Shown here: in pieces, positions 1-64,000 of the stretch
How positions within the stretch are numbered: position 1 is the stretch's first letter
How the letters are laid out: each line of letters starts with the position of its first letter
NCBI GenBank assembly: GCA_965219875.1
Contig: CBDCOW010000003.1
Location: 1,002,458-1,066,457 of the forward strand
Length of the DNA stretch: 64,000 nucleotides
Source: Dehalococcoidia bacterium
GTDB taxonomy: Bacteria; Chloroflexota; Dehalococcoidia; SHYB01
Direction of reading: 5' to 3'
Program-made: the position numbers and the translations under genes
Notes under the pieces: generated by a model
What the model was told of the DNA's origin: nothing
The model's input: only the letters and a program-made list of their open reading frames with translations
The model's database searches: none

Positions 1-342
1 CCGTTGTGATTCATCTGCATGAAGCACATGGCTCCGGCGTCCAGGATGGCCTTGGCGATGCGGCTATAAGGCTCGATCACCTCTTCTAGGTAGCCAAGCG
101 GACGCGTCGTCCCGCAGGACTTGTGTACCAGCGTCTGGCCCGTGATGACGAGGCCCCAGCCCCCCTTCGCCCGGTCGGCGTGATAGACCCCCGCCCGATC
201 GCTCAGCATGTTCCAGCGGCCGTAGCCCTCGGGGTCGAACCGGTAGAGGTCGTGGCTGTGGGAGGTCACCATCAGCCGGTTCTTGACCTCGACGTTGCCG
301 ATGGTCAACGGCTGAAAGAGGTGAGGAAATTCAGAAGGCATG
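1..342 (-). CDS. NADH:flavin oxidoreductase / old yellow enzyme family, N-terminal part (gene continues beyond window start)
   Basis: Reverse translation begins MPSEFPHLFQPLTIGNVEVKNRLMVTSHSH, which matches the OYE/2,4-dienoyl-CoA reductase N-terminal beta-strand motif. The ATG is at 342..340 and the gene is truncated by the window edge. Confidence 0.65.
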
Positions 343-469
343 GGCGTCGTTCACCAAGCCGGTCATAGGGAAACACTGCCTGTCGGTGGCAGCGAAGGCG
401 AGAGTATTTGAGGAGTACGGGCCTGTCAAGCAAGGTTTGTGTGCCCGCGAAGGTGAGGTGCGTCGCTTC

Positions 470-1381
470 TTACTGCTGGAGGTTGGGGTCCAGCTTGTCG
501 CGAATCCAGTCGCCCATCGTATTGAAGCTCAAGACGACGAGGAGGATCGCCAGGCCGGGGAAGACCGAGACCCACCAGGCGGTCTCGATGTATTGGCGGC
601 CCTGCGAGGCCATCGACCCCCAGGATGGGTCCGGCGGCGGTATACCCGCGCCGAGGAAGCTGAGCGACGACTCGGCCAGGATCGCCACGCCAAATTGCAA
701 GGTGAGCAACACAATAAACGTGTTCTTCACGTGCGGGAAAATGTGGTGGACGATGATTCGCACCGGTCCGGCCCCGGCCACGCGCGCCAGCCGAATGAAG
801 TCCCGGTTCATAACCGAGAGCGTCTCGCCGCGGATCATCCGAGCGTAGCCGGCCCATAGGTTCGCGGAAAGAGCGATGATTACCAGCGTGATCGACGGCC
901 GGTAGACGACCCCCAATACGAGCGCCAGCAAGATGATGGGTAAGGCGAGGACCGCGTCGGTCAGCCGCATCAGCACCGCCTCCACCGCGCCCCGGTAGTA
1001 CCCCGCGACCATGCCGAGAGCGAGTCCAACGAAGCCGGCGATGCCAACGGTGAGGACGGCGACGAGCAAGGAGAACCGGGCTCCCACGAGCAGGCGCACG
1101 AACACGTCGCGCCCTTGCTGGTCCGTGCCAAGGATGTGGACGTTCCAGAAGTCCCACGCCCACTCAGGGCCTTGCAGCCGCTCGCGAGGTTGGCCGACGA
1201 GCGGATCGAACGGCGATATGGCCTCGATGCTGAATGTTCCGACCACCATGATCAGCAGGATGAGTATCGCCCCTTCTGGGGCCAATCGCGGTCGCAGGCC
1301 CGACGCCGCGCCCACCGCGGTCCGCGCGAAGGGGCTCCGCCACGCCGAAGCGAGTCCGGCTGCGGCTCGCCGTCCCGTCAT
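470..1381 (-). CDS. ABC transporter permease, DppC/OppC-like (binding-protein-dependent transport inner membrane component)
   Basis: 303-aa ORF with a multi-TM profile. It carries the EAA-like loop (ARMIRGETLSVMNRDFIRLARVAG) and the DppC-type C-terminus. Its ATG at 1381..1379 overlaps the TGA of the upstream permease (ATGA). Confidence 0.9.
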   Translation of the reverse strand: MTGRRAAAGLASAWRSPFARTAVGAASGLRPRLAPEGAILILLIMVVGTFSIEAISPFDPLVGQPRERLQGPEWAWDFWNVHILGTDQQGRDVFVRLLVGARFSLLVAVLTVGIAGFVGLALGMVAGYYRGAVEAVLMRLTDAVLALPIILLALVLGVVYRPSITLVIIALSANLWAGYARMIRGETLSVMNRDFIRLARVAGAGPVRIIVHHIFPHVKNTFIVLLTLQFGVAILAESSLSFLGAGIPPPDPSWGSMASQGRQYIETAWWVSVFPGLAILLVVLSFNTMGDWIRDKLDPNLQQ

Positions 1382-2313
1382 CAGGTATACCTGATCCTCG
1401 GGTCGATCCAGCCGTACAGAAGATCGACCAAGAGGTTGAAGCCGATGACGATCGCCGCGCCAATCAGGATGGCGCCTTGCATCACCGGATAGTCGCGGCG
1501 GCCTAGGGCGTCGAACATCACCCGGCCGACCCCGGGCCAGGCGAAGACGACCTCAATGACGATGGCGCCGGTGACGAGAACGCCAAAGAAGAGGCCGCCG
1601 AACGTCACCACGGGTATCAGCGCGTTGCGCAGGGCGTGCTTCCAGAGCACGGTCCTCAGCGGCAGACCTTTGGCGCGGGCCAGCTTGATGTACTCGCTAT
1701 CAAGCACTTCGAGCATGCTCGAACGGGTCAGCCTCGTCATCCCCGCGACGACGAACAGGCCCATAACGCTGGCCGGCATGATGGCGTGCCGGATGCTGAA
1801 GAACCCCTCGCCCTTCCCCGCGACCGGCAGCAGTTCGAGATGCACGGCGAAGACGACGATCATGATGACGCCCAGCCACCAGGGCGGGACCACCTGACCG
1901 GTCAGGGCGACGATGCGGGCGAAGTGGTCGAACGCCGTGCCGCGCTTCACCGCCGCCAGAATCCCCAGCGGTACGCCGACGACGGCGGCGATGGCCATGG
2001 CGAAGGCGGCCAGTTTGGCCGAGTTGGCCAGCTTCGGCCAGATGAGCTCGCCCACGCCGTAGCCTCTTTGGACGATCGACTGGCCGAGATCGCCGCGGGC
2101 CAAGTCACCGAGGTAGTCGAAGTATTGGACGACGATGGGCCGGTCCAGGCCCAGCTGCTCCCGCTTCTCTTGGACCTGTTCCTGCGTCGCGTCTTGAGCG
2201 ACGAGTAGGACGGAGGGATCGCCGAGCACCCTGGCCAGCAGGAACACCGCGGTGACCACGATGAGCAGCGTGACCACCGACTGAACAGCCCGCTGAAGGA
2301 TGAACCCAGTCAT
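1381..2313 (-). CDS. ABC transporter permease, DppB/OppB-like
   Basis: The 622-aa track ORF is an artefact. The real protein starts at ATG 2313..2311 (MTGFILQRAVQSVVTLLIVV...) and has the EAA loop YIKLARAKGLPLRTVLWKHALRNAL and the DppB C-terminus YGWIDPRIRYT. It is translationally coupled to the DppC-like gene. Confidence 0.9.
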   Translation of the reverse strand: MTGFILQRAVQSVVTLLIVVTAVFLLARVLGDPSVLLVAQDATQEQVQEKREQLGLDRPIVVQYFDYLGDLARGDLGQSIVQRGYGVGELIWPKLANSAKLAAFAMAIAAVVGVPLGILAAVKRGTAFDHFARIVALTGQVVPPWWLGVIMIVVFAVHLELLPVAGKGEGFFSIRHAIMPASVMGLFVVAGMTRLTRSSMLEVLDSEYIKLARAKGLPLRTVLWKHALRNALIPVVTFGGLFFGVLVTGAIVIEVVFAWPGVGRVMFDALGRRDYPVMQGAILIGAAIVIGFNLLVDLLYGWIDPRIRYT

Positions 2314-2388
2314 GGGGGCGTAGTATACGGGGGGCCGCCTGGCCGCGCTTGCTTGAAGGCGAACTTCGCACCTATACTCCCGCCCATC

Positions 2389-3306
2389 ATGACATCCCTG
2401 CCCGGCATCTATTCGATGAGCGTGACTCCCTTCTCCGCCGACGGAGGGCTGGACGAGGACGCGCTTCGCTCCCACCTGCGCTATCAGGCCGCGGCCGGCG
2501 TCGGAGTCTATTTGGGGAGCTACGGGAGCGGCGAGGGGCACCTGCTGCGCGAGCGCGAAGTCGAGCGGATCTACGAAATCGCCGTGGAGGAACTGAAGGG
2601 CAAGGTCCCCCTCTTCGCCGCCGCCATCGGCTTCACCGAGACCGACTACATCATCCATCAGGCCAAACGCGCCGCGGCGATTGGCGTCGACGCCGTGCAG
2701 ATTCACCCACCGCGGCCCGGTACTCCGCTCCACCGTCCGACCCCTCCCGAGCTGGAGCGTTTCTACGACGATATCCTGAGCAGCGTGACCACACCGGTCC
2801 ACCTCTCGAACCAGACGGCGATGGTATCCAGCGAAGTGCCCGTGGCCTTCTTCGCCAAGCTCGTGGAAACGTATGACCACATCGAGATGATCAACAACAC
2901 GAGCCAGGACTTGAGCTATCTGGTGCGGCTCCTCGACGCTATCGGAGACAAGGCGCTCGTCAGTGTGGGAATGGTCACCCAACTGATCACCACGCTGGCG
3001 CTGGGAGGCCACGGCTCCCTGTGCTTCGAGCCCAACATAGCGCCGAGGCTCACCATGTCGGTGCTGGCGGCCTACCGGTCCGGCGACCACGCCCTTGCGC
3101 TGGAGCGGTTCGCGCATCTCCTCCGCCTCAACGAAATCCTCTCGAAATACCAGAACCCTCGGTCTCTCAAGGCCGCGCTCAGGGTGCTCGGGCTGCCCGG
3201 AGGCTTCCTGCGCCGGCCCTATCTGGACTTGGACGAGACGGCGCACCAAGACATCAGCGCGACGCTGGACCGGCTGCGGATCAAAGAGATCGAGGGGCTA
3301 GCGTAG
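2389..3306 (+). CDS. Dihydrodipicolinate synthase / N-acetylneuraminate lyase (DapA) family protein
   Basis: GIYSMSVTPFSADGGLDEDALRSHLRYQAAAGVGVYLGSYGSGEGHLL is the typical DapA-family N-terminus (TPF..DG.ID...L). ATG at 2389. The track ORF begins at a TTG at 2353. The gene lies opposite-strand between the permease and ATPase genes of one ABC locus. Confidence 0.8.
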   Translation: MTSLPGIYSMSVTPFSADGGLDEDALRSHLRYQAAAGVGVYLGSYGSGEGHLLREREVERIYEIAVEELKGKVPLFAAAIGFTETDYIIHQAKRAAAIGVDAVQIHPPRPGTPLHRPTPPELERFYDDILSSVTTPVHLSNQTAMVSSEVPVAFFAKLVETYDHIEMINNTSQDLSYLVRLLDAIGDKALVSVGMVTQLITTLALGGHGSLCFEPNIAPRLTMSVLAAYRSGDHALALERFAHLLRLNEILSKYQNPRSLKAALRVLGLPGGFLRRPYLDLDETAHQDISATLDRLRIKEIEGLA

Positions 3307-3332
3307 ACCCCTCCCTCGGAAGCGGCCCGGCG

Positions 3333-4343
3333 CTAGTACAGGTGGCAGGCGACCCGGTGGCCCGGCGCGGCCTCTTTCATGATGGGCTCCACCTCGGCGC
3401 AGATATCCATCACGTGCGGGCACCGCGTGCGGAAACGGCACCCTGAAGGCGGGCTGATGGGCGAGGGGACCTCCCCTTGCAGCACGATCCGCTCCCGGGG
3501 GCGGGCCGGATTGGCGCTCAAGGTCGCAGAGAGCAAGGCCCGGCTGTAGGGGTGCAAGGGGTTGTTGAAGAACTCCTCGCTCGGCGCCAGCTCGGCGAAC
3601 TTCCCCAGGTACATGATGGCGACCGTATCGCCCATATACCGGACCATGGAGAGGTCGTGCGAAATGACGAAGAAGGTCAGCCCAAGTTGAGCTTGCAGAT
3701 CTTTGAGCAGGTTGACGATCTGCGCGCGAATGGAAACGTCGAGGGCCGAGACCGGTTCGTCGAGCACCAGCATCTTCGGCGCGAGGCCCAGCGCGCGGGC
3801 GATCGCGATCCGCTGGCGTTGGCCGCCGCTGAACTCGTGCGGATAGCGCTCGGCGTGGACTGGCGACAACGTCACCTGCTCGAGTAGCGACGCCACCTTG
3901 TCGTTGACTTCTTGTTTCGAGAGGCGCTCGTTGATCACCAGAGGTTCGGCGATGATGCTCCCGACACGCAGCTTGGAGTTGAGCGAGCTCCAGGGGTCTT
4001 GGAACACGGCCTGGACGTTGCCCCGGTAAGCCCGCGTCTCCTCTCGGGTCAAGCTGTCGATTTCGGCGCCTTGCCAGCGGAGCATCCCGCCGGTAGGCCG
4101 TTCGAGCTTGAGGAGCAGGTTCGCCAGCGTCGTCTTGCCACAGCCGGACTCGCCCGCCAAGCAAAAGGTCTCGCCCTCGGTAATCTCGAAGTCGACGCCG
4201 TCGACGGCCTTCACCGTCCGCTTGCCGTAGGCGAACACGCCCCGGCCCACGGCGAAATGCTTCTTCACCCCCAGGGCCTCAACAAGCGGGGGTGCGGTCT
4301 GGCTGGGCGCTGGGCCTACCGCCTCTTGGACCTGCTGGGTCAC
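3333..4343 (-). CDS. ABC transporter ATP-binding protein, DppF/OppF-like
   Basis: Walker A GESGCGKTT, signature FSGGQRQRIAIARAL, Walker B LVLDEPVSALD, H-loop ISHDL, plus the C-terminal oligopeptide-ABC extension with CRFRTRCPHV. Proposed GTG start at 4343..4341, overlapping the upstream TGA (GTGA). The longer track ORF runs into the upstream gene. Confidence 0.85.
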   Translation of the reverse strand: MTQQVQEAVGPAPSQTAPPLVEALGVKKHFAVGRGVFAYGKRTVKAVDGVDFEITEGETFCLAGESGCGKTTLANLLLKLERPTGGMLRWQGAEIDSLTREETRAYRGNVQAVFQDPWSSLNSKLRVGSIIAEPLVINERLSKQEVNDKVASLLEQVTLSPVHAERYPHEFSGGQRQRIAIARALGLAPKMLVLDEPVSALDVSIRAQIVNLLKDLQAQLGLTFFVISHDLSMVRYMGDTVAIMYLGKFAELAPSEEFFNNPLHPYSRALLSATLSANPARPRERIVLQGEVPSPISPPSGCRFRTRCPHVMDICAEVEPIMKEAAPGHRVACHLY

Positions 4344-5317
4344 GCGGCGTGCTCCTCGGCCCGCCAGCACTTCGCCGTGCGCTTCTCGCCAACAGCGAAC
4401 TCCGCGGGGAATTCCTTCTCGCAACGATCGAAGACGTAGGGGCACCGCGGCGCGAAGTGACAACCCGGCAGCAGCTCGAAGGGCGACGGCGGCTGCCCCT
4501 CGATGGAAGGAAGCCGGTCGGGTTTCTCCTCGATGCTGGTGACCGACTTCAGCAGTGCCTCGGAGTAGGGATGCGCGGGGCCGGCGAAGACCTCGGGGAC
4601 CGGCCCATATTCGACGATTCGGCCCGAGTACATCACGGCAACGGTGTCGCACACGTTCGCGACGACGCCGAAGTCGTGGGTGATGAACAGAATCGCCAGG
4701 TCGAACTCTTTCTGGAGGTCTTGCAGGAGGTCCAGATATTGCGCCTGGATCGTCGGGTCGAGGGCCGAGGTTGGCTCGTCGGCGATGAGAATCTCGGGCG
4801 TGGGGGCGATGCCGATAGCCCCGACGACCCGCTGCCGCATGCCGCCGCTCAACTGATGCGGAAAGTACCGCGACGCCGCCTCGGCGTCGGGGATGTGGAC
4901 CCGCCGCAGCAACTCCAGCACCCGCTCCTTGACATTAACGCCCTGGCGGTCGTGCAGCCGCACCGTTTCGCCGACTTGGTCGTCGACGCGGAACACCGGG
5001 TTCAGCGAGGTCAGCGGGTCCTGCAGGATCATCGCGATGCGCCCGCCCCTGACCTGCTGCATCTCCTTTTCGGTCTTGCCGACCAAATCGTCGCCGTGCA
5101 GCTCGACGCGGCCGCTGGTGATCCGGCCCAGCGGAGGGAGCAGGCGCATGATCGAAAGGGCGGTCATGCTCTTTCCCGAGCCGGACTCGCCCACGATGCC
5201 GAGGGTCTCGCCGCGGTGGAGGTCGAAGTCGACGCCATCGACCGCACGCACCACCCCGCGCTTGGTGTGCAACTCGGTCCGCAGGTCACGCACCGAGAGG
5301 ACTACGTCCTGTTCGAT
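4340..5317 (-). CDS. ABC transporter ATP-binding protein, DppD/OppD-like (start codon uncertain)
   Basis: Walker A GESGSGKSMT, signature LSGGMRQRV, Walker B LIADEPTSALD, H-loop ITHDF and CHFAPRCPYV C-terminus. The homologous N-terminus is LIEQDVVLSVRDL. A strong AAGGAGG lies at 5332..5338 just upstream, but the only in-frame upstream ATG is far away at 5488, so the start may be non-canonical near 5317. Confidence 0.8.
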   Translation of the reverse strand: MEQDVVLSVRDLRTELHTKRGVVRAVDGVDFDLHRGETLGIVGESGSGKSMTALSIMRLLPPLGRITSGRVELHGDDLVGKTEKEMQQVRGGRIAMILQDPLTSLNPVFRVDDQVGETVRLHDRQGVNVKERVLELLRRVHIPDAEAASRYFPHQLSGGMRQRVVGAIGIAPTPEILIADEPTSALDPTIQAQYLDLLQDLQKEFDLAILFITHDFGVVANVCDTVAVMYSGRIVEYGPVPEVFAGPAHPYSEALLKSVTSIEEKPDRLPSIEGQPPSPFELLPGCHFAPRCPYVFDRCEKEFPAEFAVGEKRTAKCWRAEEHAA

Positions 5318-5418
5318 GAGCCTCCACCCTCCTTCAGGTTGGTCGGAGTATACCCCACCGTCGGCCCCAAGCCTGAACCCACTTCTATCAGGTTCACGGG
5401 TGGTAGAATTGATGGGCC

Positions 5419-5847
5419 ATGACGCCCCAAGCCCTCCCGGATACGGAGCTAAGCGCTGGACCTCGCGGCATGAAGGCCTTCCGGACAATCATGCTGGTTT
5501 TGGCCGTAGTCCAAGCCGCTTTCGCGGGACTCACCGCCATGGTGGGCGCGTTCGCGGACGGAGGAGATGTCTGGTCGCGGCTGTTGATCGTCCTGCTACA
5601 TCCGCTGAGCGCCGCCGCCTTGCTGGTGCTGGTGGTGTCGCCCCGACCCGCCGCCGCGTCGGCCTTCGGTGTCGCAGCACTGCTGACGGCGACGGTGACC
5701 GCCGACGTAGCCTTCGCTCTGCTGATCGCCCAAGGCGCCGTGAAGGGCGACTGGGGGCTTCCTCTGGCGTTCGCCGCGATTCCAGCCGTCGGTATCGCCT
5801 ACGCCCTGACCCTCACCCTGCTGCGGCCGCGGTCGAGCCCCCGCTAG
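5419..5847 (+). CDS. Hypothetical small membrane protein (4 predicted TM segments)
   Basis: 142-aa ORF, divergent from the ABC ATPase gene, with very hydrophobic Ala/Leu-rich helices. No recognisable domain. Could be a GC-artefact ORF. Alternative ATG at 5470. Confidence 0.35.
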   Translation: MTPQALPDTELSAGPRGMKAFRTIMLVLAVVQAAFAGLTAMVGAFADGGDVWSRLLIVLLHPLSAAALLVLVVSPRPAAASAFGVAALLTATVTADVAFALLIAQGAVKGDWGLPLAFAAIPAVGIAYALTLTLLRPRSSPR

Positions 5848-5874
5848 CCACTTCTCCAACCGGTGCGGGGAACG

Positions 5875-7251
5875 CTACCTAGGCTGCCTCGCCTTACGGG
5901 CGGTACGCCATGGCTTGCGTGTGAACCGGTGGCCTAGGCCCCGCTCGATCTCACGCCATTTCCGCTCTTCTTCCGGCGTGATGAACGTTACCGCCTCTCC
6001 GGAGCGGCCCATGCGGCCGGTCCGACCGATCCGGTGCGTGAAGAGTTGCTCCGAGTCCGGTAGGTCGTAGTTGATGACCTGGCTGATGCCCTCGACGTCC
6101 AAGCCGCGGGCAGCCACGTTCGTCGCCACCAGAATCGGCGCGGCGCCGGAACGGAAGTCCTTCATCACACGCTCACGCGCGGCCTGGCTGAGATTCCCTT
6201 GGAGCGCCCCGACCGGATAGCCCAATGCGTCGAGCTGCTTCGCCAGCTTCTTGACGCCGTGCTTGGTCCTGCCAAAGACGAGAATCGGCGCGCCGCCCCG
6301 TTGGCCCAACAGCGTTTGAAGGGCCTCTATCTTGTCGCTCTTCTGGATGGAGTAGACCAGGTGCTCCACCGTGGGGACCGCTTGCAGTCCTGCGTCTACT
6401 TCCACTGTTACGGGGTCGCGCAGGTACTTCGTGGCGGTCTTCGCCACCCACTCCGGCATGGTTGCCGAGAGGAGCGCCGTCTGCCGCCCGGCGGGCGTCC
6501 GGCTAAGGATGGCCTCGACGTCGTGGGCGAAACCTCTATCGAGCATCTCGTCCGCCTCGTCCAGGACAAGGAACCGCACCGAGCGCAGGTCTAGCGAGCC
6601 TCGCCGCAGATGGTCCAGCGTACGGCCCGGAGTGCCGATGATGATCTGGGCGCCGTTCCTGAGCGCCATGCTCTCGGGGCCCAACGACCGGCCGCCGTAC
6701 AGCAGTGCCACGCGCAGCCGCTGCGGTAGCGCCAAGGCATCCGTGACGCCGGCCACTTGAATGGCCAGCTCCCGGGTGGGCACGAGCACGAGCGCCTGGA
6801 CTCGCCGGACCGATGGGTCGCAGTGCTCCACCAAGGGCGCGGCGAAGGCCAGCGTCTTTCCGGACCCCGTGCGGGCCTGTCCTATCAAGTCGCGCCCCGC
6901 CAGGAGATGGGGGATGGACTCCTCTTGGATGGGCGTGGGATCCGATATGTTCATGCGGGAAATCGCCGCTCTCGTGCCGGCCTTCAGCGCCATGCCGGGG
7001 AACACGGAATCATCGGCGGCGGAGCTAACGGCGGCGGCTCCATTGGCGGTGGCAAACTTCCTGACGGGCTCATTGACCGCGGCGGCATGGCCGTTGCGGC
7101 GCATCTTGAAGCACGTGGGGCAGTACACCGGCCTACCTTGGCTTGGCCGGAAGGGGACAGTCGTAGAGGTGCCGCAGTCAGCGCAAGCGGCCAAGTGGCG
7201 CTGGGTGCGGATAAAGGGACGCGGGCGGGTCGATAGAGATTCCACTGGCAT
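5875..7251 (-). CDS. DEAD-box ATP-dependent RNA helicase with N-terminal CxxC...CxxC zinc-ribbon extension
   Basis: Q-motif and motif I (PTPIQ...AQARTGSGKT), DEAD (VLDEADEM), SAT, HRIGRTGR. The N-terminal 85 aa contain CADCG-x12-VPFRPSQGRPVYCPTC, a Cys4 zinc ribbon. Confidence 0.85.
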   Translation of the reverse strand: MPVESLSTRPRPFIRTQRHLAACADCGTSTTVPFRPSQGRPVYCPTCFKMRRNGHAAAVNEPVRKFATANGAAAVSSAADDSVFPGMALKAGTRAAISRMNISDPTPIQEESIPHLLAGRDLIGQARTGSGKTLAFAAPLVEHCDPSVRRVQALVLVPTRELAIQVAGVTDALALPQRLRVALLYGGRSLGPESMALRNGAQIIIGTPGRTLDHLRRGSLDLRSVRFLVLDEADEMLDRGFAHDVEAILSRTPAGRQTALLSATMPEWVAKTATKYLRDPVTVEVDAGLQAVPTVEHLVYSIQKSDKIEALQTLLGQRGGAPILVFGRTKHGVKKLAKQLDALGYPVGALQGNLSQAARERVMKDFRSGAAPILVATNVAARGLDVEGISQVINYDLPDSEQLFTHRIGRTGRMGRSGEAVTFITPEEERKWREIERGLGHRFTRKPWRTARKARQPR

Positions 7252-7302
7252 AGGGGGACGGTAACCTTAGTCGAAGGAGTGATGCAGCGGTTCAGAGGCG
7301 GT

Positions 7303-7341
7303 GCGAAAAACAAGAAAACGAGACGGATGATGATCCGTCTC
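7303..7341 (-). terminator. Putative intrinsic terminator / 5'-leader hairpin (9-bp perfect stem GAGACGGAT-gatg-ATCCGTCTC followed on the minus strand by GUUUUCUUGUUUUUCG)
   Basis: Perfect inverted repeat at 7320..7341 with a T-rich tract (minus-strand sense) at 7303..7319. It lies between the DM13 gene stop (7496) and the helicase start (7251). Confidence 0.4.
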
Positions 7342-7495
7342 GCTGCGTGAGTCTATGCCGCGCCAATCAACTGCATCCGCCACCATTCTAACAGACATGC
7401 CAAGGACATAGCAGCTTTCGCCGGCGGCACGGCACCATTGCTCAGCCGTCCAGCCCGGCGGCGGCCTGCAGCCGTCCTCGCCTAGCCCGGCCGGT

Positions 7496-8401
7496 TCAGG
7501 CAGATTGAAGGGTGGCGACACTGAAGACGACGGAGAAGGGCTTGCAGTAGATGACCACGCTATTGAAGACCGACACGTCCACGCCAGCAGGGATCACGTA
7601 GTTCTGGTTCCCCCGGTTGCCCTTCAGGTCTCCCAGATCGACGTACCCGCCCAACTTGACCTCGTCCGACCGGGTCGGGTCCTCGTGGGGCGACAAAATC
7701 ACGTGGAGAGCCGGGCCATTGGTCACGTCAAGGTTTTCCAGCCGGAGCAAGTGGCCGCCGCCGGGAGTGCTGAAGATGATTGCTTGACCACTCCCCCGGT
7801 GAAAGCTGTCGGCGTCTTTGAAGTTGCCCTGCTTCACCTTCCGGGCTTCGTCCTGTTGATTGACGTTCGCCATGATGACCGGCTCCATCATGCGGGCGCC
7901 CCGTTCTACCATCTCCATGTCGGCCGCGGCGCGGACCATCGTGAACCCTTCCGTCAGGGCGGCGTGGTCGTCGTCACTCATTACCGTGATAGAACTGCCG
8001 GACGCCAGCATCGCCCCGGCGTTTATGGCCGAGGCTCCGGGCATATCCTCCCTCATCACCGGGTCGTCAACCATCGCCATCCCGGCCATAGCTCCCTCTA
8101 CGTCGGCCCGTTCCATTCCCTCGGGCACCACGGCATTGAAGGCGAAGGGGAACTCTTCCTCCACGGTAACGTTGATGAATAACGGCGATCCAAGCGACCA
8201 GCCAACCCAAAGGGTAATAGCCAGCATTGGGACTGAAGCGATGCCGAAGGCCACGCGATTGCGCCAAATGACCTGATGCCAGCCGCGCCGATAGCCGAAG
8301 GCGAGGACTGCGGCGATAAACACCAAAGTGGCGGCCCCGATGAGCCAACGGTACTCGTAGAGGCTGGCGAACGTGCGTTCAACATCACCGATAGTCGACA
8401 T
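7496..8401 (-). CDS. Membrane-anchored DM13 (electron-transfer) domain protein with Met-rich linker
   Basis: N-terminal TM helices. A Met-rich segment (MAGMAMVDDPVMREDMPG...MVRAAADMEMVERGARMMEPVIM) follows. The C-terminal ~110 aa match the DM13 domain pattern (NFKDADSFHRGSGQAIIF...LRLENLDVTNGPALHVILS...KGNRGNQNYVIPAGVDVSVFNSVVIYCKPFSVVF). ATG at 8401 is preceded by GGAGGG. The track start at 8413 is a TTG. Confidence 0.7.
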   Translation of the reverse strand: MSTIGDVERTFASLYEYRWLIGAATLVFIAAVLAFGYRRGWHQVIWRNRVAFGIASVPMLAITLWVGWSLGSPLFINVTVEEEFPFAFNAVVPEGMERADVEGAMAGMAMVDDPVMREDMPGASAINAGAMLASGSSITVMSDDDHAALTEGFTMVRAAADMEMVERGARMMEPVIMANVNQQDEARKVKQGNFKDADSFHRGSGQAIIFSTPGGGHLLRLENLDVTNGPALHVILSPHEDPTRSDEVKLGGYVDLGDLKGNRGNQNYVIPAGVDVSVFNSVVIYCKPFSVVFSVATLQSA

Positions 8402-8546
8402 TGCACCCTCCAAGGATCCTCTGCTTTTCGAGCCCAGCCCAGTCCGGACCTGAGCACTAAGGTACTAGATTCTGCCCAGCTGGTGGACCCGAACTTGGTC
8501 AAGACCGGAGATAGGCGTGAGATCGCTAGGATGAATGTGGTCGACT

Positions 8547-9347
8547 CTAGCGGGCCTTCCACTCGGCGGGACGCTTTTCAGTGAACGCCAGCGGTCCTTC
8601 CTTGGCGTCCTCGGTTTGGCTGATCTGGGCGTAGATCATGTCGCCGAATTTCTGCGACTCTTCCATCGCCAGACGGCGCCAAAAGTGCATCATCTTCCTT
8701 GTCGCCTGGACCGCGAGCGGCGCGTTGGCGGCGATGGCGCCGGCGATTTCGATTGCCCGCGGCATCAGTCGGTCCGGTGCCGTGACCTCATGGACGAAGC
8801 CAATGCGGCGCGCTTCCTCCGCCGACATCGTCTCACCCGTCAGGGCGTAGTACATGGCCTCGCCGAAATGCGTCACCCTCGCAAAGTGATGAATGCCATA
8901 AATGGCAAGAATGCCACGCTTCACTTCGGGCAGGCCGAATGTCGCCTCCGTCGAGGCGATGCGGATGTCGCAGTCCATCGCCTCCTCCATACCGCCCCCG
9001 AGCGCAAGCCCATTGACCGCCGCGATGATGGGCTTGGGGCTTCGAGAGAAGATGCCCGGCCCCCGGGGCTGGCCCATGTCGGCGCGCTCCCGGCGTTCCC
9101 CGGACGAATCCTCCTCGGCGTCTTGATCGCGCTGGGCCATCTCCTTCAGGTCCGCTCCCGCGGAAAAGGCGCGGCCCGTGCCGGTCACGATGGCCACCCG
9201 CATACTGGGGTCCTCATCGAAGTCGTCCATGGCCTCCCGCCGCTCGGCGATCATCTGCCTCCCGAAGGCGTTGAGACGGTCGGGACGATTCATGGTGAAC
9301 AGCGCGTAGTGCTCGGCGTCACGCTTCTCGTAGATCCAGTACGGCAT
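8547..9347 (-). CDS. Enoyl-CoA hydratase/isomerase (crotonase) family protein
   Basis: HYALFTMNRPDRLNAF...VTGTGRAFSAGADLKE...IIAAVNGLALGGGMEEAMDCDIRIAS is the crotonase fold signature. Confidence 0.85.
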   Translation of the reverse strand: MPYWIYEKRDAEHYALFTMNRPDRLNAFGRQMIAERREAMDDFDEDPSMRVAIVTGTGRAFSAGADLKEMAQRDQDAEEDSSGERRERADMGQPRGPGIFSRSPKPIIAAVNGLALGGGMEEAMDCDIRIASTEATFGLPEVKRGILAIYGIHHFARVTHFGEAMYYALTGETMSAEEARRIGFVHEVTAPDRLMPRAIEIAGAIAANAPLAVQATRKMMHFWRRLAMEESQKFGDMIYAQISQTEDAKEGPLAFTEKRPAEWKAR

Positions 9348-9366
9348 AGATGGACTCCTCGCGGGG

Positions 9367-10077
9367 CTACTCGGACCGAACGCCCGCGGCCCTTTCGCGA
9401 TAGTGGCTGTCCAATTGACCGTGGACTTGGCTTACCCGGCCCAGCTCGGTCACCAGAGAATCAAGCTGGCCGCCGGGGATGGCCATCAACATCAAATCGT
9501 CCCCGACGGTTGTGTTGATCCGCATGCCGACGCAGCCGAAAGACTGCGACGGCCTGCCCTCAGTGAGGGCTATAGGAACCGCGGCGCAGCCCGGTCTGCC
9601 ATAGACGCCGGTGGGCGCCGCAGCCCAATTCATGAGCCCGCAGCTTTCCGCCACGACCATCGCCTGCCGGGGCGTAGCCCACACTAGCGCGAGATCAGGC
9701 TCGACGGGGAACCGGCTCAGCGGCCCATAGACGATCCCCGCGGACGCTAGGCCGTTCTTCGGTACCTTCTCCACTTCCTCTTCCCGTATGTAGGACGTAC
9801 CGCACATCATCCCCACGTCCTCCATCAGTCGCCCCATCGTCTCGTCGGGCAGTGGGAAGCCCATGACCATCGCACCAAGGGGGCAGTTAAAGTGATCGTC
9901 AGCGGCGGCGTAGAACACGTCGGTCTCAGCCTCATGCCAGAAGGCGCAGGTGGAGGGGACCGCCTTGCCAATCCGGGATACCCCTTCCGGCTGCCCTTGC
10001 ACGAACGCCAGTCCGATCACAGGCTTCGTCAGCGACAATGTACGTTCAATGAATCCGGCCGTTTCGCCGTGCTGCAT
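9367..10077 (-). CDS. DUF169-like protein (conserved Cys-containing, function unknown)
   Basis: 236-aa ORF co-oriented with the hydratase and acyl-CoA dehydrogenase. It has conserved Cys/His positions (CAFWHE, HFNCPLG, CGTSY) reminiscent of DUF169. The family assignment is from memory only. Confidence 0.55.
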   Translation of the reverse strand: MQHGETAGFIERTLSLTKPVIGLAFVQGQPEGVSRIGKAVPSTCAFWHEAETDVFYAAADDHFNCPLGAMVMGFPLPDETMGRLMEDVGMMCGTSYIREEEVEKVPKNGLASAGIVYGPLSRFPVEPDLALVWATPRQAMVVAESCGLMNWAAAPTGVYGRPGCAAVPIALTEGRPSQSFGCVGMRINTTVGDDLMLMAIPGGQLDSLVTELGRVSQVHGQLDSHYRERAAGVRSE

Positions 10078-10109
10078 CCTGGACCTCCTTGGAGAAACGA
10101 TGTTGAGGG

Positions 10110-11282
10110 TTAGCTCCTGGGAAGCCCCAGCCCTCGTGTCGCTATGATATTCCGTTGGATCTCAGACGTCCCGCCGTAGACCGTCAAGTACAGCGACCGG
10201 CGGTAGCCGCTCTCGATCCTCCCCTCGAGCGGCGCCCGTGGTTCGCCGCTCCCCATCTGGCCACGTAGTCCGAGCAAACGCATCCCCAGCAGGAAGAGAC
10301 GCTGCTCCAACTCCGTTCCAAGCAGCTTGACCACCGAGGCCTCCTGATTGGGAATCAAGCCCTGGCTCTGCTTCCACGCCACGTTGTAGCACATGAGACG
10401 GCAGGCCTGGATTTCCGCCGCCATCTCCGCGATTCGATGCCGAATGATCGCGTCGTCCCACGTCGCCCCACTCCCGTTTCCCATCGCGCGGTAGTAAGCC
10501 GTCAACTCCTCCAAGAAGCGCCTGGCCCGGGCCGGAACGCCGACGCCGGAGCGCTCGAAGTCAAGGGAAGCGGCGCCGACGTACCACCCCCGGTTCTTCT
10601 CCCCTACGAGGTTCTGCTTGGGGACGCGGACCTCGTCGAACGTGACGAGGCTCCGGGAGCCGTCGTACATCATGGGGAAGGTGCTGACGGAGATGCCTGG
10701 GCTGTCCATTTCCACGAGGAGGAAGCTGATGCCGCGGTGCTTCGGCGCATTGGGGTCGGTCCGGACCAGCATGAACATCCAATCGGCACCGTTGTGAGCC
10801 CCATTCCAGAGCTTGGCACCGGTGACCACGAAGTCGTCGCCATCCTCCACGGCGACGGTTTGCAGGGAGGCAAGGTCGGAGCCGGCGTCCGCCTCCGAGT
10901 AGCCCTGGGCCCAATCGATGTCCGCGTCGGCGATCTTGTTCAGAAAGAAAGCCTTCTGCTCGGGCGTTCCATGGATCATCAGGACGGGGGCCAGGATATT
11001 GACGCCCATCCCCGTCGCGGGGACGCGGTGATAGGCGGTCTCTTCGTTGAACACCAACTGGCGCATGTGCGGCGCGGCGCGGCCTCCATATTCCCGGGGC
11101 CACGCCATCGTCAGCCACCCTTGCTGCGCCAGTTTCTTCCGGAACTGGTGGATGAGGATGGCGTGCTCGGGCTCCTCGGCGTCTACGTCGAGCGCTCGCC
11201 AGTCCCAGGGAAGCTCGCGGTCGATGAACGCCGCAAGCTCCGCTCTGAACGCTTCGTCTTCGTGTGTGAAGAGAAACTCCAT
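10110..11282 (-). CDS. Acyl-CoA dehydrogenase
   Basis: Start ATG 11282..11280 (MEFLFTHEDEAFRAELAAFI...), the typical ACAD N-terminus. C-terminal YGGTSEIQRNIIA is the ACAD signature. The longer track ORF adds 21 aa of unlikely N-terminus. Confidence 0.9.
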   Translation of the reverse strand: MEFLFTHEDEAFRAELAAFIDRELPWDWRALDVDAEEPEHAILIHQFRKKLAQQGWLTMAWPREYGGRAAPHMRQLVFNEETAYHRVPATGMGVNILAPVLMIHGTPEQKAFFLNKIADADIDWAQGYSEADAGSDLASLQTVAVEDGDDFVVTGAKLWNGAHNGADWMFMLVRTDPNAPKHRGISFLLVEMDSPGISVSTFPMMYDGSRSLVTFDEVRVPKQNLVGEKNRGWYVGAASLDFERSGVGVPARARRFLEELTAYYRAMGNGSGATWDDAIIRHRIAEMAAEIQACRLMCYNVAWKQSQGLIPNQEASVVKLLGTELEQRLFLLGMRLLGLRGQMGSGEPRAPLEGRIESGYRRSLYLTVYGGTSEIQRNIIATRGLGLPRS

Positions 11283-11415
11283 GGTCCCGGTTCGGCGGAG
11301 AGATGGTTTCAGCAGGGGGCTGGCAGCGATTCTACACCGCGGCATGCCGCCACGTTGTTACCGCGCGGGCTGCGGGCTATACTCGGCTCATCAGGCAGCA
11401 GAGCGGCGAGGGAAC

Positions 11416-12522
11416 ATGAGCCTACGGGGCGCGGCCGCGATCGTCGGCATCGGCGAGCTTCCAACCAGAAGGGACTACCCCGGAAGGTCGGCGTATTCTC
11501 TTTGCATTGAGGCCGCGAAACTGGCCATCGACGATGCGGGACTGCGCCACCAAGATATCGACGGCCTCATCACCTCCGCCGAGGACTTCAGCCCGATTAC
11601 GCTGGCCGAACGTTTGGGGCTTCGTCCCACCTTCCTGGAAGGAAGCCACCTCATGGGGGCCAGCGGCGCCCAGTCGATCGGACTCGCCGCCATGGCCGTC
11701 AACGCGGGTCTCGCCAATTACGTGCTCTGCGCCTTCGGGGGCGGCAGGGATCCCGCCTTTGGGCGGGGCGGACACGGGTCCTCCACGAGTATCAGGACGG
11801 AATTCGAGAGTCCCTACGGGCCGGTCGTCGCGGCCAACGGCGTCTACGCGCTGCTCAAACAGCGGCACATGCACCAGTTCGGCTCGACGGACGAGCAGTT
11901 CGCCAAGGTCGCCGCCGACCAGCGGTTCAACGCCCTGACCAACGAGAACGCAGTGTTCCACGGCAAGCCCATCACGACCGGCGACGTGCTGAACTCCCCA
12001 ATGGTGTGCGACCCCTTGCATCTGTTGGAATGCGTTATGCCCTGCGCGGGAGCTTTCGCCTGTGTGGTGACTTCCGCGGAACGGGCTAGGGCGTTGCCCC
12101 ATCCGCCGGCGTTCGTCCTTGGGGTCGGGTCGCACTCGACACACGAGCTCATTTGGCAGAGTCCCGACATCACGACGACTCCCGTCGAGGTATCGGCCCG
12201 GAAGGCCTTCGAAATGGCCCGCTACGGCCCGGGGGATGTCCAGTTCGCCGAACTCTATGACTGATACACGGTCCTCGCGGCCGTGAGCCTCGAAGATGCC
12301 GGGTTCTGCGAGAAGGGTGAGGCCGGGGCCTTTTACGAGTCGACGGACACGACCTACAAGGGAAGCTTCCCGGTCAACACGGACGGCGGCCAGCTCTCGG
12401 GCGGCCAGCTCACCGGCATGGGCGGGGGGTTCCGGCAGGTCGTCGAAGGTGCGCGCCAGATCATGGGCCGTGGCGGCGAGCGCCAAGTGCCGAAAGCGGA
12501 CCTCTGCACGATAAACGGCTGA
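11416..12522 (+). CDS. SCP2-type (nsLTP/lipid-transfer-protein-like) thiolase, interrupted by an in-frame TGA at 12262..12264 (candidate selenocysteine codon, or nonsense/pseudogene)
   Basis: MSLRGAAAIVGIGELPTRRDYPGRSAYSLCIEAAKLAIDDAGL... ATG at 11416 after a GAGGG. The frame reads ...QFAELYD-TGA-YTVLAAVSLEDAGFCEKGEAGAFYES...PVNTDGGQLSGGQLTGMGGGFRQVVEGARQIMGRGGERQV. The TGA sits where SCP2-thiolases carry the Cys of the (H/Y)DCF loop. The 79 downstream codons stay in frame and family-typical. Confidence 0.75.
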
Positions 12523-12586
12523 GGCGGCGACGCGAGCGTGATGTTCACGCTCATGCTCGGATCGGAAGCAGCCGAGTAGGCCGTCG

Positions 12587-13006
12587 ATGAGCGAAGCCGG
12601 TTACTCCAAGCCCCTCCCGATACCCGCGGACCCCGAGCTGACCAGGCCCTTCTGGGAGGCGGCCAAGCGCCACGAGCTACTCATCCCGCGCTGCGGCGAG
12701 TGCGGTCGCTTCTTCTTCTACCCCAGGCACGCGTGTCCGAATTGCCTGTCGTCGGACTGGGAGTGGGCGCCGGTCAGCGGTCGAGGCCGCGTCTACAGCT
12801 TCACCTTGGTCCGCCGGCCCGCCGACCCATCTTTCGCGGGCGACGTGCCCTACGCCTACGCCGTCGTCGAGCTTGACGAGGGGCCTCGAATGGTAACCGG
12901 CATCGTCGACTGCCCGCTCGAGGCCATCGAGATCGACATGCCGGTCCAAGTCCGGTTCGACGACGTGACCCCCGAGTGGACGCTGGTGAAGTTCGCCCCC
13001 GCTTGA
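12587..13006 (+). CDS. DUF35 family Zn-ribbon/OB-fold protein (thiolase-associated)
   Basis: CGECGRFFFYPRHACPNCLS zinc ribbon followed by an OB fold. DUF35 proteins characteristically accompany SCP2-type thiolases. Confidence 0.8.
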   Translation: MSEAGYSKPLPIPADPELTRPFWEAAKRHELLIPRCGECGRFFFYPRHACPNCLSSDWEWAPVSGRGRVYSFTLVRRPADPSFAGDVPYAYAVVELDEGPRMVTGIVDCPLEAIEIDMPVQVRFDDVTPEWTLVKFAPA

Positions 13007-13011
13007 GCGCC

Positions 13012-14733
13012 TCACGCCCCTTCGCCGGGCGGGGTGATCGTAATCGCACCTTGGGCGGCAAGCCATTCGACCACGTCCGTGGCCACCCTGCGCTCGAAGC
13101 CGTCGAACGCGTGGTTGCAATGCTCGTACCAGCGTTGGACCACGGCCGGCGAGCGAGCGGCCGCGGCCTCCAGCTCGTGCATGCGGGCGCGGTCGTTGAA
13201 GTTGTCCTCGGAGCCGGACAGCAGCATGATCGGCACGTCGACCTCGGCGATCCTCTTCGAGTGCGCCGCGATGGTCTCGGGGGCCCACATCTCCAGCCAG
13301 CAGTCCGCCCGCATCACGATCTGCATCAAGGCGTTATAGGGATCGGGGTGCGGCCGCTCGGACCACTCGGCGATGACCTGATCGCCCCGGCCGGCCGCGA
13401 CGAGCTCTCGCGCCCGCTTCACCGTCGTGGCGTACTTCTCGTCGCCGAGGCCGCGGCGCATCCAGTCAGCGTGTTCGGCAGTCGGCGCCATGTGGACGTT
13501 CGCGACGACCAGCGGATTGTGGAACAGGGCTTGGTGCAGGGTGACGGAGATGCTGCCATTGCTGTGCCCGCTCGTGACGATGCGCTGGTAGCCGCGCGAG
13601 GCGAGCAATTCCACCCACGCGTCGATGTCCTCGGCGTCCATTCGCGGCGGGGCGGTCATGCGGCCCTCGGCACCGCTCCGCCGCAGCCCCACACTGAGCG
13701 TGGCTAGCCCGTGCTCCGCGTACACCGGCGCCAGCATGGCCGCGACGTTTCGGAACGGTATGGACCCGATGCCATGCACGTAGATGACGGCGCTATCCGT
13801 GGCGCGGCTTTCTTCCGGCATCCAGAGAAGACCTACCAGCGTCCGCCCGTCCTTGGCCTCGACGGTAACGACGTCAGTTTCGGGGGGCGGACCGGCCGGC
13901 GGCGGCACCAACCCGCGAGCCCACTGCGCCAGGGCCTCGCCGATGTCGGTCGCCGTCTCCGCTCGGACTGAGCGGACTTCACGGCTCACAGCGGCCCTCT
14001 GCGCGAGGGCTTCGGCCCACGCTGAGTCGCCTCCCGCCACCAGGATCGGAGCCATGATCGTCTCGACGGCCCGGCTGATCTTGGTGTCCGCGGCCTTGCC
14101 CCACCAACTGAGAAAGAGGCTGGAGGGCTGGAATATCTTCATCGTCACGCCGTCCGGGCCGGTGGGTTCGAGGTCGACGTACTCATGCAAGCCGACGCCA
14201 TAGCGCAGCGCTCGCGCCGCCGCCTCGAGACGTTCCTGGTAGCGCGCCGCGCCCAAGGCCTCCGAGAGCCAGTCGCCGAGATCATGCGCTGGCCGCACCA
14301 GCGCGATACCCTTCACACGAAGATCGGGCCGCCTCGCCGCGAAACGCGCCACGCTGAGGGCGCCGACCTCTTCCCCCACCAGAAAGACCTCGGTGAAGCC
14401 GAGCGTCGCCATATGGTCTAGGGCGAGCCCAAGATCGGCGCTGTCGTCTTCTGGACTCGCTACCGCCTGTCCCTCGAGGCCGCGCCGCCGCAGGGCGAAG
14501 CTCAGAAAGCCGTACCCTTGCGCGGCCAGAGCCGGCCCCAAGGCCCTAGGCAGGGGATCGGAGTGATAGCCGCCCCAACGGTGCGCGAAGAGGAACGCCG
14601 GGCCTCCCTGACCGCGCATTTGCCCACGCGGCAGGTAGAGCAAGCCATTGGCGATCGGGAACAGACGCGCCGTCGGAATGACCTCCCGGCTGTTCCAGAT
14701 GGTAATGGCTTGGACGGTGTAGGCGCCGGCCAT
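13012..14733 (-). CDS. Tandem double alpha/beta-hydrolase fold protein (C-terminal domain with GHSNG nucleophile elbow; N-terminal domain degenerate)
   Basis: Two repeated alpha/beta-hydrolase-like halves. The C-terminal half has VIYVHGIGS...SGHSNGS. The N-terminal half has VGEEVGA where GxSxG is expected. ATG 14733..14731 lies 2 nt after the amidase stop. Confidence 0.65.
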   Translation of the reverse strand: MAGAYTVQAITIWNSREVIPTARLFPIANGLLYLPRGQMRGQGGPAFLFAHRWGGYHSDPLPRALGPALAAQGYGFLSFALRRRGLEGQAVASPEDDSADLGLALDHMATLGFTEVFLVGEEVGALSVARFAARRPDLRVKGIALVRPAHDLGDWLSEALGAARYQERLEAAARALRYGVGLHEYVDLEPTGPDGVTMKIFQPSSLFLSWWGKAADTKISRAVETIMAPILVAGGDSAWAEALAQRAAVSREVRSVRAETATDIGEALAQWARGLVPPPAGPPPETDVVTVEAKDGRTLVGLLWMPEESRATDSAVIYVHGIGSIPFRNVAAMLAPVYAEHGLATLSVGLRRSGAEGRMTAPPRMDAEDIDAWVELLASRGYQRIVTSGHSNGSISVTLHQALFHNPLVVANVHMAPTAEHADWMRRGLGDEKYATTVKRARELVAAGRGDQVIAEWSERPHPDPYNALMQIVMRADCWLEMWAPETIAAHSKRIAEVDVPIMLLSGSEDNFNDRARMHELEAAAARSPAVVQRWYEHCNHAFDGFERRVATDVVEWLAAQGAITITPPGEGA

Positions 14734-14735
14734 GT

Positions 14736-16151
14736 CTAGTCGAGGCTGGGACGTATTGCCGCCCAGGGCCTGGCCTGCTCGAACGCGGCGGAGACCTGCA
14801 GGACTAGGGCATCGGCGCCTCTCGCTCCAACGATCTGCAGCCCAACGGGCAGGCCCTCCGGGGTGAACCCACACGGCACCGTCGCGGCCGGGTTACCGGC
14901 CAGGTTGAACGGGTAGGTGAACGGCGCGAAGCCGCGCCAGGGGTGCTCCATCGTCCTACCGCCGATCTCCTCGGGGAACTCGCCGTGCGGGAACGCCGTG
15001 GCGGCGAGCGTGGGCGTCAGAAGGATGTCGTACCGCTCGAACCAGTCGTCCATGCGGGCGGTAAATCCTTCGAGGCGGCCCATAGCCAGCGCATACTCCG
15101 CGCCCGTGACCGACTTGCCGGCGCCGACCCGGTCTTTGACGTAGTCGGTCAGTAGGTCACCCTGGGTCTCCAACACCGTCTCGTACATGGAGAAGAGCGC
15201 CGATATACCGATGGGCTCGTAGATGTCCCACGGGTCCTGGAAGGCAAACGGCGGCTCCTCGACCACCGCCCCCAGGCTCTCGAAGGCGCGCGCCGCATCT
15301 TCGGCGATTCGCGCGACTTCCTGGTCGACGGCGGCGTACCCCAAGTCCGGCGACCAGGCCATGACGAGCCCGTCGATGCGGTCGTGCAGGCCCGCCTGAT
15401 AGTTGGGCGGGCGTTGCCGCAGAGAGATGTTGTAGCGCCGGTCGTACCCGGCGATGACGCGGAGCAGGAGCGCCGAGTCCTCGACCGTGCGGGAGAGGGG
15501 CCCCTGCTGGCCGAAGGCGCTAAACACGGGCCGGGGTCCCGACGCCATGGGCACGAGCCCCCTCGAGGGTTTGTAGCCGAAGACGCCGCAGAAGGCGGCC
15601 GGGTTGCGGATAGAGCCGGCCATGTCGCCGCCAAGGGCCAGGGGCCCGAGGCCGGCGGCCACGGCCGTCGCAGCGCCGCCGCTGGACCCTCCCACCGTAC
15701 GCCCCACGTCCCACGGGTTGTTGCATGGGCCTCCCAGGCGGTTCTCCGTGGTGCTCCACGCCGCGAACTCGGGGGTGTTGGTCTTCCCCAGGATGATCGC
15801 CCCCGCCTGCTTGACGCGCTCCACCACGATGGCGTCCTGGGCGGGGACGTTGTTCTTGAACAGAAGGGAGCCCATCGTCGTGCGGATGCCCTTGGTGGCC
15901 GTCAGGTCTTTGAAGGAAAGCGGGACGCCGTGGAGCAGGCCGGTCGGTACCTCCCGCATGAGCGCGTCTTCGGCGGCCCGCGCGGCGGCAAGCGCCTCGT
16001 CGCCACAGACCGTGAGGTAGGCGTTCAGCTTGGGATTCAGCCGCTCGATGCGATCAAGGAGCGCCTGCACCGCCTCCACCGGCGAGACTTCCCTCGCGGC
16101 GATCATCTTTGCCAGCCGCACTGCGGAAACGAACGCGAACTCCGGCGCCAT
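14736..16151 (-). CDS. Amidase (amidase signature family, GatA-like)
   Basis: AS signature GGSSGGAATAVAAGLGPLALGGDMAGSIRNPAAFCGVFGYKPSRG. Start ATG 16151..16149 after AGGGAGGG. The 150-aa upstream part of the track ORF is low-complexity artefact. Confidence 0.9.
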   Translation of the reverse strand: MAPEFAFVSAVRLAKMIAAREVSPVEAVQALLDRIERLNPKLNAYLTVCGDEALAAARAAEDALMREVPTGLLHGVPLSFKDLTATKGIRTTMGSLLFKNNVPAQDAIVVERVKQAGAIILGKTNTPEFAAWSTTENRLGGPCNNPWDVGRTVGGSSGGAATAVAAGLGPLALGGDMAGSIRNPAAFCGVFGYKPSRGLVPMASGPRPVFSAFGQQGPLSRTVEDSALLLRVIAGYDRRYNISLRQRPPNYQAGLHDRIDGLVMAWSPDLGYAAVDQEVARIAEDAARAFESLGAVVEEPPFAFQDPWDIYEPIGISALFSMYETVLETQGDLLTDYVKDRVGAGKSVTGAEYALAMGRLEGFTARMDDWFERYDILLTPTLAATAFPHGEFPEEIGGRTMEHPWRGFAPFTYPFNLAGNPAATVPCGFTPEGLPVGLQIVGARGADALVLQVSAAFEQARPWAAIRPSLD

Positions 16152-16291
16152 GCTTCCCTCCCTGGACTCTTGTCCTGCCGCCGGTAGGCCCAACCGCAGC
16201 CCGGCTTGCGAATTCCGTTTGTGAAATCTATCGCAGACGTTGAATCTGATCGCCGAACTCTGGAAAAAATCCGTTATCCGTAGGCTTTCGC

Positions 16292-16347
16292 TTGACAACG
16301 GTTCGGGGGCTATGTTACTAGATGCGGGCAAGACCCACCGAACCGTT
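16292..16347 (+). promoter_or_regulatory. Candidate sigma70-like promoter (TTGACA 16292..16297, 17-nt spacer, TTACTA) flanked by a 9-bp perfect inverted repeat AACGGTTCG (16297..16305) / CGAACCGTT (16339..16347)
   Basis: Located in the divergent intergenic region between the amidase and the SBP gene. The inverted-repeat pair brackets the putative -10 region and is operator-like. Confidence 0.3.
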
Positions 16348-16421
16348 GCGAAAAACCGCTTCGCGCGCATGGGTGGCAGGCGTAGGTGCGCTAAAGCGCG
16401 CCCGCACTCAGGAGGCCGAAG

Positions 16422-18272
16422 ATGGCTCCCTCTATTTCCCGCAAATTGATGGTGATCCTCGCCGTAGGCATTGTCACCGCGCTTGTCGCGTCGGCATGCG
16501 GCGGGGCGCAAGGACCGCCTGGGCCAGCAGGGCCGGCGGGCGCTCAAGGGCCGGCGGGCGCCGAAGGACCGGCGGGCGCCGAAGGACCGGCGGGCGCTCA
16601 AGGACCGTCGGCGGGTGTGGCTCCGGCTCCCACGGCCATGCCGGCTCCGACGGCCGCTCCCACGGCCATGCCGGCTCCGACGGCCGCTCCCACGGCCATG
16701 CCGGCTCCGACGGCTACACCGGCTCCGCCTCCTCCGACGGAGGGACCCAGCATCAAGCGCGGCGGCTCGCTGATCCGCTCAGAGCGGAAGGACCCGCCGC
16801 ACCTCGACCCGCACGCCTCCGTCGCCGCCATCGACCTCTTCTACATCTCGCAACTCTACAGCACGCTGCTCATGAACCCCGCTGGAACGGAGCTCGTGTG
16901 CGACCTGTGCGAGACCTGGGAGTACGTGGGCGACGGCACCACCGCCGTATTCAATCTCAGGGAAGACCCCACCTTCGCCGATGGCTCGCCCGTTGAGGCG
17001 CAAGACGTGGTCTATAGCCTTAACAAGATGGTCGGACTGGTGCCTGATGAAGCTAAGTCCACCAAATGTGGAGCGATGAGCGTCTACCTGGCGGAGGACA
17101 ACCCCTTCGAGGCCCCCGACAGCCGGACGGTCGTCATCAACCTGGCCTTCTCAGCCGCCGCGTTCCCCAAGTTCATCGCCATGAACTTCTGCGGCGTCGT
17201 CCAGGACGGCACCCCCCGGGACGCCCTCAAGACCGAGGCGATGGGGAGCGGCGCTTTCGTGATCGGGCGGTGGGACACCGGAGCCGTGGTCGAGATGGAG
17301 GCCCGCGCCGACTTCTGGAAGGAGGGCTTCCCCTACCTGGACTCCTTCGTCATTCCGATCATCTCCGACACGACCGCCGCGACCGCCGCGGTGCTCACCG
17401 GACGGCTAGACCGGGCCCGGGTGAGCTCGAGCGCGGACCAGCGCTCGGAGTACGACAGGTTCGTGGCCGAGGGCAAAGGGGAGTGGCAACTGGAGCCGTG
17501 CAATTGCATCTGGGGCGTCGCCATGAACACGACGCGCCCGCCTTTCGACAACCAGATGCTCAGACAGGCGGTGAACCTCGCCCTCGACCGTGAAAGCCAC
17601 GACGCGATCGTGCGCAATGGGCAAGCGTCCGTGAGCCTCTACCAGCCAGGCTTGTGGCCCGGCGCCCGGACGGCGGACGAGATATGGAACAAGATTCCGG
17701 GATGGGCTACCGGAGACGCGAAGGAGGCGGAGCTCGAGCAGGCGAGACAGCTCGTGGCCGAAGCGGGCTATCCCGACGGTATCGACGTCACGATCCTGCA
17801 CAGCGGCTATTCAGCCTCGATCACGCGATGGGTCGAGTGGGTCTCCACGCAGCTGCCCAGAGTCGGAATCAACGTGACCGCGGACACCTACCCCGACCGG
17901 GCAAGCTTTTTCGAGCAGTTCAACAGCTTCGGGTTCGATATGGTCTATTTCGCGTGGGTGACGGGATTGCCCGAGCCGGACGTGTGGATCGGTCAGTTCT
18001 TCAGAAGCACCGGGAGTTCCAACATCACCGGCTTCAACGACCCCGTCATCGACGAGATGTTCGTGGAGCAGAGCTCGACGCTCGATCCGCAGAAGAGGAT
18101 CGAGCTCGTGACCCAGATCGAAGACAGGATTCTCGAGCAGATGCCCATCGCTCCGGCGTCGGACAGCTTCTCGAACTTCATCATGTGGAACCACTTCATG
18201 GGCTATGACAACGCCAACGGAGAGTTCTACCATGACCGGGCAGAGTGGCTCTACGATGGAAGGGTGCAGTAG
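16422..18272 (+). CDS. ABC transporter substrate-binding lipoprotein, family 5 (DppA/OppA-like) with collagen-like and Pro/Thr/Ala-rich linker
   Basis: Signal peptide with lipobox-like LVASAC. The mature domain matches SBP_bac_5. Residues 27-107 are low-complexity: GPPGPAGPAGAQGPAGAEGPAGAEGPAGAQGP followed by APTAMPAPTAAPTAMP... Confidence 0.9.
   Translation: MAPSISRKLMVILAVGIVTALVASACGGAQGPPGPAGPAGAQGPAGAEGPAGAEGPAGAQGPSAGVAPAPTAMPAPTAAPTAMPAPTAAPTAMPAPTATPAPPPPTEGPSIKRGGSLIRSERKDPPHLDPHASVAAIDLFYISQLYSTLLMNPAGTELVCDLCETWEYVGDGTTAVFNLREDPTFADGSPVEAQDVVYSLNKMVGLVPDEAKSTKCGAMSVYLAEDNPFEAPDSRTVVINLAFSAAAFPKFIAMNFCGVVQDGTPRDALKTEAMGSGAFVIGRWDTGAVVEMEARADFWKEGFPYLDSFVIPIISDTTAATAAVLTGRLDRARVSSSADQRSEYDRFVAEGKGEWQLEPCNCIWGVAMNTTRPPFDNQMLRQAVNLALDRESHDAIVRNGQASVSLYQPGLWPGARTADEIWNKIPGWATGDAKEAELEQARQLVAEAGYPDGIDVTILHSGYSASITRWVEWVSTQLPRVGINVTADTYPDRASFFEQFNSFGFDMVYFAWVTGLPEPDVWIGQFFRSTGSSNITGFNDPVIDEMFVEQSSTLDPQKRIELVTQIEDRILEQMPIAPASDSFSNFIMWNHFMGYDNANGEFYHDRAEWLYDGRVQ
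16500..16745 (+). repeat. Intragenic tandem repeats (18-nt GGACCGGCGGGCGCCGAA-type units, then three 30-nt units) encoding 11 Gly-X-Y triplets and a PT-rich linker
   Basis: Directly visible nucleotide periodicity inside the SBP gene. Confidence 0.8.
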
Positions 18273-18360
18273 CCCCCGGCCGCAAGCAGGCGTTTTCGCA
18301 AGACGACCCCTTGGAATGGCCCCCCGAAAAGGGGGGCCATTCGCTTAACCCCGGAGCCCG

Positions 18361-19344
18361 ATGAGCAACCCCCGGACCGCATTCTTCATACGCAGGATCC
18401 TGTTGGTGGTCCCTACGCTCCTGGGGGCGACGTTCCTGGTCTTCCTCCTCATGCGCGTCGTGCCGGGGGACGTCGCGTACCTGATCCTGCTCGGCCCCGC
18501 AGCCGACGTCGCCAGCGCGCGGGTCGATCCGGACGAGCTGGAACGGCTCCGCGAGCAGCTCGGGCTCAACCGCCATATCGTCGTGCAGTACCTCGACTGG
18601 CTCGGGGACGTCTCCAAGGCCAGCTTCGGAGAGTCCATAGCGACGGGGAGAGCCGTTACCGGCGAGATCGGCAAGGGACTGATCCTCTCCGCGCAGATAG
18701 CCATCATGTCCGTCGCCTTCGGCATCCTCATGGGAATCCCATTGGGCCTCGCCTCGGCCCTCAGGCCGAACAGCATCATCGACTTGATATCGCGCCTCTG
18801 GAGCATCACCTTCCTCTCCGTGCCGAACTTCTGGCTGGGGCTGCTGGTGTTGCTCATAGCGCAGCGGGTCTTCGACTGGTCGCCGCCGTTCGGGCGAAAC
18901 CTGCTGTGGGGCAACCCAGGGGACAACCTGTCCCAGACGGTCTTCCCCGCCCTCATCATCGGCACGTCGCTCATGGCGATCGTGGCGCGAATCTCACGCT
19001 CGTCGCTGCTCGAAGTCCTCGGCGAAGACTATATTCGGACCGCGAGAGCAAAGGGATTGTCGAACCCCACGGTGGTCGTTCGCCACGGGCTGAGAAACGC
19101 CCTGATACCCGTCGTGACCGTCATGAGCGTCAGCTTCGGCAACATCCTTGGCGGCACCGTCGTTATGGAGAACATCTTCGCCGTACCCGGACTTGGCAAG
19201 CTGCTCCTCGATTCCATCGAAGTACGGAACTATCCCGTTGTTCAGGGAATAGTCTTCTGCCTGGCCGGCGCATTCATCTTGATCAACCTAGTGGTGGACT
19301 TGATGTACGGCTGGCTTGACCCAAGGGTAAGCGTCCAATCGTAG
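18361..19344 (+). CDS. ABC transporter permease, DppB-like
   Basis: EAA loop YIRTARAKGLSNPTVVVRHGLRNAL and C-terminus YGWLDPRV. Starts 88 bp after the SBP gene. Confidence 0.9.
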   Translation: MSNPRTAFFIRRILLVVPTLLGATFLVFLLMRVVPGDVAYLILLGPAADVASARVDPDELERLREQLGLNRHIVVQYLDWLGDVSKASFGESIATGRAVTGEIGKGLILSAQIAIMSVAFGILMGIPLGLASALRPNSIIDLISRLWSITFLSVPNFWLGLLVLLIAQRVFDWSPPFGRNLLWGNPGDNLSQTVFPALIIGTSLMAIVARISRSSLLEVLGEDYIRTARAKGLSNPTVVVRHGLRNALIPVVTVMSVSFGNILGGTVVMENIFAVPGLGKLLLDSIEVRNYPVVQGIVFCLAGAFILINLVVDLMYGWLDPRVSVQS

Positions 19345-19357
19345 GGGTTGGTCTGTA

Positions 19358-20278
19358 GTGATACGGATCCCAAGAGAACGGTCGCCCAGCGGGTATGCGG
19401 CGGCCATCGCAACGTGGGCGCTCGACCGCGCGGTCCGCACGTGGCGGCTGGTGCGCCTGCATCCCATCGGCTTTATCGGCCTCTTTATGGTCGCACTCAT
19501 CGTGGTGCTGGCGATCGGCGCCGACATCTTCGCCTTCAGCGACCCCAATGAAGGGGACTTCCGCGTGCGCCTGCAGGGCCCCGGCCTGAACCACTGGTTT
19601 GGCACCGACGATCTGGGGCGCGACCAGTGGAGCAGGATGGTGCACGGAGCACGGCTCTCGGTGTTCGTGGGCTTCGCATCGGTGGGTTTCGGGACGCTCG
19701 TCGGACTCGCCTTGGGCGTCTCCGCGGGGTACATGGGTGGCCGGCTGGACAGCGTGAGCCAGCGGATCGTCGAGATCATGCTCTCCCTGCCCGATCTGCT
19801 CATGGCCTTGGTGCTGGTGGCGACGCTGGGAAGCGGCCCCGACAAGGTGGTCCTGGCCCTGGCCATCATCTTCATCCCCAGTACGGTCCGCGTCGTGCGG
19901 GGCACCGTCCTCTCGGCCAAGGAGAACATGTACGTGGAGGCCGCGCGGGCCCTGGGAGCCTCGCAGTTCCGCATCATGTTCCGCCACATCCTGCCCAACG
20001 TGACCGGGACATACCTCGTTCTCGCCAGCAGCTTCCTTGGGGTAGCAGTGCTCATCGAGGCAACCCTGAGCTTCCTGGGGCTCGGCGTTCCGCCGCCGCA
20101 TGCGTCCTGGGGGCGCATGCTCTCCGGCTACGCCAGCGACTTCGCCGTGACCGCTCCTTGGCTGGTAATCTTCCCAGGTCTTGCCATCTCGTGGCTGGTG
20201 ATCGGATTCAACCTCTTCGGCGACGCGCTGCGCGACATCTGGGACCCACGCCTGGGACGTGGCAGGCGGGAAGTCTGA
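19358..20278 (+). CDS. ABC transporter permease, DppC-like
   Basis: NHWFGTDDLGRDQWSRMVHGARLS is the typical DppC N-terminal periplasmic loop. EAA loop YVEAARALGASQFRIMFRHILPN. Confidence 0.9.
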   Translation: MIRIPRERSPSGYAAAIATWALDRAVRTWRLVRLHPIGFIGLFMVALIVVLAIGADIFAFSDPNEGDFRVRLQGPGLNHWFGTDDLGRDQWSRMVHGARLSVFVGFASVGFGTLVGLALGVSAGYMGGRLDSVSQRIVEIMLSLPDLLMALVLVATLGSGPDKVVLALAIIFIPSTVRVVRGTVLSAKENMYVEAARALGASQFRIMFRHILPNVTGTYLVLASSFLGVAVLIEATLSFLGLGVPPPHASWGRMLSGYASDFAVTAPWLVIFPGLAISWLVIGFNLFGDALRDIWDPRLGRGRREV

Positions 20279-20284
20279 CGGCCG

Positions 20285-20761
20285 ATGAGCGACACGACAC
20301 TCTCCGCGGTAGAGGCAAGGCTTGAACGCCACGGCGTGCGTCTGCCGCCGGCGCCCGAACCCGCCGCCAACTACGTCGAAGTCGTGGTCACGGGGAATCT
20401 GGCGTTCGTATCCGGCCATCTCGGCAGGAAAGCCGACGGTGCCAGGGTACCGGGGAGGCTGGGAGCCGACCTAGGCGTGGAGCAGGGTTACGACGCGGCG
20501 CGTCACGCGGCGTTGGCGGCGCTGGCGAGCCTGAAGGAGAGCTTGGGAAACCTCGATAGAGTCGTCCGCATCGTTCGTCTCCTCTGCGTTGTGAACTCGA
20601 CCCCCGAGTTCGCCGAGCAACACAAGGTGGCGAACGGCGCCTCCGATCTCTTCGTACAAGCCTTCGGCGAGTCCGGGCGGCATGCCCGGGCGGCGATCGG
20701 CGTCGCCGCCCTGCCGTTCGGGGCCTGCTGCGAAATCGAGCTCGTAGCCGAGGTCGCCTGA
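20285..20761 (+). CDS. RidA/YjgF/TdcF family protein
   Basis: LAFVSGHLG...PEFAEQHKVANGASDLF...ARAAIGVAALPFGACCEIELVAEV matches the RidA fold pattern. Confidence 0.8.
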   Translation: MSDTTLSAVEARLERHGVRLPPAPEPAANYVEVVVTGNLAFVSGHLGRKADGARVPGRLGADLGVEQGYDAARHAALAALASLKESLGNLDRVVRIVRLLCVVNSTPEFAEQHKVANGASDLFVQAFGESGRHARAAIGVAALPFGACCEIELVAEVA

Positions 20762-20804
20762 CCGGCAAGCCAATCTATCGAACGAGGTAAGGAGTGAAGA
20801 CACA

Positions 20805-21347
20805 ATGACGACCGATGCGAGGATCTACGGTACGTACAACTTCCAGTACCCGAGAATGACGGATGAGGAGGTCTGGGCCTTCCTGGAGACGCCGGAGGCG
20901 GAGGACGTCTACCTGGCCACCTGCGGGAACGACCACATACCGCATTGCACGACCATCTGGATCTACATCTATCAGGGTAAAATCTACTTCAACTGCTTCG
21001 CGAAGCCATTGAAGAAGAAGGTCCGCAACATCATGGAGAACCCTAACGTGTGCCTCACCGCGGCGGTGACGCCCAACGGCGACGGCAATCAGGTGTACGG
21101 GGCCGCCGTGACTGGCGTGGCGAAGATAGTCGACGACCCGGAACTCATCGCGGCGGTCCAGGCACACGTCAGGCGACGGGCCCAGGCCGCGCAGCAACAG
21201 GGGCTTCGCCCAAAGCCGACTTCTCCATGGGCCGACATCATGCGGGGGCAGGAGCACATGTGGGTCGAAATAACCCCGACAAAGATCCTGTCCTGGGACA
21301 AGCGAAAGCGGCCCCAGGTGCTGGAAGAAGCCAACCCGCGTGCATGA
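20805..21347 (+). CDS. Pyridoxamine 5'-phosphate oxidase-like (PPOX-class) FMN/F420-binding split-barrel protein
   Basis: WAFLETPEAEDVYLATCGNDHIPHCTTIWIYIYQGKIYFNCFAKPLKKKVRNIMENPNV. Paralogue of 23756..24277. Its TGA overlaps the ATG of the downstream CoA-transferase (ATGA). Confidence 0.7.
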   Translation: MTTDARIYGTYNFQYPRMTDEEVWAFLETPEAEDVYLATCGNDHIPHCTTIWIYIYQGKIYFNCFAKPLKKKVRNIMENPNVCLTAAVTPNGDGNQVYGAAVTGVAKIVDDPELIAAVQAHVRRRAQAAQQQGLRPKPTSPWADIMRGQEHMWVEITPTKILSWDKRKRPQVLEEANPRA

Positions 21348-23737
21348 CGATTCCGACTTCGCCTGAACGCCGGCCAGGGTCGGCCCTGGGGGATCTGCGG
21401 GTGCTGGAGCTTGGGGGCCCGATGGGCCAACACTGCGGCAAGCTCCTTGCCGACATGGGCGCGGACGTCGTCAAGATCGAACCCCCAAACGGCGACCCCG
21501 CCAGACGGACCGGCCCATTCGCCCGGGACGTTGAGGACCCCGAGGGAAGTCTCTACTTCCTGTACTTCAACACCAACAAGCGGAGCCTCGTTCTCGACCT
21601 CGCCTCCGCCGCCGACCGGGCGCGGTTGCGCCGTCTTGCCGGCACGGCCGACGTGGTGCTGGACAGCTTCCCTCCGGGGTTTCTGGACGAACAAGGCGTG
21701 GGCTATCGGAGCCTCTCGCGCGTCAACCCGGGACTCGTGATGACATCGATCACGCCGTTCGGCCTCACCGGCCCCTACCGGAGCTTCACTGGGTCCGACC
21801 TCGTGGCCCAGGCGATGGGCGGGCTCATGTACGTCCAAGGCGACGACGCCAAGCCGCCTTGTGCCGCCCCTTTCGACTTGGCCTACCAGCTTGCCTCCCG
21901 TCACGCCGCCTTCGCGACCCTCGCGGCCCTCCACGGGCGCCGGAGCACGGGCCGGGGGCGTCAGGTCGACGTTTCCTTGCAAGAAGTCGTGGCCCAACTC
22001 CTGTTCACCGTGGCGAAATACGCCTTCGACGGCCAGATCGTGCGGAGAGCCGGACGGCTCATCACCAATGCCCCACCGCCGAGCGGCTACTACTGTTGTA
22101 AGGACGGGCGGTGGGTCAGCGTTTCGGTGATCTTCCTCCGGCACTGGCAGACGCTGGCGCAGTGGATGGGGGACGAGGTGCTGAAAGAGTCCCTCTGGGA
22201 AGACCGCGCCTTCCGCTACGCCAACCAGGATCTCGTGATCGACGCCATGGAGGAATTCGTGGGCGGGTTCGCATTGGACGAATTCGTCGCCGCCGCGCAG
22301 GAACACGGGCTGTCCGCCGTCCCGATCAACACATTACGGGGCGTCGTCGAAAGCCCCAAGAACAGGGCCCGGGCCTGGTTCGCCGACAGCGTGCATCCCC
22401 GCCTCGGGCCGCACCGATTCCCCGGAGCGCCCTACAGGTTGAGCGAGACGCCGTGGCGGTTGCACCGTCCGGCGCCGCTCCTCGGACAGCACAGCCAAGA
22501 GATTCTGGCGGAGTTGCCGACACACCCCGTAGGCAAGCCGGAAAAGGCTCAGGGCACCAACCGGGCCCCGCTACATGACGTGCGCGTGCTGGACTTCACG
22601 AGAATGTGGGCGGGGCCCCTCGCCACCCGCTACCTCGCCGACCTTGGCGCGGAGGTCATCAAGATCGAGGTGGAGCACGCCCCCGACGAGGGGCGCACCG
22701 GGCAACCGCTGACGGCCACGGTGGGCGAGCTCAACCGCGGCAAGAGAAGCGTGACCGTGGACTTCAAGACCGCCGAAGGCATCGAGGTGCTGAAGGAGCT
22801 GGTCAGGCTTAGCGACGTGGTGATCGACAACTACCCGCCAGGGGTCCTCGAACGTCAAGCTCTCGGCTACCAAGCCCTCAAGCGGGTGAAGCCGGATATC
22901 ATCGTGGTCGGCATGCCAGGCTTCGGGTCGGATGGGCCGTATGCGAAGTACGTGGCGTTTGGCCAGGAGATGATGGCCGACTCCGGTCTCGCCCACCTTT
23001 GGGGCTATCCTGAGTCGCCCATAGAGTGCAGGGCCAAGGTGTACTACACCGACTTCGACGCCGCGGCCGCCGCAGCATGCGCCGTGATGACCGCCCTCGA
23101 ATGCCGGGACCGAACCGGCCTCGGACAATACGTCGAAGTCGACGGGTCGGAAGCGGCGACGGCCAACACCGGCGTGGGACTGCTCCACTTCCTCGTCAAC
23201 GGCGCGCAGCTCGAGCCCATGGGCAACCGCAACTTCGCCGCGGCTCCGCACGGCTGCTACCCCTGCCAAGGCGATGATCAGTGGTGCGTCATCGCCTGCT
23301 TCATCCAGCGGCACTGGGAGGCCCTCTGCGACGTGGCCGGCCACCCCTCCTGGGCCACGGACGCCCGCTTCGCGTCCCTGGAGGCCCGGCGGCTTCACCA
23401 AGACGCCTTGGACGAGCGCATCGGCGATTGGACGAAGGGCTACACGCCCTACCAGGTCATGCGAATGCTACAAAGAGCCGGCGTCCCCTCAGGCGTGGTG
23501 CAGTCCGGGGAGCAGCTCTACCACGACCACCACCTCCGTGCCCGGGGCTTCATCGCCGAAATCGAGCACGCCCAGCCCTGGGGCCGCATGGAGCATCCCC
23601 GCTCCCCGGTTCTTCTCGGCGCAATGGCGCCGCTCAGGGGCATGCCGGCAGTCGGCGAGCACAACCGCCACGTGCTGGCCGACCTGCTGGGACTCGGCGC
23701 GGACGAATTGACCACCGCCGCCAAGAGCGCATCGTAG
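21344..23737 (+). CDS. Tandem-fused family III CoA-transferase (two CaiB/BaiF-type domains in one 797-aa chain)
   Basis: Domain 1 has LRVLELGGPMGQHCGKLLADMGADVVKIEPPNGDP and domain 2 has VRVLDFTRMWAGPLATRYLADLGAEVIKIEVEHAPDEGR. Both carry the family-III N-terminal Rossmann signature, and each is followed by the Asp-containing middle region. ATG 21344 is the chosen start. The track ORF has a spurious 98-aa N-extension. Confidence 0.85.
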   Translation: MTIPTSPERRPGSALGDLRVLELGGPMGQHCGKLLADMGADVVKIEPPNGDPARRTGPFARDVEDPEGSLYFLYFNTNKRSLVLDLASAADRARLRRLAGTADVVLDSFPPGFLDEQGVGYRSLSRVNPGLVMTSITPFGLTGPYRSFTGSDLVAQAMGGLMYVQGDDAKPPCAAPFDLAYQLASRHAAFATLAALHGRRSTGRGRQVDVSLQEVVAQLLFTVAKYAFDGQIVRRAGRLITNAPPPSGYYCCKDGRWVSVSVIFLRHWQTLAQWMGDEVLKESLWEDRAFRYANQDLVIDAMEEFVGGFALDEFVAAAQEHGLSAVPINTLRGVVESPKNRARAWFADSVHPRLGPHRFPGAPYRLSETPWRLHRPAPLLGQHSQEILAELPTHPVGKPEKAQGTNRAPLHDVRVLDFTRMWAGPLATRYLADLGAEVIKIEVEHAPDEGRTGQPLTATVGELNRGKRSVTVDFKTAEGIEVLKELVRLSDVVIDNYPPGVLERQALGYQALKRVKPDIIVVGMPGFGSDGPYAKYVAFGQEMMADSGLAHLWGYPESPIECRAKVYYTDFDAAAAAACAVMTALECRDRTGLGQYVEVDGSEAATANTGVGLLHFLVNGAQLEPMGNRNFAAAPHGCYPCQGDDQWCVIACFIQRHWEALCDVAGHPSWATDARFASLEARRLHQDALDERIGDWTKGYTPYQVMRMLQRAGVPSGVVQSGEQLYHDHHLRARGFIAEIEHAQPWGRMEHPRSPVLLGAMAPLRGMPAVGEHNRHVLADLLGLGADELTTAAKSAS

Positions 23738-23755
23738 CGGGACGACCGCGCGGGG

Positions 23756-24277
23756 CTACTCCTTGTCCAGGAGCGTGACCCACTTTCGGCGGTCCCACGA
23801 GAAGACCTTCTCCGGCACTATCTCGAAGAACGCGTGCTCTGCCTTCACGTGCTCAGTCCTGAACTTGGCGCGGGTCTCCGCATGCCGTTCTTCGTCCCCC
23901 GACCTCACGTACTTCGCGAGGAAGTGGCGCTGGAACTCGTCGATCTCCTCCTGGCTTTCGATCACCCGCGCTTTGCCCAGGATGGTGACGCCGAACTGGT
24001 CGAAGCCGTCCATCTGATTGTCGGCAGTGCAGGACACCCACGGGAAGTTCAGAATGTCGCGCGTCTTCTTTCGCATCGGCTTCTTGTACGCCTTGAAGTA
24101 GATCTTCTGGTCCCGGCTGAAGAACCAGATGATGCTGTTGCTGGGCATCCCGTCCTTGCCGACCGTGGCCATGGCCATGGTGCGCACGGCGGGCGATTCG
24201 AGGAAGGCCCAGACATCCACGTCGTCCATCGGAAGGTATGGCTGCTTCTCGAATTGCTCCACCCATGATTCTCCCAT
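23756..24277 (-). CDS. PPOX-class FMN/F420-binding split-barrel protein (paralogue)
   Basis: VWAFLESPAVRTMAMATVGKDGMPSNSIIWFFSRDQKIYFKAYKKPMRKKTRDILNFPWV aligns with the 20805 paralogue. Confidence 0.7.
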   Translation of the reverse strand: MGESWVEQFEKQPYLPMDDVDVWAFLESPAVRTMAMATVGKDGMPSNSIIWFFSRDQKIYFKAYKKPMRKKTRDILNFPWVSCTADNQMDGFDQFGVTILGKARVIESQEEIDEFQRHFLAKYVRSGDEERHAETRAKFRTEHVKAEHAFFEIVPEKVFSWDRRKWVTLLDKE

Positions 24278-24355
24278 GGAACACCTCCCCTGGCTTCCGA
24301 CACCTATTTGGAAGGGGGCGCGTTTATTCGCGCTCTCCAGACGGCTGGTTCCCGT

Positions 24356-24745
24356 TCAGCCGATCACGGCGATGGCTTCGATCTCCAGGTTCAGTCCGGG
24401 CTCAGCGAGCGCGGCTACTTCCACCAGAGAGTTGGCCGGGTGCTGGCCGTCGAAGTACTGATCGTAGAGCGCGAGCTGATCGTCGGGAAGGGGCCACCAG
24501 TCGCCGATCTTGGTGACAAACGTGGTGATCTTCACGATGTCCGTTGGCTTCCCGCCCTCGGCCTCCACGATCCTGATCAGCTTGTCCAGCACTACTCGGA
24601 GTTGCTCGATTGCCGGCCCGCCCTCCGCTGGCGTCTTCATCGCGGTGCAGCCCGAGATGAAGAGCTGGTTACCGGCCCGTACCGCTCTGGCGTAGTTGGG
24701 GCCGGAGGGTGAGATGTCGGGATAGTCACGGCGCAGCTTGTCCAT
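24356..24745 (-). CDS. RidA family protein
   Basis: LFISGCTAM...PTDIVKITTFVTKIGDW...PANSLVEVAALAEPGLNLEIEAIAV. Confidence 0.8.
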   Translation of the reverse strand: MDKLRRDYPDISPSGPNYARAVRAGNQLFISGCTAMKTPAEGGPAIEQLRVVLDKLIRIVEAEGGKPTDIVKITTFVTKIGDWWPLPDDQLALYDQYFDGQHPANSLVEVAALAEPGLNLEIEAIAVIG

Positions 24746-24780
24746 CGAAGCCTCCTTCGACCTGTCCTTCGGCGCACGGA

Positions 24781-25554
24781 CTAAGGGGGATCAGGTGCCG
24801 CTCGCACCGGATTCTGGAGTACGCCGATGCCGGGAATCTCAACCTCGACGGTGTCGCCTGGTTTCAGCGCCGCCGTCGTCCCCGCCGTGCCCGTGAAGAT
24901 CACGTCGCCCGGCTCCAGCGTGACCGATTGGCTGATGAAGCTGACGATGGTCGCTACGTCGAAAACCATGTCGTGGGACTGACAATGTTGGACCTGTTCG
25001 CCATCGATTCTGCAGAAGATCTCAAAGGAAGCGGGGTCGAAGTTCGTTTCGACGACCGGCCCGATGGGACCGAACGTGTCCGCCGCCTTGGCCCGCCAGA
25101 AGTGGCGGTCGCGGTCCGGGCCCATCTGCCACTCACGGGCGCTGATATCGAGGCCGCAGGTGTAGCCGAGCACGTAGTCGAGCGCCGCCGACTGCTGGAC
25201 GCCCTTGCACCGCCGCCCCATGACGACGACTAACTCTGCTTCCTCGTCTACTCTTCCGGCCTCGGATGGGAGCAGCACCGCCTCTCCGGATCCGATGAAG
25301 CAGTTGGGGGTCTTGTAGAACGGCTCGGGGCGTTTCGGAGCGGCGCTGTCGCCCAGATGAGACCGGTAGTTCAGGCCGACGGCGAGGCCCTTCGTTGGCG
25401 CGCACGGAGCCAGGAGCCGGACGTCCCGCAAAGGCTGCGCGTCGCGGGAGACTTCGTATTCCTCGAACGGCGTCCCCGTCAGCCGTTTGACGACATCGCC
25501 TTCAACTAGGCCGTAGGACGTCTCTCCCTTTGCCGCATATCTGACGAACTTCAC
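24781..25554 (-). CDS. Fumarylacetoacetate hydrolase (FAH) family protein (HpcE/MhpD-like hydratase/decarboxylase)
   Basis: GLNYRSHLGD...PEPFYKTPNCFIGSGEAV...ELVVVMG...DISAREWQ...IFTGTAGTTAALKPGD is the FAH-fold signature. GTG start 25554..25552 overlaps the upstream gene TGA (GTGA). Confidence 0.85.
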   Translation of the reverse strand: MKFVRYAAKGETSYGLVEGDVVKRLTGTPFEEYEVSRDAQPLRDVRLLAPCAPTKGLAVGLNYRSHLGDSAAPKRPEPFYKTPNCFIGSGEAVLLPSEAGRVDEEAELVVVMGRRCKGVQQSAALDYVLGYTCGLDISAREWQMGPDRDRHFWRAKAADTFGPIGPVVETNFDPASFEIFCRIDGEQVQHCQSHDMVFDVATIVSFISQSVTLEPGDVIFTGTAGTTAALKPGDTVEVEIPGIGVLQNPVRAAPDPP

Positions 25555-26864
25555 GGGGCGCCGGCGGCGGTCCACTCGGCGACGCGAACGGGATCGGGCG
25601 GCTGCTTGACGCAACCGTAGGCGCCGCCGAGCCGTTGGAAGTCCCTGGACTTCTTGGCCAGATGCCGCCGGAAATGGATGACGGCAACGTCTAGCGTGCC
25701 CAGCTTCTGGGGAATGTCCATATTGATGGCGCCTTTGGCGAAGACCGGGAAGTCTTCCTTCTCATTCACCGCGATGAGCTGGTTGGGCAGGCGATAGGTG
25801 TAGTACCAAAGGTCCTCAAAGGCCTGGCCCAAGGGGGTCCGAGGGCGTTTCGAAATCGTGAACGACCAGACCCGGGTGTCCCATTCGTCCACCGGCACGC
25901 TCCAGCGCAGGTGGAGGGCTCCCACCGGGACGCGCACAATGGAGGGCAGTTGCACCGTGTGCTCGACACCGAATCCCATGTCCTTCCTTGGGGCTCGGGG
26001 TAATCGTCGCCACCACGTGTGGCGGGGCCACTTTCCCAGTCCGGGATATTCGTTCTGCCCGTACTCCACGTCCCGTTGGATGCACGCGACGTAGTTTTCG
26101 CCCTCGTCGATGATCCTAATGCCGTTGGTCACCACCGGTTTGGGGCGCAAAAACGGCAGCTTGTGGTCGATGAGGTGCCAGAACTTCGTCCTGCGGTGGA
26201 GGTAGAACTCGTGGTAGTCGATCCCCTGCCACGTAGGCTCCGTCCAGTTAGTCTCCCAACTCCGCACGCGGGCATGGCGCGTCGTGTTCAGACTGTCGTC
26301 AAGGAATTCCCAGGGAAGGTCGTCCTCCAAGGGGACCGGCGTAGTCATGCCCATCCAGATGAAGACGATCCCGTTGCGCTCGGCGGTGGGATAATTCTTG
26401 GCCCGCAGCTTGGGGGCCAGCGGCGAATTCACGCTCTCGATGAGGCCCGCGACGCACTGGCCCGTCTCGTCGAAGACGTACCCGTGGTAGGGGCACGTGA
26501 CGGTCCCCACGAAGTCGCACTCACCCAGCGAAAGGCGCGCACCGCGGTGCGGACACCAATCGGTCAACGCGACGACGTTGCCCTTGGCCCCCCGGAACAG
26601 GACGATGTCCTCGCCCAACATACGGACTTTGACCGGACGCTTCCGCCCGACCTTCGCGGCCCATACGCCCGGGTACCAGTACTCTCGAAAGCCTACCCTC
26701 GGGCAGTAGTCGAAGGGGCCTATCTGAGAGGCTCCGCGCGCCTCCTCCCCGCTCTGCCGCCACGAGGAGGTCGTTGAAGACTCCGGCCTTGCGCTCGTCG
26801 TCGCCATACCCAGCCCCCAGACCTCGGCGCTCGCCCGCGCCGAATTTGCCCTAGTGTAGCCCAT
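25551..26864 (-). CDS. Rieske [2Fe-2S] non-heme iron oxygenase alpha-subunit-like protein
   Basis: CPHRGARLSLGECDFVGTVTCPYHGYVF is the Rieske CxH-x17-CxxH motif. The downstream catalytic domain has conserved His/Asp. Alternative ATG at 26807. Confidence 0.8.
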   Translation of the reverse strand: MGYTRANSARASAEVWGLGMATTSARPESSTTSSWRQSGEEARGASQIGPFDYCPRVGFREYWYPGVWAAKVGRKRPVKVRMLGEDIVLFRGAKGNVVALTDWCPHRGARLSLGECDFVGTVTCPYHGYVFDETGQCVAGLIESVNSPLAPKLRAKNYPTAERNGIVFIWMGMTTPVPLEDDLPWEFLDDSLNTTRHARVRSWETNWTEPTWQGIDYHEFYLHRRTKFWHLIDHKLPFLRPKPVVTNGIRIIDEGENYVACIQRDVEYGQNEYPGLGKWPRHTWWRRLPRAPRKDMGFGVEHTVQLPSIVRVPVGALHLRWSVPVDEWDTRVWSFTISKRPRTPLGQAFEDLWYYTYRLPNQLIAVNEKEDFPVFAKGAINMDIPQKLGTLDVAVIHFRRHLAKKSRDFQRLGGAYGCVKQPPDPVRVAEWTAAGAP

Positions 26865-27246
26865 CCATCAACGCATGCCCTGCCGAATCTCGCAAGGCGC
26901 CGCCGCGCAGGCGACTGAAAAGAGCCCGGTGTCGCCGATCTGTTGACTACTGAGTTGGCCGTAGAACAGCAAGACCACTCTGGCACGCCGCCGACAGGGC
27001 TACCGGCCCATTCGGCGTCGAGGAACAACGCGGCCAAATCAAGCTATGGCATCGCGACCCCGGGCGCTGTCCGCAATTAAGCCGGACCGGAAGTGGTGGG
27101 CCGATGTGTACGATAGATGGCACTGTCTTCGAGATGTGGATTGGCAGTCTGTGAGCTTTCCCAAACACTTAGCTCGGGTATTTTGGTGGGATAGGGTTAG
27201 GCAACGGAAGTGAGGGCAACCTGTCTACCAGCTCAAATCCTATTTC

Positions 27247-27928
27247 CTAATCACCGTGGCTTCCCCAGTTTCGCCTTACCTCAATCATGCCTCCCAAACA
27301 CCGCTTCATCAATACGGCAATGCCCACCATGCACTGGATCCAATTGTCCACGTTCTTCTGGGTGACGCGGGGGATCTCGTAAGTGAGACCACGTAACGCA
27401 AACCCGATGCGTCCGCTTTGGCCATCTTCAGGCTCCGTCAGGTCGTCCACCAAACTAAAAACCTGCTGAGTGCCGAAATGCACGAAGGCATTCGACCAAT
27501 TGTAAAGAGCGACAACGTTCGCGTCAGGCCGTCCTGAATCGAGGCGGGCTTGCAACCTTTTCACCAAGTACCGCTCGCGCATTAGGTGGCCTGAAGCAGA
27601 CTTGAGCTTGAATTCGATCCCCAGCCACAATGCGTTGGGCAAACTCGTGGTGACCTCCTATGTACTCGTCGCTGGCTACGGCTATGAGAACATGCTCCAG
27701 CGTGGGCCTAATGAATAGAGTCGCAGCGTAGTGATTATCCTCGCGCACCATTTTTGCGAATGCGTCGATAAACGCGTTCGTCCGTTTGGCTAAGGCGGGA
27801 ACTACGAATTCACAGGCTCCACAAATCGCTCCGTCAGATGCTAGCCACCAATCCTTGTGGAGGATATTGATCGAATCTATCTCAGATTCGAGTTCCTTTA
27901 ATGTTTGCTCCAAACCTGGGAACTTCAT
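27247..27928 (-). CDS. Hypothetical protein(s) of AT-rich islet; two overlapping ORFs (27524..27928 and 27247..27642) that may be one frameshifted gene
   Basis: The upstream ORF ends in a low-complexity tail (RIVAGDRIQAQVCFRPPNARAVLG...) after EFAQ. The downstream ORF begins protein-like only 6 codons after an in-frame stop. No domain recognised. Confidence 0.35.
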
Positions 27929-28015
27929 TTCATCCTTTCACTCGGCTGACAGTCTGACCCTCGTTGACAGAAGGGAAGTGGGCCACTTGAACGTTGCCAT
28001 CTGGCTTATGTCCCG

Positions 28016-29008
28016 TTAAAGTGCCTTTGTCTCCTCTCTTTCCTTCCTACGGTAGTAGTAGGCCAATTGCTGGCAGCTTTTATCGCAGTACTTCTGCCGA
28101 CCGTGCATTGGCTCAAAATAACGTCCACAGCCAGCTCGCTCACAAAGCATCGCAGGACGGCTACGCCCCGAGAGTTCCAGCATGAAATGTGTGTAGAGCG
28201 AGCTCAATAGGCAGTCTGGAAAGAAGAAGATCTCACCTTTACGAAAGGGGAGCACGGCGGGACTGACGTGGCCCCTTAGGCTGCTGTTAACCTCTCGATG
28301 CACAAAGTAGCGGACTGGTTCTACGGGATCTCCATAATTCCAGCGTTCCAATAGCTCTACATCATTACCGTTCTCCTCGTGAGCTAGTACCCTCACTTCC
28401 GAGTGTCTCGTGCGGGTGGCCAGATCCTTGTCCCGGCGTAAGTAATCACGAAACTCGTCGGGGCGATGCCGCATGAATTGTGCGAGGTCGGGTCGGAGCT
28501 TTCCGTCTATGTCCACGAGATAGAGTCGAACCTGTTGCGGTGTGCCCTGTGACGTCCACTCGACCAATTGACTCAATTCCCTCCGGCCTCCCCGCATGAT
28601 GAACTCCCATAGGGAGACCAGTCGGGCCATGCGCTCGATCTCCTTCTTCCAGACCCCAACAGGCTCCCCGATTACCATTCGCTGGTCGCTCGAGCCTGAG
28701 TCCTCAAGCCATGACCCGTGACCCAGGAGCCCATATTTGTCGGCGAAGGCAACGATGGACTCGGCAATGGGCTTAGTCCGAGCAAACCGCCTGTGCAGAT
28801 TAGCAACGGCCAGTGGTGAGTACTGGCGCACGTACAGGCTGTCCGGTCTGACCAACCAGGGTCCGGCAGTATTCTTCCCAGTCCCCTTGTCATCAACTAC
28901 GACGAGTTCCTCACGCAAGCTGAAACCATCCTCAGGCACTCGGAGGAGAGCTGCAAATGGTCCTCGTGTCATTGCCCGGAATGGCTGTCGTTCTCCCTCT
29001 AGCGTCAT
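28016..29008 (-). CDS. Hypothetical protein with C-terminal Cys4 zinc ribbon (islet gene)
   Basis: 331 aa from ATG 29008. C-terminus LCERAGCGRYFEPMHGRQKYCDKSCQQLAYYYRRKERE. No recognisable catalytic domain. Lower GC than the genome background. Confidence 0.5.
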   Translation of the reverse strand: MTLEGERQPFRAMTRGPFAALLRVPEDGFSLREELVVVDDKGTGKNTAGPWLVRPDSLYVRQYSPLAVANLHRRFARTKPIAESIVAFADKYGLLGHGSWLEDSGSSDQRMVIGEPVGVWKKEIERMARLVSLWEFIMRGGRRELSQLVEWTSQGTPQQVRLYLVDIDGKLRPDLAQFMRHRPDEFRDYLRRDKDLATRTRHSEVRVLAHEENGNDVELLERWNYGDPVEPVRYFVHREVNSSLRGHVSPAVLPFRKGEIFFFPDCLLSSLYTHFMLELSGRSRPAMLCERAGCGRYFEPMHGRQKYCDKSCQQLAYYYRRKEREETKAL

Positions 29009-29129
29009 CTTTATCCTCCTAACAGAAGTTCGATGCAAACTAGATGTATATACTCTAACAATGTAGCTTTAAGCGCGTTATTATGATTATAACCATAGAA
29101 ACCATCAGTGAGAAAGGGGTAGTCGGATT

Positions 29130-29411
29130 ATGGGCACGAAAGTATCATTTGAAGCTCGGTCTATTCTGCAGGAGGCAGTTTGCGGAGATGGCCTAATCAG
29201 CTTCACTCGTACCTTTGGTGGACAGTCCATCGCCACGAATGGTAAGGCAATGATTCCAGATGAGAAACCGAGAACCATCGCTCAATGGATCGGTGGCCTT
29301 GAGGAACTAGCACGGCTTGGCTACATCAGGGACATCGGTTACAAGGGAGAGGCGTTTGAGGTTACAAGAGAAGGTTACGAAGCGGCAGATGAGATACTCG
29401 ATACTGTCTAG
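29130..29411 (+). CDS. Hypothetical small protein (islet gene)
   Basis: 93-aa ORF preceded by AAAGGGG 8 nt upstream. Divergent from 28016..29008 across an AT-rich promoter region. Confidence 0.4.
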   Translation: MGTKVSFEARSILQEAVCGDGLISFTRTFGGQSIATNGKAMIPDEKPRTIAQWIGGLEELARLGYIRDIGYKGEAFEVTREGYEAADEILDTV

Positions 29412-29600
29412 CTCCGTCTGATGGGGATTCGGCGATGCCTAATGGGCCCCTATTCTACGGACTGGCCTCCATAGCAGCTCATCCCGCAGGAGCATCCACT
29501 TTCGGGGCTCAAGGGAGAGTCTAACCTGAGGGAGGGAGACGTGGGAGTCCCAAGCCGCCATTACCTATGAGGAGAGACCGCAACCGGAGGAGAAGAGCAT

Positions 29601-29750
29601 ATGAACGAACGAACTGTTTACGAGTTCCCAGGCTCCGATCGCGAGTTAGAGATCGACTCAGATGTAGCATGGCACACTGGCCCTGGCCGAGGCCGGGTAC
29701 ATGTTTCCCCGGAGGCGGGGCAGGTGATCGTCCACCCAGGCCAAGGTTAG
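29601..29750 (+). CDS. Candidate small ORF (49 aa) with strong RBS, running into degenerate tandem repeats; an amber stop separates it from 24 further in-frame repeat codons (to 29825)
   Basis: GGAGGAGAAGAGCAT precedes the ATG. The peptide is MNERTVYEFPGSDRELEIDSDVAWHTGPGRGRVHVSPEAGQVIVHPGQG, then TAG, then VVVKSGQGQVVVTKDGPGQVIVQG. Confidence 0.25.
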   Translation: MNERTVYEFPGSDRELEIDSDVAWHTGPGRGRVHVSPEAGQVIVHPGQG

Positions 29751-29892
29751 GTAGTCGTCAAGTCGGGTCAGGGTCAAGTAGTCGTGACCAAGGACGGCCC
29801 AGGTCAAGTAATCGTCCAAGGCTGATGGGATGGTGTCCCAGCGATGGGCTCCGGTACCACCTACTGTCCACTATGTTAAGGAAATTCAAACC

Positions 29893-29968
29893 TGGTGGAC
29901 CCGAGGGGAGTCGAACCCCTGACCTCCTGAATGCAAATCAGGCGCTCTCCCAACTGAGCTACGGGCCC
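29893..29968 (-). tRNA. tRNA-Ala (anticodon UGC), CCA encoded
   Basis: Manual fold of the reverse complement: acceptor GGGCCCG/CGGGUCC with the G3:U70 Ala identity pair, D-arm GCUC-AGUUGGGA-GAGC, anticodon stem CCUGA with loop UUUGCAU, T-arm AGGGG-UUCGACU-CCCCU, 3' ACCA. 76 nt. Confidence 0.9.
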
Positions 29969-30012
29969 GCGTGCGAACGCGCCGGACGGTACGGCGTCTG
30001 GTGACGCGCTGC

Positions 30013-31200
30013 CTAGTTGACGCGTTGAAAGATACCGGCGCAGCCTTGGCCGCCGCCGACGCACATGGTGACCAGGGCGTATTCGCCGTCGATGCGGTCG
30101 AGTTCGTCCATGGCCTTAAGCGTCATGATGGCCCCCGTTGCGCCGACGGGGTGGCCGAGGGCGATGCCGCTGCCGTTGGGGTTCGTCTTCTCGATGTCGA
30201 GGCCGAGCTCTCGGATGCAATACGCGGCCTGGGCGGCGAAGGCCTCGTTCAACTCGATGACGTCGATGTCATCCAGCGTCATGCCGGTGCGCTTCAGGAC
30301 CTTGCGCACCGCGGGGACGGGGCCGATGCCCATGACCGAGGGATCGACGCCGGCGACGGCGCGCGCGATCCAGCGGAGGCGCGGCTTAAGGCCCAGCTCG
30401 TCGGCCTTCCGCTGCGACATCACCACCACCGCCGCCGCGCCGTCGTTGATGCCCGAAGCGTTGCCCGCCGTCACCGAGCCGCCCTCCTTGAAGGCCGGCC
30501 GCAGCGCGGCGAGCGCTTCGAGCGTGGTGCCGGGGCGGGGGTGCTCGTCGGTCTCGACGATCTTGGGGTCGGCCTTGCGTTGGGGCACGGCGACGGAGAC
30601 GATCGAGGGTTTGAAGCGTCCCTCCGCGATGGCGCGTCCGGCGCGCTGCTGGCTCATCACGGCCAGCTCGTCCTGCTCCTGGCGGGAGACCTCGAAGCGG
30701 CTCGCGACGTTCTCCGCCGTCACCCCCATATGGTAGTAGTTCACGGGGCAGTTCAGGCCGGCGATCAGGCCGTCCTTCACCGAAACGTCCCCCATGCGGA
30801 AGCCGTCCCACCGGGCCTGCTTGGGCATCAGATAGGGGGTCTGGCTCATGTTCTCGGCGCCGCCGGCGACGGCGATCTCCGCCTCGCCGGTCAAGATCAA
30901 CTGGGCCGCCATGTTGATCGACTCCAAGCCGGAGGAGCACCAGCGGTTGATGTTGATCGCCGGGACCTCTTCGGGGATCCCCGCGCGCAGCGCCGCCACG
31001 CGCGAAGTGTAGCCGTCGTCGTTCACCTGGAGCACGTTGCCGAGGACCACCTCGTCGACATCCTTGGGGTCGACGTTGGCGCGGCTGAGCGCCTCCTTCA
31101 TGGCGACGGCGCCGAGGTCGACCGCCGAGTAGTCTTTGAACGATCCGCCGAATCTGCCGATCGGGGTACGCGCGCCGCTGACGATAACCGGGTTGTCCAT
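30013..31200 (-). CDS. Acetyl-CoA C-acyltransferase (classical thiolase)
   Basis: VIVSGARTPIGRFGGS, NRWCSSGLESI (active Cys), NEAFAAQ, GHPVGATG, CVGGGQG are all the classical thiolase catalytic loops. Confidence 0.9.
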   Translation of the reverse strand: MDNPVIVSGARTPIGRFGGSFKDYSAVDLGAVAMKEALSRANVDPKDVDEVVLGNVLQVNDDGYTSRVAALRAGIPEEVPAININRWCSSGLESINMAAQLILTGEAEIAVAGGAENMSQTPYLMPKQARWDGFRMGDVSVKDGLIAGLNCPVNYYHMGVTAENVASRFEVSRQEQDELAVMSQQRAGRAIAEGRFKPSIVSVAVPQRKADPKIVETDEHPRPGTTLEALAALRPAFKEGGSVTAGNASGINDGAAAVVVMSQRKADELGLKPRLRWIARAVAGVDPSVMGIGPVPAVRKVLKRTGMTLDDIDVIELNEAFAAQAAYCIRELGLDIEKTNPNGSGIALGHPVGATGAIMTLKAMDELDRIDGEYALVTMCVGGGQGCAGIFQRVN

Positions 31201-31339
31201 GCCGTCTCCTGTGTGGCCTTCGATCCGTCGCCACTTCTGTAGGGGTCATTCTCTGGTAGGCGCATGGGGCTGTCAAGAAAGACCACGCCGCCGGTGGGGC
31301 GAATGGGGCCGGCGTCACCCCCTGTGCTACCATGAGCCC

Positions 31340-32752
31340 ATGGGACGCTCTCGAAGCGCCGAGCCCACCAAGGCCGGGAACGGCGCCCGCCCCGGCAACG
31401 GGTACCGGCGGCTGCCCAGCGTGGACGCCGTGGCGGGCGACCCCCGTCTCGAACAGGCCGTGTCCCGCTACTCGCGGCCCGCTGTCGTCGAAGCGGTACG
31501 CGGTCAGATCGAGCGGGCGCGGGCGCGCATCGCCGCCGGCGAGGCGCCGCCGTCGGAAGACGAGGTCATCGCCGGGGCCGAGGCCGCCCTCTCCCGCGAC
31601 CTCGAACCCTCGCTGCTCTCCGTCATCAACGCCACCGGCGTCGTGCTCCACACCAACCTAGGACGCGCGCCGTTGAGCGCAGAGGCGGCCGAGGCTGCCC
31701 GCCGCGCCGCCGCGGGCTACGGCAACCTCGAAATGGACCTCTCGGTGGGCGAGCGCGGGTCGCGCCACACCCACCTCGACGAGCTACTGCGCCGGATCAC
31801 CGGCGCCGAGGCCGGATTCGCGGTCAATAACAACGCCGCCGCCGTCATGCTCACGGTGCGCGCCGTCGCCCGCGGCAAGGAGGTCGTCGTCTCGCGCGGC
31901 GAGGCCGTCGAGGTCGGCGGCGGCTTCCGCATCCCCGACGTGCTCGCCCAGTCCGACGCCGCGCTGGTCGAGGTCGGGACTACGAACCGCACCTACGTGG
32001 GGGACTACGAGGACGCGGTGACGGAAGAGACCGCCGCCTTCCTCAAGGTTCATCGCAGCAACTTCAGGGTCACCGGCTTCACGCACGAGGCCGGCCTTGC
32101 CGAGCTTGCCGAAGCGGCGGCGCGCCGCGGCGTCCCCTTGCTCTACGACCTCGGCAGCGGCTGCCTGCTCGATAGCGCGGAATACGGCCTCGCCCACGAG
32201 CCGACGCCCGCCGAGGCGGTGCGCGAGGGGGCGGACGTCGTCATGTTCTCCGGCGACAAGCTGCTCGGCGGACCGCAGGCCGGCATCGTGGTCGGCAAGA
32301 GCCGCTACATCGACATTCTCAAGAAGCATCCACTCGTCCGCGCCATGCGGATCGACAAGGCGACGATGGCCGCCCTCCAGATGACGTTGCTGCACTATCT
32401 ACGCGGCGAGGCGGCGGAGAAGCTGCCCATCTGGCGAATGATCGCCGCGCTGCCCCCGGCCCTCGAACGGCGGGCCAAGCGTCTCGCCAAGGCCGCCGGG
32501 CCGGGCGCGGCGGTGCGCGACGGCGCGTCGGCCATCGGCGGCGGCACGCTCCCTGGGGAGGCGCTGCCCACGCGGGTAGTGGCGATTCCACCCGGCGGCA
32601 CCGGCGTCGAGGCCATGGCCGCGGCACTGCGCACAGGCTCACCGCCCATCGTGGCACGCATCGAGCGCGACGCCCTGATCGTCGATCCGCGCACCGTCCT
32701 CCCCGAGCAGGACCGGACCGTGGCCGAGGCCCTCGCCCGGCTCCGCGGCTAG
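31340..32752 (+). CDS. selA: L-seryl-tRNA(Sec) selenium transferase (selenocysteine synthase)
   Basis: VINATGVVLHTNLGRAPLS, GYGNLEMDLSVGERGSRH, VNNNAAAVMLT, EVVVSRGEAVEVGGGFRIPDV, LVEVGTTNRT, KVHRSNF and SGDKLLGGPQAGIVVG with the PLP-Lys match SelA motif for motif. Confidence 0.9.
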   Translation: MGRSRSAEPTKAGNGARPGNGYRRLPSVDAVAGDPRLEQAVSRYSRPAVVEAVRGQIERARARIAAGEAPPSEDEVIAGAEAALSRDLEPSLLSVINATGVVLHTNLGRAPLSAEAAEAARRAAAGYGNLEMDLSVGERGSRHTHLDELLRRITGAEAGFAVNNNAAAVMLTVRAVARGKEVVVSRGEAVEVGGGFRIPDVLAQSDAALVEVGTTNRTYVGDYEDAVTEETAAFLKVHRSNFRVTGFTHEAGLAELAEAAARRGVPLLYDLGSGCLLDSAEYGLAHEPTPAEAVREGADVVMFSGDKLLGGPQAGIVVGKSRYIDILKKHPLVRAMRIDKATMAALQMTLLHYLRGEAAEKLPIWRMIAALPPALERRAKRLAKAAGPGAAVRDGASAIGGGTLPGEALPTRVVAIPPGGTGVEAMAAALRTGSPPIVARIERDALIVDPRTVLPEQDRTVAEALARLRG

Positions 32753-32807
32753 GCTTGGCAAGGCTGAATACTCAAAAGGGCGCTCCCTCCAAACGCCCTC
32801 TCGTGCC

Positions 32808-32843
32808 TTGCTACAGATTCCTTAATAGGAATATAGTGTAGCC
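32808..32843 (+). promoter_or_regulatory. Promoter TTGCTA (32808..32813) - 18 nt - TATAGT (32832..32837) with embedded inverted repeat TTCCTTAATAGGAA; the -10 ends 6 nt before the toxin ATG (leaderless transcript likely)
   Basis: Near-consensus -35/-10 hexamers directly visible. The palindrome in the spacer is a typical TA-operon operator arrangement. Confidence 0.45.
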
Positions 32844-33207
32844 ATGCCCTGGGAGGTCGAGTACACAGACGAGTTTGGGCAGTGGTGGCTAGGGACTAGC
32901 GGAGGGACAACAGGATGCCGTGACCGCCAGGGTCGAACTGATGATGGAGCATGGCCCCAACCTGCCTTTTCCCTTCTCCTCGGGCATAGTGGGATCCCGC
33001 CACGGGGTGATGCGGGAACTTCGAGCGCAGAGCGGCGGCAGGCCCCTACGGGTCTTCTACGCCTTCGACCCTAGGAGAACGGCCATACTTCTCATCGGCG
33101 GCGACAAGACGGGCAACGACAGGTTCTACGAGGAGTACGTGCCGGTTGCCGACCACCTCTACGACGAGCATCTGGAGGAACTGCGCAGGGAGGGACTGAT
33201 CAAATGA
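32844..33207 (+). pseudogene. HigB/RelE-superfamily toxin (mycobacterial HigB2/3-like, COG4683-type) with a +1 frameshift around 32892..32894
   Basis: Frame A gives MPWEVEYTDEFGQWWLG and then garbage. Frame B resumes with GLAEGQQDAVTARVELMMEHGPNLPFPFSSGIVGSRHGVMRELRAQSGGRPLRVFYAFDPRRTAILLIGGDKTGNDRFYEEYVPVADHLYDEHL. Removing one G from the GGG run joins them into a full-length family-typical toxin. Confidence 0.6.
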
Positions 33208-33539
33208 GTGGACGTCATCCGTTCAGCGAGCTGACCAAAGACTTCACGCCAGAGCGCCGCCAGCGCATCGAGGCCTTGAAGGGCGAGATGCTCGCCGAAA
33301 TGCCGCTGCACGAGCTTCGCCGGGCCCGGGAGCTGACCCAACGGGACTTGGCGAACATGCTCAGGGTGAACCAGCCCGCCATTTCCAAGCTGGAGCAGCG
33401 GACCGACGTGTACGTCTCCAGCCTTCGCGCTTACATCGAGGCAGTGGGGGGAAAGCTGAAGATCGTCGCCGAGTTTCCCGAAGGTGAGGTCGCCATTACC
33501 AACTTCTCCGAAGTGGGTGAGGCCGAAGAAGCTTCCTGA
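33204..33539 (+). CDS. XRE-family HTH antitoxin (HigA-like)
   Basis: LTQRDLANMLRVNQPAISKLEQRTDVYVSSLRAYIEAVGGKLKI is a Cro/C1-type HTH. It overlaps the toxin stop by 4 nt. Confidence 0.75.
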   Translation: MSGRHPFSELTKDFTPERRQRIEALKGEMLAEMPLHELRRARELTQRDLANMLRVNQPAISKLEQRTDVYVSSLRAYIEAVGGKLKIVAEFPEGEVAITNFSEVGEAEEAS

Positions 33540-33612
33540 GGATCGGCGCTGAGACGCGAGGGTTGGGGTGGGAGCCTCTGCGCTGGGGTAGAATCTTGGC
33601 CGGGGGAGCAAC

Positions 33613-36000
33613 GTGGCCATTAGGAAGAAACGAGCGCCCCGGGGGCGCCTCAAGCGCCGGGCGCTCGAAGTCCTCGAATTCGACAAGGTGCGGGCGCGGC
33701 TCGCCCACGCCACGTCGTTTCCGCCGAGCCGCGAGCTCGCCGAGGCCATCGAGCCCTCGTACCTCCCCGCCGAGGTAGCGCGGCTTCAGGAAGAGACCCG
33801 CGAGAGCCTCCGGCTGCTCGACCTGCGCCCCTCGCTGTCGTTCGACGGCGCGGCGGACATCCGGGCCATGGCCCACGCGGGGGCGCTCGGCGGACAACTG
33901 AGCGGCCCCGAGCTACTGCGGGCCGCTGAGACGTTGGTGGTCATGCGCTCGGCAAGGGCGAACCTGACGCGGCTCGCCCGTGAGTTGCCGCTTCTCGCCG
34001 AGATCGCGTCGGGCCTCTGCGAATTCGACGACTTCGTGAAGACCGTCCGCGGCGCGCTCAGCCGGAGCGGCGAGGTGCTCGACGACGCGACCGAGCTACT
34101 GGCGCGGCTGCGCGCCGAGGAGCGCCAGGCCCAGGAGCGCATCCAGACGCGGCTCGAAGAGATCATCGCCTCGCCCGAAGGCCGGCGCGTGCTCCAAGAG
34201 GGGTTCGTCGCCATGCGCGGCGACCGCTTCGTGCTCGCGGTGAAGGCCGAATTCCGCGGCCAGTTCGAGGGGCTCATCCACGATATCTCGTCCACCGGCG
34301 CGACGGTATTCATGGAGCCGTTGACCGTCGTCGAGGCGGGGAACGCCTGGCGCGAGCTCAAGCTTGCCGCGGCCCGCGAGACCGAGCGCATCCTACGCAG
34401 TCTGACCGCGATGCTCGGCGAGCGGGAAGAGGCAATCGCCACTGGCGTCGAGCGGCTGGCCGCGCTGGACCTAGCGCTCGCCAAGGCACGCCTCGGACGG
34501 GAGATGCACGGCGCGGTCCCCGCGGCCCTCGACGACGACGGCGAGGAAGCGGTGCGCCTGATCGACGCGCGCCATCCGCTGCTCGGCGACGACGCCGTCC
34601 CCATGTCGCTGGAGATCGGCAAAACGTACCGAGCGCTCGTCATCTCGGGGCCGAACACCGGCGGGAAGACCGTCGCCCTGAAGACCGTCGGGCTGCTTGC
34701 GCTGATGGCGCAGGCCGGCCTGCCCATCCCCGCCGCAGGCGGCTCGGCATTCAAGGCGTTCGACGGCATCTACGCCGACATCGGCGATGAGCAGAGCATC
34801 GAGCAGTCGCTCTCTACGTTCAGCGCCCACATGGGGACGATCGTCGATATCCTCGGCGCGGCGACGGGGCGCTCGCTCGTGCTGCTCGATGAAGTCGGCG
34901 CGGGCACCGATCCTCAGGAGGGCGCCGCCCTCGGCAAGGCCATCCTCTCCACGCTCACCGAGCGGCGCGCCGTCACCGTGGTGACCACGCACCACAGCGA
35001 GATCAAGGGTTTCGCCAACGTGTCCGGCGGCGTGGAGAACGCCAACGTTGAGTTCGATCCGGTCACGCTGGCGCCGACCTTCCGGCTTGTCGTCGGCATA
35101 CCCGGCCGGAGCAACGCCCTCGCCATAGCCGAACGCCTGGGTCTTCCGCCCAAAGTGCTCGAAGTCGCCAGAAACTCGGTGGGGCAGAGCGCCGCCGAGG
35201 TCGAGATGCTGCTCGAAGACATCCAGCGGCGCCACGCCGAGGCGGAGCGGGAGCGCGCCGGCGCCGAGGCCGAACGGCGCGCGATCGAGTCGGAGCGGGC
35301 CGCCGTGGAGCAGCGGACCGAGGTGCTGGAGGCGGAGCACCGCCAGGCCCTGCTCGAACAGCGCGTCGAGGCGCAGGTGATGGCCGAGGAGATGAAGAGC
35401 CGCCTGCGCCACGCCGGGCGGCGCGTCAACGCACTGGTGAACGAAAAGGGCCGCGACGAGCTCGCCCGCCTCTCGACTGAGGTCAACGAGGTGCGGAAGA
35501 CACTGGGGACCGGGCCGTGGAAAGATGCCCGCCCGCCCGCCGCCGCCGAGGGCCTCAAGGCCGGCGACCTCGTCCGCGTGCGGGGCCTCGAACCCGTAGC
35601 CGAGGTACTCGGCGCCGGAGGCGACGGCCGCCTCCACGTACAGGCGGGACCGCTGCGGATCGAAGTCCCGCTGGACCGTATCGAGGGCAAGGTCGCCAGG
35701 CCAAAGACCGCGCCGCGCCCCGGCTACACCGTGGACGAGGGGGTGAAGCGCCGGGCCCGCGTCGGCGACGAGTTCTGGGTCCATGGGATGCGCGCGCAGC
35801 AGGCCGTCGAAGCCATCGACGAATATATCGAGAAGGCCGTGCTCGCCGAGCACCGCCGCGTGCGGATCATCCACGGGAAGGGCCGCGGCATCCTGCGCGA
35901 CGTCATCCACCACGCCCTCGACCGGCATCCCCTCGTGGGCATGTTCTACGACTCCGAGCCCGGCGATGGCGGCGAAGGCGTCACCATCGCCGAGCTGTAG
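33613..36000 (+). CDS. mutS2: Endonuclease MutS2 (MutS domain + C-terminal Smr domain)
   Basis: Walker A ISGPNTGGKT, LVLLDEVGAGTDPQEG, HH motif and coiled-coil region. C-terminal Smr with IIHGKGRGILR. GTG start 33613 preceded by GGGGGAG. Confidence 0.9.
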   Translation: MAIRKKRAPRGRLKRRALEVLEFDKVRARLAHATSFPPSRELAEAIEPSYLPAEVARLQEETRESLRLLDLRPSLSFDGAADIRAMAHAGALGGQLSGPELLRAAETLVVMRSARANLTRLARELPLLAEIASGLCEFDDFVKTVRGALSRSGEVLDDATELLARLRAEERQAQERIQTRLEEIIASPEGRRVLQEGFVAMRGDRFVLAVKAEFRGQFEGLIHDISSTGATVFMEPLTVVEAGNAWRELKLAAARETERILRSLTAMLGEREEAIATGVERLAALDLALAKARLGREMHGAVPAALDDDGEEAVRLIDARHPLLGDDAVPMSLEIGKTYRALVISGPNTGGKTVALKTVGLLALMAQAGLPIPAAGGSAFKAFDGIYADIGDEQSIEQSLSTFSAHMGTIVDILGAATGRSLVLLDEVGAGTDPQEGAALGKAILSTLTERRAVTVVTTHHSEIKGFANVSGGVENANVEFDPVTLAPTFRLVVGIPGRSNALAIAERLGLPPKVLEVARNSVGQSAAEVEMLLEDIQRRHAEAERERAGAEAERRAIESERAAVEQRTEVLEAEHRQALLEQRVEAQVMAEEMKSRLRHAGRRVNALVNEKGRDELARLSTEVNEVRKTLGTGPWKDARPPAAAEGLKAGDLVRVRGLEPVAEVLGAGGDGRLHVQAGPLRIEVPLDRIEGKVARPKTAPRPGYTVDEGVKRRARVGDEFWVHGMRAQQAVEAIDEYIEKAVLAEHRRVRIIHGKGRGILRDVIHHALDRHPLVGMFYDSEPGDGGEGVTIAEL

Positions 36001-36026
36001 CGCCTCCCTCCCCTCCGGGCCTCTTC

Positions 36027-36240
36027 TCCCCACGGAGACCCTTGCGTAACTCGCCCCTATCCGTCTTTCCCGCGAAAGCGGGAATCCATCCCTCCCGTAG
36101 GGGCGCCCCTGGTGGGCGCCCTCCCCTCTGACCTCTCCCCCTCTGGGGGAGATTTTAGAGAGGGCACGCGCCGCTAGGCGCGCGAGCGCCCGACAGGCGC
36201 TTCTCCCTCCTCGACCCGGTTACGCAAAGGTCTCCCCACG
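36027..36240 (+). repeat. MITE-like structured intergenic repeat bounded by 17-bp terminal inverted repeats GGAGACC(C)TTGCGTAAC ... GTTACGCAAAGGTCTCC
   Basis: The TIRs are directly visible at 36028..36045 and 36224..36240. The interior is a chain of GC-rich hairpins (CCCGCgaaaGCGGG, GGGCGCCCctggtGGGCGCCC, CCCCCtctGGGGG). Confidence 0.6.
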
Positions 36241-36341
36241 GGAGAGGGCAGGGTGGGGGGCCCCCTTTCGACCACCAAAGCCCCTCGAAGCCCATCCAAA
36301 AGACTGCTAGCATTGCGCAAGACTCGCGCGAGCAAAACGAC

Positions 36342-37748
36342 ATGCCCAACCGGCGAGCGTCATCAATGGGCGGCCAACGCGCCCTGATTCCCTCCGGCGG
36401 GCCCGGCGACGCCTTCGGGCCCCCGAGCGTCGACGCGCCTCTCGCCGCGCGGATGCGTCCGCGCACCCTCGACGAGCTCGCCGGTCAGAAGGACCTTGTC
36501 GGCGAAGGCCGCGTCCTGCGCAAGGCCATCGACGCCGACCGCCTCCCCTCGATGGTGCTGTGGGGCCCGCCAGGGACGGGCAAGACCACCCTGGCCCGCA
36601 TCATCGCCGGCATGACCGAATCTCACTTCGCGCCGGTGAGCGCCGTCTCCTCCGGGGTCGCCGACCTCCGCCGCATCATCGCCGAGGCCCAGGAGCGGAC
36701 GCGGGAGACCGGGCGGCGCACCGTCCTCTTCATCGACGAGATCCACCGCTTCAACAAGGCGCAGCAGGACGCGATCCTGCCCCACGTCGAAGAGGGAACG
36801 GTCACCTTCATCGGGGCCACCACGGAGAACCCATCGTTCGAGGTCATCTCGCCGCTGCTCTCGCGCGCCCGCGTCTTACCTCTCAAGGCGCTCGGCGAGG
36901 ATGACCTGCGGGCCATCGTCACCCGCGCGCTGAGCGACGAGGAGCGCGGCCTCGCCGCGCTTGGCGTGGGCATCGACGACGACGCCCTCGACTTCCTCGT
37001 CGCGCTCGGCAACGGCGACGCGAGGGTCACGCTGAACGCCCTCGAACTCGCGGCGCAGGCGACGGAGCCCGGCGACGGAGGGCGGCGCGTCATCCAACTG
37101 CCCACGCTGTACGAGGTCGCCCAGCGCCGCACCCTGCGCTACGACAAGGGCGGCGACGAGCACTACGACACCATCTCCGCCTTCATCAAGTCGATACGCG
37201 GCTCCGACCCCGACGCCGCCGTCTACTGGCTGGCGCGGATGCTGGAAGCGGGCGAGGACCCGCTCTTCGTGGCCCGCCGCATCGTGATCCTCGCCGCCGA
37301 GGACATCGGCCTCGCCGACCCCCAGGCCCTCAGCGTGGCCGTCGCCGCCCAGCAGGCGGTGAGCTTCATCGGCATGCCGGAGGGCTTCCTGCCTCTGTCC
37401 GAAGCCGCGCTCTACCTCGCCACGGCCCCGAAGAGCAACTCAGCGCTCACCGCCTACACCGCCGCCAAGGCGGAGGTCGAGGCGACGGCGAACCGCCCCG
37501 TGCCGCTGCACCTGCGCAACGCCGTGACCGGTCTCGGCCACGCCCTGGGCCATGGCAAGGGCTACCGCTACGCCCACGACTTCTCCGACCATCAAGTCGA
37601 CCAACAGCACCTGCCCGAAGAGCTCGCCGGGCGGCGCTTCTACAAGCCGGGAACACAGGGCTACGAGGCGGAGGTCGCCAAGCGCCTCGAATCATGGGGC
37701 AAAACCCCGCCACCCTCGGAGGAGCCCGACGAGCGGCTGCCCTGGTAA
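36342..37748 (+). CDS. rarA: Replication-associated recombination protein A (AAA+ ATPase RarA/MgsA)
   Basis: Walker [12 protein letters not shown], Walker [13 protein letters not shown], sensor GATTENP, C-terminal MgsA helical domains ([44 protein letters not shown]). Confidence 0.9.
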
Positions 37749-37780
37749 CCCGCCCCCTCCGGCCTCCCGCCCCCCTCTGG

Positions 37781-38458
37781 GGACCTTTGCACAACCGTCC
37801 GCGGGCAAGCATGGGTGGGGCCGGGAGGTCTTGCCTCTTCTCCCCACGGGAGAAGATTGAGATGAGGGGCCCCCTCGCAACCGCCACGGGTTATCGAAGT
37901 CCGCCACCCTCGCGGTCATTCACTCCGGTTACGCAAAGGTCTCCGCCAGAGGAGACCTTTGCACAACCGTCCGCGGGCAAGCATGGGTAGGGCCGGGAGG
38001 TCTTGCCTCTTCTCCCCACGGGAGAAGATTGAGATGAGGGGCCCCCTCGCAACCGCCACGGGTTATCGAAGTCCGCCACCCTCGCGGTCATTCACTCCGG
38101 TTACGCAAAGGTCTCCGCCAGAGGAGACCTTTGCACAACCGTCCGCGGCAAGCATGGGTGGGGCCGGGAGGTCTTGCCTCTTCTCCCCACGGGAGAAGAT
38201 TGAGATGAGGGGCCCCCTCGCAACCGCCACGGGTTATCGAAGTCCGCCACCCTCGCGGTCATTCACCCCGGTTACGCAAGGGTCTCCGCCAGAGGAGACC
38301 TTTGCACAACCGTCCGCGGCAAGCATGGGTGGGGCCGGGAGGTCTTGCCTCTTCTCCCCACGGGAGAAGATTGAGATGAGGGGCCCCCTCGCAACCGCCA
38401 CGGGTTATCGAAGTCCGCCACCCTCGCGGTCATTCACCCCGGTTACGCAAGGGTCTCG
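37781..38458 (+). repeat. Head-to-tail tandem array of ~4 copies of a 171-172-bp MITE-like unit (same TIR family)
   Basis: Unit starts at 37783, 37955, 38127 and 38298, more than 98% identical. Each junction forms a perfect 12-bp palindrome GCAAAGGTCTCC-gccaga-GGAGACCTTTGC. There is an internal 9-bp hairpin TCTTCTCCC-cac-GGGAGAAGA. Confidence 0.9.
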
Positions 38459-39028
38459 GTAAGAGCGATTCGCGACTCGCCCCTGACGCGCGGCCGACCC
38501 CCACGGCCAATATTGCGCGCCGATGATACTTGGCACACCTTGCCTCTCCGCCTCCCACCCCACGACATCGCCCCCTTCCCCATCCCCACCGCCGCCCCCT
38601 ACCATGTCCTTGCATGTCTTAGGCCTACTCAGCCACCGGCGCCGGCTCAGAGGGAAGAGCCGCGCCCCGTGGCGCGGAGCGGCGCCCTCCCTCCGGGAAC
38701 TCCTGCGCTCCTCCCAAGCGCGAGGAGTTTCAAGCGAGGCCGAGGCCGGCCTTGAAGCGGGCGCCCGAGGCCGCGGATGAGACCGCCGGACATGCCGGAG
38801 TTGCAACGTGACGTATGGGAAGATCGCTCGCTACCGTAACCTTTAGTCGAGCCCGCATGAGCGCCTCGCGGCGCGGCCATGCTCCCCATCCGGCACCGCC
38901 CAGCCCCGTGATCGGTAAAAGGTTACCCCCCTTGGCCCCCGTGCGCCCGTCGCCGCCCCCAACCGCGCAAACGAGGGTTGGGGTTGGGGCCGGGGCGGCG
39001 CCGTGCTAGACTCGCTCGCTGCAAGCCC

Positions 39029-39715
39029 ATGCCGAGGACCACGCTCTACGCAAGCCCCGCCGACGCCGTCGCCGACGTCCCCGACGGCGCCAGCATCATG
39101 ATCGCCGGCTTCGGCATGGCGGGGTATCCACAGGCCCTGGTGCTGGCGCTCCGCGACCGGGGCGTCAGGGACCTCACCATCATCTGCAATTCCTGCGGAG
39201 GGACGCGCGCCGACCGGCTCGACCCCGGCATCCTCATCAAGGCCGGCATGGTGCGGAAGGCGATCGTGTCGATCGGCGTCTTGCCCGGCAACTCCGCGCC
39301 CGAGGTCGAGGAGCAGTGGTCGAGGGGCACGCTCGAAATCGAGCTTTCGCCCCAGGGCACGCTTGCCGAGCGCATCCGGGCCGGCGGCGCGGGCATCGGC
39401 GGCTTCTACACCCCCGTGGGCGCGGGGACCGCCGTCGAGGAGGGCAAGGAGAAGCGGGCCATTGGCGGCGTGGAACACCTGCTCGAACTGCCGCTCCGCG
39501 CCGACTACGCCTTCGTCCAGGCGCACCGGGCCGACACGCTGGGCAACCTCGTCTTCCGCCGCACCTCCCGCAACTTCAACCCCATCATGGCGGCGGCCGC
39601 CGACGTCACCATCGCCGAGGTCGAGGCCATCGTCGACCCCGCCGAGATCGACCCCGAGCGCATCGGCGCCGCGGGAGTCTACGTCGACCGCGTCGTCCAG
39701 GCCGACCGCCCCTAG
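39029..39715 (+). CDS. 3-oxoacid CoA-transferase subunit A (ScoA/AtoD-like)
   Basis: IMIAGFGMAGYPQALVLALRDRGVRDLTIICNSCG...ELSPQGTLAERIRAGGAGIGGFYTPVGAGT is the subunit-A signature. ATG 39029. Confidence 0.85.
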   Translation: MPRTTLYASPADAVADVPDGASIMIAGFGMAGYPQALVLALRDRGVRDLTIICNSCGGTRADRLDPGILIKAGMVRKAIVSIGVLPGNSAPEVEEQWSRGTLEIELSPQGTLAERIRAGGAGIGGFYTPVGAGTAVEEGKEKRAIGGVEHLLELPLRADYAFVQAHRADTLGNLVFRRTSRNFNPIMAAAADVTIAEVEAIVDPAEIDPERIGAAGVYVDRVVQADRP

Positions 39716-40374
39716 AGCGACATCTCCGCGACCTCGTCGGCGACGAGCAGATCGGCGCCGGAGACGGCCTGGACTTCCTCCGGCGTCCAGCCCGGCGCGA
39801 CTTCCGCGATCTCCATGCCCCGCGGCGTCAGCCGCAGCACCGCCACGTCGGTGATCAGCACGTCGACGCAGGCGCGGCCCGTGAGCGGCAGCGAACAGGT
39901 CTCGACGACCTTCGGCCTCCCGTCGGACGTGGTATGCGTCATGGTGACGATGACCTTCTTGACCCCGACCACGAGGTCCATCGCGCCGCCCATGCCGCCG
40001 ACCCGGCCCGGTAGGGCCCAACTGGCAAGATCGCCGGCTTGCGACACTTGGAGCGCCCCCAGCACCGCCACGTCCACGCGCCCACCGCGGATCATCGCGA
40101 ACGACTCGGCGTGGTCGAGGAACGAGATGCCCGGCGCTAGCGTCACCGGCTGCCCCATCGCGTTGACGAGGTCCCAGTCGGCCTCCTCGGCGGTGGTGAT
40201 GGCCCCGTAGCCGACGACGCCGTTCTCCGCCTGGAACGTGATCTGCTTCCCTTCGGGGATGTAGTTGGCGGCGAGCGACGGTATCCCGAACCCGAGGTTG
40301 ACGCACATCCCGTCCTCGAGCTCCTTGGCGGCCCGCAGGGCCATCGATTCCTTGTCGAGCCGGAACTTCTCCAC
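39712..40374 (-). CDS. 3-oxoacid CoA-transferase subunit B (ScoB/AtoA-like)
   Basis: AAKELEDGMCVNLGFGIPSLAANYIPEG...QAENGVVGYG...GGMGGAMDLVVGVKKVIVTMTHT with the catalytic Glu region. GTG 40374 (alternative ATG 40344). It is convergent with subunit A, and the two 3' ends overlap by 4 nt. Confidence 0.85.
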   Translation of the reverse strand: MEKFRLDKESMALRAAKELEDGMCVNLGFGIPSLAANYIPEGKQITFQAENGVVGYGAITTAEEADWDLVNAMGQPVTLAPGISFLDHAESFAMIRGGRVDVAVLGALQVSQAGDLASWALPGRVGGMGGAMDLVVGVKKVIVTMTHTTSDGRPKVVETCSLPLTGRACVDVLITDVAVLRLTPRGMEIAEVAPGWTPEEVQAVSGADLLVADEVAEMSL

Positions 40375-40394
40375 TTTGCCACTCCACCGGCGGA

Positions 40395-40500
40395 GACTCT
40401 TGCGTAACCTGTCCGTGAGCGGGCGTCCACAAGGGGCGCCCCTACGGGAAGGGATGGATTCTCGCTTGCGCGGGAATGACGGATGCCCTGCGTTCCAAAG
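40395..40500 (+). repeat. Partial copy of the MITE-like element (TIR GGAGACTCTTGCGTAAC, then an interior matching the 36027 copy in inverted orientation)
   Basis: Sequence identity to 36045..36110 is visible in reverse complement. It sits in the divergent promoter region between scoB and the hydantoinase operon. Confidence 0.5.
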
Positions 40501-40562
40501 CTCTGCACAGATCCCCGGCGGGCTCATTCTACCCCAGCGGCGGTGCCTTTCCGCGGCCCCGA

Positions 40563-40592
40563 TTTCGCATAGCGCGGTGGGTGCGCTACAAT
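40563..40592 (+). promoter_or_regulatory. Candidate promoter TTTCGC - 18 nt - TACAAT upstream of the hydantoinase-like operon
   Basis: The -10 hexamer TACAAT (40587..40592) lies 50 nt upstream of ATG 40643. The -35 is weak. Confidence 0.3.
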
Positions 40593-40642
40593 AGCTGACG
40601 CCCGGCGGGGCGCTGCCTCAGGCTCCCCTGCCTCACCCAACC

Positions 40643-42658
40643 ATGGCGGCGCTGCGCTCCACAGACACCTACACCATCGACGTCGACATCGGCGGGACGT
40701 TCACGGACGGCGTTCTGAGCGATGGTGCGGGCGTCCGGTGGGCCAAGGTCGACACCACCCCCCACGACCTCACGGAGTGCTTCCTGCGCTGCGTCGAGGA
40801 GCTTGCCGCGCTCGCCGGCCTGGACACCGCCGCGCTCCTTGCCCGGTCGTCCGTCATCCGGCTGTCGAGCACCGTCGCGACGAACATGCTGCTCCAGCGG
40901 AACGGGCCCAAGCTGGGCATCATGGTGACCGAGGGCGAGGAGGCGGCGCTCACCGGGGGCGCGGCAGCCGAGCTTTTCGCCGGCATCGTCGATCCCGGCA
41001 TGGTCGCCGGCCTCCCCGAGGCCATGTCTCCGGCGGGCGAGGTCATGCGCGCGCTGGACGAAGCCAACGTCCGGCGGGCGATGGAGCGGTTGCTCGACGA
41101 CGGGGCCAGGGGCATCGTCGTCAGCTTCGACGGCGCTATCGCCAACCCTGCCCACGAGCTCCTGGCGCGCCGGGTCGTGAACGGTGAATACCCACGGCAC
41201 TATCTCGGCTCGGTGCATACCTGGCTGGGGGCCGAGCTCAGCAGTGGCGACGACCCGCTGCGCCGGAACACCGCCATCCTCAACGGCTACCTTCACCGCG
41301 GAGTAGCGACCTCGCTCTACAAGTCGGACGAGTTGCTGCGCCAACGCGGCTTCAAACGACCCCTGCTCGTGGCGCACTCGCGGAGCGGGACGGCGCGCGT
41401 CGCCAAAACCACCGCACTCAACACCTACAACTCCGGCCCCGTGGCCGGTCTCGTGGGCTGCGCCAGGCTCGCGAAGGACCTGTACGGCATCGAAGACCTC
41501 GTCTCCATCGACGTGGGCGGCACCAGCGTCGACATCGGCATCGTCGCCGGCGGCGAGGTGCCCTTCAGCGCCGAGCCCGCGGTCCACGGCATCGCCGTCG
41601 GGACCCCGATGATCGACGTCGAGCCGGTCGGCGGCGGCGGCGGCGGCATCGTGAAGGCCGACGGCGCTTCCGGCGACGTCAGCGTGGGGCCAGAGAGCGC
41701 CGGCGCCCTTCCGGGCCCCGCCTGCTACGGTCTCGGCGGCAACGACCCCACCCTCACCGACGCCGACGTGATCCTGGGCTACATCAACCCCGAGTTCTTC
41801 CTCGGTGGCAAGCGCGCCCTCGACGCGGAGCGCGCCCGCAACGTCTATCAGCGGCGCGTCGCCCGTAGGCTGAACGTCCCCCTCGAAGAGGCCGCCGACC
41901 GCGCCGCGCGTCAAGCCGAGCGCGACGTGGCGGAGCGTCTCGCCGCCGCCCTCGACGCCCGCGGCCTCGACCCCGCCGGCGTCACCATGTTCGCCTTCGG
42001 CGGCGGTGGCGGCCTACGCTGCTGCGGCTACGCCGAGGCGGTGGGCATCCGCAAGATCATCGTCTTCCCCTTCGCCGGCGTGGCCAGCGCCATGGGCGCC
42101 TCTTTCATGGACGTGGCCCACTTCTACGATGCCCCCGTGAACGCCGACCTCGACGGGCCCGACGCCGTGACGCGCTACAACCAGACCATTGCCGGCCTGC
42201 AAGCGCGGGCGGCGCGCGACATGCTCGGCGAGGGCTTTGCCGAGAACGAGATAGCGTTCGAGGCCGAGGCGGTGATCGAGGCGGGCGCCGAGCGGCGAAC
42301 CGTCCCGGCTCCCGTCGAAGTCCAATCGCCGGACGAGCTCCGCGACGGAGCGCCGTCACCCGGTCTGAAACTGCGCTCGGTGACGCTCCGCGCGGCCTGC
42401 AGTACGCCGCGCGTCGCCATCGAGCGCCGCAAGCTCAGTGGGCGCAGTCCCAAGGCGGCGTTGAAAGGCGAGCGTGAAGTCTATCGGAACGGCGCATTCA
42501 CCCCGTCGAAGGTCTACGCCGCCGACCGGCTGAAGCCGGGGAACGCCGTCGAGGGTCCCGCGATCGTCGAGGCCGCCGACAGCACCGTCGTCGCGCCCGC
42601 CGGCTGGACCTACACCGTCGACGCCTTCGGCAACGGTGTGCTGGAGCGGGCATCGTGA
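40643..42658 (+). CDS. Hydantoinase A / oxoprolinase (HyuA) family ATPase subunit, copy 1 (acetone/acetophenone carboxylase beta-like)
   Basis: N-terminal TIDVDIGGTFTDGVL and the second ATPase motif LVSIDVGGTSVDIGIV match the Hydantoinase_A/ASKHA fold. Confidence 0.9.
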   Translation: MAALRSTDTYTIDVDIGGTFTDGVLSDGAGVRWAKVDTTPHDLTECFLRCVEELAALAGLDTAALLARSSVIRLSSTVATNMLLQRNGPKLGIMVTEGEEAALTGGAAAELFAGIVDPGMVAGLPEAMSPAGEVMRALDEANVRRAMERLLDDGARGIVVSFDGAIANPAHELLARRVVNGEYPRHYLGSVHTWLGAELSSGDDPLRRNTAILNGYLHRGVATSLYKSDELLRQRGFKRPLLVAHSRSGTARVAKTTALNTYNSGPVAGLVGCARLAKDLYGIEDLVSIDVGGTSVDIGIVAGGEVPFSAEPAVHGIAVGTPMIDVEPVGGGGGGIVKADGASGDVSVGPESAGALPGPACYGLGGNDPTLTDADVILGYINPEFFLGGKRALDAERARNVYQRRVARRLNVPLEEAADRAARQAERDVAERLAAALDARGLDPAGVTMFAFGGGGGLRCCGYAEAVGIRKIIVFPFAGVASAMGASFMDVAHFYDAPVNADLDGPDAVTRYNQTIAGLQARAARDMLGEGFAENEIAFEAEAVIEAGAERRTVPAPVEVQSPDELRDGAPSPGLKLRSVTLRAACSTPRVAIERRKLSGRSPKAALKGEREVYRNGAFTPSKVYAADRLKPGNAVEGPAIVEAADSTVVAPAGWTYTVDAFGNGVLERAS

Positions 42659-43011
42659 AGGTCCGCATCACCGAATATCTCGACATCGACCTCGAACGGG
42701 AGCAGTGGACCTGCAACCGCTGCGACCGCGAACTCGGTCCGGCGCGCGAGAACTACAAGGAGTTCATGCTCGTCTACCAGCGCGACCCCAAGACGGTGCA
42801 CCACCCCCATCTCGACCCGAAGGAGCACCGCTACACGATGAGCTCCGACAAGGAGTGGGTGGGCATCCTCGAGTTCTACTGCCCCGGCTGCGCCGCGATG
42901 GTCGAGGTCGAATACCTGCCCCCCGGCCATCCGGTCACGCGGGACATCGAGCTCGACATCGACGCGCTGAAGCACAAGCACCTCGGCGGAGAGGGCGGCG
43001 CGGCGTCGTGA
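42655..43011 (+). CDS. Small Cys4 zinc-binding subunit, acetone-carboxylase gamma (AcxC)-like
   Basis: 118 aa with CNRCDRE...CPGCAAM. Translationally coupled on both sides (ATGA at 42655, GTGA at 43008) between two HyuA-like genes. The gamma-subunit assignment is from memory. Confidence 0.55.
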   Translation: MKVRITEYLDIDLEREQWTCNRCDRELGPARENYKEFMLVYQRDPKTVHHPHLDPKEHRYTMSSDKEWVGILEFYCPGCAAMVEVEYLPPGHPVTRDIELDIDALKHKHLGGEGGAAS

Positions 43012-45140
43012 GCTTAACCATCGACATCGACATCGGCGGTACGTTCACCGACTGCGTGCTCGTCGGGCCGCGGGGCATCATGCGCAGCAAGACCCCCACG
43101 ACGGCCTACGACCTGAGCGTCGGCTTCCGCCGCGGCATCGAAGACCTCGCCCTGCAGGTCGACCTTTCCTCTGAAGAGCTGATCGAGCAGTCGAACGTCA
43201 TCCGTTACTCGACGACGAGCGGACTTAACACGCTGCTGCAGCGCACCGGCCCCAAGCTGGGACTCATCACTACCACCGGCCACGAGCACGTCCTCATCAT
43301 CGGACGGTCGCGGCAGTGGGCCGACGGCCTGCCCGTGCAGGAGCGGCGCCTGCTCCACAAGGCGATGAAGCCCGAGCCGCTGATCACGCTCGACATGACC
43401 GTCGGCATACGCGAGCGCATCGACATGAACGGGAACGTGATAGTCCCGATCGACCGCGAGGACGTCCGCCGGAAGGTGCAGCACCTCGTCGATCAGGGCG
43501 CGCAGGGCTTCATTGTCTCCCTGCTGTGGTCCTTCCGGAACCCCGAGCACGAGCGCACGGTGCGCGAGGTCATCGAGGAGGAGTACCCCGGCTACTACCT
43601 CGGCGCGATGCCGATCATCCTCTCCAGCGACGTGCAGCCCAAGCGCCATGAGTACCCTCGGACGAACGTCGCCGTGCTCAGCGGCTACCTCCACCGCGAC
43701 ATGAGCGAGCAGCTCTCCCTGCTCACCGAGCAACTGCGCGACTACGGCTACCGCAAGCCGCTCTATCTGCTGAACAACATCGGCGGCGTCACCAAGGTCC
43801 CCCGCACCCGCGCCATCGACACCTTCGGCGCGGGCCCCGTTGCCGGCCTGATGGCCGGCGCCCACCTCTCGCGCATCTACGACCTGCCCCGCGTCCTCGT
43901 GACCGACATGGGCGGAACCAGCTTCGACTACGGCATGGTCATCGACGGCCAATGCCAGTCCTACGTCGATTGGCCCGTCATCGACCGCTGGGCCACCGAG
44001 AACACCATGCTCGAGGTGAGCTCCATCGGCGCGGGCGGCGGCTCGGTGGCGTGGGTCAACGAGGCCTTGGGCGGCAGATTCGAAGTCGGCCCCAAGAGCG
44101 CCGGATCGAACCCCGGCCCGGCCTGCTACGACCTCGGCGGCGACGAGCCCACGGTCGCCGACGCCGACGTCGTCCTCGGCTTCCTCAACCCCGACAACTT
44201 CCTCGGCGGCAGAATGTCCCTTAACCGCGAGAAGGCGGTGCAGGCGATGGAGCACCTCGGCAAGCCCCTCGGGGCCTCGCCCGAGGAGGCGGCGGCGATG
44301 GTCAAGGAGATCATCGACGCGAAGATGGGCAACATCATCGTCAAGGAGATCTCGCTCAAGGGCCACGCCGCCGGCGACTTCGTCCTCTTCGCCTACGGCG
44401 GCGCGGGGCCGACGCATTGCGCCGGCTACAACGAGCTGCTCAAGGCGCCCAAGATCATGACCTTCCCCCACGCCAGCGTCTTCTGCGCGCTCGGCGGCGC
44501 GATCATGGACTTCCGGCAGCGCTACGAGGCGTCCCGCCAGGTGACGATGTTCGACCCCGCGAACTCGGACCCCTATCTGGAAGACGTCGACGATTTCAAC
44601 CGCGCCGTCGGCGCCCTCCGCTCCATAGCTATCCAGGACGTGCGCGGCGAGGGCTTCGAGCCGGAGCAGGCGGTCTTCGAGCTCGAAATGGACATGTCCT
44701 ACGCCCGGCAGCACAACGTGATGCGGGTGCGCTCACCGGTCGTCACGCTGGAATCGGCGGACGACGTGCGCGCCATCTGCGACGCCTACACCCGGACCTA
44801 CGTCAACCGCTACACGGAGGCGGCGCTGGAGCCGGGCTCGCCCATCATCATTCACAACTTCTACCTCTTCGCCACCGCGCCGCTAGAGAAGCCGCGTCTG
44901 CCCACCTACCCGCCCGCCGGCGAGGATCCCGGCGCCGCGCATCTCGGCGAGCGCCAGGTCTACTGGCCCGACGCCAAGGGCCGACTGGCGACGAGCATCT
45001 ACGACGCCGACCGGCTCGCACCGGGGAACCTGGTGCGCGGCCCTGCCATCGTCGAGGCGCCGGACACCACCGTCGTCATCCCCCACGAGATGACCTACAG
45101 CCTCGACGAATATCTCACCGGAATCCTGGAGCAGCGCTAA
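43008..45140 (+). CDS. Hydantoinase A (HyuA) family ATPase subunit, copy 2
   Basis: VSLTIDIDIGGTFTDCVL...VLVTDMGGTSFDYGMV. GTG start overlapping the upstream TGA. Confidence 0.85.
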   Translation: MSLTIDIDIGGTFTDCVLVGPRGIMRSKTPTTAYDLSVGFRRGIEDLALQVDLSSEELIEQSNVIRYSTTSGLNTLLQRTGPKLGLITTTGHEHVLIIGRSRQWADGLPVQERRLLHKAMKPEPLITLDMTVGIRERIDMNGNVIVPIDREDVRRKVQHLVDQGAQGFIVSLLWSFRNPEHERTVREVIEEEYPGYYLGAMPIILSSDVQPKRHEYPRTNVAVLSGYLHRDMSEQLSLLTEQLRDYGYRKPLYLLNNIGGVTKVPRTRAIDTFGAGPVAGLMAGAHLSRIYDLPRVLVTDMGGTSFDYGMVIDGQCQSYVDWPVIDRWATENTMLEVSSIGAGGGSVAWVNEALGGRFEVGPKSAGSNPGPACYDLGGDEPTVADADVVLGFLNPDNFLGGRMSLNREKAVQAMEHLGKPLGASPEEAAAMVKEIIDAKMGNIIVKEISLKGHAAGDFVLFAYGGAGPTHCAGYNELLKAPKIMTFPHASVFCALGGAIMDFRQRYEASRQVTMFDPANSDPYLEDVDDFNRAVGALRSIAIQDVRGEGFEPEQAVFELEMDMSYARQHNVMRVRSPVVTLESADDVRAICDAYTRTYVNRYTEAALEPGSPIIIHNFYLFATAPLEKPRLPTYPPAGEDPGAAHLGERQVYWPDAKGRLATSIYDADRLAPGNLVRGPAIVEAPDTTVVIPHEMTYSLDEYLTGILEQR

Positions 45141-45145
45141 CAGCC

Positions 45146-47209
45146 ATGCCGGTAGACCGCGACGTCCTCGACCAAATCGGACTCGAACCCGCCACCCAAG
45201 CGGAGCTTGACGCCGCCGCCGCCATCTCCCCGAGCGAGTTCTCCGTCTATATGACGCGCATGGAACTGCTCTGCGAGGAGATGAAGCAGAACCTCGTCAA
45301 CATGGGCTTCGCCCCGCACCTTGAGCTTTCCGACTGCATCGTGCCGATCTTCTCGGCGAAGGGCGACCTCGTGCTCGGCTCCGGCGGCACCTATCTTCAC
45401 GCCGCGACGGGCGCCATCCCCGTCAAGTACATGCTCAAGCACTTCGCCGACGACCCCTCCGTGGGGATTCGAGACGGCGACCTCTTCCTCTGCAACGAGC
45501 CGATCTACGGCGGTATTCACCTTCCCGACTTCATCACCTTCATTCCCATCTTCTTCGAAGGCGAGATCATCGCGTGGGGCGCGGCCTGCAACCACGAGCC
45601 CGAGGTCGGCGGCGGCGAGCCGGGAGGCTACACGCCGGCGGCGCGGTCGAGGTTCGAGGAAGGGCTCCACGTGACGCCGGTGAAGATCGCCGAGAACTTC
45701 ACCCTCAAGAACGACGTCGCGGAGATGATGGCCTTCATGGTCCGGGACGAGCGCATGTTCATGGGCGACATGCGCGCCCGCATGGCCACGTGCATGAAGC
45801 TGCGCGAGCGCATCATCGAGCTGTGCGAAGAGAAGGGCAAGGACTTCGTCGTCGGGCTCATCCGCAAGGTGCTCGACACGGTTTCCGACTCCGCCAAGGA
45901 GCGCGTCCGCTCCATGAACGACGGCGTCTACCGCACCGCCTACTTCTTCGACACCATCGGCGGCATCGAGCACGCCCTCAACGTGGCGCACATCGCGATC
46001 GAGAAGAAGGACGACACCATCACCGTCGACTTGACCGGCACGTCGCCGCCCACGGGCACGGCGATGAACGCGAAGCCCCACATGGTCAGGGCCCTGCTCG
46101 CGGCGGACCTGATGCAGTACTTCTTTTCCGACCTGCCGGTCAGCGCCGCCGTCCTCCAGCCGCTGAAAATCATCGCGCCGGAGAACACCTGGGCCAACCC
46201 GCCCGACGAGGACGCGATCTCCACCAATCTCCGCCTCCTCGGTCCGGTCACCAACTACATGCACACCTGCTTCGTGAAGATGATGTTCGATAGCCCCTAC
46301 CGCGACTACATCATCACCCCCATCGGCACCGGGGGCGGCCAGGGCCACTTCCAGGCCGGCGGACGCGACCAGTACGGGCGCGTCTTCGGCTACACCCGCA
46401 TCGAGGTCTCCAACGCCTCGGGCAACGGCGCCACCGTGGAGCGCGACGGCATGGACGCCGGCGTCTTCTGGTACGCCGGCTTCGGTGACTCCCGCGACAT
46501 CGAGTGGGTCGAGACCCGCTACCCCTACCTCGCGCTCTTCCGGACCCTCATGACCGACCAGGCCGGCTACGGCAAGTACCGCGGCGGCGACGGCGTGGGC
46601 ATCACCTACATCGTCCACGGCGCTTCCTCGCCGCTCCGCATCATCCACGCCAACAGCATGACCCAGTTCTCGGCGGAGCCCGGCATCATGGGCGGCTACG
46701 CCGGCGGCAACGCACCGTTCCTCGAAATCCGGGGGACGCCGTGGCGCGAGCTCTTCCACGACCCCAGCGTCACGTTGCCGCGCACCTTCCACGACATGCT
46801 CGACGCCCAAGACCTAATCCCCTCGTACCCCACCCAGATCAGCTTCACCGAGCTGTTCGCCAACGGCGACGCCGTCGGCTCCGTGGGGCACTCCGCCGGC
46901 GGCTACGGCGACCCTCTCGAACGGGACCTCGAGGCCGTCGCGATCGACGTCAAGCAGGGCATCTGCTCCGAGTGGACGGCGCGGCAGGTCTATCACGTCG
47001 CCTTCGACGAGGTCACCGGCTTGGTGGACGAGAAGAAGACCGCCCGCCTGCGCGCCGCCGAGCGCGCCGCCCGCCTGAAGCGCGGCAAGCCTTACCACGA
47101 GTTCCTGAAGGGCTGGGAGAAAAAGCAGCCGCCCCAGGAATACATGCACCGGTACGGCCCCTGGCCGTGGGCCGTGACCGGCGCCCCGCCCGCCGACGGC
47201 GCCCCGTAG
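45146..47209 (+). CDS. Hydantoinase B / oxoprolinase (HyuB) family catalytic subunit (acetone carboxylase alpha-like)
   Basis: 687 aa at Hydantoinase_B length with conserved blocks (DLFLCNEPIYGGIHLPD, GGYAGGNAPF). ATG 45146 lies 5 nt after the upstream TAA. Confidence 0.9.
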   Translation: MPVDRDVLDQIGLEPATQAELDAAAAISPSEFSVYMTRMELLCEEMKQNLVNMGFAPHLELSDCIVPIFSAKGDLVLGSGGTYLHAATGAIPVKYMLKHFADDPSVGIRDGDLFLCNEPIYGGIHLPDFITFIPIFFEGEIIAWGAACNHEPEVGGGEPGGYTPAARSRFEEGLHVTPVKIAENFTLKNDVAEMMAFMVRDERMFMGDMRARMATCMKLRERIIELCEEKGKDFVVGLIRKVLDTVSDSAKERVRSMNDGVYRTAYFFDTIGGIEHALNVAHIAIEKKDDTITVDLTGTSPPTGTAMNAKPHMVRALLAADLMQYFFSDLPVSAAVLQPLKIIAPENTWANPPDEDAISTNLRLLGPVTNYMHTCFVKMMFDSPYRDYIITPIGTGGGQGHFQAGGRDQYGRVFGYTRIEVSNASGNGATVERDGMDAGVFWYAGFGDSRDIEWVETRYPYLALFRTLMTDQAGYGKYRGGDGVGITYIVHGASSPLRIIHANSMTQFSAEPGIMGGYAGGNAPFLEIRGTPWRELFHDPSVTLPRTFHDMLDAQDLIPSYPTQISFTELFANGDAVGSVGHSAGGYGDPLERDLEAVAIDVKQGICSEWTARQVYHVAFDEVTGLVDEKKTARLRAAERAARLKRGKPYHEFLKGWEKKQPPQEYMHRYGPWPWAVTGAPPADGAP

Positions 47210-47211
47210 CC

Positions 47212-48159
47212 GTGCCCACGTCCCGCGAGCGGTTCCGCGCCGTGTTCGACGGCAAAGCCGACCGCCCCCCGTTCATCCCGCTCATGGCCGCCGCCGCGGC
47301 GCGCCTGATGCAAGCGCCGCTCCGCGACGCCTACGGCTACCCGGCGGTTATGGCGAAGACGCTGCGGGACTGCCAAGCCCTCTTCGGCTACGACGCCGTC
47401 GTCGTCTTCCCCGACCTCACGCTCGGCGCGGAGGCCCTGGGCTGCACACTGGAGTGGCCTGACGACGGCCCGCCGGTCGTCGCCCAAAGCCTCGCCTCGT
47501 TCGAGGCGCTCGACGCGCTGACCGTGGGGAGCATGGCCGCCGGCGGACGGATGCCGGCGGCGCTCGACGCGGCCGGCCAGCTTGTCGAGACCATTGGGCG
47601 CGGATGCGCGGTCCTCGGCGCGGTCACCGGCCCCGTTACCCTGGCCCGGCTCGCCTTCTCATCGCCGTCTTTTCTCGAAGGAGCGGACGGCACCCGCGCC
47701 ATTGAGCGGCTCGCCGCGGAAAGCCTGACCGTGGCACGGGCCTTCTTCGAGCGGCGCGTCGACGGCGTGGTCGTGCTCGAGCCCGATTTGGCCGAAGCGC
47801 CGCCCGCCGTCCACGACGCATTCACCAAGGCCTTCCGCACCATCCACAACCTGGCACAGTTCTACGACGGCCGCCTACTCCTCGCGGCGCGCGGCCCCGC
47901 GCCCATCGCCGCATCCCTCGACGCCGACGGCCTGAGCCTCGGCGGCTTGGACTTGGGGACACAGGTCGCGGGGGCGAAGCGCGGGCAGGCGCGTGGCGCC
48001 CTTATCTCAGCCGACGCGTGGAGCGACAACCTCGAAGAGACCGTCCGCACCATCGCCGACGATGCCGACGGCAGCCTCTACCTCACCACCGACGGCGAGG
48101 TCCCCCACGACACCCCCGCCGACAGCCTCCACGACGTCATGGACGCCCTCGAAGGGTGA
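47212..48159 (+). CDS. Uroporphyrinogen-decarboxylase (URO-D) superfamily protein (MtaA/CmuA-like fold), coupled to the hydantoinase operon
   Basis: N-terminus SRERFRAVFDGKADRPPFIPLMAAAAARLMQ (ERF..A..G...DR.P) is typical of URO-D/methylcobamide-methyltransferase-like proteins. GTG 47212 lies 2 nt after the HyuB stop. Confidence 0.6.
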   Translation: MPTSRERFRAVFDGKADRPPFIPLMAAAAARLMQAPLRDAYGYPAVMAKTLRDCQALFGYDAVVVFPDLTLGAEALGCTLEWPDDGPPVVAQSLASFEALDALTVGSMAAGGRMPAALDAAGQLVETIGRGCAVLGAVTGPVTLARLAFSSPSFLEGADGTRAIERLAAESLTVARAFFERRVDGVVVLEPDLAEAPPAVHDAFTKAFRTIHNLAQFYDGRLLLAARGPAPIAASLDADGLSLGGLDLGTQVAGAKRGQARGALISADAWSDNLEETVRTIADDADGSLYLTTDGEVPHDTPADSLHDVMDALEG

Positions 48160-48169
48160 CCACCGCCGG

Positions 48170-48300
48170 ATGTATCGCTATATGAAACCTCGCCGGAGCC
48201 TCCCGTCGGGGCGCTCCTCGTGGGCGCCCTCTCCTCCGGCCCCCTCTCCCGCCGGGAGAGGGTTGGGGTGAGGGCGGGGGGTGGCGGGGCGCGCCAAGGT
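48170..48300 (+). repeat. GC-rich structured intergenic repeat (related hairpin modules GGGCGCCC and CCCTCTCCC-gcc-GGGAGAGGG; no family TIR)
   Basis: Shares hairpin modules with the MITE-like family but lacks GGAGACCTTTGCGTAAC. It precedes a sharp drop in GC. Confidence 0.4.
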
Positions 48301-48333
48301 AGACGAAGCGCGCCCATTCATGAAAGCCAGCTA

Positions 48334-48837
48334 GTGGATGCTGTTCTGGTGAAAAACGCCGATCGGATGATGACGATCGCCAACCTGTTGGAGGATGGCG
48401 TCGAGCTAGGTTTCGCAGATGGGCGAAGGGGCCTCGTCCCCTTCGCCGACATTCCCGAGATCAAGGAACGCGCGGGCTTGGCCGGCCTTGAGTTGCCCAA
48501 CCCCTACGAGATGGTCCTCACAACGGCCCAAGGCGAGCGCATCGAGATTCCCTGGGACTTCGCCCGCCACTACTGTGACGAGTCCTACAGGCCAACCGTC
48601 GAGGCGCTCGCCATGCGGGGAAGACAGACGCTTGGCGAACGCATCCGCCATTTCAGGGAGACAGCCGAGCTAACTCAGGATGCCCTTGCCCGCTCAGCGG
48701 CTATCGGACGGGTCACTCTCGTTCGGATCGAGCATGGGGAACAGTCCCCTAGATTCAAGACGCTGACCGCAATCGCCCAAGCCCTAGGACGACCCGTCCA
48801 AGACTTGCTCTTAGAAGAAGGTCTCCATGTCCGTTAG
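48334..48837 (+). CDS. Transcriptional regulator: DUF2442-like N-domain + C-terminal XRE-family HTH
   Basis: C-terminus LGERIRHFRETAELTQDALARSAAIGRVTLVRIEHGEQSPRFKTLTAIAQALG is a Cro/C1 HTH. GTG 48334 or ATG 48367. It lies in a low-GC segment. Confidence 0.55.
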   Translation: MDAVLVKNADRMMTIANLLEDGVELGFADGRRGLVPFADIPEIKERAGLAGLELPNPYEMVLTTAQGERIEIPWDFARHYCDESYRPTVEALAMRGRQTLGERIRHFRETAELTQDALARSAAIGRVTLVRIEHGEQSPRFKTLTAIAQALGRPVQDLLLEEGLHVR

Positions 48838-49471
48838 TCAAACCCTCATCGTGTTTGACCATGACGGCACATTGGTGGACTCTTCTAGGATTCTCTATCA
48901 GGCCTACCGGCATGTAGCGGAGGTGTATGGACTACCAACACCCCTCTACTCGGACGTGACTAGTTCCATCGGTTGCGATGATCAGTTCACCCTTCTTTTC
49001 GGATCCAATAGACCTGAGTACGTCGACACATTCCTCGACTTCTATTACGCCCACCATCTCAGCTTAGTAAGACCGTTCGATGGAATTGCCACCCTTCTCA
49101 ATGATCTCCGCAAAGGAGGATACAAGTTGGGTGTGGTGTCAAATAAATTGAGGAAGGCAGGGTTGGCCGAGTTGCGTGAGTGCGGCTTGTCATCCTATTT
49201 CGACAAGACCATTTACAGAGAAGATGTGGACCGAGGAAAGCCGGATCCGGAGGGAATTCACCTGCTTCACGAGCAACTCGGTGTCCAGCCTCCAAACGTT
49301 GTACTCGTAGGGGACACGGAGGTCGACGTGCAGTGCGCTAAGAACGCAGGCATCAGAAGCATCGCTGCTCTCTGGGGCTATGGCGACAAGTTGCGGCTCG
49401 CCTCTCTGCGCCCTGACGCGTCAAGTCGCTCGCCTGCTGATGTCAGCAGAGCCTTGGCGGCACTGTTCTAG
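48827..49471 (+). CDS. HAD-superfamily hydrolase (phosphoglycolate-phosphatase-like)
   Basis: Motif I VFDHDGTLVDS, motif II VVSNK, motif III/IV K...GDTEVDVQCAKNAG. About 52% GC versus ~68% in flanking DNA. Confidence 0.8.
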   Translation: MSVSQTLIVFDHDGTLVDSSRILYQAYRHVAEVYGLPTPLYSDVTSSIGCDDQFTLLFGSNRPEYVDTFLDFYYAHHLSLVRPFDGIATLLNDLRKGGYKLGVVSNKLRKAGLAELRECGLSSYFDKTIYREDVDRGKPDPEGIHLLHEQLGVQPPNVVLVGDTEVDVQCAKNAGIRSIAALWGYGDKLRLASLRPDASSRSPADVSRALAALF

Positions 49472-49506
49472 GCGCTCACCTAGCCAACCGAGAGCGTAGA
49501 CCGCGC

Positions 49507-50718
49507 CTACACGATCATGATGTCGCGGGTGAGGGTGCCCGACAGGTCGACCGGGGCGTCCTTCTTGATGAGATAGGTGTCTTCGAGCTGCATGCCGCCG
49601 AAGCCCATCTCGAAGAAGGGCGACTCGAAGTTGATCGTCATGTCCTCTTCGAGGGTGAAGTCGCCGTGGGGGTACCAGCACCACTGCTCGTAGAGCTCGA
49701 GGCCGATCACGTGGAACATGCAGAGGCCCTTGCCGGTGACGTAGTCCGGGCAGCCGTTCTTCTGGATTGCCTCGACGGCGATGCGGCAGACCTCCGAGGC
49801 GCTGGCGCCGGGGCGCATGGCCTCCATCGCCGCCTCGCGGCCCACGAGCATGGCCTGGTAGTACTGCTTGGCCTTGGCACTCGGCTCCCCAATTGAGCAT
49901 GTCCGGCCCAGGTCGGTCCAGTAGCGCTCATACGTCCCCTCGAAGTCGAAGCGAATGAGGTCGCCGGGCTGAATCTGGTAGCTCTCGTAGTCCTGGCGCT
50001 GGAAGAGGGCCATGCCCATCCTCCCCACGCCGCTGATGCGCGAGGGCACGCTCCGCATCGCGTTCTCCTTGGCCAGGCGAATGTCGTGTTGGATGAGCGC
50101 CTCGTTGAACGGCGCACCCTCTCGCAGGGCGATCACCACGTCCTCGATGCCGCGGAGGTTTGCCTCGTTCGCCTTGCGGATGATCTCGATCTCGTGCGCC
50201 GACTTCACCGAGCGGATGTGGCGGAAGGTCTGAATCACGTCCACGTAGCTGCCCGTGAAGGCGCCCGTGCGTTCGAGCTGCTGCGCCACACGCACGTCGT
50301 CGAAGCCCAAGTAGGCGTTGGTGAGGCCCAAGTCGGAGATCGTGTCGCCCAACGCCTCCATCCGGTCTTCGTAGTTCTTCTTGCGGCCCTCCTCGAACGC
50401 GGCGAGGTAGCGCTCTTCCGCGGGCATCGGCTTGTAGTCGGAGGTCGGCGGCACGGGCTCGACCTCGCGCCCCACCGTCCGCAGCGCCGGCTTGAAGTCG
50501 GGGTCGCGCCACACGAAGGGCAGCTCGTGATTAGCGATGATCAGTGTGATTTCGCCCGCCTCGTCGCTGGGGACGATGGCGAACGGCCCGCCGCCCCACA
50601 GGTGTGCGTCAGAGCCCCAGCCCGCCGCGTAGTTGAAGTTCGGCCCCCCGCTCAGGACGGCGGCTTCGACGCCGAGCTCCTGTAGGTGGCTGGCGGTGCG
50701 CTCTCGGTTTATCAGCAT
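49507..50718 (-). CDS. M24 family metallopeptidase (creatinase/Xaa-Pro aminopeptidase-like)
   Basis: Creatinase_N-like N-domain plus pita-bread domain with metal ligands (DLIRFDFEG..., HVIGLELYE, EEDMTINFESPF). Confidence 0.85.
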   Translation of the reverse strand: MLINRERTASHLQELGVEAAVLSGGPNFNYAAGWGSDAHLWGGGPFAIVPSDEAGEITLIIANHELPFVWRDPDFKPALRTVGREVEPVPPTSDYKPMPAEERYLAAFEEGRKKNYEDRMEALGDTISDLGLTNAYLGFDDVRVAQQLERTGAFTGSYVDVIQTFRHIRSVKSAHEIEIIRKANEANLRGIEDVVIALREGAPFNEALIQHDIRLAKENAMRSVPSRISGVGRMGMALFQRQDYESYQIQPGDLIRFDFEGTYERYWTDLGRTCSIGEPSAKAKQYYQAMLVGREAAMEAMRPGASASEVCRIAVEAIQKNGCPDYVTGKGLCMFHVIGLELYEQWCWYPHGDFTLEEDMTINFESPFFEMGFGGMQLEDTYLIKKDAPVDLSGTLTRDIMIV

Positions 50719-50752
50719 GGTTTCCTCCTGTACGGACTTATGCGGGCGCGGG

Positions 50753-52162
50753 CTATGAGGGAATCGCGACGACGTCGATTTCCAGTTGCAATTCTGGGTA
50801 GGGACCGATCTCGTCGGCCCCGATCACCGTCGTCGGCGGTATCTTGCCGTCGTAGATGACCCTAGCGACGCGCTCCAGGGCGGCGAGCTTCGATACGTCG
50901 ACCAGGTAGAGCACCTGATGCACCACCCTCGATATATCCGATCCCGCCTCTTTCAGCAGCCTCTGGTAGGTGCGGTAGATGTGCCATGCCTGGCACATCA
51001 TCGTTTCCGATTCAGGGTCGTCGTAGTGCGCCAGGCCCATGAGCTTGCCGTGGTCGCGCAGTTGGTCGAACGTCACGATGGGGAAGTTTGCCTGGTCGCG
51101 CCCCGAGTAGCCGGTGAGGAAGATGAGCGGCCCTGCCTGCTGCGTCATCGGGATCGGCCCGCTGACGATCTCGGGGTAGGTCTTGCCGACCTTCTCCCAC
51201 TCGCCGCCGGGGACGACGGCCACCGAGTCCATCACCCCCATCGCGTCGGGGTCGCCGCTCAGACGCCCCGCGCCCATGGTGAAGCCGGTGATCGTGGGCG
51301 CCGTTCCCGGGTCCGGGTTGTCGAACGCGTAGAGCGGTACGAAGACGCCGACGTCCACCATCCCCACGCTGGTGCAGAGGTTGTAGCGCAGCATGTCGGT
51401 CAACGACGCGCCCTGGCTCTCAAGCAGCCGCTTTGAGTTGGAGCGGACCAACGCCATCTGCGCCTTGAATGCTTCGAGCGACACGTCGATGTGGTAGCTG
51501 CCGCTCGTCAGGAACGCGGACCCTTCGTCGTTCACTTCGGCGAGCCGGGTGGGCACTCGGCCCGTCTCCGGGTCCACGCCGTAGAGCCCGGAGGTGAAGA
51601 GCAGGTCGCCGACGCGGACCCCCTGCGGGTACGGAGGGCAGACCTTTTCGAGTCCAGGCACGTGCACCGCGGTAGTGGTCAGGCCGCCTTCCTCCGGCAC
51701 GATCGCGACGACCTCGACGATGATGCGGTAGTCGTCGTGGTAGCCGTTGTCGGTCATGCGAGCGATGGTCGTCGCCGGCTTCTCGCCGGGGAAGAAGGAC
51801 TGCATCACCCGCTCGGCGTTGCGGATGTCGCGCCAGTCGGTGAGGTACAGCCGCTGCCGGACGACGTGTTCGAGCGACGAGCCCTGCGATTCCAGGATGT
51901 GCGACAGGTTCTGGTAGACCTGCCACGTCTGGGCGTTGATCGGGCCCTCGCGCCCGTCGCCGTGGACGCCCCACGACCGGAGCCCCTCGATCGCGTCCTC
52001 GGGGAGATCGGGGAGCTTCCGGATGACCTTGCCTGTCTCCGGGTTCCGGGGCGTCTGCCCCGAGAGAAAGAGAAACTGCCCGGCTCGGGTCCCGGTAGGG
52101 GCTGCGCCCAAACTCTCAAGCTCGGCGGGGAACCAGAAGTCTTGACGGTCCAAGATACGCAC
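50753..52162 (-). CDS. Triple tandem RidA/YjgF-domain fusion protein (single-chain pseudo-trimer)
   Basis: Three successive ~150-aa RidA-like modules: LFLSGQTP...LYLTDWRDI; LLFTSGLYGVDPETG...YNLCTSVGM; LIFLTGYSGRD...YLVDVSKLAA...TTVIGADEIGP. Confidence 0.7.
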   Translation of the reverse strand: MRILDRQDFWFPAELESLGAAPTGTRAGQFLFLSGQTPRNPETGKVIRKLPDLPEDAIEGLRSWGVHGDGREGPINAQTWQVYQNLSHILESQGSSLEHVVRQRLYLTDWRDIRNAERVMQSFFPGEKPATTIARMTDNGYHDDYRIIVEVVAIVPEEGGLTTTAVHVPGLEKVCPPYPQGVRVGDLLFTSGLYGVDPETGRVPTRLAEVNDEGSAFLTSGSYHIDVSLEAFKAQMALVRSNSKRLLESQGASLTDMLRYNLCTSVGMVDVGVFVPLYAFDNPDPGTAPTITGFTMGAGRLSGDPDAMGVMDSVAVVPGGEWEKVGKTYPEIVSGPIPMTQQAGPLIFLTGYSGRDQANFPIVTFDQLRDHGKLMGLAHYDDPESETMMCQAWHIYRTYQRLLKEAGSDISRVVHQVLYLVDVSKLAALERVARVIYDGKIPPTTVIGADEIGPYPELQLEIDVVAIPS

Positions 52163-52267
52163 CTCGATGTCAGATGACGGCGCGGCCCTCCGGCTCCTCG
52201 GCCCAAGGCGGCGTCCGACGGGAGGATAACATACCGGCTCCAGCCTCAGGGCGGGTGGCGCCGCGGA

Positions 52268-53134
52268 CTAGCGAAGGAACGGCAGGATCACGTCCGCGAT
52301 GCGCCGGGGCTCGAACTCGATCACCTCGGCGCCGGTGTCCTCCAGCGTCGCCAGCGCGCCGTCGCCGAGCCGCTCCACGACCGCCGCGCCCTGCCTCCCC
52401 AGGTGCGCCTCGTCCGCCTTCGCCAGCTCGATCACCAGCGTCGGATTCGGAATGCGCCGCACCGCCTCGCCGAAGTCGAACGAGAAGTTGGCCTCGTAGA
52501 GCGGGCCCAGGCCGGCGCGGGCCTGGAGGAAGTCGATGGCGCGGGCTTCGAGCACCCCCAGCGTCTCGGCTGAAAGCCCCCGCGACGACATCGCGCGTTC
52601 GTGCCACCAGATGCCGGTCAGATTGGTGAAGCCCGCGGCCCAGTCGGCGAGCAGCCCCGCCGCCTCCGATTCGGCTTCCGCGGTGAAGTACCGGTCGACG
52701 ATGGCGTGGATGGCGGCGTCGCGGGCCTCTTTCGTCACGACGATGCTATGCGTCTCGCCGCACAAGACCAGCTTCGCGACGCGGTCGGGCCATCCCGCGG
52801 CGAGCGCGGCCCCGATCTTGTTTCCCGTATGCACCCCGAAGACGTGCGCCCGCTCGATCCCGACCACGTCGAGGAAGCCGGTAACGCTGCGCGCCAGATC
52901 GTGCATCGTCACCGCAGGCGGCAACGGATTGGAGCCGCCCGACCCCAGCGTGTCGAGCGCCAAGACCCGGCGCTCCTCGGCCAGCAGGGGCATGAGACCC
53001 GCGTAGACTCGCGACGACCGGGGGCTGGCGTGGAGCAGCACGAGCGGCGTGGTGTCCCCACCGCCTTCCTCGGCGTAGTGCATCTCTCCCATCGGTGTCG
53101 CCGCGTAGGCGTGCTTCAACGGCGTGCTCCTCAA
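52268..53134 (-). CDS. Alpha/beta-hydrolase fold protein (unusual H-T-G at the nucleophile-elbow position)
   Basis: LVLLHASPRSSRVY...VFGVHTGNKIG. Paralogue of 58057..58908. Confidence 0.75.
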   Translation of the reverse strand: MRSTPLKHAYAATPMGEMHYAEEGGGDTTPLVLLHASPRSSRVYAGLMPLLAEERRVLALDTLGSGGSNPLPPAVTMHDLARSVTGFLDVVGIERAHVFGVHTGNKIGAALAAGWPDRVAKLVLCGETHSIVVTKEARDAAIHAIVDRYFTAEAESEAAGLLADWAAGFTNLTGIWWHERAMSSRGLSAETLGVLEARAIDFLQARAGLGPLYEANFSFDFGEAVRRIPNPTLVIELAKADEAHLGRQGAAVVERLGDGALATLEDTGAEVIEFEPRRIADVILPFLR

Positions 53135-53181
53135 CCGGCCGCCTCAACTGCTTTGGCGGAATGTCCCGTGCCGCGACGATG

Positions 53182-53505
53182 CTACGAAGTTGGGATTAGG
53201 CTTCTGACGCGCTGTCCGCCGATAGCGACTACGCCCTCTGCGTTCAGGCCGCCGATCGCGACAACCCCGATCGCGTTGATTCCGCCAATCGCGACGACGC
53301 CCATCGCGTTGACCCCGCCGATCGCAACCAGTCCCATGGCATTCACGGGGGAGAACGTCACCAACCCCATCGCGTTGACCACGCTGAGCGCGACAAGACC
53401 GACCGCGTTGAAGGTACTCGCTGCCACGGCTCCGACCGCGTTGGTGCCCACCGCGACAATCCCAATCGCATTCTTGCCCCTGACGACTAAGTCCTGCGTT
53501 TGCAT
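53182..53505 (-). CDS. Small repeat protein: eight tandem 11-residue repeats x-N-A-x-G-x-V-A-I-G-G (33-nt DNA repeats)
   Basis: ATG 53505 preceded by GGAGGG 5 nt upstream. Protein KNAIGIVAVGT NAVGAVAAST FNAVGLVALSV VNAMGLVTFSP VNAMGLVAIGG VNAMGVVAIGG INAIGVVAIGG LNAEGVVAIGG. The opposite strand also translates repetitively (PPIATTPIAL...), so strand choice rests on the RBS and ATG. Confidence 0.45.
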   Translation of the reverse strand: MQTQDLVVRGKNAIGIVAVGTNAVGAVAASTFNAVGLVALSVVNAMGLVTFSPVNAMGLVAIGGVNAMGVVAIGGINAIGVVAIGGLNAEGVVAIGGQRVRSLIPTS

Positions 53506-53599
53506 GGTCCCTCCATGGCGCTAGCGGCCAATCTTATGCGAGGCCCGGCGACCCAGGCCGGGCGCAATGGTAGCACCTCGGGCCACGATCGAGCAGCTG

Positions 53600-54280
53600 C
53601 TATAGCCCCAAGATGCTCCGCACTTCGGTCACGCGGTCAATGACGTGGTCCGGGGGCCGCAGACCCGCCGGGTAATCCCGGCGCCGCCTGATCCAGGCGG
53701 CCTGCATGCCGAAGCGTTTGGCCCCGTCGACGTCGGCCGTTGGGTTGTCGCCAACAAACAGGGCTCGTTCCGGAGCCGTGAGTCCGGCCGCTCGGAGCGC
53801 ATCCCGGAATATCCTCTGGTCGGGTTTCTCATAGCCGGCCTCTTCGGAGACGATGATGAACGGCGCGAGCCGGTCGAGGCCCGCCCCCCTGCATTTGCCG
53901 CGCTGCCGACTCGTATCGCCATTCGTGACAATGCCCCAGGGCATCCCACGCTCGGTGAGTTCAGCGAGCATGGCGTTGACCTCCGCATCCGGCCTCGCGA
54001 GGTGGTCCATCGCCGAGCCGTACCACGCCGCCACCGATTCGTCATCCAAGCCGGTGTTGGGCCACTCGTTGAGCCATCGCCTGCGCGTCGCTTGGCGGGC
54101 TCCGTAGCCGTCCTCGTCCCAGAGGACCATCAACTCGACCGCCTCGTTCCGCGTCACGGAATGCCCGGCGGCGAGGTACTCGTCGTAGAAGGCCTCCGCC
54201 ACACTCTGGAACAAGGCCTCCCTATCGAGGAGGGTGTTGTCGAGGTCGAAGATCACGGCTTCGACCGGGGTCGCGTCCAA
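53600..54280 (-). CDS. HAD-superfamily hydrolase
   Basis: IFDLDNTLLD (motif I), VTNGD (II), K...GDNPTADVDGAKRFG (III/IV). Confidence 0.8.
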   Translation of the reverse strand: MDATPVEAVIFDLDNTLLDREALFQSVAEAFYDEYLAAGHSVTRNEAVELMVLWDEDGYGARQATRRRWLNEWPNTGLDDESVAAWYGSAMDHLARPDAEVNAMLAELTERGMPWGIVTNGDTSRQRGKCRGAGLDRLAPFIIVSEEAGYEKPDQRIFRDALRAAGLTAPERALFVGDNPTADVDGAKRFGMQAAWIRRRRDYPAGLRPPDHVIDRVTEVRSILGL

Positions 54281-54309
54281 CGTCGGCTTCAGTCCTTTCG
54301 CCGCGGCGC

Positions 54310-56082
54310 TTACCGCGTCCCCGGTGGGGCGACGCTGACCGTGATGATTTCGGTCCCGTGGAACTGTTGGTGCCGCACCGACGAGGCGTAGCGCCGTAGC
54401 AGCCGGAGTGAGATTTCGTGCTCCATCGGTGTCTCTTCGTCGTGCTGCTGCAGCTGCCGGATCCGGTCTTCCAGGTTCCCCTCTTCGCTGTCTCCGCCGA
54501 TGAACTCCATCTCAGCCACCGGGCCCTCGCTCGCCGCCAGCACGATCAGCCGCCGTCCCCCCTCCTCGTCGGCCTCCTCTTCCTCCTCTGCATCGAGGTC
54601 GAGACTCAAGTCCAGCGGGGCTAGCGTCAAGAGCGTCTCTTCGGCGACCGCGCTCAGCCGGTCCTTCATCGCGGAGTCCCAGCCCCTGCTGAGGGCGAAC
54701 TCCTCGACGAAAGCGTTGAGGTCCGGCAAGACGCTGCTGTCCAGCCGCGACTCGAAACGCATGCGGCGGGGCTGGGAAAGCTCCAGGAAGAGAATCATCG
54801 CGATCACGGCGATTCCCCCAGTCGTGATGCCGCTCTGGAGCAGGCCCTGCCATACCGCACCGAGGCTTGGCAGAGTGAACAGTTTGAACTGGAACGCCGC
54901 GCCGATCCAGAAAGCGACGCCCGCGGCGACGACCTTCTGCTTGTTCTGCTCGGTGTTAACAACCGTCTGCATTCCTGCCACCATGAGCGTTCCCGTCACC
55001 AGGATCAGGTAGCCGGTCATGACCGGCCCCGGAATGGTGCTGAGCAGTCCCGACACCTTCGGCACAAACGCCAGCGCGATGAAGATCGTTCCGATAATGT
55101 AGCCGACCCGCCGGGAGGCGACCCCGGTGATTTGCGTGAACGAAACAATCCCCGGATTGATCGCGGTCGGGACCGCGCCCGCGACGCCGGCAAAGAGGTT
55201 GGCGGCGCCGGACCCCGAGATCGCGCCTTGCACCTCACGAAAGTCGACCGCCCGGTCCTCACGCCGCGCCACCCGCTGGAGCGCGATAGCCTCGCCGTTG
55301 GCCTGAATGGAGTTGATCACGCCGAGGAACAAGAAGGCGGGGAGCAGCGTCCAGAAAGCGGTGCTGAAGTCGAGGGCTAGCCCCGGCGATTCGTTGGGCA
55401 GGCCAATCCAGGGGGCGTCGATCACCCGCTGGGCGTCGTAGATGCCGAAGGCCGCCGCGACGCCACAGCCAGCGACGATGCCGATCACCGGCGCCCAGAG
55501 GCGCCACACCGGCGAGCCGCGAAGGGTGAGGGCGCCGACGATGACCAGCGTCGTCAGCGCGGTCAAGGGCGCCGCCGTCGGCTCCTCCAGCGACGCCTCG
55601 TCCAAGAGACCGAATACGACGGAGGCCAGGGTGATCGAGAGGATCATCATCACCGTTCCGCCGACAGTCGGGGTGACGATGCGCCGCAAGATGAACAGCC
55701 ACCGGGAAATGATGAGTTGGACGATTGCGGCGGCCAGGATCAGGGTGGTCAGCGTCGCCGGCCCTCCGTCCACCAGCGCCGTGATACAGAACGGGATGGA
55801 GAACGCGGCGGTGAAGAATGGGAGAACGGTGGCGGCCCCAATCGGTCCCAGCCGGCGGACCTGCACCAAGGTAGCCGCGCCGACGACGAGCAGCGAGGCG
55901 AAGACCATCCACACCAGGTAGGACTCGCCCCTCCCCGATGCGTTGGCGACGATCACGGGTGTGATCAGCAGGGTGGCGGAGGCGATGAGGCTGAACTGCA
56001 GGCCCAGCCCCAAGGAGAGGAGCCAAGGCGCGTTCTCGTTCGCCTCGTACCGGGGATTCTCAGAAGCCGGCGCAGCGGTCAC
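54310..56082 (-). CDS. NCS2-family nucleobase:cation symporter (xanthine/uracil permease-like) with ~170-aa acidic cytoplasmic C-terminal extension
   Basis: 12-14 TM profile with NCS2-like TM1 (GLQFSLIASATLLITPVI) and a GxxxQ-containing core. The C-terminal tail has a DLDAEEEEEADEEGG acidic run. GTG start. Confidence 0.7.
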   Translation of the reverse strand: MTAAPASENPRYEANENAPWLLSLGLGLQFSLIASATLLITPVIVANASGRGESYLVWMVFASLLVVGAATLVQVRRLGPIGAATVLPFFTAAFSIPFCITALVDGGPATLTTLILAAAIVQLIISRWLFILRRIVTPTVGGTVMMILSITLASVVFGLLDEASLEEPTAAPLTALTTLVIVGALTLRGSPVWRLWAPVIGIVAGCGVAAAFGIYDAQRVIDAPWIGLPNESPGLALDFSTAFWTLLPAFLFLGVINSIQANGEAIALQRVARREDRAVDFREVQGAISGSGAANLFAGVAGAVPTAINPGIVSFTQITGVASRRVGYIIGTIFIALAFVPKVSGLLSTIPGPVMTGYLILVTGTLMVAGMQTVVNTEQNKQKVVAAGVAFWIGAAFQFKLFTLPSLGAVWQGLLQSGITTGGIAVIAMILFLELSQPRRMRFESRLDSSVLPDLNAFVEEFALSRGWDSAMKDRLSAVAEETLLTLAPLDLSLDLDAEEEEEADEEGGRRLIVLAASEGPVAEMEFIGGDSEEGNLEDRIRQLQQHDEETPMEHEISLRLLRRYASSVRHQQFHGTEIITVSVAPPGTR

Positions 56083-56099
56083 GATGGCCTCCCGAAGGC

Positions 56100-56138
56100 A
56101 CGCCGCCGATTATACTGTCCCCGCCATGGCCGACGCGC
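56100..56138 (+). repeat. 39-bp direct repeat copy 1 (ACGCCGCCGATTATACTGTCCCCGCCATGGCCGACGCGC)
   Basis: Identical to 56277..56315. Contains a TATACT -10-like hexamer and the first five codons (MADA.) of the dehalogenase gene. Confidence 0.7.
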
Positions 56139-56276
56139 TTGGCCGTCGATGAATGCGACAGTGTGCAAAAAAACACCCGCCCAGGGACATGGCCGAAACC
56201 ACGATCCAGCGGGCGGGGAGGAAGTCAACTCACCCTAGCATTCGAGGAGCGCTGCGGCAAGATCACTCCTCGGGGT

Positions 56277-56315
56277 ACGCCGCCGATTATACTGTCCCCG
56301 CCATGGCCGACGCGC
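56277..56315 (+). repeat. 39-bp direct repeat copy 2 (contains dehalogenase start codon)
   Basis: Perfect identity to copy 1, 177 bp downstream. Confidence 0.7.
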
Positions 56316-57214
56316 CGCCCGACGCGATCTCCGCCGACTTCCCGTTCGAGTCCCGTTATGCGGCCGTCGACGGAGTGCGCCTGCACTACGTCGATGAAGG
56401 TTCGGGGCCGCCGGTGCTCTTCCTCCACGGCAGTCCGACGTGGTCGTACATCTGGCGCAACGTCATCCCGCACCTCTCCTCCCGCTTCCGCTGCGTGGCC
56501 CTTGACCTAGCCGGGATGGGGATGTCGGAGAAGCCCGATATCGAGTACCGGTTCTTCGACCACGCCCGCTACGTCGAAGGCTTCATCGCCTCCCTCGGCC
56601 TGCGCGATCTCGTCCTGGTCATGCACGACTGGGGCTCCAAGCTCGGCTTCCACTACGCGCGGCGGCACGAGCCCAACGTGCGGGCCGCGGCGCTGCTCGG
56701 CTCGATGTTTATGCCCATAGCCTCGTGGAACGACATCCCCGACGACTTCCGCGAGACCCTGCGGGCGTGGCGCGGCGACGCCGGTTGGGAGATGATCGTC
56801 CAGCGCAACGTCTTCTTCGAGAATGTCCTGCCGTCGGGAGTCGTGCGGACGCTGACCGAAGAAGAGCTTCGCCGCTATCGCGCCCCCTACGCCGACGAAG
56901 CGGCGCGGCGGGTCTTGTGGCAATGGCCCCGCGAGATACCCATCGAGGGCGAACCCGCCGACACCGCGGCCGCCATGACCGCGGTCAACGACTGGCTCCA
57001 CGCAACCCGTACCCCCATGCTGCTGTTCCACGCGACGCCGGGCGGGCTGGGTCAAGCTCCGATGGTCGAATGGCTGCGGTCGAACGTGGCGAACATCGAG
57101 ACGGTGCACCTCGGCGAAGGGGTGCACTTCCTCCAAGAGGACCACCCTCACCGCATCGGACGCGAGTTCTCCCGCTGGCTCGCCGCCCTCGACCTTTCGC
57201 CCAACGGCCCCTAA
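56303..57214 (+). CDS. Haloalkane dehalogenase family alpha/beta-hydrolase
   Basis: HGSPTWSYIWRN (HGNPTSSYLWRN-type), nucleophile elbow MHDWGS and cap-domain Trp are haloalkane dehalogenase hallmarks. Confidence 0.8.
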   Translation: MADAPPDAISADFPFESRYAAVDGVRLHYVDEGSGPPVLFLHGSPTWSYIWRNVIPHLSSRFRCVALDLAGMGMSEKPDIEYRFFDHARYVEGFIASLGLRDLVLVMHDWGSKLGFHYARRHEPNVRAAALLGSMFMPIASWNDIPDDFRETLRAWRGDAGWEMIVQRNVFFENVLPSGVVRTLTEEELRRYRAPYADEAARRVLWQWPREIPIEGEPADTAAAMTAVNDWLHATRTPMLLFHATPGGLGQAPMVEWLRSNVANIETVHLGEGVHFLQEDHPHRIGREFSRWLAALDLSPNGP

Positions 57215-57250
57215 GCTAGAGCGGGCCGCGCCCTCACCCAACATGGAGGC

Positions 57251-58060
57251 ATGATGAGCTACGAGACCGTCCTTCTCGAAAAGACCGATCACCTGGCGAC
57301 GCTGACCCTCAACCGGCCCGGCCGGCTCAACGCGCTCAACGACACCATGTTCGAAGAGCTGATCGACGCCCTCGACAACGTGGCCAAGGACGACGACGTG
57401 CGTGCCATGATCCTGACCGGGGCCGGCCGCGCCTTCTGCGCCTCGGCGGACGTGAAGGAAGAGCCCCAGGGCGGCGACCGCTTCTTCAGCAAGAAGACCT
57501 TCTCCGAAATCTACGAGCACATCCGCAAGTACCCGCAGCAGGTCACCCTCGGCATCCACCACATGCCCAAGCCCACCATCGCGGCGGTGAATGGGCTGGC
57601 CATCGGCGACGGCTTCGACTTCGTCCTCGCCTGCGACATCCGCATCGGCTGCGAGCACACGCGGTTCATGAACGCCTTTCTCCAGATGGGCCTGATTTCC
57701 AATACGGGGACGTCGTGGTTCCTGCCCCGCACCGTCGGCATCAACAAGGCGTTCGAGCTCCTCTACACCGCCGACTGGCTGGAGGCGGAGGATGCCCTCA
57801 ACGCCGGCGTGCTCAACCGCCTGGTCCCCGCCGACAAGCTCTTGGAGGAGGCGACAGCGCTGGCCCGCCGCATCCTCGAACGCCCGCCCGTCCCGAACAA
57901 GCTCATCAAGCCGCTCGTCTTTCGGGGGCTCAACGAGAGCCTCGACGCGCATCTCCTCAGCGCGGCGGAGGTCGAGGTGCTGACCCTGTCGACGGAGGAC
58001 CACAAGGAGGCCCTGGGGGCCTTCCTGAACAAGCGCCAGCCGAAGTTCCGGGGCCGCTAG
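57251..58060 (+). CDS. Enoyl-CoA hydratase/isomerase family protein
   Basis: ATLTLNRPGRLNAL...ILTGAGRAFCASADVKE...IAAVNGLAIGDGFDFVLACDIRI. Confidence 0.85.
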   Translation: MMSYETVLLEKTDHLATLTLNRPGRLNALNDTMFEELIDALDNVAKDDDVRAMILTGAGRAFCASADVKEEPQGGDRFFSKKTFSEIYEHIRKYPQQVTLGIHHMPKPTIAAVNGLAIGDGFDFVLACDIRIGCEHTRFMNAFLQMGLISNTGTSWFLPRTVGINKAFELLYTADWLEAEDALNAGVLNRLVPADKLLEEATALARRILERPPVPNKLIKPLVFRGLNESLDAHLLSAAEVEVLTLSTEDHKEALGAFLNKRQPKFRGR

Positions 58061-58908
58061 CCGGCGCGGATGAAGCCGGAGATCGTCTCCGCCAGGTCGG
58101 CGGCGAGCCACTCCGCGGCGTTGTGGTCGCTCTGCGGCATCTCCAACACCGAGCAGTCGGGAAGGTAGTCCTTCGCGATGGCGGCCCGCTTGCAGAAGAC
58201 GGGCTCGGTGTGGCTATCGACCTGGACGAAGAGCATCGGCGCCTTGATGAGGGACAGGCGCGACTGCCAGTCGTAGGTGAAGACGACCTCGTAGATACGG
58301 GGCGCGTTCTCCCCGATCTGCGCGATGTCGAGCATAGCCAGACGCAGGAACTCCCGCTCCTCGTCCGATAGGTCCGGCGAGGGCGTGACGCCGGTGTTGA
58401 ACCACTTGTTCATCACCTGGCTGTAGGCCCAGGCCCACTGCCGCTGAAAGTGCGAGCCGTCCGGTGCCGCCTCGACGAGCTTGCGCGTCTTGGGGACGGC
58501 CCAGTTGAACGCCGTCTCCCGCTCCTCGCCCCGCTCGGTGAACGTGTAGCCCATGACCACGAGGCGCCGCATCCGGTCGGGCCACGAGGCCGCGACCTCG
58601 CCCGCCACCAGCGAGCCGGTATGGCAGCCGAAGAAGTCGCTGGACTCGAGGCCGAGCGCGTCCATGACGTGGACCACGTTCCGCGCCAGGTCTTGGAGAT
58701 CGAATGCCTCCGCCGGCAGCGGGCCCGAGCTCCCGGACCCCAGCATGTCGAGGGCAAAGACGCGATGATGCTCGGCAAGCAAGGGAGTCATCGCAAGGAA
58801 CTCGCGCGAAGAGCGCGGGTTCTGATGCAACAAGATCAGCGGTTCGCCGTCGCCGGCGGTGATGTAGTGAATCTGTCCCTCGGGGGTGCTGGCGTAGCCA
58901 TGTTCCAT
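58057..58908 (-). CDS. Alpha/beta-hydrolase fold protein (paralogue of 52268..53134; H-T-G elbow)
   Basis: LILLHQNPRSSREF...FFGCHTGSLVAG. ATG 58908 after GGAG. The upstream 22 codons of the track ORF are unlikely. Confidence 0.75.
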   Translation of the reverse strand: MEHGYASTPEGQIHYITAGDGEPLILLHQNPRSSREFLAMTPLLAEHHRVFALDMLGSGSSGPLPAEAFDLQDLARNVVHVMDALGLESSDFFGCHTGSLVAGEVAASWPDRMRRLVVMGYTFTERGEERETAFNWAVPKTRKLVEAAPDGSHFQRQWAWAYSQVMNKWFNTGVTPSPDLSDEEREFLRLAMLDIAQIGENAPRIYEVVFTYDWQSRLSLIKAPMLFVQVDSHTEPVFCKRAAIAKDYLPDCSVLEMPQSDHNAAEWLAADLAETISGFIRAG

Positions 58909-58912
58909 CGTG

Positions 58913-59917
58913 CTACTCCGTCGCGCCGTCCATGGCGTCGATGATCGATTGAATGTACCGGTCCTCGTCATACCCCTCGCGCGGCGGGAAGGGGTAGAGG
59001 ATAGGCAGATCCACGCCGGCGGCGCGAAACTCCTCGACGCGCTCCTTGGTGCGGTCGTAGCCCGCCGCTACGGGAAGCTGATCGAGCATGTCCTCGGTCA
59101 CGAAGGAGGCCGCCGCGCGCGAGTCGCCGCGCTCCCAGGCCTCCTTGAAGCCCGCCGCCTGTTCGCGATAGCCAAGCTCCTCGTAGTGGTTCCGGTACCG
59201 GTCCAGCCAAGCATAGAAGGCGATCGCGTCGATGATGTCGCTCCGGGCCTGTGCCTCGTCGCGGTCCGGTACGCACATGATGAAGGAGCCCACGTCGATC
59301 TCCGACGGATCGCGGCCGGCCTCGCGAGCCCCCTCGGCGATGGCCTCGCGGATGCGGCCCACGTGGTCCTTGTCCGCGAGGTGGAGGATGACGCCGTCGG
59401 CGATCCGCCCCGCGATGCGGGCCATGTAGGTCCCGACGACGCCCATGTATATCGGCACGTCGAAGGGGGCGCCCTCCGCCTGGATGCGCAGCCCGTCGAC
59501 GCCGCACGCCTTGCCGCGATAGGTAACCGACTCGCCGGTGAGGAGCCGCCGCACGATCTCCACGTACTCCCGCGTCCGCGTGATGGGCTTGTCGTACGGT
59601 ATCTGGTGGACCACCTCGATCAGCCGCTGATGGCTGCTGCCGATCCCGAGGGTGAAACGCCCGCCGCTGACGTGGTGCAGCGTCGCCGCGCCCAGCCCCA
59701 CCAGTCCGGGCGACCGGGTGAAGGCGCTGATGACGGCGGTACCGAGCCTGACGCCCTCGGTCCGCACGGCGACCGCCGAGAGGTAAGTGAAGGCGTCCCA
59801 GTCCTGCCCCTCGTGGAACCAGCAGATCTCCAGGCCGCGGTCGTTGGCGGCGCGAACGACCTCGACCATGCGGTCAACGGGGAGCGGTGCGTCGATTTGG
59901 AGTCCAAGTCTCGGCAT
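58913..59917 (-). CDS. LLM-class (luciferase-like) flavin/F420-dependent oxidoreductase
   Basis: TIM-barrel LLM pattern (LGLQIDAP...EICWFHEG...LGTAVISAFTRSP...FTLGIGSSHQ). Confidence 0.85.
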   Translation of the reverse strand: MPRLGLQIDAPLPVDRMVEVVRAANDRGLEICWFHEGQDWDAFTYLSAVAVRTEGVRLGTAVISAFTRSPGLVGLGAATLHHVSGGRFTLGIGSSHQRLIEVVHQIPYDKPITRTREYVEIVRRLLTGESVTYRGKACGVDGLRIQAEGAPFDVPIYMGVVGTYMARIAGRIADGVILHLADKDHVGRIREAIAEGAREAGRDPSEIDVGSFIMCVPDRDEAQARSDIIDAIAFYAWLDRYRNHYEELGYREQAAGFKEAWERGDSRAAASFVTEDMLDQLPVAAGYDRTKERVEEFRAAGVDLPILYPFPPREGYDEDRYIQSIIDAMDGATE

Positions 59918-59919
59918 GA

Positions 59920-60825
59920 TTAGAAAACCGCGATGGGGTTGAGCGGCGAGCCCGTGCCCCCCACGACGTTGAGCGGGGCCGCGGTCAGCATGAACTCGTA
60001 GCGGCCCTCCTCCTCGCAGGCCTGGGCGAGGGGTTCGAGCAGGCAGCTATCGAGCAGCACAATACCGAAGGTGAAGAGAGCGGTGTGCGGTGTGTTGTCG
60101 CGTGTCCCGTATTCGTTGGGGAAGGCGTCGTGCATGTCCCAGGCGAGGACGGCGACGTCGCGCTCGCGGAGGAACTTGTTGCACGAAGCGCCGAGTCCGG
60201 GCCGGCTCCCCTCCGTCCTGTACGCGCCCCCGGCCCCGCGCCCCGAGTAGACCACCACCGCGTCGCCGGGCCCGACCTCCAGGCCGAGCTGCTCGACGAT
60301 TTCGTCGAGCTCCCAGTTGAGCACGGGGGTATCCGGCGTGACGCAGGGGACGCCGCGGTACTTGGGCACGTTGAGGAAGACGCCGCGGGTGAGGATGCCT
60401 TCCGACCAAGCCTCGATGCCGCCGGAGGTCGCGCCCCGCGTGGTGATCATCTTGTCGGGGTCGACGCCGTCCCAGCCGCCCCCTTCGACGTCCCAGAGGT
60501 GGCAGAGCGCGTCGACGTGGGTGGTGGAGACGGTGTGATAGTCGGTGCCGTAGAAGTCGCAGGCCTCGCCCCGCAGGCCGCGGTCGATGGTGTAGGTGTA
60601 GTGAAGGGCGGGGCGCTCATTGTCGGGGCCCGCCACGGTGGGAAAGACCTGACTGAGTGAGACCTGCCGCCCCTTCTTCACCAGGCTCGCGGCCTGGACG
60701 ACCTTCTCCGGCGTCACCAAGTTCATCGTGCCCTTGGCGCCGTTCTCGCCCCACCGGCCCCAGTTCCGGCCCTCGTTCATTAGCTTTTCGAGCTCCGCTT
60801 CGGTGGGCAGTCGGGGGTCTGGCAT
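59920..60825 (-). CDS. Cyclase-family protein (kynurenine-formamidase-like metal hydrolase)
   Basis: HVDALCHLWD matches the cyclase-family HxGTHxDAxxH metal-binding motif region. Confidence 0.75.
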   Translation of the reverse strand: MPDPRLPTEAELEKLMNEGRNWGRWGENGAKGTMNLVTPEKVVQAASLVKKGRQVSLSQVFPTVAGPDNERPALHYTYTIDRGLRGEACDFYGTDYHTVSTTHVDALCHLWDVEGGGWDGVDPDKMITTRGATSGGIEAWSEGILTRGVFLNVPKYRGVPCVTPDTPVLNWELDEIVEQLGLEVGPGDAVVVYSGRGAGGAYRTEGSRPGLGASCNKFLRERDVAVLAWDMHDAFPNEYGTRDNTPHTALFTFGIVLLDSCLLEPLAQACEEEGRYEFMLTAAPLNVVGGTGSPLNPIAVF

Positions 60826-60867
60826 CGCTTCGCTCTCCTTGGGCCGCTTGGCCGCCGTAGGTTGGGG

Positions 60868-62019
60868 TTAGTCGCTGGACAGCAACTCAGGGCCGTCGGC
60901 CCGCACCAGGAGTTGGTCGCCCCAGATGCCGCAGGAGCCGGTCTCGGCCTGGATCAGCAGCGGGTGCATGACCATGTAGGCGTTCTCGGGAATGACGGTG
61001 TCGTCGGTGGCGGTGATGCTGAAGCCTTCGCCAATCGTCATGCCGAGACCGTGACCGAACCGGACGCCCGAATAGTCGAACCCATAGCTCTGGGCCACGG
61101 CCAAGCCCGCGGCGTAGAGCTCCTTGGGCGTGACGCCCGGCCTCACCAGCGTAAGCATCTTCTCGTGGGCCGCCTTGGCGGCGTCCCGTATGCGGAGCTT
61201 CTCGGCGCTCGTCCCGCCGACGGCGGCAGTGCGGCAGACCTGTCCGTAGTAGCCCTCGTAGCGCGCGTTGACTTCGAGCGCCACGATATCGTCGTCCTCG
61301 AACACTAGGTCGTGGCGCTGATGGCCCCAGACCCAAGGCTCGCCCGCGCTCATGTAGAGGCCTACGAGCTCGGCCCCGGCCATCCGCGCGGCATGCTCGC
61401 AGAGCGCCACCGCGTCGGCTTGGCGCACCCCCGGCTTCGCCGCCTCCAAGAAGGCGTCCATGCCGACCTTCGACACCCGCGCCGCCTCCCGGATATAGGG
61501 CTCCTCGGCCGCCGACCGTGCCAGCGCCGCCTTGTGCACCAGGCCGGAGACGTCCACTAGCTCGGCCCGCGGCAGCGCCCGCCGCAGCCCGTCGATCGTG
61601 GTGTAGGGAAGGAAGCGCATGCCGTCGATGCCGAGCTTGCCCTCGGAGAAGCCGCCCTCCGCCAACGCCTCCGCGATAGAGGCATCCCAGTCGCGGGGCG
61701 AGCCCGAGCCCACGTTGGCCTTCACGTTGGGGACCGGCGAGCGCCGCCGCGCCAGCCCCACCTGGCAGTTGGCGAACCCGCTGCCGATGACCAAGGTGGG
61801 GTCGGCGTCGAGGGTGTCCACCAGTACCGACAGCAGCGCCGAGTCGACGACGTTGAAGAAGTTGGTCAGATAGCGGACCGTGCCGCCCTCGACGATGCTG
61901 TCGGAATCGACGACGACCAGGGCGGAAAGTCCTCGGGCCCGCGCGGCCGCGCGGGCGTTTTCGATGCGGCGCGAGAGCTCCTGAGCGTCGAATGGTGTGT
62001 GCGTGGCGTTGACCATCAT
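60868..62019 (-). CDS. M24 family metallopeptidase (Xaa-Pro dipeptidase/creatinase-like)
   Basis: Pita-bread C-domain with DIVALEVNARYEGYYGQ, HGLGMTIGE, VMHPLL metal-ligand blocks. Confidence 0.85.
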   Translation of the reverse strand: MMVNATHTPFDAQELSRRIENARAAARARGLSALVVVDSDSIVEGGTVRYLTNFFNVVDSALLSVLVDTLDADPTLVIGSGFANCQVGLARRRSPVPNVKANVGSGSPRDWDASIAEALAEGGFSEGKLGIDGMRFLPYTTIDGLRRALPRAELVDVSGLVHKAALARSAAEEPYIREAARVSKVGMDAFLEAAKPGVRQADAVALCEHAARMAGAELVGLYMSAGEPWVWGHQRHDLVFEDDDIVALEVNARYEGYYGQVCRTAAVGGTSAEKLRIRDAAKAAHEKMLTLVRPGVTPKELYAAGLAVAQSYGFDYSGVRFGHGLGMTIGEGFSITATDDTVIPENAYMVMHPLLIQAETGSCGIWGDQLLVRADGPELLSSD

Positions 62020-62040
62020 TGCTGCTCCTGCGAAACGTCG

Positions 62041-63258
62041 CTAGCCGATCCAGGGCCGGCCCGCGTTCAGGCGCATCTCGATTTCCCGTCCGATGGAGAG
62101 GTTGAGCACCTTGTGACCGCCCTCGCCGTGCTGAATGCCGATGGCGTCCCGCACCAGCTTCTCGATGGGCACCCCACGGATCACGCCGTAGCCGCCGAAC
62201 AGGTCGAGCGAGTGCAGCGCGATCTTCAGCGCGGTCTCGGCACAGAAGACGCGGTTGGCCTTCAGGAGGTTGCGGTCGATCTCCTCCCCGTGACTCACCA
62301 TCCACGCCGCGCGCCAGATCAGGCTCCGCGCCGCCTGCAGCGAGGTGTACATCTCCGCTATGGAATGCGCCACCGCCTGGTGCTGGATGATGTTCTTGCC
62401 GCCCTGACGCCGCCCGTTGGCGTGGTTGACCCCGGCGTCGAGCGCCGCCCGCGCCAGCGCCACGAGGTGCGCCGGGACTTCGATGTTCCCCGCGGCCTGA
62501 TACCGGCCCAGCTCCGGCGGCAGGTAGGCCTCGCGGCCCCCAAGCAGGTTCGCCGCGGGAATCCTGGCGTCGTCGAAGAACAGCTCGGCCTGGTGGTAGG
62601 CGCGCCACCCGATCTTGTCGTGGACCGTGCCCACCCGGACGCCGGGCGTCCCCTTCTCGACGATGAGGTAGCTGACCCCCTCCGAGGCGCGGACGCTGGG
62701 GTCGGTGCGCACCCGGGGAATCCAGACCGAGGCGTTGTCGACGTGCGACCCCCACTGCTTCACCCCGTTGACGACATAGTGGTCGCCGTCGCGGATCGCG
62801 GTGGTCATGATCCCCTCGCCGGCGGGCGCGTCGTAGTAGCCCATCACGTCGGCCCCTACGTTGGGCTCGGTGACGGGGAAGGAGAGAAGGAAGTCGTCCT
62901 CGTCGCGGTAGCGGGGAAGGTAGCGCTCTTTCTGGTCCTCCGTGCCCGCGACGAAGAGCAGCGGGGCGATCTTCCAGTTCTGCGAGAAGATCTTGGAGCA
63001 GCTCACGTCCTCGTACGCCAATTCGTCGATGACGATGAGCTGGGAGAGCGCATCGGCGCCGACGCCGCCCCATTCGGTGGGGAGGGTCAACGTCCGCAGG
63101 CCGAGCTGCGAGCCTTTTTTGATCAGGTCCCAGGGGAAGTTGTCGGCGACCTCGCCTTGGTCCATCGCCATGGCGACGGGGCGGATCTCGTTGCGGGCGA
63201 AGTCGCGCGCCAGCCGTTGGAGGGCGCGCTGCTCCTCGGTCAGGTCGAATTCGAGCAT
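62041..63258 (-). CDS. Acyl-CoA dehydrogenase
   Basis: MLEFDLTEEQRALQRLARDFARNEI N-terminus and GGYGVIRGVPIEKLVRDA C-terminal signature. ATG 63258. The longer track ORF runs into a repeat element. Confidence 0.9.
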   Translation of the reverse strand: MLEFDLTEEQRALQRLARDFARNEIRPVAMAMDQGEVADNFPWDLIKKGSQLGLRTLTLPTEWGGVGADALSQLIVIDELAYEDVSCSKIFSQNWKIAPLLFVAGTEDQKERYLPRYRDEDDFLLSFPVTEPNVGADVMGYYDAPAGEGIMTTAIRDGDHYVVNGVKQWGSHVDNASVWIPRVRTDPSVRASEGVSYLIVEKGTPGVRVGTVHDKIGWRAYHQAELFFDDARIPAANLLGGREAYLPPELGRYQAAGNIEVPAHLVALARAALDAGVNHANGRRQGGKNIIQHQAVAHSIAEMYTSLQAARSLIWRAAWMVSHGEEIDRNLLKANRVFCAETALKIALHSLDLFGGYGVIRGVPIEKLVRDAIGIQHGEGGHKVLNLSIGREIEMRLNAGRPWIG

Positions 63259-63306
63259 AGCGCGCCATAGTGTACACGCTCCCGCGACGAGCGGGGCCTC
63301 CCCCTC

Positions 63307-63475
63307 CCCAAGGAGACCTTTGCGTAACTGGGACTTGACCACACGGGTGGCGGTCTTCGATAGGGTGTGGCGGTTGCGAGGGGGCCCCTCATCTCAATCT
63401 TCTCCCGGGGGGAGAAGAGGCAAGACCTCCCGGCTCCACCCATCTCAGCCCTCGGACGGGTCAACGTAAGGGTCT
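63307..63475 (-). repeat. Inverted single copy of the 172-bp MITE-like unit with both TIRs
   Basis: 63340..63440 is the reverse complement of the array-unit core (CGAGGGGGCCCCTCATCTCAATCTTCTCCC...). TIRs AGGAGACCTTTGCGTAAC and GTCAACGTAAGGGTCTCC at the ends. Confidence 0.7.
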
Positions 63476-63568
63476 CCAAAGGAGCGAAAACACTCCCCTC
63501 TGATACAATGGCTTACAAACCAGGGACGCCGGAAGCCGCCGGCGTCCCTTTCGAGCGCACACCGCCCC

Positions 63569-64000
63569 ATGCCGCCGACGTACGAACCGCGCGCCATAGA
63601 AGAGAAGTGGCGCCGCCGCTGGGACGACGACCGGCTCTACCACGCCCCCGACGACGACGCGCGTCCCAAGTGGTACGCGCTGACGATGTACCCCTACCCG
63701 TCGGGCGACCTGCACATCGGGCACTGGTACAGCTACGCCCCCCACGACGCCTACACCCGCTTCATGCGGATGCGGGGACGCAACGTTATGTCGCCCATGG
63801 GCTTCGACGCCTTCGGGCTGCCCGCCGAGAACGCGGCGATCAAGCACGGCGCGCACCCCCTCCAGTGGACGATGGGGAACATCGAGCGGATGCGCGGCCA
63901 GCTCCGCACGATGGGGACCACTTTCGATTGGGACCGCGAAATCGTCTGCTGCCTGCCCGAGTACTACCGCTGGAACCAGTGGTTCTTTCTGAAGTTCTAT
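63569..64000 (+). CDS. leuS: Leucyl-tRNA synthetase, N-terminal part (continues beyond window)
   Basis: [21 protein letters not shown] (HIGH motif) and [17 protein letters not shown] are the LeuS N-terminal signature. Confidence 0.9.

Follow-up and report, generated by a model that had tools for sequence, protein, structure and literature searches.

A five-gene operon of the acetophenone carboxylase type in an uncultured Dehalococcoidia bacterium

Apc-type operons and the gene set of the locus

The epsilon subunit of the acetophenone carboxylase (Apc) of Aromatoleum aromaticum is the fifth and an essential subunit of this enzyme, and its gene, apcE, directly follows apcD in the conserved gene order apcABCD(E) (PMC5214803, section 7; PMC4729919). 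In Aromatoleum, the apc operon is adjoined by the gene for the ligase Bal (PMC4729919). Apc-type enzymes can be recognized by the gene order apcA-B-C-D(-E), by clustering with Apc, by the lengths of the subunits and by signature motifs (PMC5214803). An Apc-type gamma subunit is encoded at no fewer than, that is at least, 571 genome loci, and operons of this type with an epsilon gene span the Chloroflexota, Acidobacteriota, Actinomycetota, Clostridia and Proteobacteria. Epsilon-bearing operons are widespread, yet just one Apc enzyme has been characterized to date (PMC5214803).

The locus described here lies in a 64,000-nucleotide stretch of DNA (the window) from an uncultured member of the Dehalococcoidia (Chloroflexota) and, judged from its sequence, is a five-gene operon of the known Apc type in the order apcABCDE (Table 1). 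An initial annotation of this DNA had described five open reading frames, which all lie on the plus strand, and Pfam backs every domain assignment it made. The gaps that it listed, 5 nt between the alpha and beta genes and 2 nt between the beta and epsilon genes, are borne out by the sequence; however, the ATGA junction it had reported is not present, as both overlaps, alpha'/gamma (42655-42658) and gamma/alpha (43008-43011), read GTGA, a GTG start placed over a TGA stop. Chance open reading frames are excluded for all five frames by a high GC3 (0.78-0.90) and by full-length profile matches. Furthermore, independent public gene calls in a 95%-identical relative yield products of 710, 687 and 315 aa, and the exact sequence of the 315-aa product is already in the public record. 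Order, sizes and translational coupling of the five genes are those of apcABCDE. Since an apc-type order with a URO-D-like fifth gene is known, nothing in the architecture is unusual; like the initial annotation, we assign no substrate.

Table 1. Genes and other features of the operon and its flanks, with positions counted in the window.
Feature	Position	Strand	Remarks
scoA, 3-oxoacid CoA-transferase subunit A	38978-39715	+	TIGR02429, 231 bits (cut-off 128.5)
scoB, 3-oxoacid CoA-transferase subunit B	39712-40374	-	TIGR02428, 275 bits (cut-off 243.55)
scoB/apcA-like divergent intergenic region	40375-40642		holds promoter-like element
apcA-like, alpha' subunit	40643-42658	+	671 aa; HyuA/ASKHA-type; putative bicarbonate kinase
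apcB-like, gamma subunit	42655-43011	+	118 aa; Cys4 zinc protein, short Apc type
apcC-like, alpha subunit	43008-45140	+	710 aa; HyuA-type; putative ketone kinase
apcD-like, beta subunit	45146-47209	+	687 aa; HyuB-type with glycine-rich segments
apcE-like, epsilon subunit	47212-48159	+	315 aa, GTG start; URO-D/MtaA-fold TIM barrel without known catalytic sets
XRE-family HTH protein	48367-48837	+	Pfam HTH_31, HTH_3; directly 3' of apcE
M24 metallopeptidase-like gene	49507-50718	-	Pfam/NCBIfam
protein with a pair of RidA domains (469 aa)	50753-52162	-	Pfam/NCBIfam
alpha/beta hydrolase (RutD/PcaD-like)	52268-53134	-	Pfam/NCBIfam

Core subunits and the URO-D-like epsilon subunit

The best NCBIfam matches of the four core proteins are, over their full lengths, ApcA, ApcB, ApcC and ApcD, respectively (422, 144, 726 and 429 bits, against equivalog cut-offs of 1250, 250, 1500 and 1500), and their top PDB match is the Apc crystal structure 5L9W. 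Both HyuA-type proteins carry the Pfam domains Hydant_A_N, Hydantoinase_A and Hydant_A_C. The alpha' protein shares 36.8% of 646 positions with 5l9w_b, and its translation contains the motifs PHOSPHATE1 (DIGGTFTD), PHOSPHATE2 (DVGGTS) and ADENOSINE (GALPGP); the alpha-specific motif R/KERiDsxG was sought in this translation and is absent. This fingerprint is found in the alpha protein as RERIDMNG, together with DIGGTFTD, DMGGTS and GSNPGP, and alpha matches 5l9w_B with an E-value of 1e-203, with 46.4% of 699 positions identical. The gamma protein (Pfam Acetone_carb_G, 6.6e-33) is 52.9% identical to 5l9w_C (4.6e-35, compared with 7e-5 for the gamma subunit of acetone carboxylase, Acx), and its four cysteines C20, C23, C76 and C79 do not vary among 23 homologs. 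The beta protein (Pfam Hydantoinase_B, 2.6e-88) is 35.2% identical to 5l9w_A (1.1e-122, compared with 1e-49 for Acx and 2e-37 for hydantoinase), and its length is close to that of Apc-beta (684 aa) and not to those of its counterparts in Acx (776 aa) and hydantoinases (Hyd; about 580 aa; 581 aa in the length comparison). In HMMER comparisons with PDB chains, Apc ranks first for alpha (682 bits; Acx 346, Hyd 291), beta (414; Acx 172, Hyd 132) and gamma (124; Acx 26), in agreement with the initial annotation, which had seen more likeness to acetophenone carboxylase than to hydantoinases or oxoprolinase. Gene order, affinity to Apc over Acx and Hyd, beta and gamma lengths, signature motifs and an ApcE-homologous epsilon are thus all those of an Apc-type enzyme.

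On the evidence of profile searches and a structural model, the URO-D-like protein is an ApcE-family homolog and the predicted epsilon subunit. The Pfam URO-D match (1.8e-20) covers its N-terminal half only. A profile of the epsilon family recovers 9fou_A, the "acetophenone carboxylase epsilon subunit", over the full length with an E-value of 1.3e-39, ahead of MtaA (3.7e-23) and UROD (8e-6). The gene also keeps its place: of 59 related genome loci, 42 have an E-like gene immediately 3' of beta and 46 have one somewhere in the locus, and among the 49 matches of the epsilon profile in 5,569 open reading frames, only four lie elsewhere. Epsilon diverges far more rapidly than the core subunits, with 51% identity at an alpha identity of 85%.

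The initial annotation had regarded URO-D-like proteins as not being a known partner of this enzyme family and had described a four-subunit enzyme coupled to such a protein. The four core subunits stand; the separate partner does not, as the URO-D-like protein is a homolog of the essential Apc-epsilon of A. aromaticum, and the enzyme is therefore predicted to have five subunits rather than four plus an unrelated URO-D protein. An independent decarboxylase or corrinoid/zinc methyltransferase that uses what a four-subunit carboxylase produces is a very improbable explanation. As a single sequence, the protein does favor MtaA/CmuA over ApcE, both in NCBIfam (58 bits for the MtaA-type model TIGR01463, below its cut-off of 235, and 40 bits or 3.4e-10 for ApcE, cut-off 450) and in the PDB (1.4e-9 for MtaA, 2.6e-7 for 9fou_A), and in Foldseek searches with its AF2 model (pLDDT 91.5) MtaA has the best TM-score (0.83; UROD about 0.8, ApcE 0.69-0.77 with a probability of 1.00). 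In addition, the signature Asp of the superfamily is kept, and the related locus L001 retains the gene after loss of most of the operon. However, with the family profile ApcE leads by 16 orders of magnitude, and key residues of both candidate activities are missing. The zinc site H-x-C...C of MtaA is not found in epsilon, where LAARG aligns with LHICG of MtaA (H and C replaced by A and R), and family alignments of 25 and 45 members contain no conserved His or Cys. The UROD model TIGR01464 scores 25 bits, below its cut-off of 303; in an hhalign alignment with HemE, only the superfamily signature Asp (FSD; D68) of the UROD catalytic and binding set is kept, whereas other residues stand in place of the His (NLGHG) and the Tyr, and the RQAGR arginines near the N-terminus are unaligned. 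Moreover, no corrinoid protein gene was found nearby, the gene keeps closely to its place behind the beta gene across phyla, and activity of Apc itself requires ApcE (PMC5214803). A false lead is thereby removed, as the gene likely encodes epsilon, a subunit already established for this type of enzyme, and not an unprecedented partner; the loss of zinc and decarboxylase residues on a URO-D/MtaA fold, together with the fast evolution of epsilon, constrains ideas on its role.

Substrate pockets and genomic neighborhood

Sequence comparison indicates that the operon is not a strict ortholog of Apc and belongs to its own Chloroflexota subclade. None of the five proteins reaches the NCBIfam equivalog cut-off for ApcA-E, and in identity to Apc alpha' reaches 37%, gamma 53%, alpha 46%, beta 35% and epsilon about 21-23%. 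A neighbor-joining alpha phylogeny, computed with no Acx and no Hyd sequences, supports the likeness to Apc at the level of a major branch shared by the window and ApcC, but not below it: genuine ApcC groups with sequences of Acidobacteria and Thermogemmatispora (60% identity), apart from the clade of the window. The putative acetophenone pocket of alpha, which is tentative in the source paper, consists in Apc of L81, F281, N282, P285, I333, Q344 and T345; four of these seven residues are kept (L81, F281, P285, I333) and three are changed (N282G, Q344E, T345V), so that LFNPIQT reads LFGPIEV. Only one of the three residues of the equally tentative bicarbonate pocket of alpha' (E248, D274, K281) is kept, the changes being E248N and K281D. 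Across the subclade the signatures are (L/M)FGPIEV in alpha and NDD in alpha', where the subclade of Apc has LFNPIQT and EDK, respectively. Because the operon falls into its own subclade and both putative pockets are changed, acetophenone itself is probably not the substrate.

A true acetophenone carboxylase, which would carboxylate acetophenone, or aryl methyl ketones close to it, and supply benzoylacetate for activation by the 3-oxoacid CoA-transferase ScoAB, is accordingly an unlikely reading. It would agree with the shared architecture, with Apc as the best match of the subunits, with the four retained hydrophobic pocket residues and with a Rieske oxygenase and further catabolic genes of aromatic type in the window; however, the identities and sub-cut-off scores, the position of ApcC in the alpha tree and the pocket signatures all speak against it, and neither a bal ligase nor an ethylbenzene dehydrogenase or 1-phenylethanol dehydrogenase gene is adjacent to the operon.

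The scoB gene, which starts with GTG at 40374 and encodes 220 aa as called in relatives, converges on scoA with a 4-nt overlap and is divergent from the apc-like operon. The intergenic region contains a candidate sigma-70-like promoter on the plus strand (TTCGCA-17 nt-TACAAT, 40564-40592), about 50 nt 5' of the apcA-like ATG; it is the only such site found in the interval 38.5-50 kb, where 1.0 is expected by chance. Four orthologous spacers that otherwise diverge (those of the window and the related loci L085, L003 and L004) all retain TACAATA and, in the -35 element, TTC. An inverted repeat was sought in the intergenic region and not found. The XRE-family protein is a possible regulator; a 156-aa counterpart is called in L085 and L003 but in neither L004 nor L002.

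ScoAB is also encoded beside the operon in L003, L004, L005 and L085. This linkage is confined to close relatives (at least 85% alpha identity), and the neighbors in the sister group are purine biosynthesis genes; it could therefore be inherited synteny. In Acidobacteria, Apc-type operons are adjoined by AMP-ligases and a thiolase, so that CoA-activating enzymes stand beside such operons in three separate lineages, with Bal in Aromatoleum and ScoAB here.

On the other side of the operon, the M24, RidA and alpha/beta hydrolase genes are convergent with it and also lie 3' of apcE in L002, L003, L004 and L085, but are absent from the sister group locus L016. Together with a nucleobase-type (NCS2) permease, these neighbors could point to nitrogen-compound metabolism instead. 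Under such a reading, which we consider quite improbable, the enzyme would belong with the hydantoinases, oxoprolinases and caprolactamases and open the ring of a lactam or N-heterocycle by ATP-dependent amide hydrolysis, and the three conserved downstream enzymes would process its product; the HyuA and HyuB domains, secondary NCBIfam matches to the caprolactamase subunits CapA and CapB and the nearby permease fit this idea. However, characterized hydrolases consist of alpha and beta only, with a beta subunit of about 580 aa (PMC5214803, section 7), whereas the locus has alpha', gamma and epsilon as well, and all three are conserved. Hyd-type scores are 2-3 times below those for Apc (6yra and 7hk5 well below), and the neighbors lie on the opposite strand and are conserved among close relatives only.

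Proposed function and comparison with known systems

Taken together, we propose that the five genes specify an ATP-dependent, biotin-independent ketone carboxylase of the Apc type, which consists of alpha', gamma, alpha, beta and epsilon and whose beta-keto acid product would then be activated by ScoAB; we assign this reading a probability of roughly 0.7 (0.72). By analogy with A. aromaticum Apc, alpha would phosphorylate the enol form of the ketone and alpha' would phosphorylate bicarbonate to carboxyphosphate, so that two ATP would be used. A beta dimer and the Zn-Cys4 gamma subunit would form the scaffold, and the URO-D-fold epsilon would dock transiently and be needed to couple the two half-reactions. 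The beta-keto acid would be released as product and converted by ScoAB to a beta-ketoacyl-CoA for thiolysis, ScoAB thus filling the role of the benzoylacetate-CoA ligase (Bal) in Aromatoleum; the idea, already voiced in the initial annotation, that the product feeds into the adjacent CoA-transferase is plausible.

It is tempting to go further and to speculate that the Chloroflexota subclade comprises ketone carboxylases for a new, possibly non-aromatic substrate, which bring recalcitrant ketones into CoA metabolism via ScoAB, and that epsilon is not a passive clamp but the actual site at which CO2 from carboxyphosphate meets the enol phosphate, with the URO-D fold working here toward carboxylation. 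This proposal draws on the decarboxylase fold and on the superfamily signature Asp as the sole retained residue, and as a whole it has a small chance of being correct. The pocket signatures of the subclade allow a rational choice of candidates for new ketone-carboxylase specificities.

ApcABCDE of A. aromaticum EbN1 (PDB 5L9W for the core, 9FOU for epsilon) has the identical order alpha'-gamma-alpha-beta-epsilon and similar subunit sizes (658/129/732/684/~293 aa; here 671/118/710/687/315 aa). Common to both are a Cys4 gamma, ASKHA ATP motifs in both alpha-types, R/KERiDsxG in alpha only, a URO-D-fold epsilon and a CoA-activating enzyme encoded beside the operon; in the locus, however, the latter is the family-I CoA-transferase ScoAB instead of Bal, and the ethylbenzene-pathway genes are missing. 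AcxABC of Xanthobacter autotrophicus and A. aromaticum (PDB 5M45, 5SVB) has homologous HyuA-type, HyuB-type and Cys4 subunits, likewise carries out an ATP-dependent, biotin-independent ketone carboxylation, and its beta-keto acid is activated to a CoA thioester. Unlike the locus with its two HyuA-type genes and epsilon, Acx consists of three subunits (alpha-beta-gamma) without alpha' and epsilon, has a longer HyuB-type subunit (776 aa) and gamma (168 aa) and another gene order, and against Acx the locus scores at most about half as many bits (346, 172 and 26) as against Apc. Identity as an acetone carboxylase is ruled out by the alpha' and epsilon genes and the 118-aa gamma, and identity as a two-subunit HyuAB-type enzyme, which has no gamma, by gamma, alpha', epsilon and the 687-aa beta. 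The MtaA/CmuA methylcobamide:CoM methyltransferases and UROD (Pfam URO-D, PF01208) share with epsilon the (beta/alpha)8 fold (TM about 0.8), similarity in the N-terminal half and the motif F-x-D...EA-x-G; epsilon differs from them in having neither the H-x-C...C zinc site nor the UROD His and Tyr, and its context is an apc operon rather than haem synthesis or methyl transfer.

The acetophenone carboxylase-type operon

The five genes of the operon lie closely packed on the same strand and are joined by two GTGA overlaps, a 5-nt gap and a 2-nt gap (see table). All five frames show the GC3 bias typical of true genes (genome GC 65-70%), and the public gene calls of a 95%-identical relative contain products of the same lengths, 710, 687 and 315 amino acids; the exact sequence of the 315-amino acid epsilon protein is already on public record. 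The five-gene description of the initial annotation is thus borne out by the ORFs, the Pfam domains and independent gene calls. Its junctions stood for one GTGA overlap and both gaps but not for the reported ATGA, as both overlaps read GTGA. No convincing intrinsic terminator was found 3' of apcE. In the 95%-identical relative L085 (L plus number denotes related genome loci used for comparison), alpha' and gamma were called as a single 789-amino acid product (671+118 amino acids; 3431-5800), which could reflect a real fusion over the GTGA overlap or an indel from long-read sequencing; the scoA of this contig is truncated to 99 amino acids.

Features of the operon and the surrounding window
Feature	Position	Strand	Remarks
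Tandem family-III CoA-transferase protein	21047-23737		896 aa
tRNA-Ala(TGC)	29893-29968	-	directly adjoins low-GC stretch
scoA, 3-oxoacid CoA-transferase subunit A	38978-39715	+	over NCBIfam subfamily cut-off
scoB, 3-oxoacid CoA-transferase subunit B	39712-40374	-	over NCBIfam subfamily cut-off; divergent from operon
Predicted sigma-70-like promoter	40564-40592	+	TTCGCA-17-TACAAT; sole such site in region; within 268-bp spacer
alpha', HyuA-type	40643-42658	+	671 aa; Hydant_A_N/Hydantoinase_A/Hydant_A_C
gamma	42655-43011	+	118 aa; Acetone_carb_G
alpha, HyuA-type	43008-45140	+	710 aa; Hydant_A_N/Hydantoinase_A/Hydant_A_C
beta	45146-47209	+	687 aa; Hydantoinase_B
epsilon, URO-D-like	47212-48159	+	315 aa; GTG start; URO-D, N-terminal half only
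XRE-type HTH gene	probably 48367-48837		between apcE and M24 gene
HAD phosphatase gene	48827-49471		between apcE and M24 gene
Double-RidA/L-PSP protein	50753-52162	-	469 aa; two RidA/L-PSP domains
Second M24/creatinase-like gene	60868-62040

The best NCBIfam names are, in gene order, ApcA, ApcB, ApcC, ApcD and, weakly, ApcE. The core complex of the acetophenone carboxylase (Apc) of Aromatoleum aromaticum (PDB 5L9W) is the best solved-structure match for all four core proteins, with E-values of 1e-203 for alpha, 1.1e-122 for beta, 4.6e-35 for gamma and 7.8e-105, over the full length of the ApcA chain, for alpha'. Chains of acetone carboxylase (Acx), 5-oxoprolinase/caprolactamase-type enzymes and N-methylhydantoinase scored two- to five-fold below Apc, whose subunit sequences were taken from PDB alignments only. 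Gene order, clustering, subunit lengths and motifs define the Apc branch (Weidenweber et al. 2017, PMC5214803, section 7), and the window operon agrees with it in all four: the genes follow the order apcABCD(E), the subunits group with Apc, beta has 687 amino acids (Apc 684, Acx 776, hydantoinase-type enzymes around 580), and gamma has 118 amino acids (Apc 129, Acx 168). The four cysteines of gamma are invariant. Both HyuA-type proteins contain the ASKHA motifs ADENOSINE, PHOSPHATE1 and PHOSPHATE2, whereas the R/KERiDsxG fingerprint (RERIDMNG) is confined to the 710-amino acid protein, which is therefore alpha, and the 671-amino acid protein is alpha'. An identity as Acx or hydantoinase-type enzyme was dropped, since subunit composition and scores speak against it. 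The locus encodes an uncharacterised Apc-type enzyme, an enzyme kind that is already known, and the likeness to Apc proposed initially was correct.

From the observed homology, motif conservation, synteny and co-occurrence, we infer chemistry, substrate and the role of epsilon by analogy with the mechanism model for Apc (PMC5214803, sections 5-6). Alpha would phosphorylate the enol of a ketone and alpha' bicarbonate, with the beta dimer and Zn-gamma acting as a scaffold. Epsilon would bind the closed complex and be needed for coupling the two sites, and the released beta-keto acid would be converted to a CoA thioester by the CoA-transferase ScoAB.

The URO-D-like epsilon subunit and its distribution

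In a single-sequence search, epsilon matched the methyltransferase MtaA (4ay7; 1.4e-9) and PDB entry 9FOU, "Acetophenone carboxylase epsilon subunit" (2.6e-7), which was released on 2025-12-24. A family profile built from the ORFs 3' of the beta gene in related loci matched 9fou_A with 1.3e-39 over residues 21-302 of 303, compared to 3.7e-23 for MtaA, over the N-terminal half only, and 8e-6 or weaker for UROD. The AlphaFold2 model (pLDDT 91.5) is a (beta/alpha)8 barrel, for which Foldseek retrieved MtaA (TM 0.83), ApcE 9FOU (TM 0.69-0.77) and UROD (TM around 0.8) as best matches. The family-profile and fold matches to 9FOU identify the URO-D-like protein as an ApcE homolog, and ApcE belongs to the URO-D/MtaA fold superfamily. 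The zinc ligands of MtaA (H-x-C) are aligned to A and R in the window protein, no conserved His or Cys was found across the epsilon family alignments, and of the HemE catalytic residues only the Asp of the F-S-D signature (D68) is retained, while His and Tyr are lost. Judged by these missing residues, epsilon cannot be a canonical MtaA or UROD enzyme. A literature search yielded nothing that links acetophenone carboxylase to uroporphyrinogen decarboxylase, and neither cryo-EM work nor a paper on 9FOU.

When one genome per GTDB species was searched with an alignment of gamma subunits, at least 571 loci encoded an Apc-type gamma subunit, 80 of which were kept; among these, the order alpha'-gamma-alpha-beta is almost universal. 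Of these loci and two more fetched through epsilon homologs, 59 contain a beta gene followed by at least 1 kb of sequence; an epsilon-like ORF lies directly 3' of beta in 42 of the 59, and anywhere in the locus in 46. Among 5,569 six-frame ORFs from 82 loci, the epsilon profile matched 45 beta-adjacent ORFs and only four elsewhere. Matches are strong in the branch containing the window and true Apc (Chloroflexota, Acidobacteriota, Actinomycetota and Clostridia), but remote or weak (27-190 bits, iterated profile) in a second branch of mostly Proteobacteria and some Solirubrobacterales. In a library search, epsilon matched representatives of 263 clusters (50% identity) at E<=1e-30 and 848 at E<=1e-10. 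The conservation of the URO-D gene beside the core genes represents the known Apc architecture and no new coupling. The initial annotation regarded the URO-D protein as an unfamiliar partner, a novelty already accounted for by ApcE through the homology to 9FOU and the adjacency to beta; it had also named placement among hydantoinases or oxoprolinases and an unconserved URO-D gene as evidence against its reading, and the opposite was seen on both counts.

Window alpha is 85% identical to that of L004 and 62% to that of L012, whereas epsilon reaches only 51% and 38%, respectively. Judged from these identities, the core evolves much slower than epsilon, which agrees with a published statement that epsilon has diverged far more in sequence than the other Apc subunits.

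Several loci deviate from the common order. Epsilon is located between gamma and alpha in L048 (3534-4460), next to a second copy of alpha' on the opposite strand in L057 (136-3271) and 1.4 kb 3' of beta in L070 (16000-17049), and L027 (10001-17541) has the order gamma-alpha-beta-epsilon-alpha'. In the metagenomic contig L001 (8504-10882), scoA is directly followed by a C-terminal beta fragment (309 bits) and an epsilon gene that is intact and 49% identical, and alpha', gamma and alpha are absent; this is either a deletion remnant with a surviving epsilon gene or an assembly artefact from noisy long reads. The second branch has a longer beta of around 745 amino acids and the alpha pocket T(I/V)HPI(Y/H)L. 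Downstream of beta, L007-L010, L014, L017, L025, L033, L035, L049, L063, L068, L069 and L080 carry a shorter fifth gene (around 270-290 amino acids), linked to epsilon via the iterated profile only (46-157 bits). This branch seems to represent a sister type of Apc-like enzyme, as yet uncharacterised.

Neighbourhood and regulation

The nearest genome locus lies on a 3.58-Mb Dehalococcoidia MAG chromosome (OZ253453.1; gamma 97% and alpha 98% identical). Genes for partner subunits are usually co-directional; scoA and scoB are convergent with stop codons overlapping by 4 nt (38978-40374), an arrangement kept in L003, L004, L005 and L085. In the divergent scoB-apcA spacer, TACAATA and the upstream TTC of the predicted promoter are invariant in four orthologous, otherwise divergent spacers, and no inverted-repeat operator was found over its 268 bp. 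The promoter-like element lies in the right, shared part of the spacer; the left 125 bp or so (40375-40500) are shared with L085 and absent from the corresponding spacers in L003 and L004.

Genes for an M24 peptidase-like, a double-RidA and an alpha/beta hydrolase protein follow 3' of the operon on the opposite strand and are kept in L002, L003, L004 and L085; in close relatives, the double-RidA gene always lies between the M24 creatinase/prolidase-like gene and the PcaD/RutD-like hydrolase gene. A Rut-like pyrimidine pathway was considered for the RidA protein, the hydrolase, an NCS2 permease and a luciferase-like monooxygenase, but dropped as unsupported: all scores fall far short of the Rut equivalog cut-offs, and the genes lie dispersed over both strands. 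The region 48220-49471 shows a GC dip (0.61 vs. around 0.70) and looks like a variable insertion: L003 and L085 contain the HTH gene only, L002 and L004 neither the HTH nor the HAD gene. The HTH gene could encode a local regulator. The context of the sister-group locus L016 (purF, purM, purH and a PNPOx-like gene; purine biosynthesis) gave no substrate clue.

Further upstream, a 3-kb stretch of low GC content (26900-29968; 0.55-0.59 vs. around 0.66) contains ORFs without a Pfam match, including one of 340 amino acids (28016-29038, minus strand), and may be a small integrated island. The flanks (1-30000 and 54000-64000) contain many catabolic paralogues, among them acyl-CoA dehydrogenases, an amidase, several alpha/beta hydrolases, a luciferase-like monooxygenase and a Rieske oxygenase, a mix that we take to be reminiscent of SAR202-type Chloroflexota.

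Comparison with characterised Apc

In Acidobacteria, genes for AMP-forming ligases, a TetR regulator, an amidohydrolase and a thiolase lie next to the Apc-type operons, and the apc operon of Aromatoleum runs on into bal, encoding benzoylacetate-CoA ligase (PMC4729919). Together with ScoAB, three lineages thus employ a different CoA-activating enzyme each, and the pairing with the carboxylase fits a beta-keto-acid product each time.

The remaining value of the locus lies in the substrate of the Chloroflexota subclade and the function of the URO-D-fold epsilon subunit. Identities to A. aromaticum Apc are 36.8% for alpha', 52.9% for gamma, 46.4% for alpha, 35.2% for beta and around 21-23% for epsilon, and each of the five proteins scores far under its NCBIfam equivalog cut-off. 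In a neighbour-joining tree of alpha limited to the Apc-type loci and ApcC, the window groups with Dehalococcoidia and Chloroflexia MAGs, first L003, L004 and L006, then L012, L013, L016 and L019, and next to actinobacterial loci, whereas ApcC clusters with Acidobacteria and Thermogemmatispora at around 60% identity. At the seven positions of the putative acetophenone pocket in alpha, Apc has LFNPIQT and most members of its subclade have (L/M)FNPI(K/Q)T, but the window and seven related Chloroflexota-clade loci have (L/M)FGPIEV; at the three polar positions of the putative bicarbonate site in alpha', the Apc subclade has EDK and the window has NDD. Both pockets were assigned only tentatively in the source paper (PMC5214803), and the changes therefore fall short of proof; they suggest that the window enzyme differs from Apc in its substrate or in a detail of its mechanism.

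What the first reader, a model, noticed from the sequence alone, without database searches (positions are those of the whole stretch)
50753..52162. Single-chain triple RidA (three tandem YjgF/RidA domains); three further RidA genes in the window
RidA proteins are obligate homotrimers with active sites at subunit interfaces. Here three RidA-like modules are fused in one 469-aa chain. That would make a covalent pseudo-trimer whose three interface sites can diverge independently. The modules are clearly non-identical. Monomeric RidA genes also sit at 20285 and 24356 next to PPOX, FAH and Rieske-oxygenase genes. This suggests enamine/imine detoxification tied to an amino-acid or aromatic catabolic route.
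Basis: partly seen in the sequence, partly recalled or inferred. Interest (0 to 1): 0.55.

Follow-up and report, generated by a model that had tools for sequence, protein, structure and literature searches.

The report
Arginine-less single-chain triple Rid protein
A 469-residue protein of a Dehalococcoidia bacterium really is three fused RidA-like domains predicted to pack as one compact unit, but such fusions were described in 2015 and are fairly common, and this one lacks the arginine that classic RidA imine deaminases need.

Summary
ORF 50753-52162 (-) encodes 469 aa made of three mutually homologous Rid (YjgF/YER057c/UK114) modules (hhalign E 2.5e-34 to 5e-19). An AlphaFold model is confident (pLDDT 90.6, pTM 0.91). 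Each module matches PDB 3lyb (TM 0.91), and the whole chain aligns to chorismatases. The novelty claim fails: Niehaus et al. 2015 named '3x-RidA' and presumed covalent trimers. This lineage is nevertheless distinct. It has 66 collinear relatives, and the genome-resolved ones are all Chloroflexota. Every module carries a ~28-aa insertion shared with 3lyb, and no module has the Arg105 equivalent that RidA imine hydrolysis needs (Thr / Pro-Thr / Thr). The other canonical residues survive asymmetrically: Tyr17 only in module 2, Glu120 only in module 3. Immediate neighbours are often C-N hydrolases (M24, amidase, Amidohydro_1/2), and the 3lyb monomer sits in an amidohydrolase-creatininase operon. 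Best reading: a diverged pseudo-trimer serving nitrogen-compound catabolism, not a classic 2-aminoacrylate deaminase. Only two further Rid genes are in the window, not three. The case is a moderately interesting variant of a known architecture.

The parts
50753..52162 (-). 3xRid gene: 469 aa, GTG start, stop codon at 50753-50755. It lies 34 nt upstream of the M24 gene and 105 nt downstream of the alpha/beta-hydrolase gene.
   Evidence: ORF list; PF01042 at E 4.1e-31; 66 collinear homologues.
51689..52162 (-). Module 1 (aa 1-158). This is the best-conserved module. The Arg105 equivalent is T131, the Tyr17 equivalent is T23, the Asn88 equivalent is E117, and D/E150 is acidic in 99% of members.
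   Evidence: hhalign between modules; hhalign against E. coli RidA; conservation in 67 sequences; phmmer hit to 3lyb at E 4.8e-16; coordinates.
51221..51688 (-). Module 2 (aa 159-314). This is the most degenerate module. It keeps the Tyr17 equivalent (Y178; Y/F in 91% of members). The Arg105 equivalent is P289/T290, and the Glu120 equivalent is V310.
50756..51220 (-). Module 3 (aa 315-469). The Arg105 equivalent is T444 (T in 84% of members). It keeps the Glu120 equivalent E461 (88%), and D463 is E/D in 82%.
51941..52024 (-). Insertion of module 1 (aa ~47-74), between the first beta-hairpin and helix 1. It is partly helical, absent from classical RidA and present in 3lyb.
   Evidence: Gap against E. 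coli RidA; aligned to 3lyb; helix 55-61 and a pLDDT dip in the model.
51467..51550 (-). Insertion of module 2 (aa ~205-232), at the same position as in module 1.
50999..51082 (-). Insertion of module 3 (aa ~361-388), at the same position as in module 1.
49507..50718 (-). Downstream gene on the same strand: an M24 metallopeptidase-fold hydrolase (prolidase/creatinase-like, 403 aa), probably co-transcribed with the 3xRid gene.
   Evidence: PF00557 at E 3e-28. Best PDB matches are Xaa-Pro dipeptidases. All NCBIfam hits are below their cut-offs. The gene order is kept in L001-L004.
52268..53134 (-). Upstream gene on the same strand: an alpha/beta-fold hydrolase (288 aa).
   Evidence: PF00561; conserved in L001-L004.
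53600..54280 (-). HAD-type hydrolase (226 aa) in the same conserved block.
   Evidence: PF00702/PF13419.
54310..56082 (-). NCS2 nucleobase-type permease (590 aa) at the head of the conserved block.
   Evidence: PF00860; TIGR00801/TIGR03173 hits below their cut-offs.
20285..20761 (+). Monomeric Rid gene (158 aa, PF14588 type). It keeps the Arg105 equivalent (R135). It is not part of the 3xRid locus.
24356..24745 (-). Monomeric Rid gene (129 aa, PF01042). It has Asn at the Arg105 position. It is not part of the 3xRid locus.

Best explanation
The gene encodes a covalent pseudo-trimer of the Rid (YjgF/YER057c/UK114) fold. It most likely arose by triplication of an insertion-bearing, arginine-less Rid module of the type seen in PDB 3lyb. 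One chain is predicted to fold into one compact three-module body; that this body reproduces the Rid homotrimer was not tested directly. Such a body would have three non-equivalent inter-module clefts in place of three identical active sites. Shown: the three-module anatomy, the high-confidence compact model, the loss of the Arg105 equivalent in every module, and the asymmetric retention of the other canonical residues. Inferred: the protein is not a classic 2-aminoacrylate / alpha-imino-acid deaminase. It probably binds a small nitrogenous metabolite in one or two of the diverged clefts and converts it by hydrolysis or tautomerisation. Candidate residues are E461/D463/T444 of module 3, Y178 of module 2, and E117/E150 of module 1. 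It probably acts as an accessory step alongside the C-N-bond hydrolases that it is repeatedly encoded next to, within a nucleobase/cyclic-amide-type catabolic island.
For: Anatomy: only PF01042 is found, and the modules are mutually homologous at hhalign E 2.5e-34 to 5.2e-19. Fold: the AF2 model has pLDDT 90.6 and pTM 0.91, and each module shows the Rid beta-beta-beta-alpha-beta-alpha-beta-beta pattern with ~8-residue linkers. Foldseek matches each module to 3lyb at TMt 0.90-0.91 and 30% identity, matches RidA structures at TMt 0.8-0.9, and aligns the whole chain to chorismatases 4bps/5ag3 over 411-412 columns at TMt 0.62-0.63. Active-site residues: the E. coli RidA ruler is identical to 1qu9. 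Against it, R105 maps to T131 / P289-T290 / T444, Y17 is kept only as Y178, and E120 only as E461. The same holds across 67 members at 18-95% identity, with no Arg at these positions. By contrast, a classical 3x-RidA (P0126) keeps Y17, G31, N88, R105 and E120 in all three modules. Arg105 is essential for imine hydrolysis, and the Arg-less Rid4-7 'appear not to hydrolyze imines' (PMC4433059). Context: a C-N hydrolase is the immediate neighbour in 5 of 9 distinct contexts. These are M24 (window, and L055), amidase (L055, and L059), Amidohydro_2 (L053) and Amidohydro_1 (L051). A luciferase-like oxidoreductase is present in 4 of 9. The 3lyb monomer itself lies in an amidohydrolase - Rid - creatininase-family - ABC transporter - FAD oxidoreductase operon, conserved between Klebsiella and a Comamonadaceae plasmid at 53% identity.
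Against: No coordinates were available, so the pseudo-threefold packing was not superposed on a real Rid trimer, and I could not say which modules pair at which cleft. The neighbours are not orthologous between loci: the M24 partners are only 23-25% identical. Some contexts have no hydrolase at all, so the association holds at family level and is loose. Every neighbour scores below its curated NCBIfam cut-off, so no pathway can be named. Loss of Arg does not exclude imine hydrolysis of substrates without an alpha-carboxylate, and about 10% of RidA-subfamily proteins have Ser at this position. Most invariant residues are Gly, Pro or hydrophobic, so a non-catalytic role is possible.
Confidence: 0.55

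Rival explanations
1. One reading: a covalent RidA trimer that detoxifies enamines and imines (2-aminoacrylate or other imino acids), with three independently tunable deaminase sites.
For: PF01042 and TIGR00004 are the best family matches. JGI labels homologues 'enamine deaminase RidA'. Module 3's best PDB match by sequence is 2-aminomuconate deaminase AmnE (6izh, E 6.8e-7). The 3lyb operon contains an FAD-binding oxidoreductase that could generate imines. Rid genes clustering with FAD amine oxidases is a known pattern (PMC4433059).
Against: The Arg105 equivalent is missing from all three modules in all 67 members, and this residue is essential for imine hydrolysis. The TIGR00004 score summed over three modules is still below its cut-off (89.6 vs 106.25 bits). 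AmnE itself has the Arg ('GPART' aligned to 'IPPTT'). No PLP-dependent dehydratase or amine oxidase lies next to the gene in the window.
Confidence: 0.17
2. A non-catalytic pseudo-trimer: a small-molecule-binding, regulatory or chaperone-like protein that has lost the Rid active sites.
For: None of the canonical catalytic constellations is complete. Most invariant positions are Gly, Pro, Phe, Leu or Ala. Module 2 is clearly degenerate (mean conservation 0.40 against 0.45 for the others). Other Rid proteins have been assigned non-enzymatic activities (listed in PMC4433059).
Against: Several polar residues at active-site-equivalent positions are well conserved over 18-95% identity: E461 in 88%, D/E150 in 99%, T444 in 84%, Y/F178 in 91%. 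The gene sits inside catabolic enzyme operons, not beside regulators.
Confidence: 0.12
3. An artefact: three adjacent monomeric Rid genes joined by sequencing or assembly errors, or a decaying pseudogene.
For: A paralogous copy in a closely related genome (97% identity across this block, L005) is broken into two ORFs.
Against: The ORF is uninterrupted and has strong coding GC3. It is 94-97% identical and intact in four other MAGs. It is collinear in 66 clusters from independent data sets. The linkers are short and the model is confident as one body.
Confidence: 0.01

Closest known systems
3x-RidA proteins
   Same: Three Rid domains are fused head to tail in one chain of ~385-470 aa, presumed to be a covalent version of the Rid homotrimer.
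   Different: 3x-RidA are described as a subset of the archetypal RidA subfamily. P0126 keeps Y17, G31, N88, R105 and E120 in all three modules and has no insertions. The window protein has a ~28-aa insertion in every module, no Arg105 equivalent anywhere, and the other catalytic residues scattered over different modules. The shared insertion argues for a separate triplication event.
PDB 3lyb, 'putative endoribonuclease' KP1_3112 of Klebsiella pneumoniae (structural-genomics entry, function unknown)
   Same: It is the best match for each module: Foldseek TMt 0.90-0.91, rmsd 1.7-1.8 A, 30% identity, and phmmer E 4.8e-16 to module 1. It has the same insertion between the first hairpin and helix 1, and a hydroxyl residue (Ser) at the Arg105 position. 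It is encoded among C-N hydrolases.
   Different: 3lyb is a single-domain protein of 159-165 aa, and its neighbours (amidohydrolase, creatininase family, FAD oxidoreductase) are different families from those in the window.
Chorismatases FkbO/Hyg5 (PDB 4bps, 5ag3)
   Same: They are the only solved single chains that the whole model aligns to (411-412 columns, TMt 0.62-0.63). To my own knowledge (Juneja et al. 2014 J Mol Biol; Hubrich et al. 2015 JACS, not readable here), they are pseudo-trimers of three YjgF-like domains with one functional active site. That is a precedent for asymmetric divergence of the clefts.
   Different: Sequence identity is only 11-14%, rmsd is 5.1-5.5 A, and the chorismatase chain is ~330 aa against 469 aa. 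No chorismatase-specific Pfam family matches. There is no secondary-metabolite or shikimate context.
Rid4-Rid7 subfamilies (arginine-less Rid proteins of unknown function)
   Same: They lack the catalytic arginine, are bacterial, often co-occur with other Rid paralogues, and have unknown function.
   Different: Rid4 and Rid7 have Trp at the Arg position, whereas this protein has Thr/Pro/Thr. Those subfamilies are described as single-domain proteins. Assignment to CDD subfamily models could not be run here.

Membership tests
Rid (YjgF/YER057c/UK114) superfamily | Significant match to PF01042 / the Rid fold | tested here: met
   PF01042 scores 107.9 bits against a cut-off of 27.3. Each module matches RidA-family structures at TMt 0.8-0.9.
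Archetypal RidA subfamily (imine/enamine deaminase) | Conserved Arg105 (E. coli numbering) that binds the substrate carboxylate | tested here: not met
   The position is T131 / P289-T290 / T444. No Arg is found at these positions in any of 67 members. The ruler sequence was verified against 1qu9.
Archetypal RidA subfamily (imine/enamine deaminase) | Score above the NCBIfam TIGR00004 'Rid family detoxifying hydrolase' cut-off | tested here: not met
   89.6 bits, summed over 4 stretches, against a cut-off of 106.25.
Archetypal RidA subfamily (imine/enamine deaminase) | Tyr17 and Glu120 conserved in each subunit | tested here: not met
   The Tyr17 equivalent is kept only in module 2 (Y178) and the Glu120 equivalent only in module 3 (E461). 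The other modules have T/I and I/V at these positions.
Archetypal RidA subfamily (imine/enamine deaminase) | Imine/enamine hydrolase activity | not testable with these tools
   Needs an enzyme assay.
3x-RidA (Niehaus 2015) | Three Rid domains fused in tandem in one polypeptide | tested here: met
3x-RidA (Niehaus 2015) | Domains belong to the RidA subfamily proper | tested here: not met
   The Arg is absent and all modules carry insertions. The classical example P0126 differs at every canonical site.
3x-RidA (Niehaus 2015) | Chain folds as a covalent equivalent of the Rid homotrimer | tested here: inconclusive
   pTM of 0.91 supports one compact body, and the whole chain aligns to chorismatases. 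No coordinates were available for superposition on a real trimer.
3lyb-type insertion-bearing Rid | ~25-28-aa insertion after the first beta-hairpin; close structural match to 3lyb | tested here: met
   TMt 0.90-0.91 and 30% identity. The insertion aligns residue by residue in module 1 and module 3.
Rid4-Rid7 (Arg-less subfamilies) | Arg105 replaced (Trp in Rid4/Rid7, variable in Rid5/Rid6) with Glu120 retained | tested here: inconclusive
   The Arg is absent, which is consistent, but no Trp is present, so this is not Rid4 or Rid7. Glu120 is retained only in module 3.
Rid4-Rid7 (Arg-less subfamilies) | Assignment by the NCBI CDD subfamily models (cd06151-cd06154, cd02198 etc.) | not testable with these tools
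Chorismatase (FkbO/Hyg5/XanB2) | Single chain of three YjgF-like domains | tested here: inconclusive
   The overall fold is similar (TMt 0.62-0.63 over ~412 columns), but rmsd is above 5 A.
Chorismatase (FkbO/Hyg5/XanB2) | Sequence membership in the chorismatase family | tested here: not met
   No Pfam family other than PF01042 matches at E<=1. Identity to 4bps and 5ag3 is 11-14%.

The most novel reading that the evidence does not exclude
The insertion-bearing, arginine-less 3xRid family is a new enzyme type. On this reading, triplication freed the three clefts to specialise, as in chorismatases. One asymmetric cleft, built from module-3 Glu461/Thr444 and a neighbouring module's Tyr/Phe or Glu, would now catalyse a reaction not known for Rid proteins. 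An example would be processing an unstable product of cyclic-amide or guanidino-compound hydrolysis in Chloroflexota. That would also give a first functional handle on arginine-less Rid proteins, whose Rid4-7 subfamilies were described as 'completely unknown' in function.
Probability: 0.2. Interest if true: 0.55.

Novelty: new variant of a known kind. Interest (0 to 1): 0.3.

Why it matters
Rid proteins are ubiquitous, yet only the arginine-containing subfamilies have a defined activity. A single-chain pseudo-trimer breaks the threefold symmetry. Conservation can then show which cleft, and which residues, are under selection, which is impossible in a homotrimer. This family, together with its 3lyb-type monomeric cousins, offers a tractable entry to the function of arginine-less Rid proteins: it is probably monomeric, models confidently, has clear candidate residues, and sits next to C-N hydrolases. 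No 3x-Rid protein other than chorismatases turned up in the PDB searches run here, so a structure would be new. The architecture itself was described a decade ago and is common in metagenomes, so the find is incremental.

Tried and rejected
1. Rut-pathway analogy (RutA LLM, RutC Rid, RutD alpha/beta hydrolase, RutG permease). Rejected: the LLM at 58913-59917 falls in the F420-dependent classes, not RutA. The RutC and RutD scores are far below their cut-offs (47 vs 169 bits; 38 vs 238 bits).

2. A fixed M24 partner. The window and the distant member P0017 both have an M24 gene downstream, but the two M24 proteins share only 23-25% identity. The link therefore holds at family level only.

3. A third 'further RidA' gene. 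None was found with Pfam on 49 ORFs, with module HMMs against all six frames, or with phmmer using the two monomers.

4. Single-domain relatives as ancestors. The genome hits L008-L050 turned out to be ordinary ~126-aa Rid proteins without the insertion: the profile match skips positions 45-68. They say nothing about the origin of this family. Only 3lyb-type proteins share the insertion.

5. Promoter and terminator scans around the operon gave counts no better than shuffled sequence.

6. Literature searches for chorismatase structure papers, Rid4-7 function, and creatininase+RidA operons found nothing usable in the held library. The chorismatase pseudo-trimer statement therefore rests on my own knowledge plus the Foldseek hit.

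7. I could not determine which modules pair at which cleft, because model coordinates are not exposed.
Full report
**1. The observation**

The window has an uninterrupted ORF at 50753..52162 on the minus strand, 469 aa with a GTG start. Its codon-position GC (0.65/0.43/0.89) is typical of genuine genes in this ~66% GC sequence. Pfam matches a single family, PF01042 Ribonuc_L-PSP (E 4.1e-31), in four stretches. PDB sequence hits fall in three separate zones of the protein.

I collected 15 full-length homologues and aligned them with the window protein (A1). I then cut the alignment at aa 1-158, 159-314 and 315-469. Profile-profile comparison of the parts gives:
- M1-M2: E = 2.5e-34, 28% identity
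- M1-M3: E = 1.7e-29, 26% identity
- M2-M3: E = 5.2e-19, 17% identity

Each comparison covers nearly the whole module.

The two monomeric Rid genes at 20285 and 24356, and their PNPOx-like, FAH and Rieske neighbours, are also real. A third 'further' Rid gene was not found by any of three searches.

**2. Where it comes from and how common it is**

The window is 97% identical across this block to a Dehalococcoidia MAG chromosome (OZ253453.1). All genome-resolved full-length relatives found were Chloroflexota: Dehalococcoidia, Anaerolineae and an unclassified Chloroflexota MAG.

An exhaustive HMMER search of 1.84 billion representative proteins with the family profile gave 12,330 hits at E<=1e-3 and 178 at E<=1e-30. 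Sixty-six are collinear full-length members of this same family, at 18-95% identity to the query (median 30%).

The remaining triple proteins belong to other lineages:
- classical ones such as P0126 (384 aa, no insertions)
- secreted ones such as P0018-P0020 and P0119
- other insertion-bearing ones such as P0049 and P0061
- P0096, a protein with five or more Rid modules

Public sources label family members only as 'RidA family protein' or 'enamine deaminase RidA'.

**3. Prior knowledge**

Niehaus et al. [quoted passage not shown] EF_0115 in Enterococcus faecalis V583)... presumably covalently linked trimer units'. No later paper in the held library uses the term. No 3x-Rid chain appears among PDB sequence hits, where all true hits are 165 aa or shorter.

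**4. Structure**

AlphaFold2 on alignment A1 gives mean pLDDT 90.6 and pTM 0.91. Each module has the beta-beta-beta-alpha-beta-alpha-beta-beta Rid pattern, and only about eight residues separate the last strand of one module from the first strand of the next. Confidence dips mainly in the three insertions. A pTM this high for 469 residues means the relative placement of the modules is predicted confidently.

Foldseek against the PDB gave three kinds of match:
- 3lyb for single modules (TMt 0.90-0.91, rmsd 1.7-1.8 A, 30% identity)
- many RidA structures (TMt 0.8-0.9)
- chorismatases 4bps and 5ag3, the only whole-chain matches (411-412 aligned columns, TMt 0.62-0.63)

From my own knowledge (Juneja et al. 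2014; Hubrich et al. 2015, whose title is attached to 5ag3), chorismatases are single chains of three YjgF-like domains with pseudo-threefold symmetry and one working active site. The covalent pseudo-trimer reading is thus supported. I could not superpose the model on a real trimer because coordinates are not exposed.

**5. What distinguishes this lineage**

*The insertion.* Every module has a ~28-aa insertion (aa 47-74, 205-232, 361-388) between the first hairpin and helix 1. It is absent from E. coli RidA and from the ordinary ~126-aa Rid proteins recovered from genomes. It is present, and aligns residue by residue, in 3lyb. Because all three modules share it, the triplication most parsimoniously happened after the insertion arose. 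That makes it independent of the triplication that produced classical 3x-RidA.

*The catalytic residues.* I used E. coli RidA as a ruler; the sequence is identical to 1qu9. The canonical residues map as follows:

| E. coli RidA | Module 1 | Module 2 | Module 3 |
|---|---|---|---|
| R105 | T131 | P289/T290 | T444 |
| Y17 | T23 | Y178 | Ile/Pro |
| E120 | I148 | V310 | E461 |
| N88 | E117 | not mapped | Glu in most members |

Across 67 members no Arg occurs at any of the three R105-equivalent columns. The conserved polar residues are distributed asymmetrically:
- Y/F178 in 91% of members
- T444 in 84%
- E461 in 88%
- D/E150 in 99%
- E/D463 in 82%
- E117 in 67%

Module 2 is the least conserved. 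The classical 3x-RidA P0126 keeps Y17, G31, N88, R105 and E120 in all three modules.

[quoted passage not shown] The summed TIGR00004 score (89.6 bits) is also below NCBI's cut-off of 106.25. The 'enamine/imine detoxification' interpretation is therefore not supported for classic alpha-imino-acid substrates. It cannot be excluded for substrates that lack an alpha-carboxylate.

**6. Genomic context**

In the window and four close relatives, one block is conserved on a single strand: NCS2 permease - HAD hydrolase - small repeat ORF - alpha/beta hydrolase - 3xRid - M24 hydrolase. The gap between 3xRid and the M24 gene is 34 nt. Further along lie another alpha/beta hydrolase, an F420-class luciferase-like oxidoreductase, a cyclase-family protein and a second M24. 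On the other side lie hydantoinase A/B genes.

Divergent members have these neighbours:
- Amidohydro_1 immediately upstream (P0007)
- SDR upstream, Amidohydro_2 and an LLM downstream (P0005)
- amidase upstream and Creatinase_N/M24 downstream, plus a second 3xRid paralogue (45% identical to the query) inside an oligopeptide-type ABC transporter operon (P0017 locus)
- amidase and an LLM (P0040)
- cyclase and PNPOx (P0022)
- CMD and CoA-transferase (P0024)
- Asp/Glu racemase-type (P0029)
- an LLM immediately upstream (L007)

In total a C-N hydrolase is the immediate neighbour in 5 of 9 distinct contexts, and an LLM is present in 4 of 9. The partners are not orthologous: the M24 proteins are 23-25% identical.

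Independently, the 3lyb monomer of Klebsiella lies in an operon of PDR/VanB oxidoreductase - amidohydrolase - Rid - creatininase-family protein - ABC transporter - FAD-binding oxidoreductase. The same gene set accompanies a 53%-identical homologue on a Comamonadaceae plasmid. Insertion-type Rid modules, whether single or tripled, thus recur with enzymes that open amide or cyclic-amide bonds.

No pathway can be named, because every neighbour scores below its curated NCBIfam cut-off. The Rut-pathway analogy fails.

**7. Most likely mechanism**

*Shown:* one chain carries three Rid modules. A compact body is predicted with high confidence. The arginine is lost everywhere, and the surviving polar residues are distributed asymmetrically.

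*Inferred:* the protein is a monomeric mimic of the Rid trimer whose three clefts are no longer equivalent. One or two clefts probably retain function, by analogy with chorismatases. The conserved acidic and hydroxyl residues (E461, D463, T444, D/E150, E117) and Y/F178 would line them. The protein probably binds a small nitrogenous metabolite generated or consumed by the adjacent hydrolases and catalyses a hydrolytic or tautomerisation step.

My confidence is about 0.9 for the structural part and about 0.75 for 'not a classic 2-aminoacrylate / imino-acid deaminase'. It is about 0.5 for the role in C-N catabolism, and about 0.55 for the whole statement.

**8. Verdict**

The protein belongs to the Rid superfamily. 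It fails the defining tests of the archetypal RidA subfamily, and hence of 3x-RidA in the strict sense. It is best described as a new variant, an arginine-less, insertion-bearing lineage so far found in genomes only of Chloroflexota, of a known and fairly common architecture. Interest is modest (0.3). Its main value is as a symmetry-broken handle on the unknown function of arginine-less Rid proteins.

Noticed in passing
L005 10001-11400 and 18159-18602 (OZ253453.1, a genome closely related to the window): A second, 70%-identical 3xRid copy is split into two ORFs (359 + 107 aa), next to fragmented M24 and cyclase genes. A further 147-aa 3xRid fragment lies 7 kb away. This is either a decaying duplicated catabolic block or indel errors in a long-read assembly.
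   Followed up: partly
window 53182-53505 (-), tandem repeat 53216-53411: A small ORF (107 aa) is built from ~6 copies of a 33-nt unit (70% matches), encoding 'NA(I/M)G(V/L)VA(I/V)GG'-like repeats. It has no Pfam or NCBIfam match, yet it is kept as an ORF at 61-64% identity in three related MAGs, between the HAD and alpha/beta-hydrolase genes.
   Followed up: partly
window 26900-29970: A low-GC stretch (0.55-0.59 against ~0.66) borders the window's only Rfam hit, a tRNA at 29896-29968 (-). Its ORFs are unannotated, including a 340-aa protein with a Cys-rich C-terminus. It may be a small island inserted at the tRNA.
   Followed up: no
L055 3589-5013 and 8001-9395: Two paralogous 3xRid genes (45% and 30% identical to the query) lie in one locus. 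The closer one is embedded between the two ATPase genes of an oligopeptide-type ABC transporter. The other lies between an amidase and a Creatinase_N/M24 gene.
   Followed up: partly
P0096 (803 aa), P0131 (842 aa), P0126 (384 aa), P0018-P0020: Other multi-Rid architectures turned up. P0096 has five or more Rid modules behind a hydrophobic N-terminal stretch that may be a signal peptide. P0131 has three arginine-containing Rid modules with long N- and C-terminal extensions. P0126 is a classical 3x-RidA from a diplonemid (Lacrimia lanifica) transcriptome. P0018-P0020 are ~400-aa proteins with hydrophobic N-termini that look like a secreted triple-Rid family (module count judged by eye).
   Followed up: partly
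P0006 (402 aa): A chimeric protein: a MacB-like periplasmic domain (PF12704) is joined to the C-terminal half of the 3xRid protein at 91% identity. It is probably a metagenome misassembly or a miscalled gene.
   Followed up: no
window 24356-24745 (-) and 20285-20761 (+): The two monomeric Rid genes differ at the catalytic arginine. The 24356 protein has Asn at the Arg105 position, while the PF14588-type 20285 protein keeps Arg (R135). Only the latter fits the imine-deaminase prediction.
   Followed up: yes
window 40643-47209 (+), 49507-50718 (-), 59920-62019 (-), 14736-16601 (-): The window is dense in enzymes that act on C-N bonds: hydantoinase A/B (oxoprolinase-type), two M24 creatinase/prolidase-like genes, a cyclase-family gene and an amidase. 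It also has peptide-type ABC transporters, CoA-transferases and acyl-CoA dehydrogenases. Overall it looks like a broad catabolic region.
   Followed up: partly
L060 (Klebsiella plasmid NZ_CP084170.1) and L061 (Comamonadaceae plasmid CP099606.1): The structural-genomics protein 3lyb belongs to a conserved, apparently uncharacterised operon: amidohydrolase, creatininase-family protein, ABC transporter and FAD-binding oxidoreductase in both plasmids, plus a PDR/VanB oxidoreductase in Klebsiella. No paper in the held library mentions creatininase, RidA and amidohydrolase together.
   Followed up: partly

Follow-up and report, generated by a model that had tools for sequence, protein, structure and literature searches.

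The gene under study lies at positions 53182-53505 on the minus strand of the window (the whole 64-kb stretch of DNA that was analysed) and comprises an open reading frame of 107 amino acids with its stop codon at 53182-53184. A Shine-Dalgarno motif, GGAGGG (53509-53514, minus strand), can be read directly in front of it and is followed by three nucleotides (ACC) and the ATG at 53505; an earlier note on this DNA had pointed out the motif, but with a spacer of 5 nt instead of the actual 3 nt. The flanking hydrolase genes, which the same note had described as co-oriented with the repeat frame, were indeed found on the same strand, namely a HAD hydrolase gene (53600-54280) and an alpha/beta hydrolase gene (52268-53134). 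The codon-position GC content of the repeat-protein gene (0.64/0.46/0.77 at positions 1/2/3) resembles that of the neighbouring genes, and a protein identical to the 107-aa product has been called on three ENA contigs. Most of the starts of 82 orthologues are furthermore preceded by a match to at least four of the five letters of GGAGG, which is not independent evidence, as the starts were selected by Shine-Dalgarno score. Searches for Rfam families, promoters, and terminators at the locus returned nothing relevant. On the plus strand, a 307-aa open reading frame (52601-53524) also reads as a repeat (PPIATTPIAL...), as had been remarked before, and is not considered a gene.

The predicted protein begins with a short, hydrophilic N-terminal tail (MQTQDLVVRGK, 53473-53505, minus strand, as are all following segments), continues with a repeat core (53212-53472) delimited by repeat detection and a unit profile, and ends in a basic C-terminal tail (RVRSLIPTS, 53185-53211) with the family motif [R/K]-S-x-[L/F]-P-x-x that is kept in most orthologues. 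The core consists of the units NAIGIVAVGT (u1, 53443-53472), NAVGAVAASTF (u2, 53410-53442), NAVGLVALSVV (u3, 53377-53409), NAMGLVTFSPV (u4, 53344-53376), NAMGLVAIGGV (u5, 53311-53343), NAMGVVAIGGI (u6, 53278-53310), NAIGVVAIGGL (u7, 53245-53277), and NAEGVVAIGGQ (u8, 53212-53244). The description as eight 11-residue repeats thus holds for the number and phase of the units, apart from u1, which has only 10 residues (10 + 7 x 11 aa in total). Similarly, the 33-nt DNA repeats had been called perfectly phased, and unit starts are in fact spaced by exactly 33 nt save for the N-terminal unit with 30 nt, but the copies have diverged (62-85 % DNA identity among units) and are not perfect. Tandem Repeats Finder (TRF) reported a period of 33 with 5.9 copies and 70 % matches, and the identity at lag 33 in the DNA is 0.62 versus 0.28. 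At the protein level, identity at lag 11 reaches 0.52 as compared to 0.109 +/- 0.03 in 20,000 shuffles (z = 13.5), and secondary autocorrelation peaks at lags 5 and 6 point to a 5+6 half-unit substructure.

According to the unit profile, the consensus is N-[A/S]-h-G-h-V-[A/S/T]-h-[G/S/A]-G-h, with only small residues being tolerated at unit positions 2, 7, and 9 (A/S in 91 % at position 2 and A/S/T in 98 % at position 7), while the residue that follows GG-x is Asn in 85 % of cases, with Asp accounting for about 1 %. The suggestion that the protein is rich in GxxxG did not survive inspection: there is no G-x-x-x-G in the 107 residues, in which glycines are spaced by 5, 6, and 11, and no Pfam glycine-zipper model matched the window protein.

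Comparison of the orthologues indicates that the locus is a stand-alone minus-strand gene for a small repeat protein. The opposite reading would take it for tandemly repeated non-coding DNA or would place the gene on the other strand, with the minus-strand frame being accidental, and might appeal to the GC-rich DNA, which leaves several frames open, and to the repeat-like 307-aa frame on the plus strand. Against it stands the retention of frame, length, and amino acid sequence in 82 species. In the sense frame, pN is 0.26 versus a pS of 0.65 (dN/dS ~0.21), and pN falls well below pS in this minus-strand frame only, with antisense frames giving a worse pN/pS ratio. Column entropies of 0.82/0.45/1.54 at codon positions 1/2/3 place most of the variability at the third position. 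The antisense frames are open in just 44/82 and 54/82 orthologous regions, i.e., broken in 28-38 of the 82, and the antisense frame at 52601-53524, which also runs through the alpha/beta-hydrolase gene on the opposite strand, has an inverted GC content at positions 1/2 (0.47/0.64) and shares its wobble position with the sense frame. A change in repeat number out of frame, which the earlier note had regarded as a possible sign of a non-coding repeat, was seen in none of the 82 orthologues, the unit number always changing in frame. Together with the missing Rfam match, these observations refute the non-coding or antisense reading, to which we assign virtually no probability, and bear out the earlier suspicion of a real small protein encoded on the minus strand.

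The same comparison sheds light on the origin of the DNA repeat. Third-position identity is 0.49-0.52 between units of the same gene and 0.41-0.46 between units of different genes; because synonymous sites between units are thus nearly randomised, the 33-nt repeat is a by-product of protein constraint. The units are therefore old, with the 33-nt periodicity being held by selection on the protein and not by recent DNA duplication. Gene conversion was considered as a source of the DNA repeat and rejected, same-gene synonymous sites being hardly more similar than cross-gene ones.

Homologous reading frames do exist elsewhere. A protein search yielded 58 homologues, and a scan of GTDB species genomes with the trimmed core alignment as query yielded 168 relatives; an exhaustive HMM search among 1.84 billion protein representatives found 169 clusters at E <= 1e-3. 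The 82 species-level orthologues share the frame, the length (~105-106 aa), 7-9 units, and the tail R/K-S-x-L-P, and their alignment shows that the putative N-cap, the eight-unit architecture, and the basic C-tail are conserved. More distant relatives exhibit other architectures, in which a transmembrane (TM) helix is followed by repeats and a basic tail, or repeats are followed by a TM helix and an Arg-rich segment. Hosts are mainly Dehalococcoidia and Acidimicrobiia MAGs, the family being spread over three phyla (Chloroflexota, Actinomycetota, and Poribacteria), and several source records bear sponge-microbiome names.

All homologues are named 'hypothetical protein' in their sources. The earlier note did not recognise the family, and neither do the databases: Pfam, NCBIfam, PHROGs, and PADLOC gave no match for the window protein and relatives of three architectures, and Pfam gave nothing at E <= 1 for the window protein. 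A sequence profile search of the PDB at E <= 10 returned only spurious hits to a hydrogenase small subunit and NDUEG3 (best E ~0.2), tblastn against plasmids and phages returned no match, and a literature search by repeat-motif strings returned no papers. Judged by its sequences, this is a rare repeat-protein family with neither name nor annotation and hence a new one, which, being absent from database models, could enter Pfam and serve as a marker.

A beta-solenoid had been proposed from the periodicity of Gly, Ala, Val, and Asn. AlphaFold2 with an alignment of 59 sequences predicts an all-beta, solenoid-like model with an 11-residue period (pLDDT 89.4, pTM 0.74), in which pLDDT is 91-96 across residues 11-90 with beta strands throughout; for the single sequence, pLDDT is 66. 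Mutual information is raised at separations of 10-11 but not of 22 or 33, and its top pairs connect equivalent positions of neighbouring units, both with an effective sequence number of only ~38. The idea is thus backed by the model and by weak covariation, but it is not proven, because AlphaFold2 over-predicts solenoids for repeats and gives confident false beta-solenoids for 41 % of random perfect repeats (PMC11795689); a leaning towards beta is moreover present in the single-sequence prediction already. Foldseek found no match at E <= 0.001 in the PDB and BFVD; the nearest, non-significant matches are all beta-helices (GlmU, LpxD, gamma-carbonic anhydrase, and the budworm antifreeze protein 1m8n), and the query-length-normalised TM-score does not exceed 0.34 among the 50 PDB matches listed. 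Neither among solved structures nor among predicted viral ones was there any that resembles the model, so that its geometry would be without precedent.

In the arrangement that we consider somewhat probable on the basis of this model, the protein would be a hydrophobic beta-solenoid, either embedded in a membrane or associating with itself. Each 11-residue unit would fall into two pseudo-pentapeptide halves (h-N-A-h-G and h-V-A-h-G-G), and the stacked units would form the rungs of a narrow, parallel beta-solenoid whose corners are taken by Gly and whose interior is filled by the small residues from positions 2, 7, and 9, while Asn lines up in a ladder. The remaining ladders of Val, Ile, Leu, and Met would be left on the outside, and because they create an apolar surface, such a rod could not be a soluble monomer and would presumably be buried in the cytoplasmic membrane or assembled into homo-oligomers or fibres. 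With its 11-residue (5+6) unit, its charge-free core, and no structural neighbour, the protein is a good test case for whether very narrow, apolar beta-solenoids exist and for how far confident AlphaFold2 solenoids of repeat proteins can be trusted.

The membrane question is raised by the composition itself. The GRAVY value is 1.11 (1.43 in the core), and residues 12-89 form a block of 78 residues without charge, the sole uncharged run of at least 60 aa in any frame of the window; in the orthologues, the median length of this block is 84 aa. The orthologous N-tails comprise 5-25 aa with a mean net charge of -0.29 and a frequent ending W-x-T-x-D or G-W-A-D, and the C-tails have a mean net charge of +1.05. 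Going by this charge asymmetry, a membrane-embedded protein would have its N-tail outside and its basic C-tail inside, and distant relatives may be read as the same repeat block fused to ordinary transmembrane helices. It was also observed that K and R are absent from the 87-residue stretch between K11 and R99, so that tryptic proteomics is almost certainly blind to the protein; the expected products of trypsin are only MQTQDLVVR, SLIPTS, and a fragment of 88 residues.

A more specific version holds that the eight rungs form an apolar rod of ~38 Å (8 x 4.8 Å) spanning the cytoplasmic membrane as an all-L beta-helix, possibly giving rise to pores or membrane-stiffening arrays. We know of no precedent for an all-L beta-solenoid embedded in a membrane, and we regard this version as improbable. 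If true, the protein would represent a novel type of membrane protein, with beta structure spanning the membrane of a bacterium that lacks an outer one, and a genetically encoded counterpart of gramicidin and polytheonamide with a membrane-protein architecture not seen before; such all-L rods might then form pores or membrane-stiffening arrays in bacteria including sponge symbionts.

The genomic context lends no support to any functional role. The neighbourhood is not conserved, with at least 10 synteny types, and the arrangement in the window (permease-HAD-x-hydrolase-RidA-M24) is confined to the closest relatives. In 15-17 loci, CoaX-CoaBC is located upstream, and ABC ATPases occur within 4.5 kb in 25 loci from unrelated synteny groups, which we judge to be chance, ABC ATPases being among the commonest genes. 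Over 78 loci, the recurrent neighbours are ABC_tran, Bac_luciferase, DFP/Flavoprotein (CoaBC), Pan_kinase, ABC2, GMC, and SDR, with no radical-SAM or other modification enzymes among them, and no secretion or assembly genes recur near the family loci. A nitrile-hydratase/MetK/AHCY context is confined to six loci (five species), in which the family gene lies directly downstream of the nitrile-hydratase alpha and beta genes; these code for enzyme subunits of full length and are limited to a single clade.

Several other readings of the protein have to be weighed against the solenoid. It might be a small polytopic alpha-helical membrane protein with three or four thin, tightly packed TM helices held by interhelical Asn hydrogen bonds, in which case the beta-solenoid model would be an AlphaFold2 artefact and the locus an ordinary hypothetical gene. 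The long charge-free stretch (median 84 residues), the basic C-tail, the aromatic and acidic residues at the N-side boundary, and Kyte-Doolittle values of 1.6-2.0 in 19-residue windows are all in line with this, as are the relatives that join the block to ordinary TM helices and Arg-rich cytoplasmic segments. Sequences of such composition, for example, the C-terminus of APP/A-beta, are helical in membranes. The solenoid bias of AlphaFold2 for repeats (PMC11795689) points in the same direction. However, every 19-residue window exceeds +2.4 kcal/mol on the Hessa biological scale, so that none is favourable for insertion, helix formation is ill served by an Asn at every eleventh residue and by 17 Gly among 87 residues, and polar loops are missing, as is any GxxxG or heptad pattern. 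Furthermore, autocorrelation peaks at lags 5, 6, and 11 instead of 3-4 or 7, covariation peaks at separation 10-11, and the pLDDT rises from 66 to 89 upon adding the alignment. We consider a helical protein unlikely, though as an outcome that deserves to be taken seriously. Rather improbable, in our estimate, is an exported or self-assembling fibre, in which solenoid units would be stacked at their ends or along their sides into amyloid- or adhesin-like filaments located on the cell or within it (cf. curli, the YadA head, and bactofilin), perhaps for attachment to the sponge matrix. While the Asn ladder, Gly corners, and apolar surface would favour stacking, the composition is strongly beta-aggregation-prone, and the family occurs in three phyla with several sponge-microbiome source names, no signal peptide is recognisable and most orthologues carry Asp or Glu within the first hydrophobic stretch. 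Recurrent secretion or assembly genes are likewise missing nearby, the conserved N- and C-terminal caps resemble stacking terminators, and neither sequence nor fold matched the PDB entries of CsgA, YadA, or bactofilin.

Finally, the gene could encode the precursor of a heavily modified ribosomal peptide of the proteusin/polytheonamide type, whose epimerisation to alternating D/L residues would yield a membrane-spanning beta-helix. The polytheonamides known from sponge symbionts do come to mind in view of the sponge-microbiome setting, a composition rich in Gly, Val, Ala, Ile, and Asn, and the notion of a membrane-spanning beta-helix, and the position downstream of nitrile-hydratase genes in the six loci fits as well. 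Proteusins, however, have 48-49-residue cores that derive from NHLP-leader precursors and are extensively modified by clustered enzymes, whereas the present family has neither leader nor cluster and a conserved product of ~105 aa. No NHLP/Nif11-type or other leader matched in NCBIfam or Pfam, the N-tail of 5-25 aa being short, and the nitrile hydratases are, as described above, genuine subunits of a single clade. Since the recurrent neighbours belong to CoA biosynthesis, ABC transporters, luciferase-like proteins, GMC, and SDR without any radical-SAM enzyme, and length and unit-specific features are conserved as in a folded protein, this reading is disfavoured and deemed highly improbable.

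Compared with known repeat folds, the predicted solenoid shares individual traits with several families. The RTX beta-roll (HemolysinCabind, GGxGxDxUx) differs by its nonapeptide period and Ca-binding Asp from the period of 11 and ~1 % Asp found here, and it gave no Pfam match. Insect antifreeze beta-helices (Tenebrio molitor AFP with 12 residues per coil and spruce budworm AFP) would be close in coil size if one unit of 11 residues equals one coil, but they are Cys/Thr-rich, soluble, and secreted, with a disulphide-braced core, whereas the window protein has no Cys, sparse Thr without a ladder, and an apolar predicted surface. Curli CsgA and amyloid solenoids likewise feature Asn ladders, Gly turns, and possibly a 22-residue strand-arc-strand coil (corresponding to two units). 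CsgA, however, carries a Sec signal, exposes polar surfaces, and is served by csg genes dedicated to its assembly. Nothing of the kind was seen here, where N-tails are short and hydrophilic, assembly genes do not recur nearby, and curlin gave no Pfam match. Bactofilin (DUF583, PF04519) was found neither in Pfam nor among the PDB Foldseek matches listed, and a phage 'polymer-forming cytoskeletal protein' aligned to the model with a TM of 0.16 (E 0.84, Foldseek).

The head of YadA (Hep_Hag), a left-handed parallel beta-roll, resembles the family in its (N)S-V-A-I-G-type motifs and its very narrow roll with an Ala/Ser/Gly interior, and its apolar faces serve self-association, which would be another shared trait. 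Its period, however, is 14 (7+7) residues, and such domains belong to large secreted proteins that have a signal peptide as well as a membrane anchor, as opposed to 107 aa without further domains; no Pfam or PDB-chain sequence match was obtained. Pentapeptide repeats (Rfr fold, PF00805; A-[D/N]-L-x-x) have a uniform period of 5 instead of 11 (5+6), a central Leu/Phe instead of Ala/Ser, and polar instead of hydrophobic outward positions; PF00805 matched neither the window protein at E <= 1 nor the relatives tested, and pentapeptide-repeat structures were not among the 50 Foldseek PDB matches listed. The likeness lies in the half-unit rhythm, with its peaks at lags 5 and 6, in the Asn at i-1 and the Gly closing the turn, and in the parallel beta-helix that is known in the one case and predicted in the other.

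The repeat gene (53182-53505, minus strand) encodes a 107-aa protein that reads, with its N-tail, eight units and C-tail set apart, MQTQDLVVRGK / NAIGIVAVGT / NAVGAVAASTF / NAVGLVALSVV / NAMGLVTFSPV / NAMGLVAIGGV / NAMGVVAIGGI / NAIGVVAIGGL / NAEGVVAIGGQ / RVRSLIPTS. The earlier note had described eight 11-residue units in phased 33-nt repeats, which holds for the array and for the direct-repeat spacing of exactly 33 nt, except that the N-terminal unit comprises 30 nt and is one residue short. Tandem Repeats Finder reported a period of 33 with 5.9 copies and 70% matches, and residue identity at lag 11 of the protein reached 0.52 as against 0.109 +/- 0.03 in 20,000 shuffles (z = 13.5). Lesser autocorrelation peaks at lags 5 and 6 indicate that each unit is composed of two half-units, h-N-A-h-G and h-V-A-h-G-G. 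A GGAGGG (53509-53514, minus strand) precedes the ATG by 3 nt, not by 5 nt as first stated, and the flanking genes for a HAD hydrolase and an alpha/beta hydrolase lie, as had been noticed, on the same strand. Small details aside, the original observation is correct.

It had also been pointed out that the other strand translates as a repeat, and a 307-aa ORF (52601-53524, plus strand) does run through the alpha/beta-hydrolase gene and the repeat gene, sharing its wobble position with the minus-strand frames. This is a typical GC-rich shadow ORF whose open state is not conserved. GC at codon positions 1/2/3 of the repeat gene (0.64/0.46/0.77) follows the pattern of five neighbouring genes, whereas positions 1 and 2 are inverted in the plus-strand ORF. 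A homology search with the repeat protein yielded 58 proteins with E-values down to 1e-25, and a scan across GTDB species, with one genome for each, yielded 168 relatives, from which 80 loci were retrieved; orthologue comparisons rest on 82 non-redundant loci. The frame of the repeat gene is open in 82/82 of these (median product 106 aa, 7-9 units, tail motif [R/K]-S-x-[L/F]-P-x-x), as compared to 44/82 and 54/82 for antisense frames. In the codon alignment, the sense frame gave a pN of 0.26 versus a pS of 0.65 (median dN/dS 0.21) and a column entropy of 0.82/0.45/1.54 at codon positions 1/2/3; the antisense frames all had a worse pN/pS ratio. Composition, homologues, conserved architecture, interrupted antisense frames and selection thus identify the minus strand as coding, and a non-coding repeat or an antisense gene is refuted on the same grounds, with a negligible residual probability. 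Differences in unit number among relatives are all in frame; neither out-of-frame variation nor a lack of homologous ORFs, both named beforehand as potential objections, was encountered. The repeat gene is almost certainly a real protein-coding gene, and the analysis shows its product to be conserved, translated and extremely apolar.

Agreement at synonymous positions was 0.49-0.52 between units within a gene and 0.41-0.46 across genomes, values so close that the repeats must be ancient and not subject to homogenisation; the 33-nt DNA periodicity results from selection on the protein. Single units also keep their own conserved peculiarities, for example, a mid-array T-F-[S/G]-P unit, which indicates that the array behaves as a fixed domain and not as an expandable repeat. 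Despite this overall stability, single units are occasionally gained or lost, as judged from whole-unit, in-frame variation with nine units in the 121-aa orthologue of L050 and seven in L065. The orthologues of L065 and L072 measure 95 and 99 aa. All copies in species-representative genomes are intact except that of L002, which carries a C-terminal extension. Six metagenome-derived homologues (P0002, P0003, P0008, P0019, P0026, and P0032) switch mid-repeat into Arg/Cys-rich sequence identical to a different reading frame of the repeat, and probably reflect frameshifts in the assembly or pseudogenes.

A profile pooled from seven full units plus the tail pseudo-unit of the 82 proteins has N (85%) at position 1, A/S (91%) at 2, I/M/V/T at 3, G (86%; S 12%) at 4, L/V/I at 5, V/I/L at 6, A/S/T (98%) at 7, I/V/L/A/F at 8, G/S/A (100%) at 9, G (59%) at 10, where Pro is peculiar to unit four of the window protein, and V/L/I/W at 11. 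The repeat protein has a GRAVY of 1.11 (core 1.43), and the median orthologue contains a run of 84 residues devoid of Asp, Glu, Lys, and Arg, a comparable run being absent from every frame elsewhere in the window. N-tails of the orthologues are short, frequently end in Trp...Asp and average -0.29 in net charge, and the C-tails average +1.05.

In line with the earlier failure to recognise the family, neither the window protein nor relatives of three architectures matched Pfam, NCBIfam, PHROGs, or PADLOC; a profile search of PDB chain sequences gave spurious matches only (best E about 0.2), a literature search for motif strings of the repeat found nothing, and all homologues are named 'hypothetical protein' in their sources. 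Of 1.84 billion cluster representatives searched exhaustively with an HMM, only 169 matched at E <= 1e-3, and a few among the weakest of these are plainly compositional (eukaryotic low-complexity proteins). The protein belongs to no described family, its 11-residue (5+6) unit is unprecedented, and its sequence is almost charge-free. Dehalococcoidia MAGs, alongside some Acidimicrobiales, account for almost all genomes with relatives in the GTDB-species scan, and named relatives include Candidatus Poriferisodalis, Candidatus Aldehydirespirator, and Candidatus Poribacteria. Poriferisodalaceae and Aldehydirespiratoraceae include sponge-symbiotic lineages (PMC11706023), and MAG names of the type RHO1_bin and IRC4_bin agree with the sponge species that PMC8163846 dealt with. 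From lineage and MAG names we infer a sponge association. The family is new and cleanly delimited, its structural prediction is unusual and testable, and it may carry a signal of host association.

From an alignment of 59 sequences, AlphaFold2 built a model with a pLDDT of 89.4 (91-96 across the repeats) and a pTM of 0.74, assigned by DSSP as all beta, with a continuous run at residues 7-41 followed by nine strand and two non-strand residues per 11-residue unit. Strand assignment continuous through the turns would imply in-register parallel stacking, that is, a solenoid and not a hairpin meander, as read from the DSSP string. A single-sequence control produced the same type of structure with a pLDDT of only 66 (other four models 31-59); the alignment thus adds real signal, yet a repeat prior is visible. 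Such predictions are known to mislead: AlphaFold2 gave confident solenoids for 41% of random perfect-repeat sequences (PMC11795689). Covariation lends weak support of an independent kind: corrected mutual information shows a bump at separation 10-11 and background from 12 on, without bumps at 22 or 33, and the strongest covarying pairs occupy the same unit position in adjacent units, all at an effective sequence number of about 38. Since no gene conversion could be detected, the pattern speaks for units that stack directly on their neighbours. Foldseek found no significant neighbour of the model in PDB and BFVD; among the 50 PDB matches listed, the TM-score normalised by query length was at most 0.34, and the best-ranked, non-significant entries were beta-helices such as GlmU, LpxD, gamma-carbonic anhydrase, and budworm antifreeze protein. 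The beta-solenoid suggested in the earlier note hence gains from the all-beta model and the covariation and loses from the repeat prior and the lack of structural neighbours; we consider this predicted fold somewhat more probable than not. Pentapeptide repeats, the YadA-head beta-roll, narrow antifreeze helices, and curli are alike in individual features, but the repeat protein fails their defining tests and may best be described as belonging to the structural class of beta-solenoid repeat proteins.

In such a model, the strictly small residues at positions 2, 7, and 9 and Gly at 4 and 10 would suit the inside and the corners of a very narrow solenoid, Asn at position 1 could form a ladder, and the aliphatic ladders left exposed would be those of positions 3, 5/6, 8, and 11. 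A surface of this kind is incompatible with water, so that the molecule is expected to lie within a membrane or among copies of itself, and a membrane-embedded or self-associating hydrophobic structural protein is, by a modest preference, the best overall explanation. A membrane location is favoured by the charge asymmetry of the tails, the N-side Trp and Asp, and the architectures of distant relatives. One of these (e.g., P0028 and P0061) has an ordinary TM helix between a basic N-tail and the repeat block, which is followed by a conserved, strongly basic tail (Y-x-[FL]-S-P-x-R-Q-D-x-x-A-V-x-F-F-T-R-W-x-P-x-L-K); P0058, P0068, P0083, and P0086 likewise combine TM helix, repeats, and basic tail. 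In the other (alignment A4), which includes P0096, P0097, P0115, P0122, and 22 others, the repeat block is followed by a TM helix, an Arg-rich segment, a ~100-aa domain with a conserved G-Y-R motif, and a last TM helix at the C-terminus. Neither architecture matched a Pfam family. With charges counted by hand, the positive-inside rule would require an odd number of membrane crossings by the repeat block in both. A membrane-spanning all-L beta-helix, which would be of high interest if true, is improbable.

Kyte-Doolittle values of up to 2.0 would also accommodate a helical polytopic membrane protein, but on the Hessa scale all 19-residue windows exceed +2.4 kcal/mol, and helical insertion is predicted for none of them; such a bundle of helices is accordingly possible, not favoured, and rather unlikely. 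A fibre that is exported or polymerises in the manner of curli, YadA, or bactofilin is improbable given the conserved end caps and the lack of a recognisable signal peptide and of recurring assembly genes nearby. A proteusin-like RiPP precursor is called to mind by the composition, by the sponge setting, and by the nitrile-hydratase genes that immediately precede the repeat gene in six loci; these genes, however, encode full-length enzyme subunits confined to one clade, and with neither a leader nor recurring maturation enzymes this reading is very improbable.

The repeat gene occurs in at least ten different neighbourhoods. The order in the window (66% GC), namely permease, HAD, repeat gene, alpha/beta hydrolase, RidA, and M24 peptidase, is common only to the closest relatives, with synteny in the Dehalococcoidia loci L007, L008, and L054; the commonest other arrangement has CoaX-CoaBC upstream and a luciferase-like oxidoreductase and an ABC-2 transporter downstream. 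As no partner gene is common across synteny groups, the repeat gene is, to judge from its context, functionally autonomous, and it is absent from the plasmid and phage collections. In one Dehalococcoidia clade (L001 3297-4940, L002 3493-4750; also L049, L053, and L063), a three-gene nitrile-hydratase-like set lies directly upstream, in which the beta subunit is split into genes for N- and C-halves, followed by a 212-aa alpha subunit, a layout that recalls thiocyanate hydrolase; genes for SAM synthetase and adenosylhomocysteinase precede the set.

Strain-level contigs whose repeat protein is identical have the upstream HAD hydrolase called either at 264 aa or at 226 aa (4225-5019 in L003 and L004 as compared to 4233-4913 in L005 and 53600-54280 in the window), the 264-aa call overlapping the start of the repeat gene by 19 nt. 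These HAD copies are 86-95% identical to that of the window and neighbouring genes 94-99%, which suggests a HAD gene with a variable or frameshifted 3' end. The xanthine/uracil-family permease (590 aa; 54310-56082, minus strand) matches Pfam up to residue 395, and its C-terminal ~190 aa hold an acidic run (DLDAEEEEEADEEGG) and no domain match. RidA proteins are normally single-domain and about 125 aa long; the 469-aa protein of the window (50753-52162, minus strand), in which four stretches match the RidA / L-PSP endoribonuclease domain (Pfam PF01042), is an unusual tandem multi-domain form.
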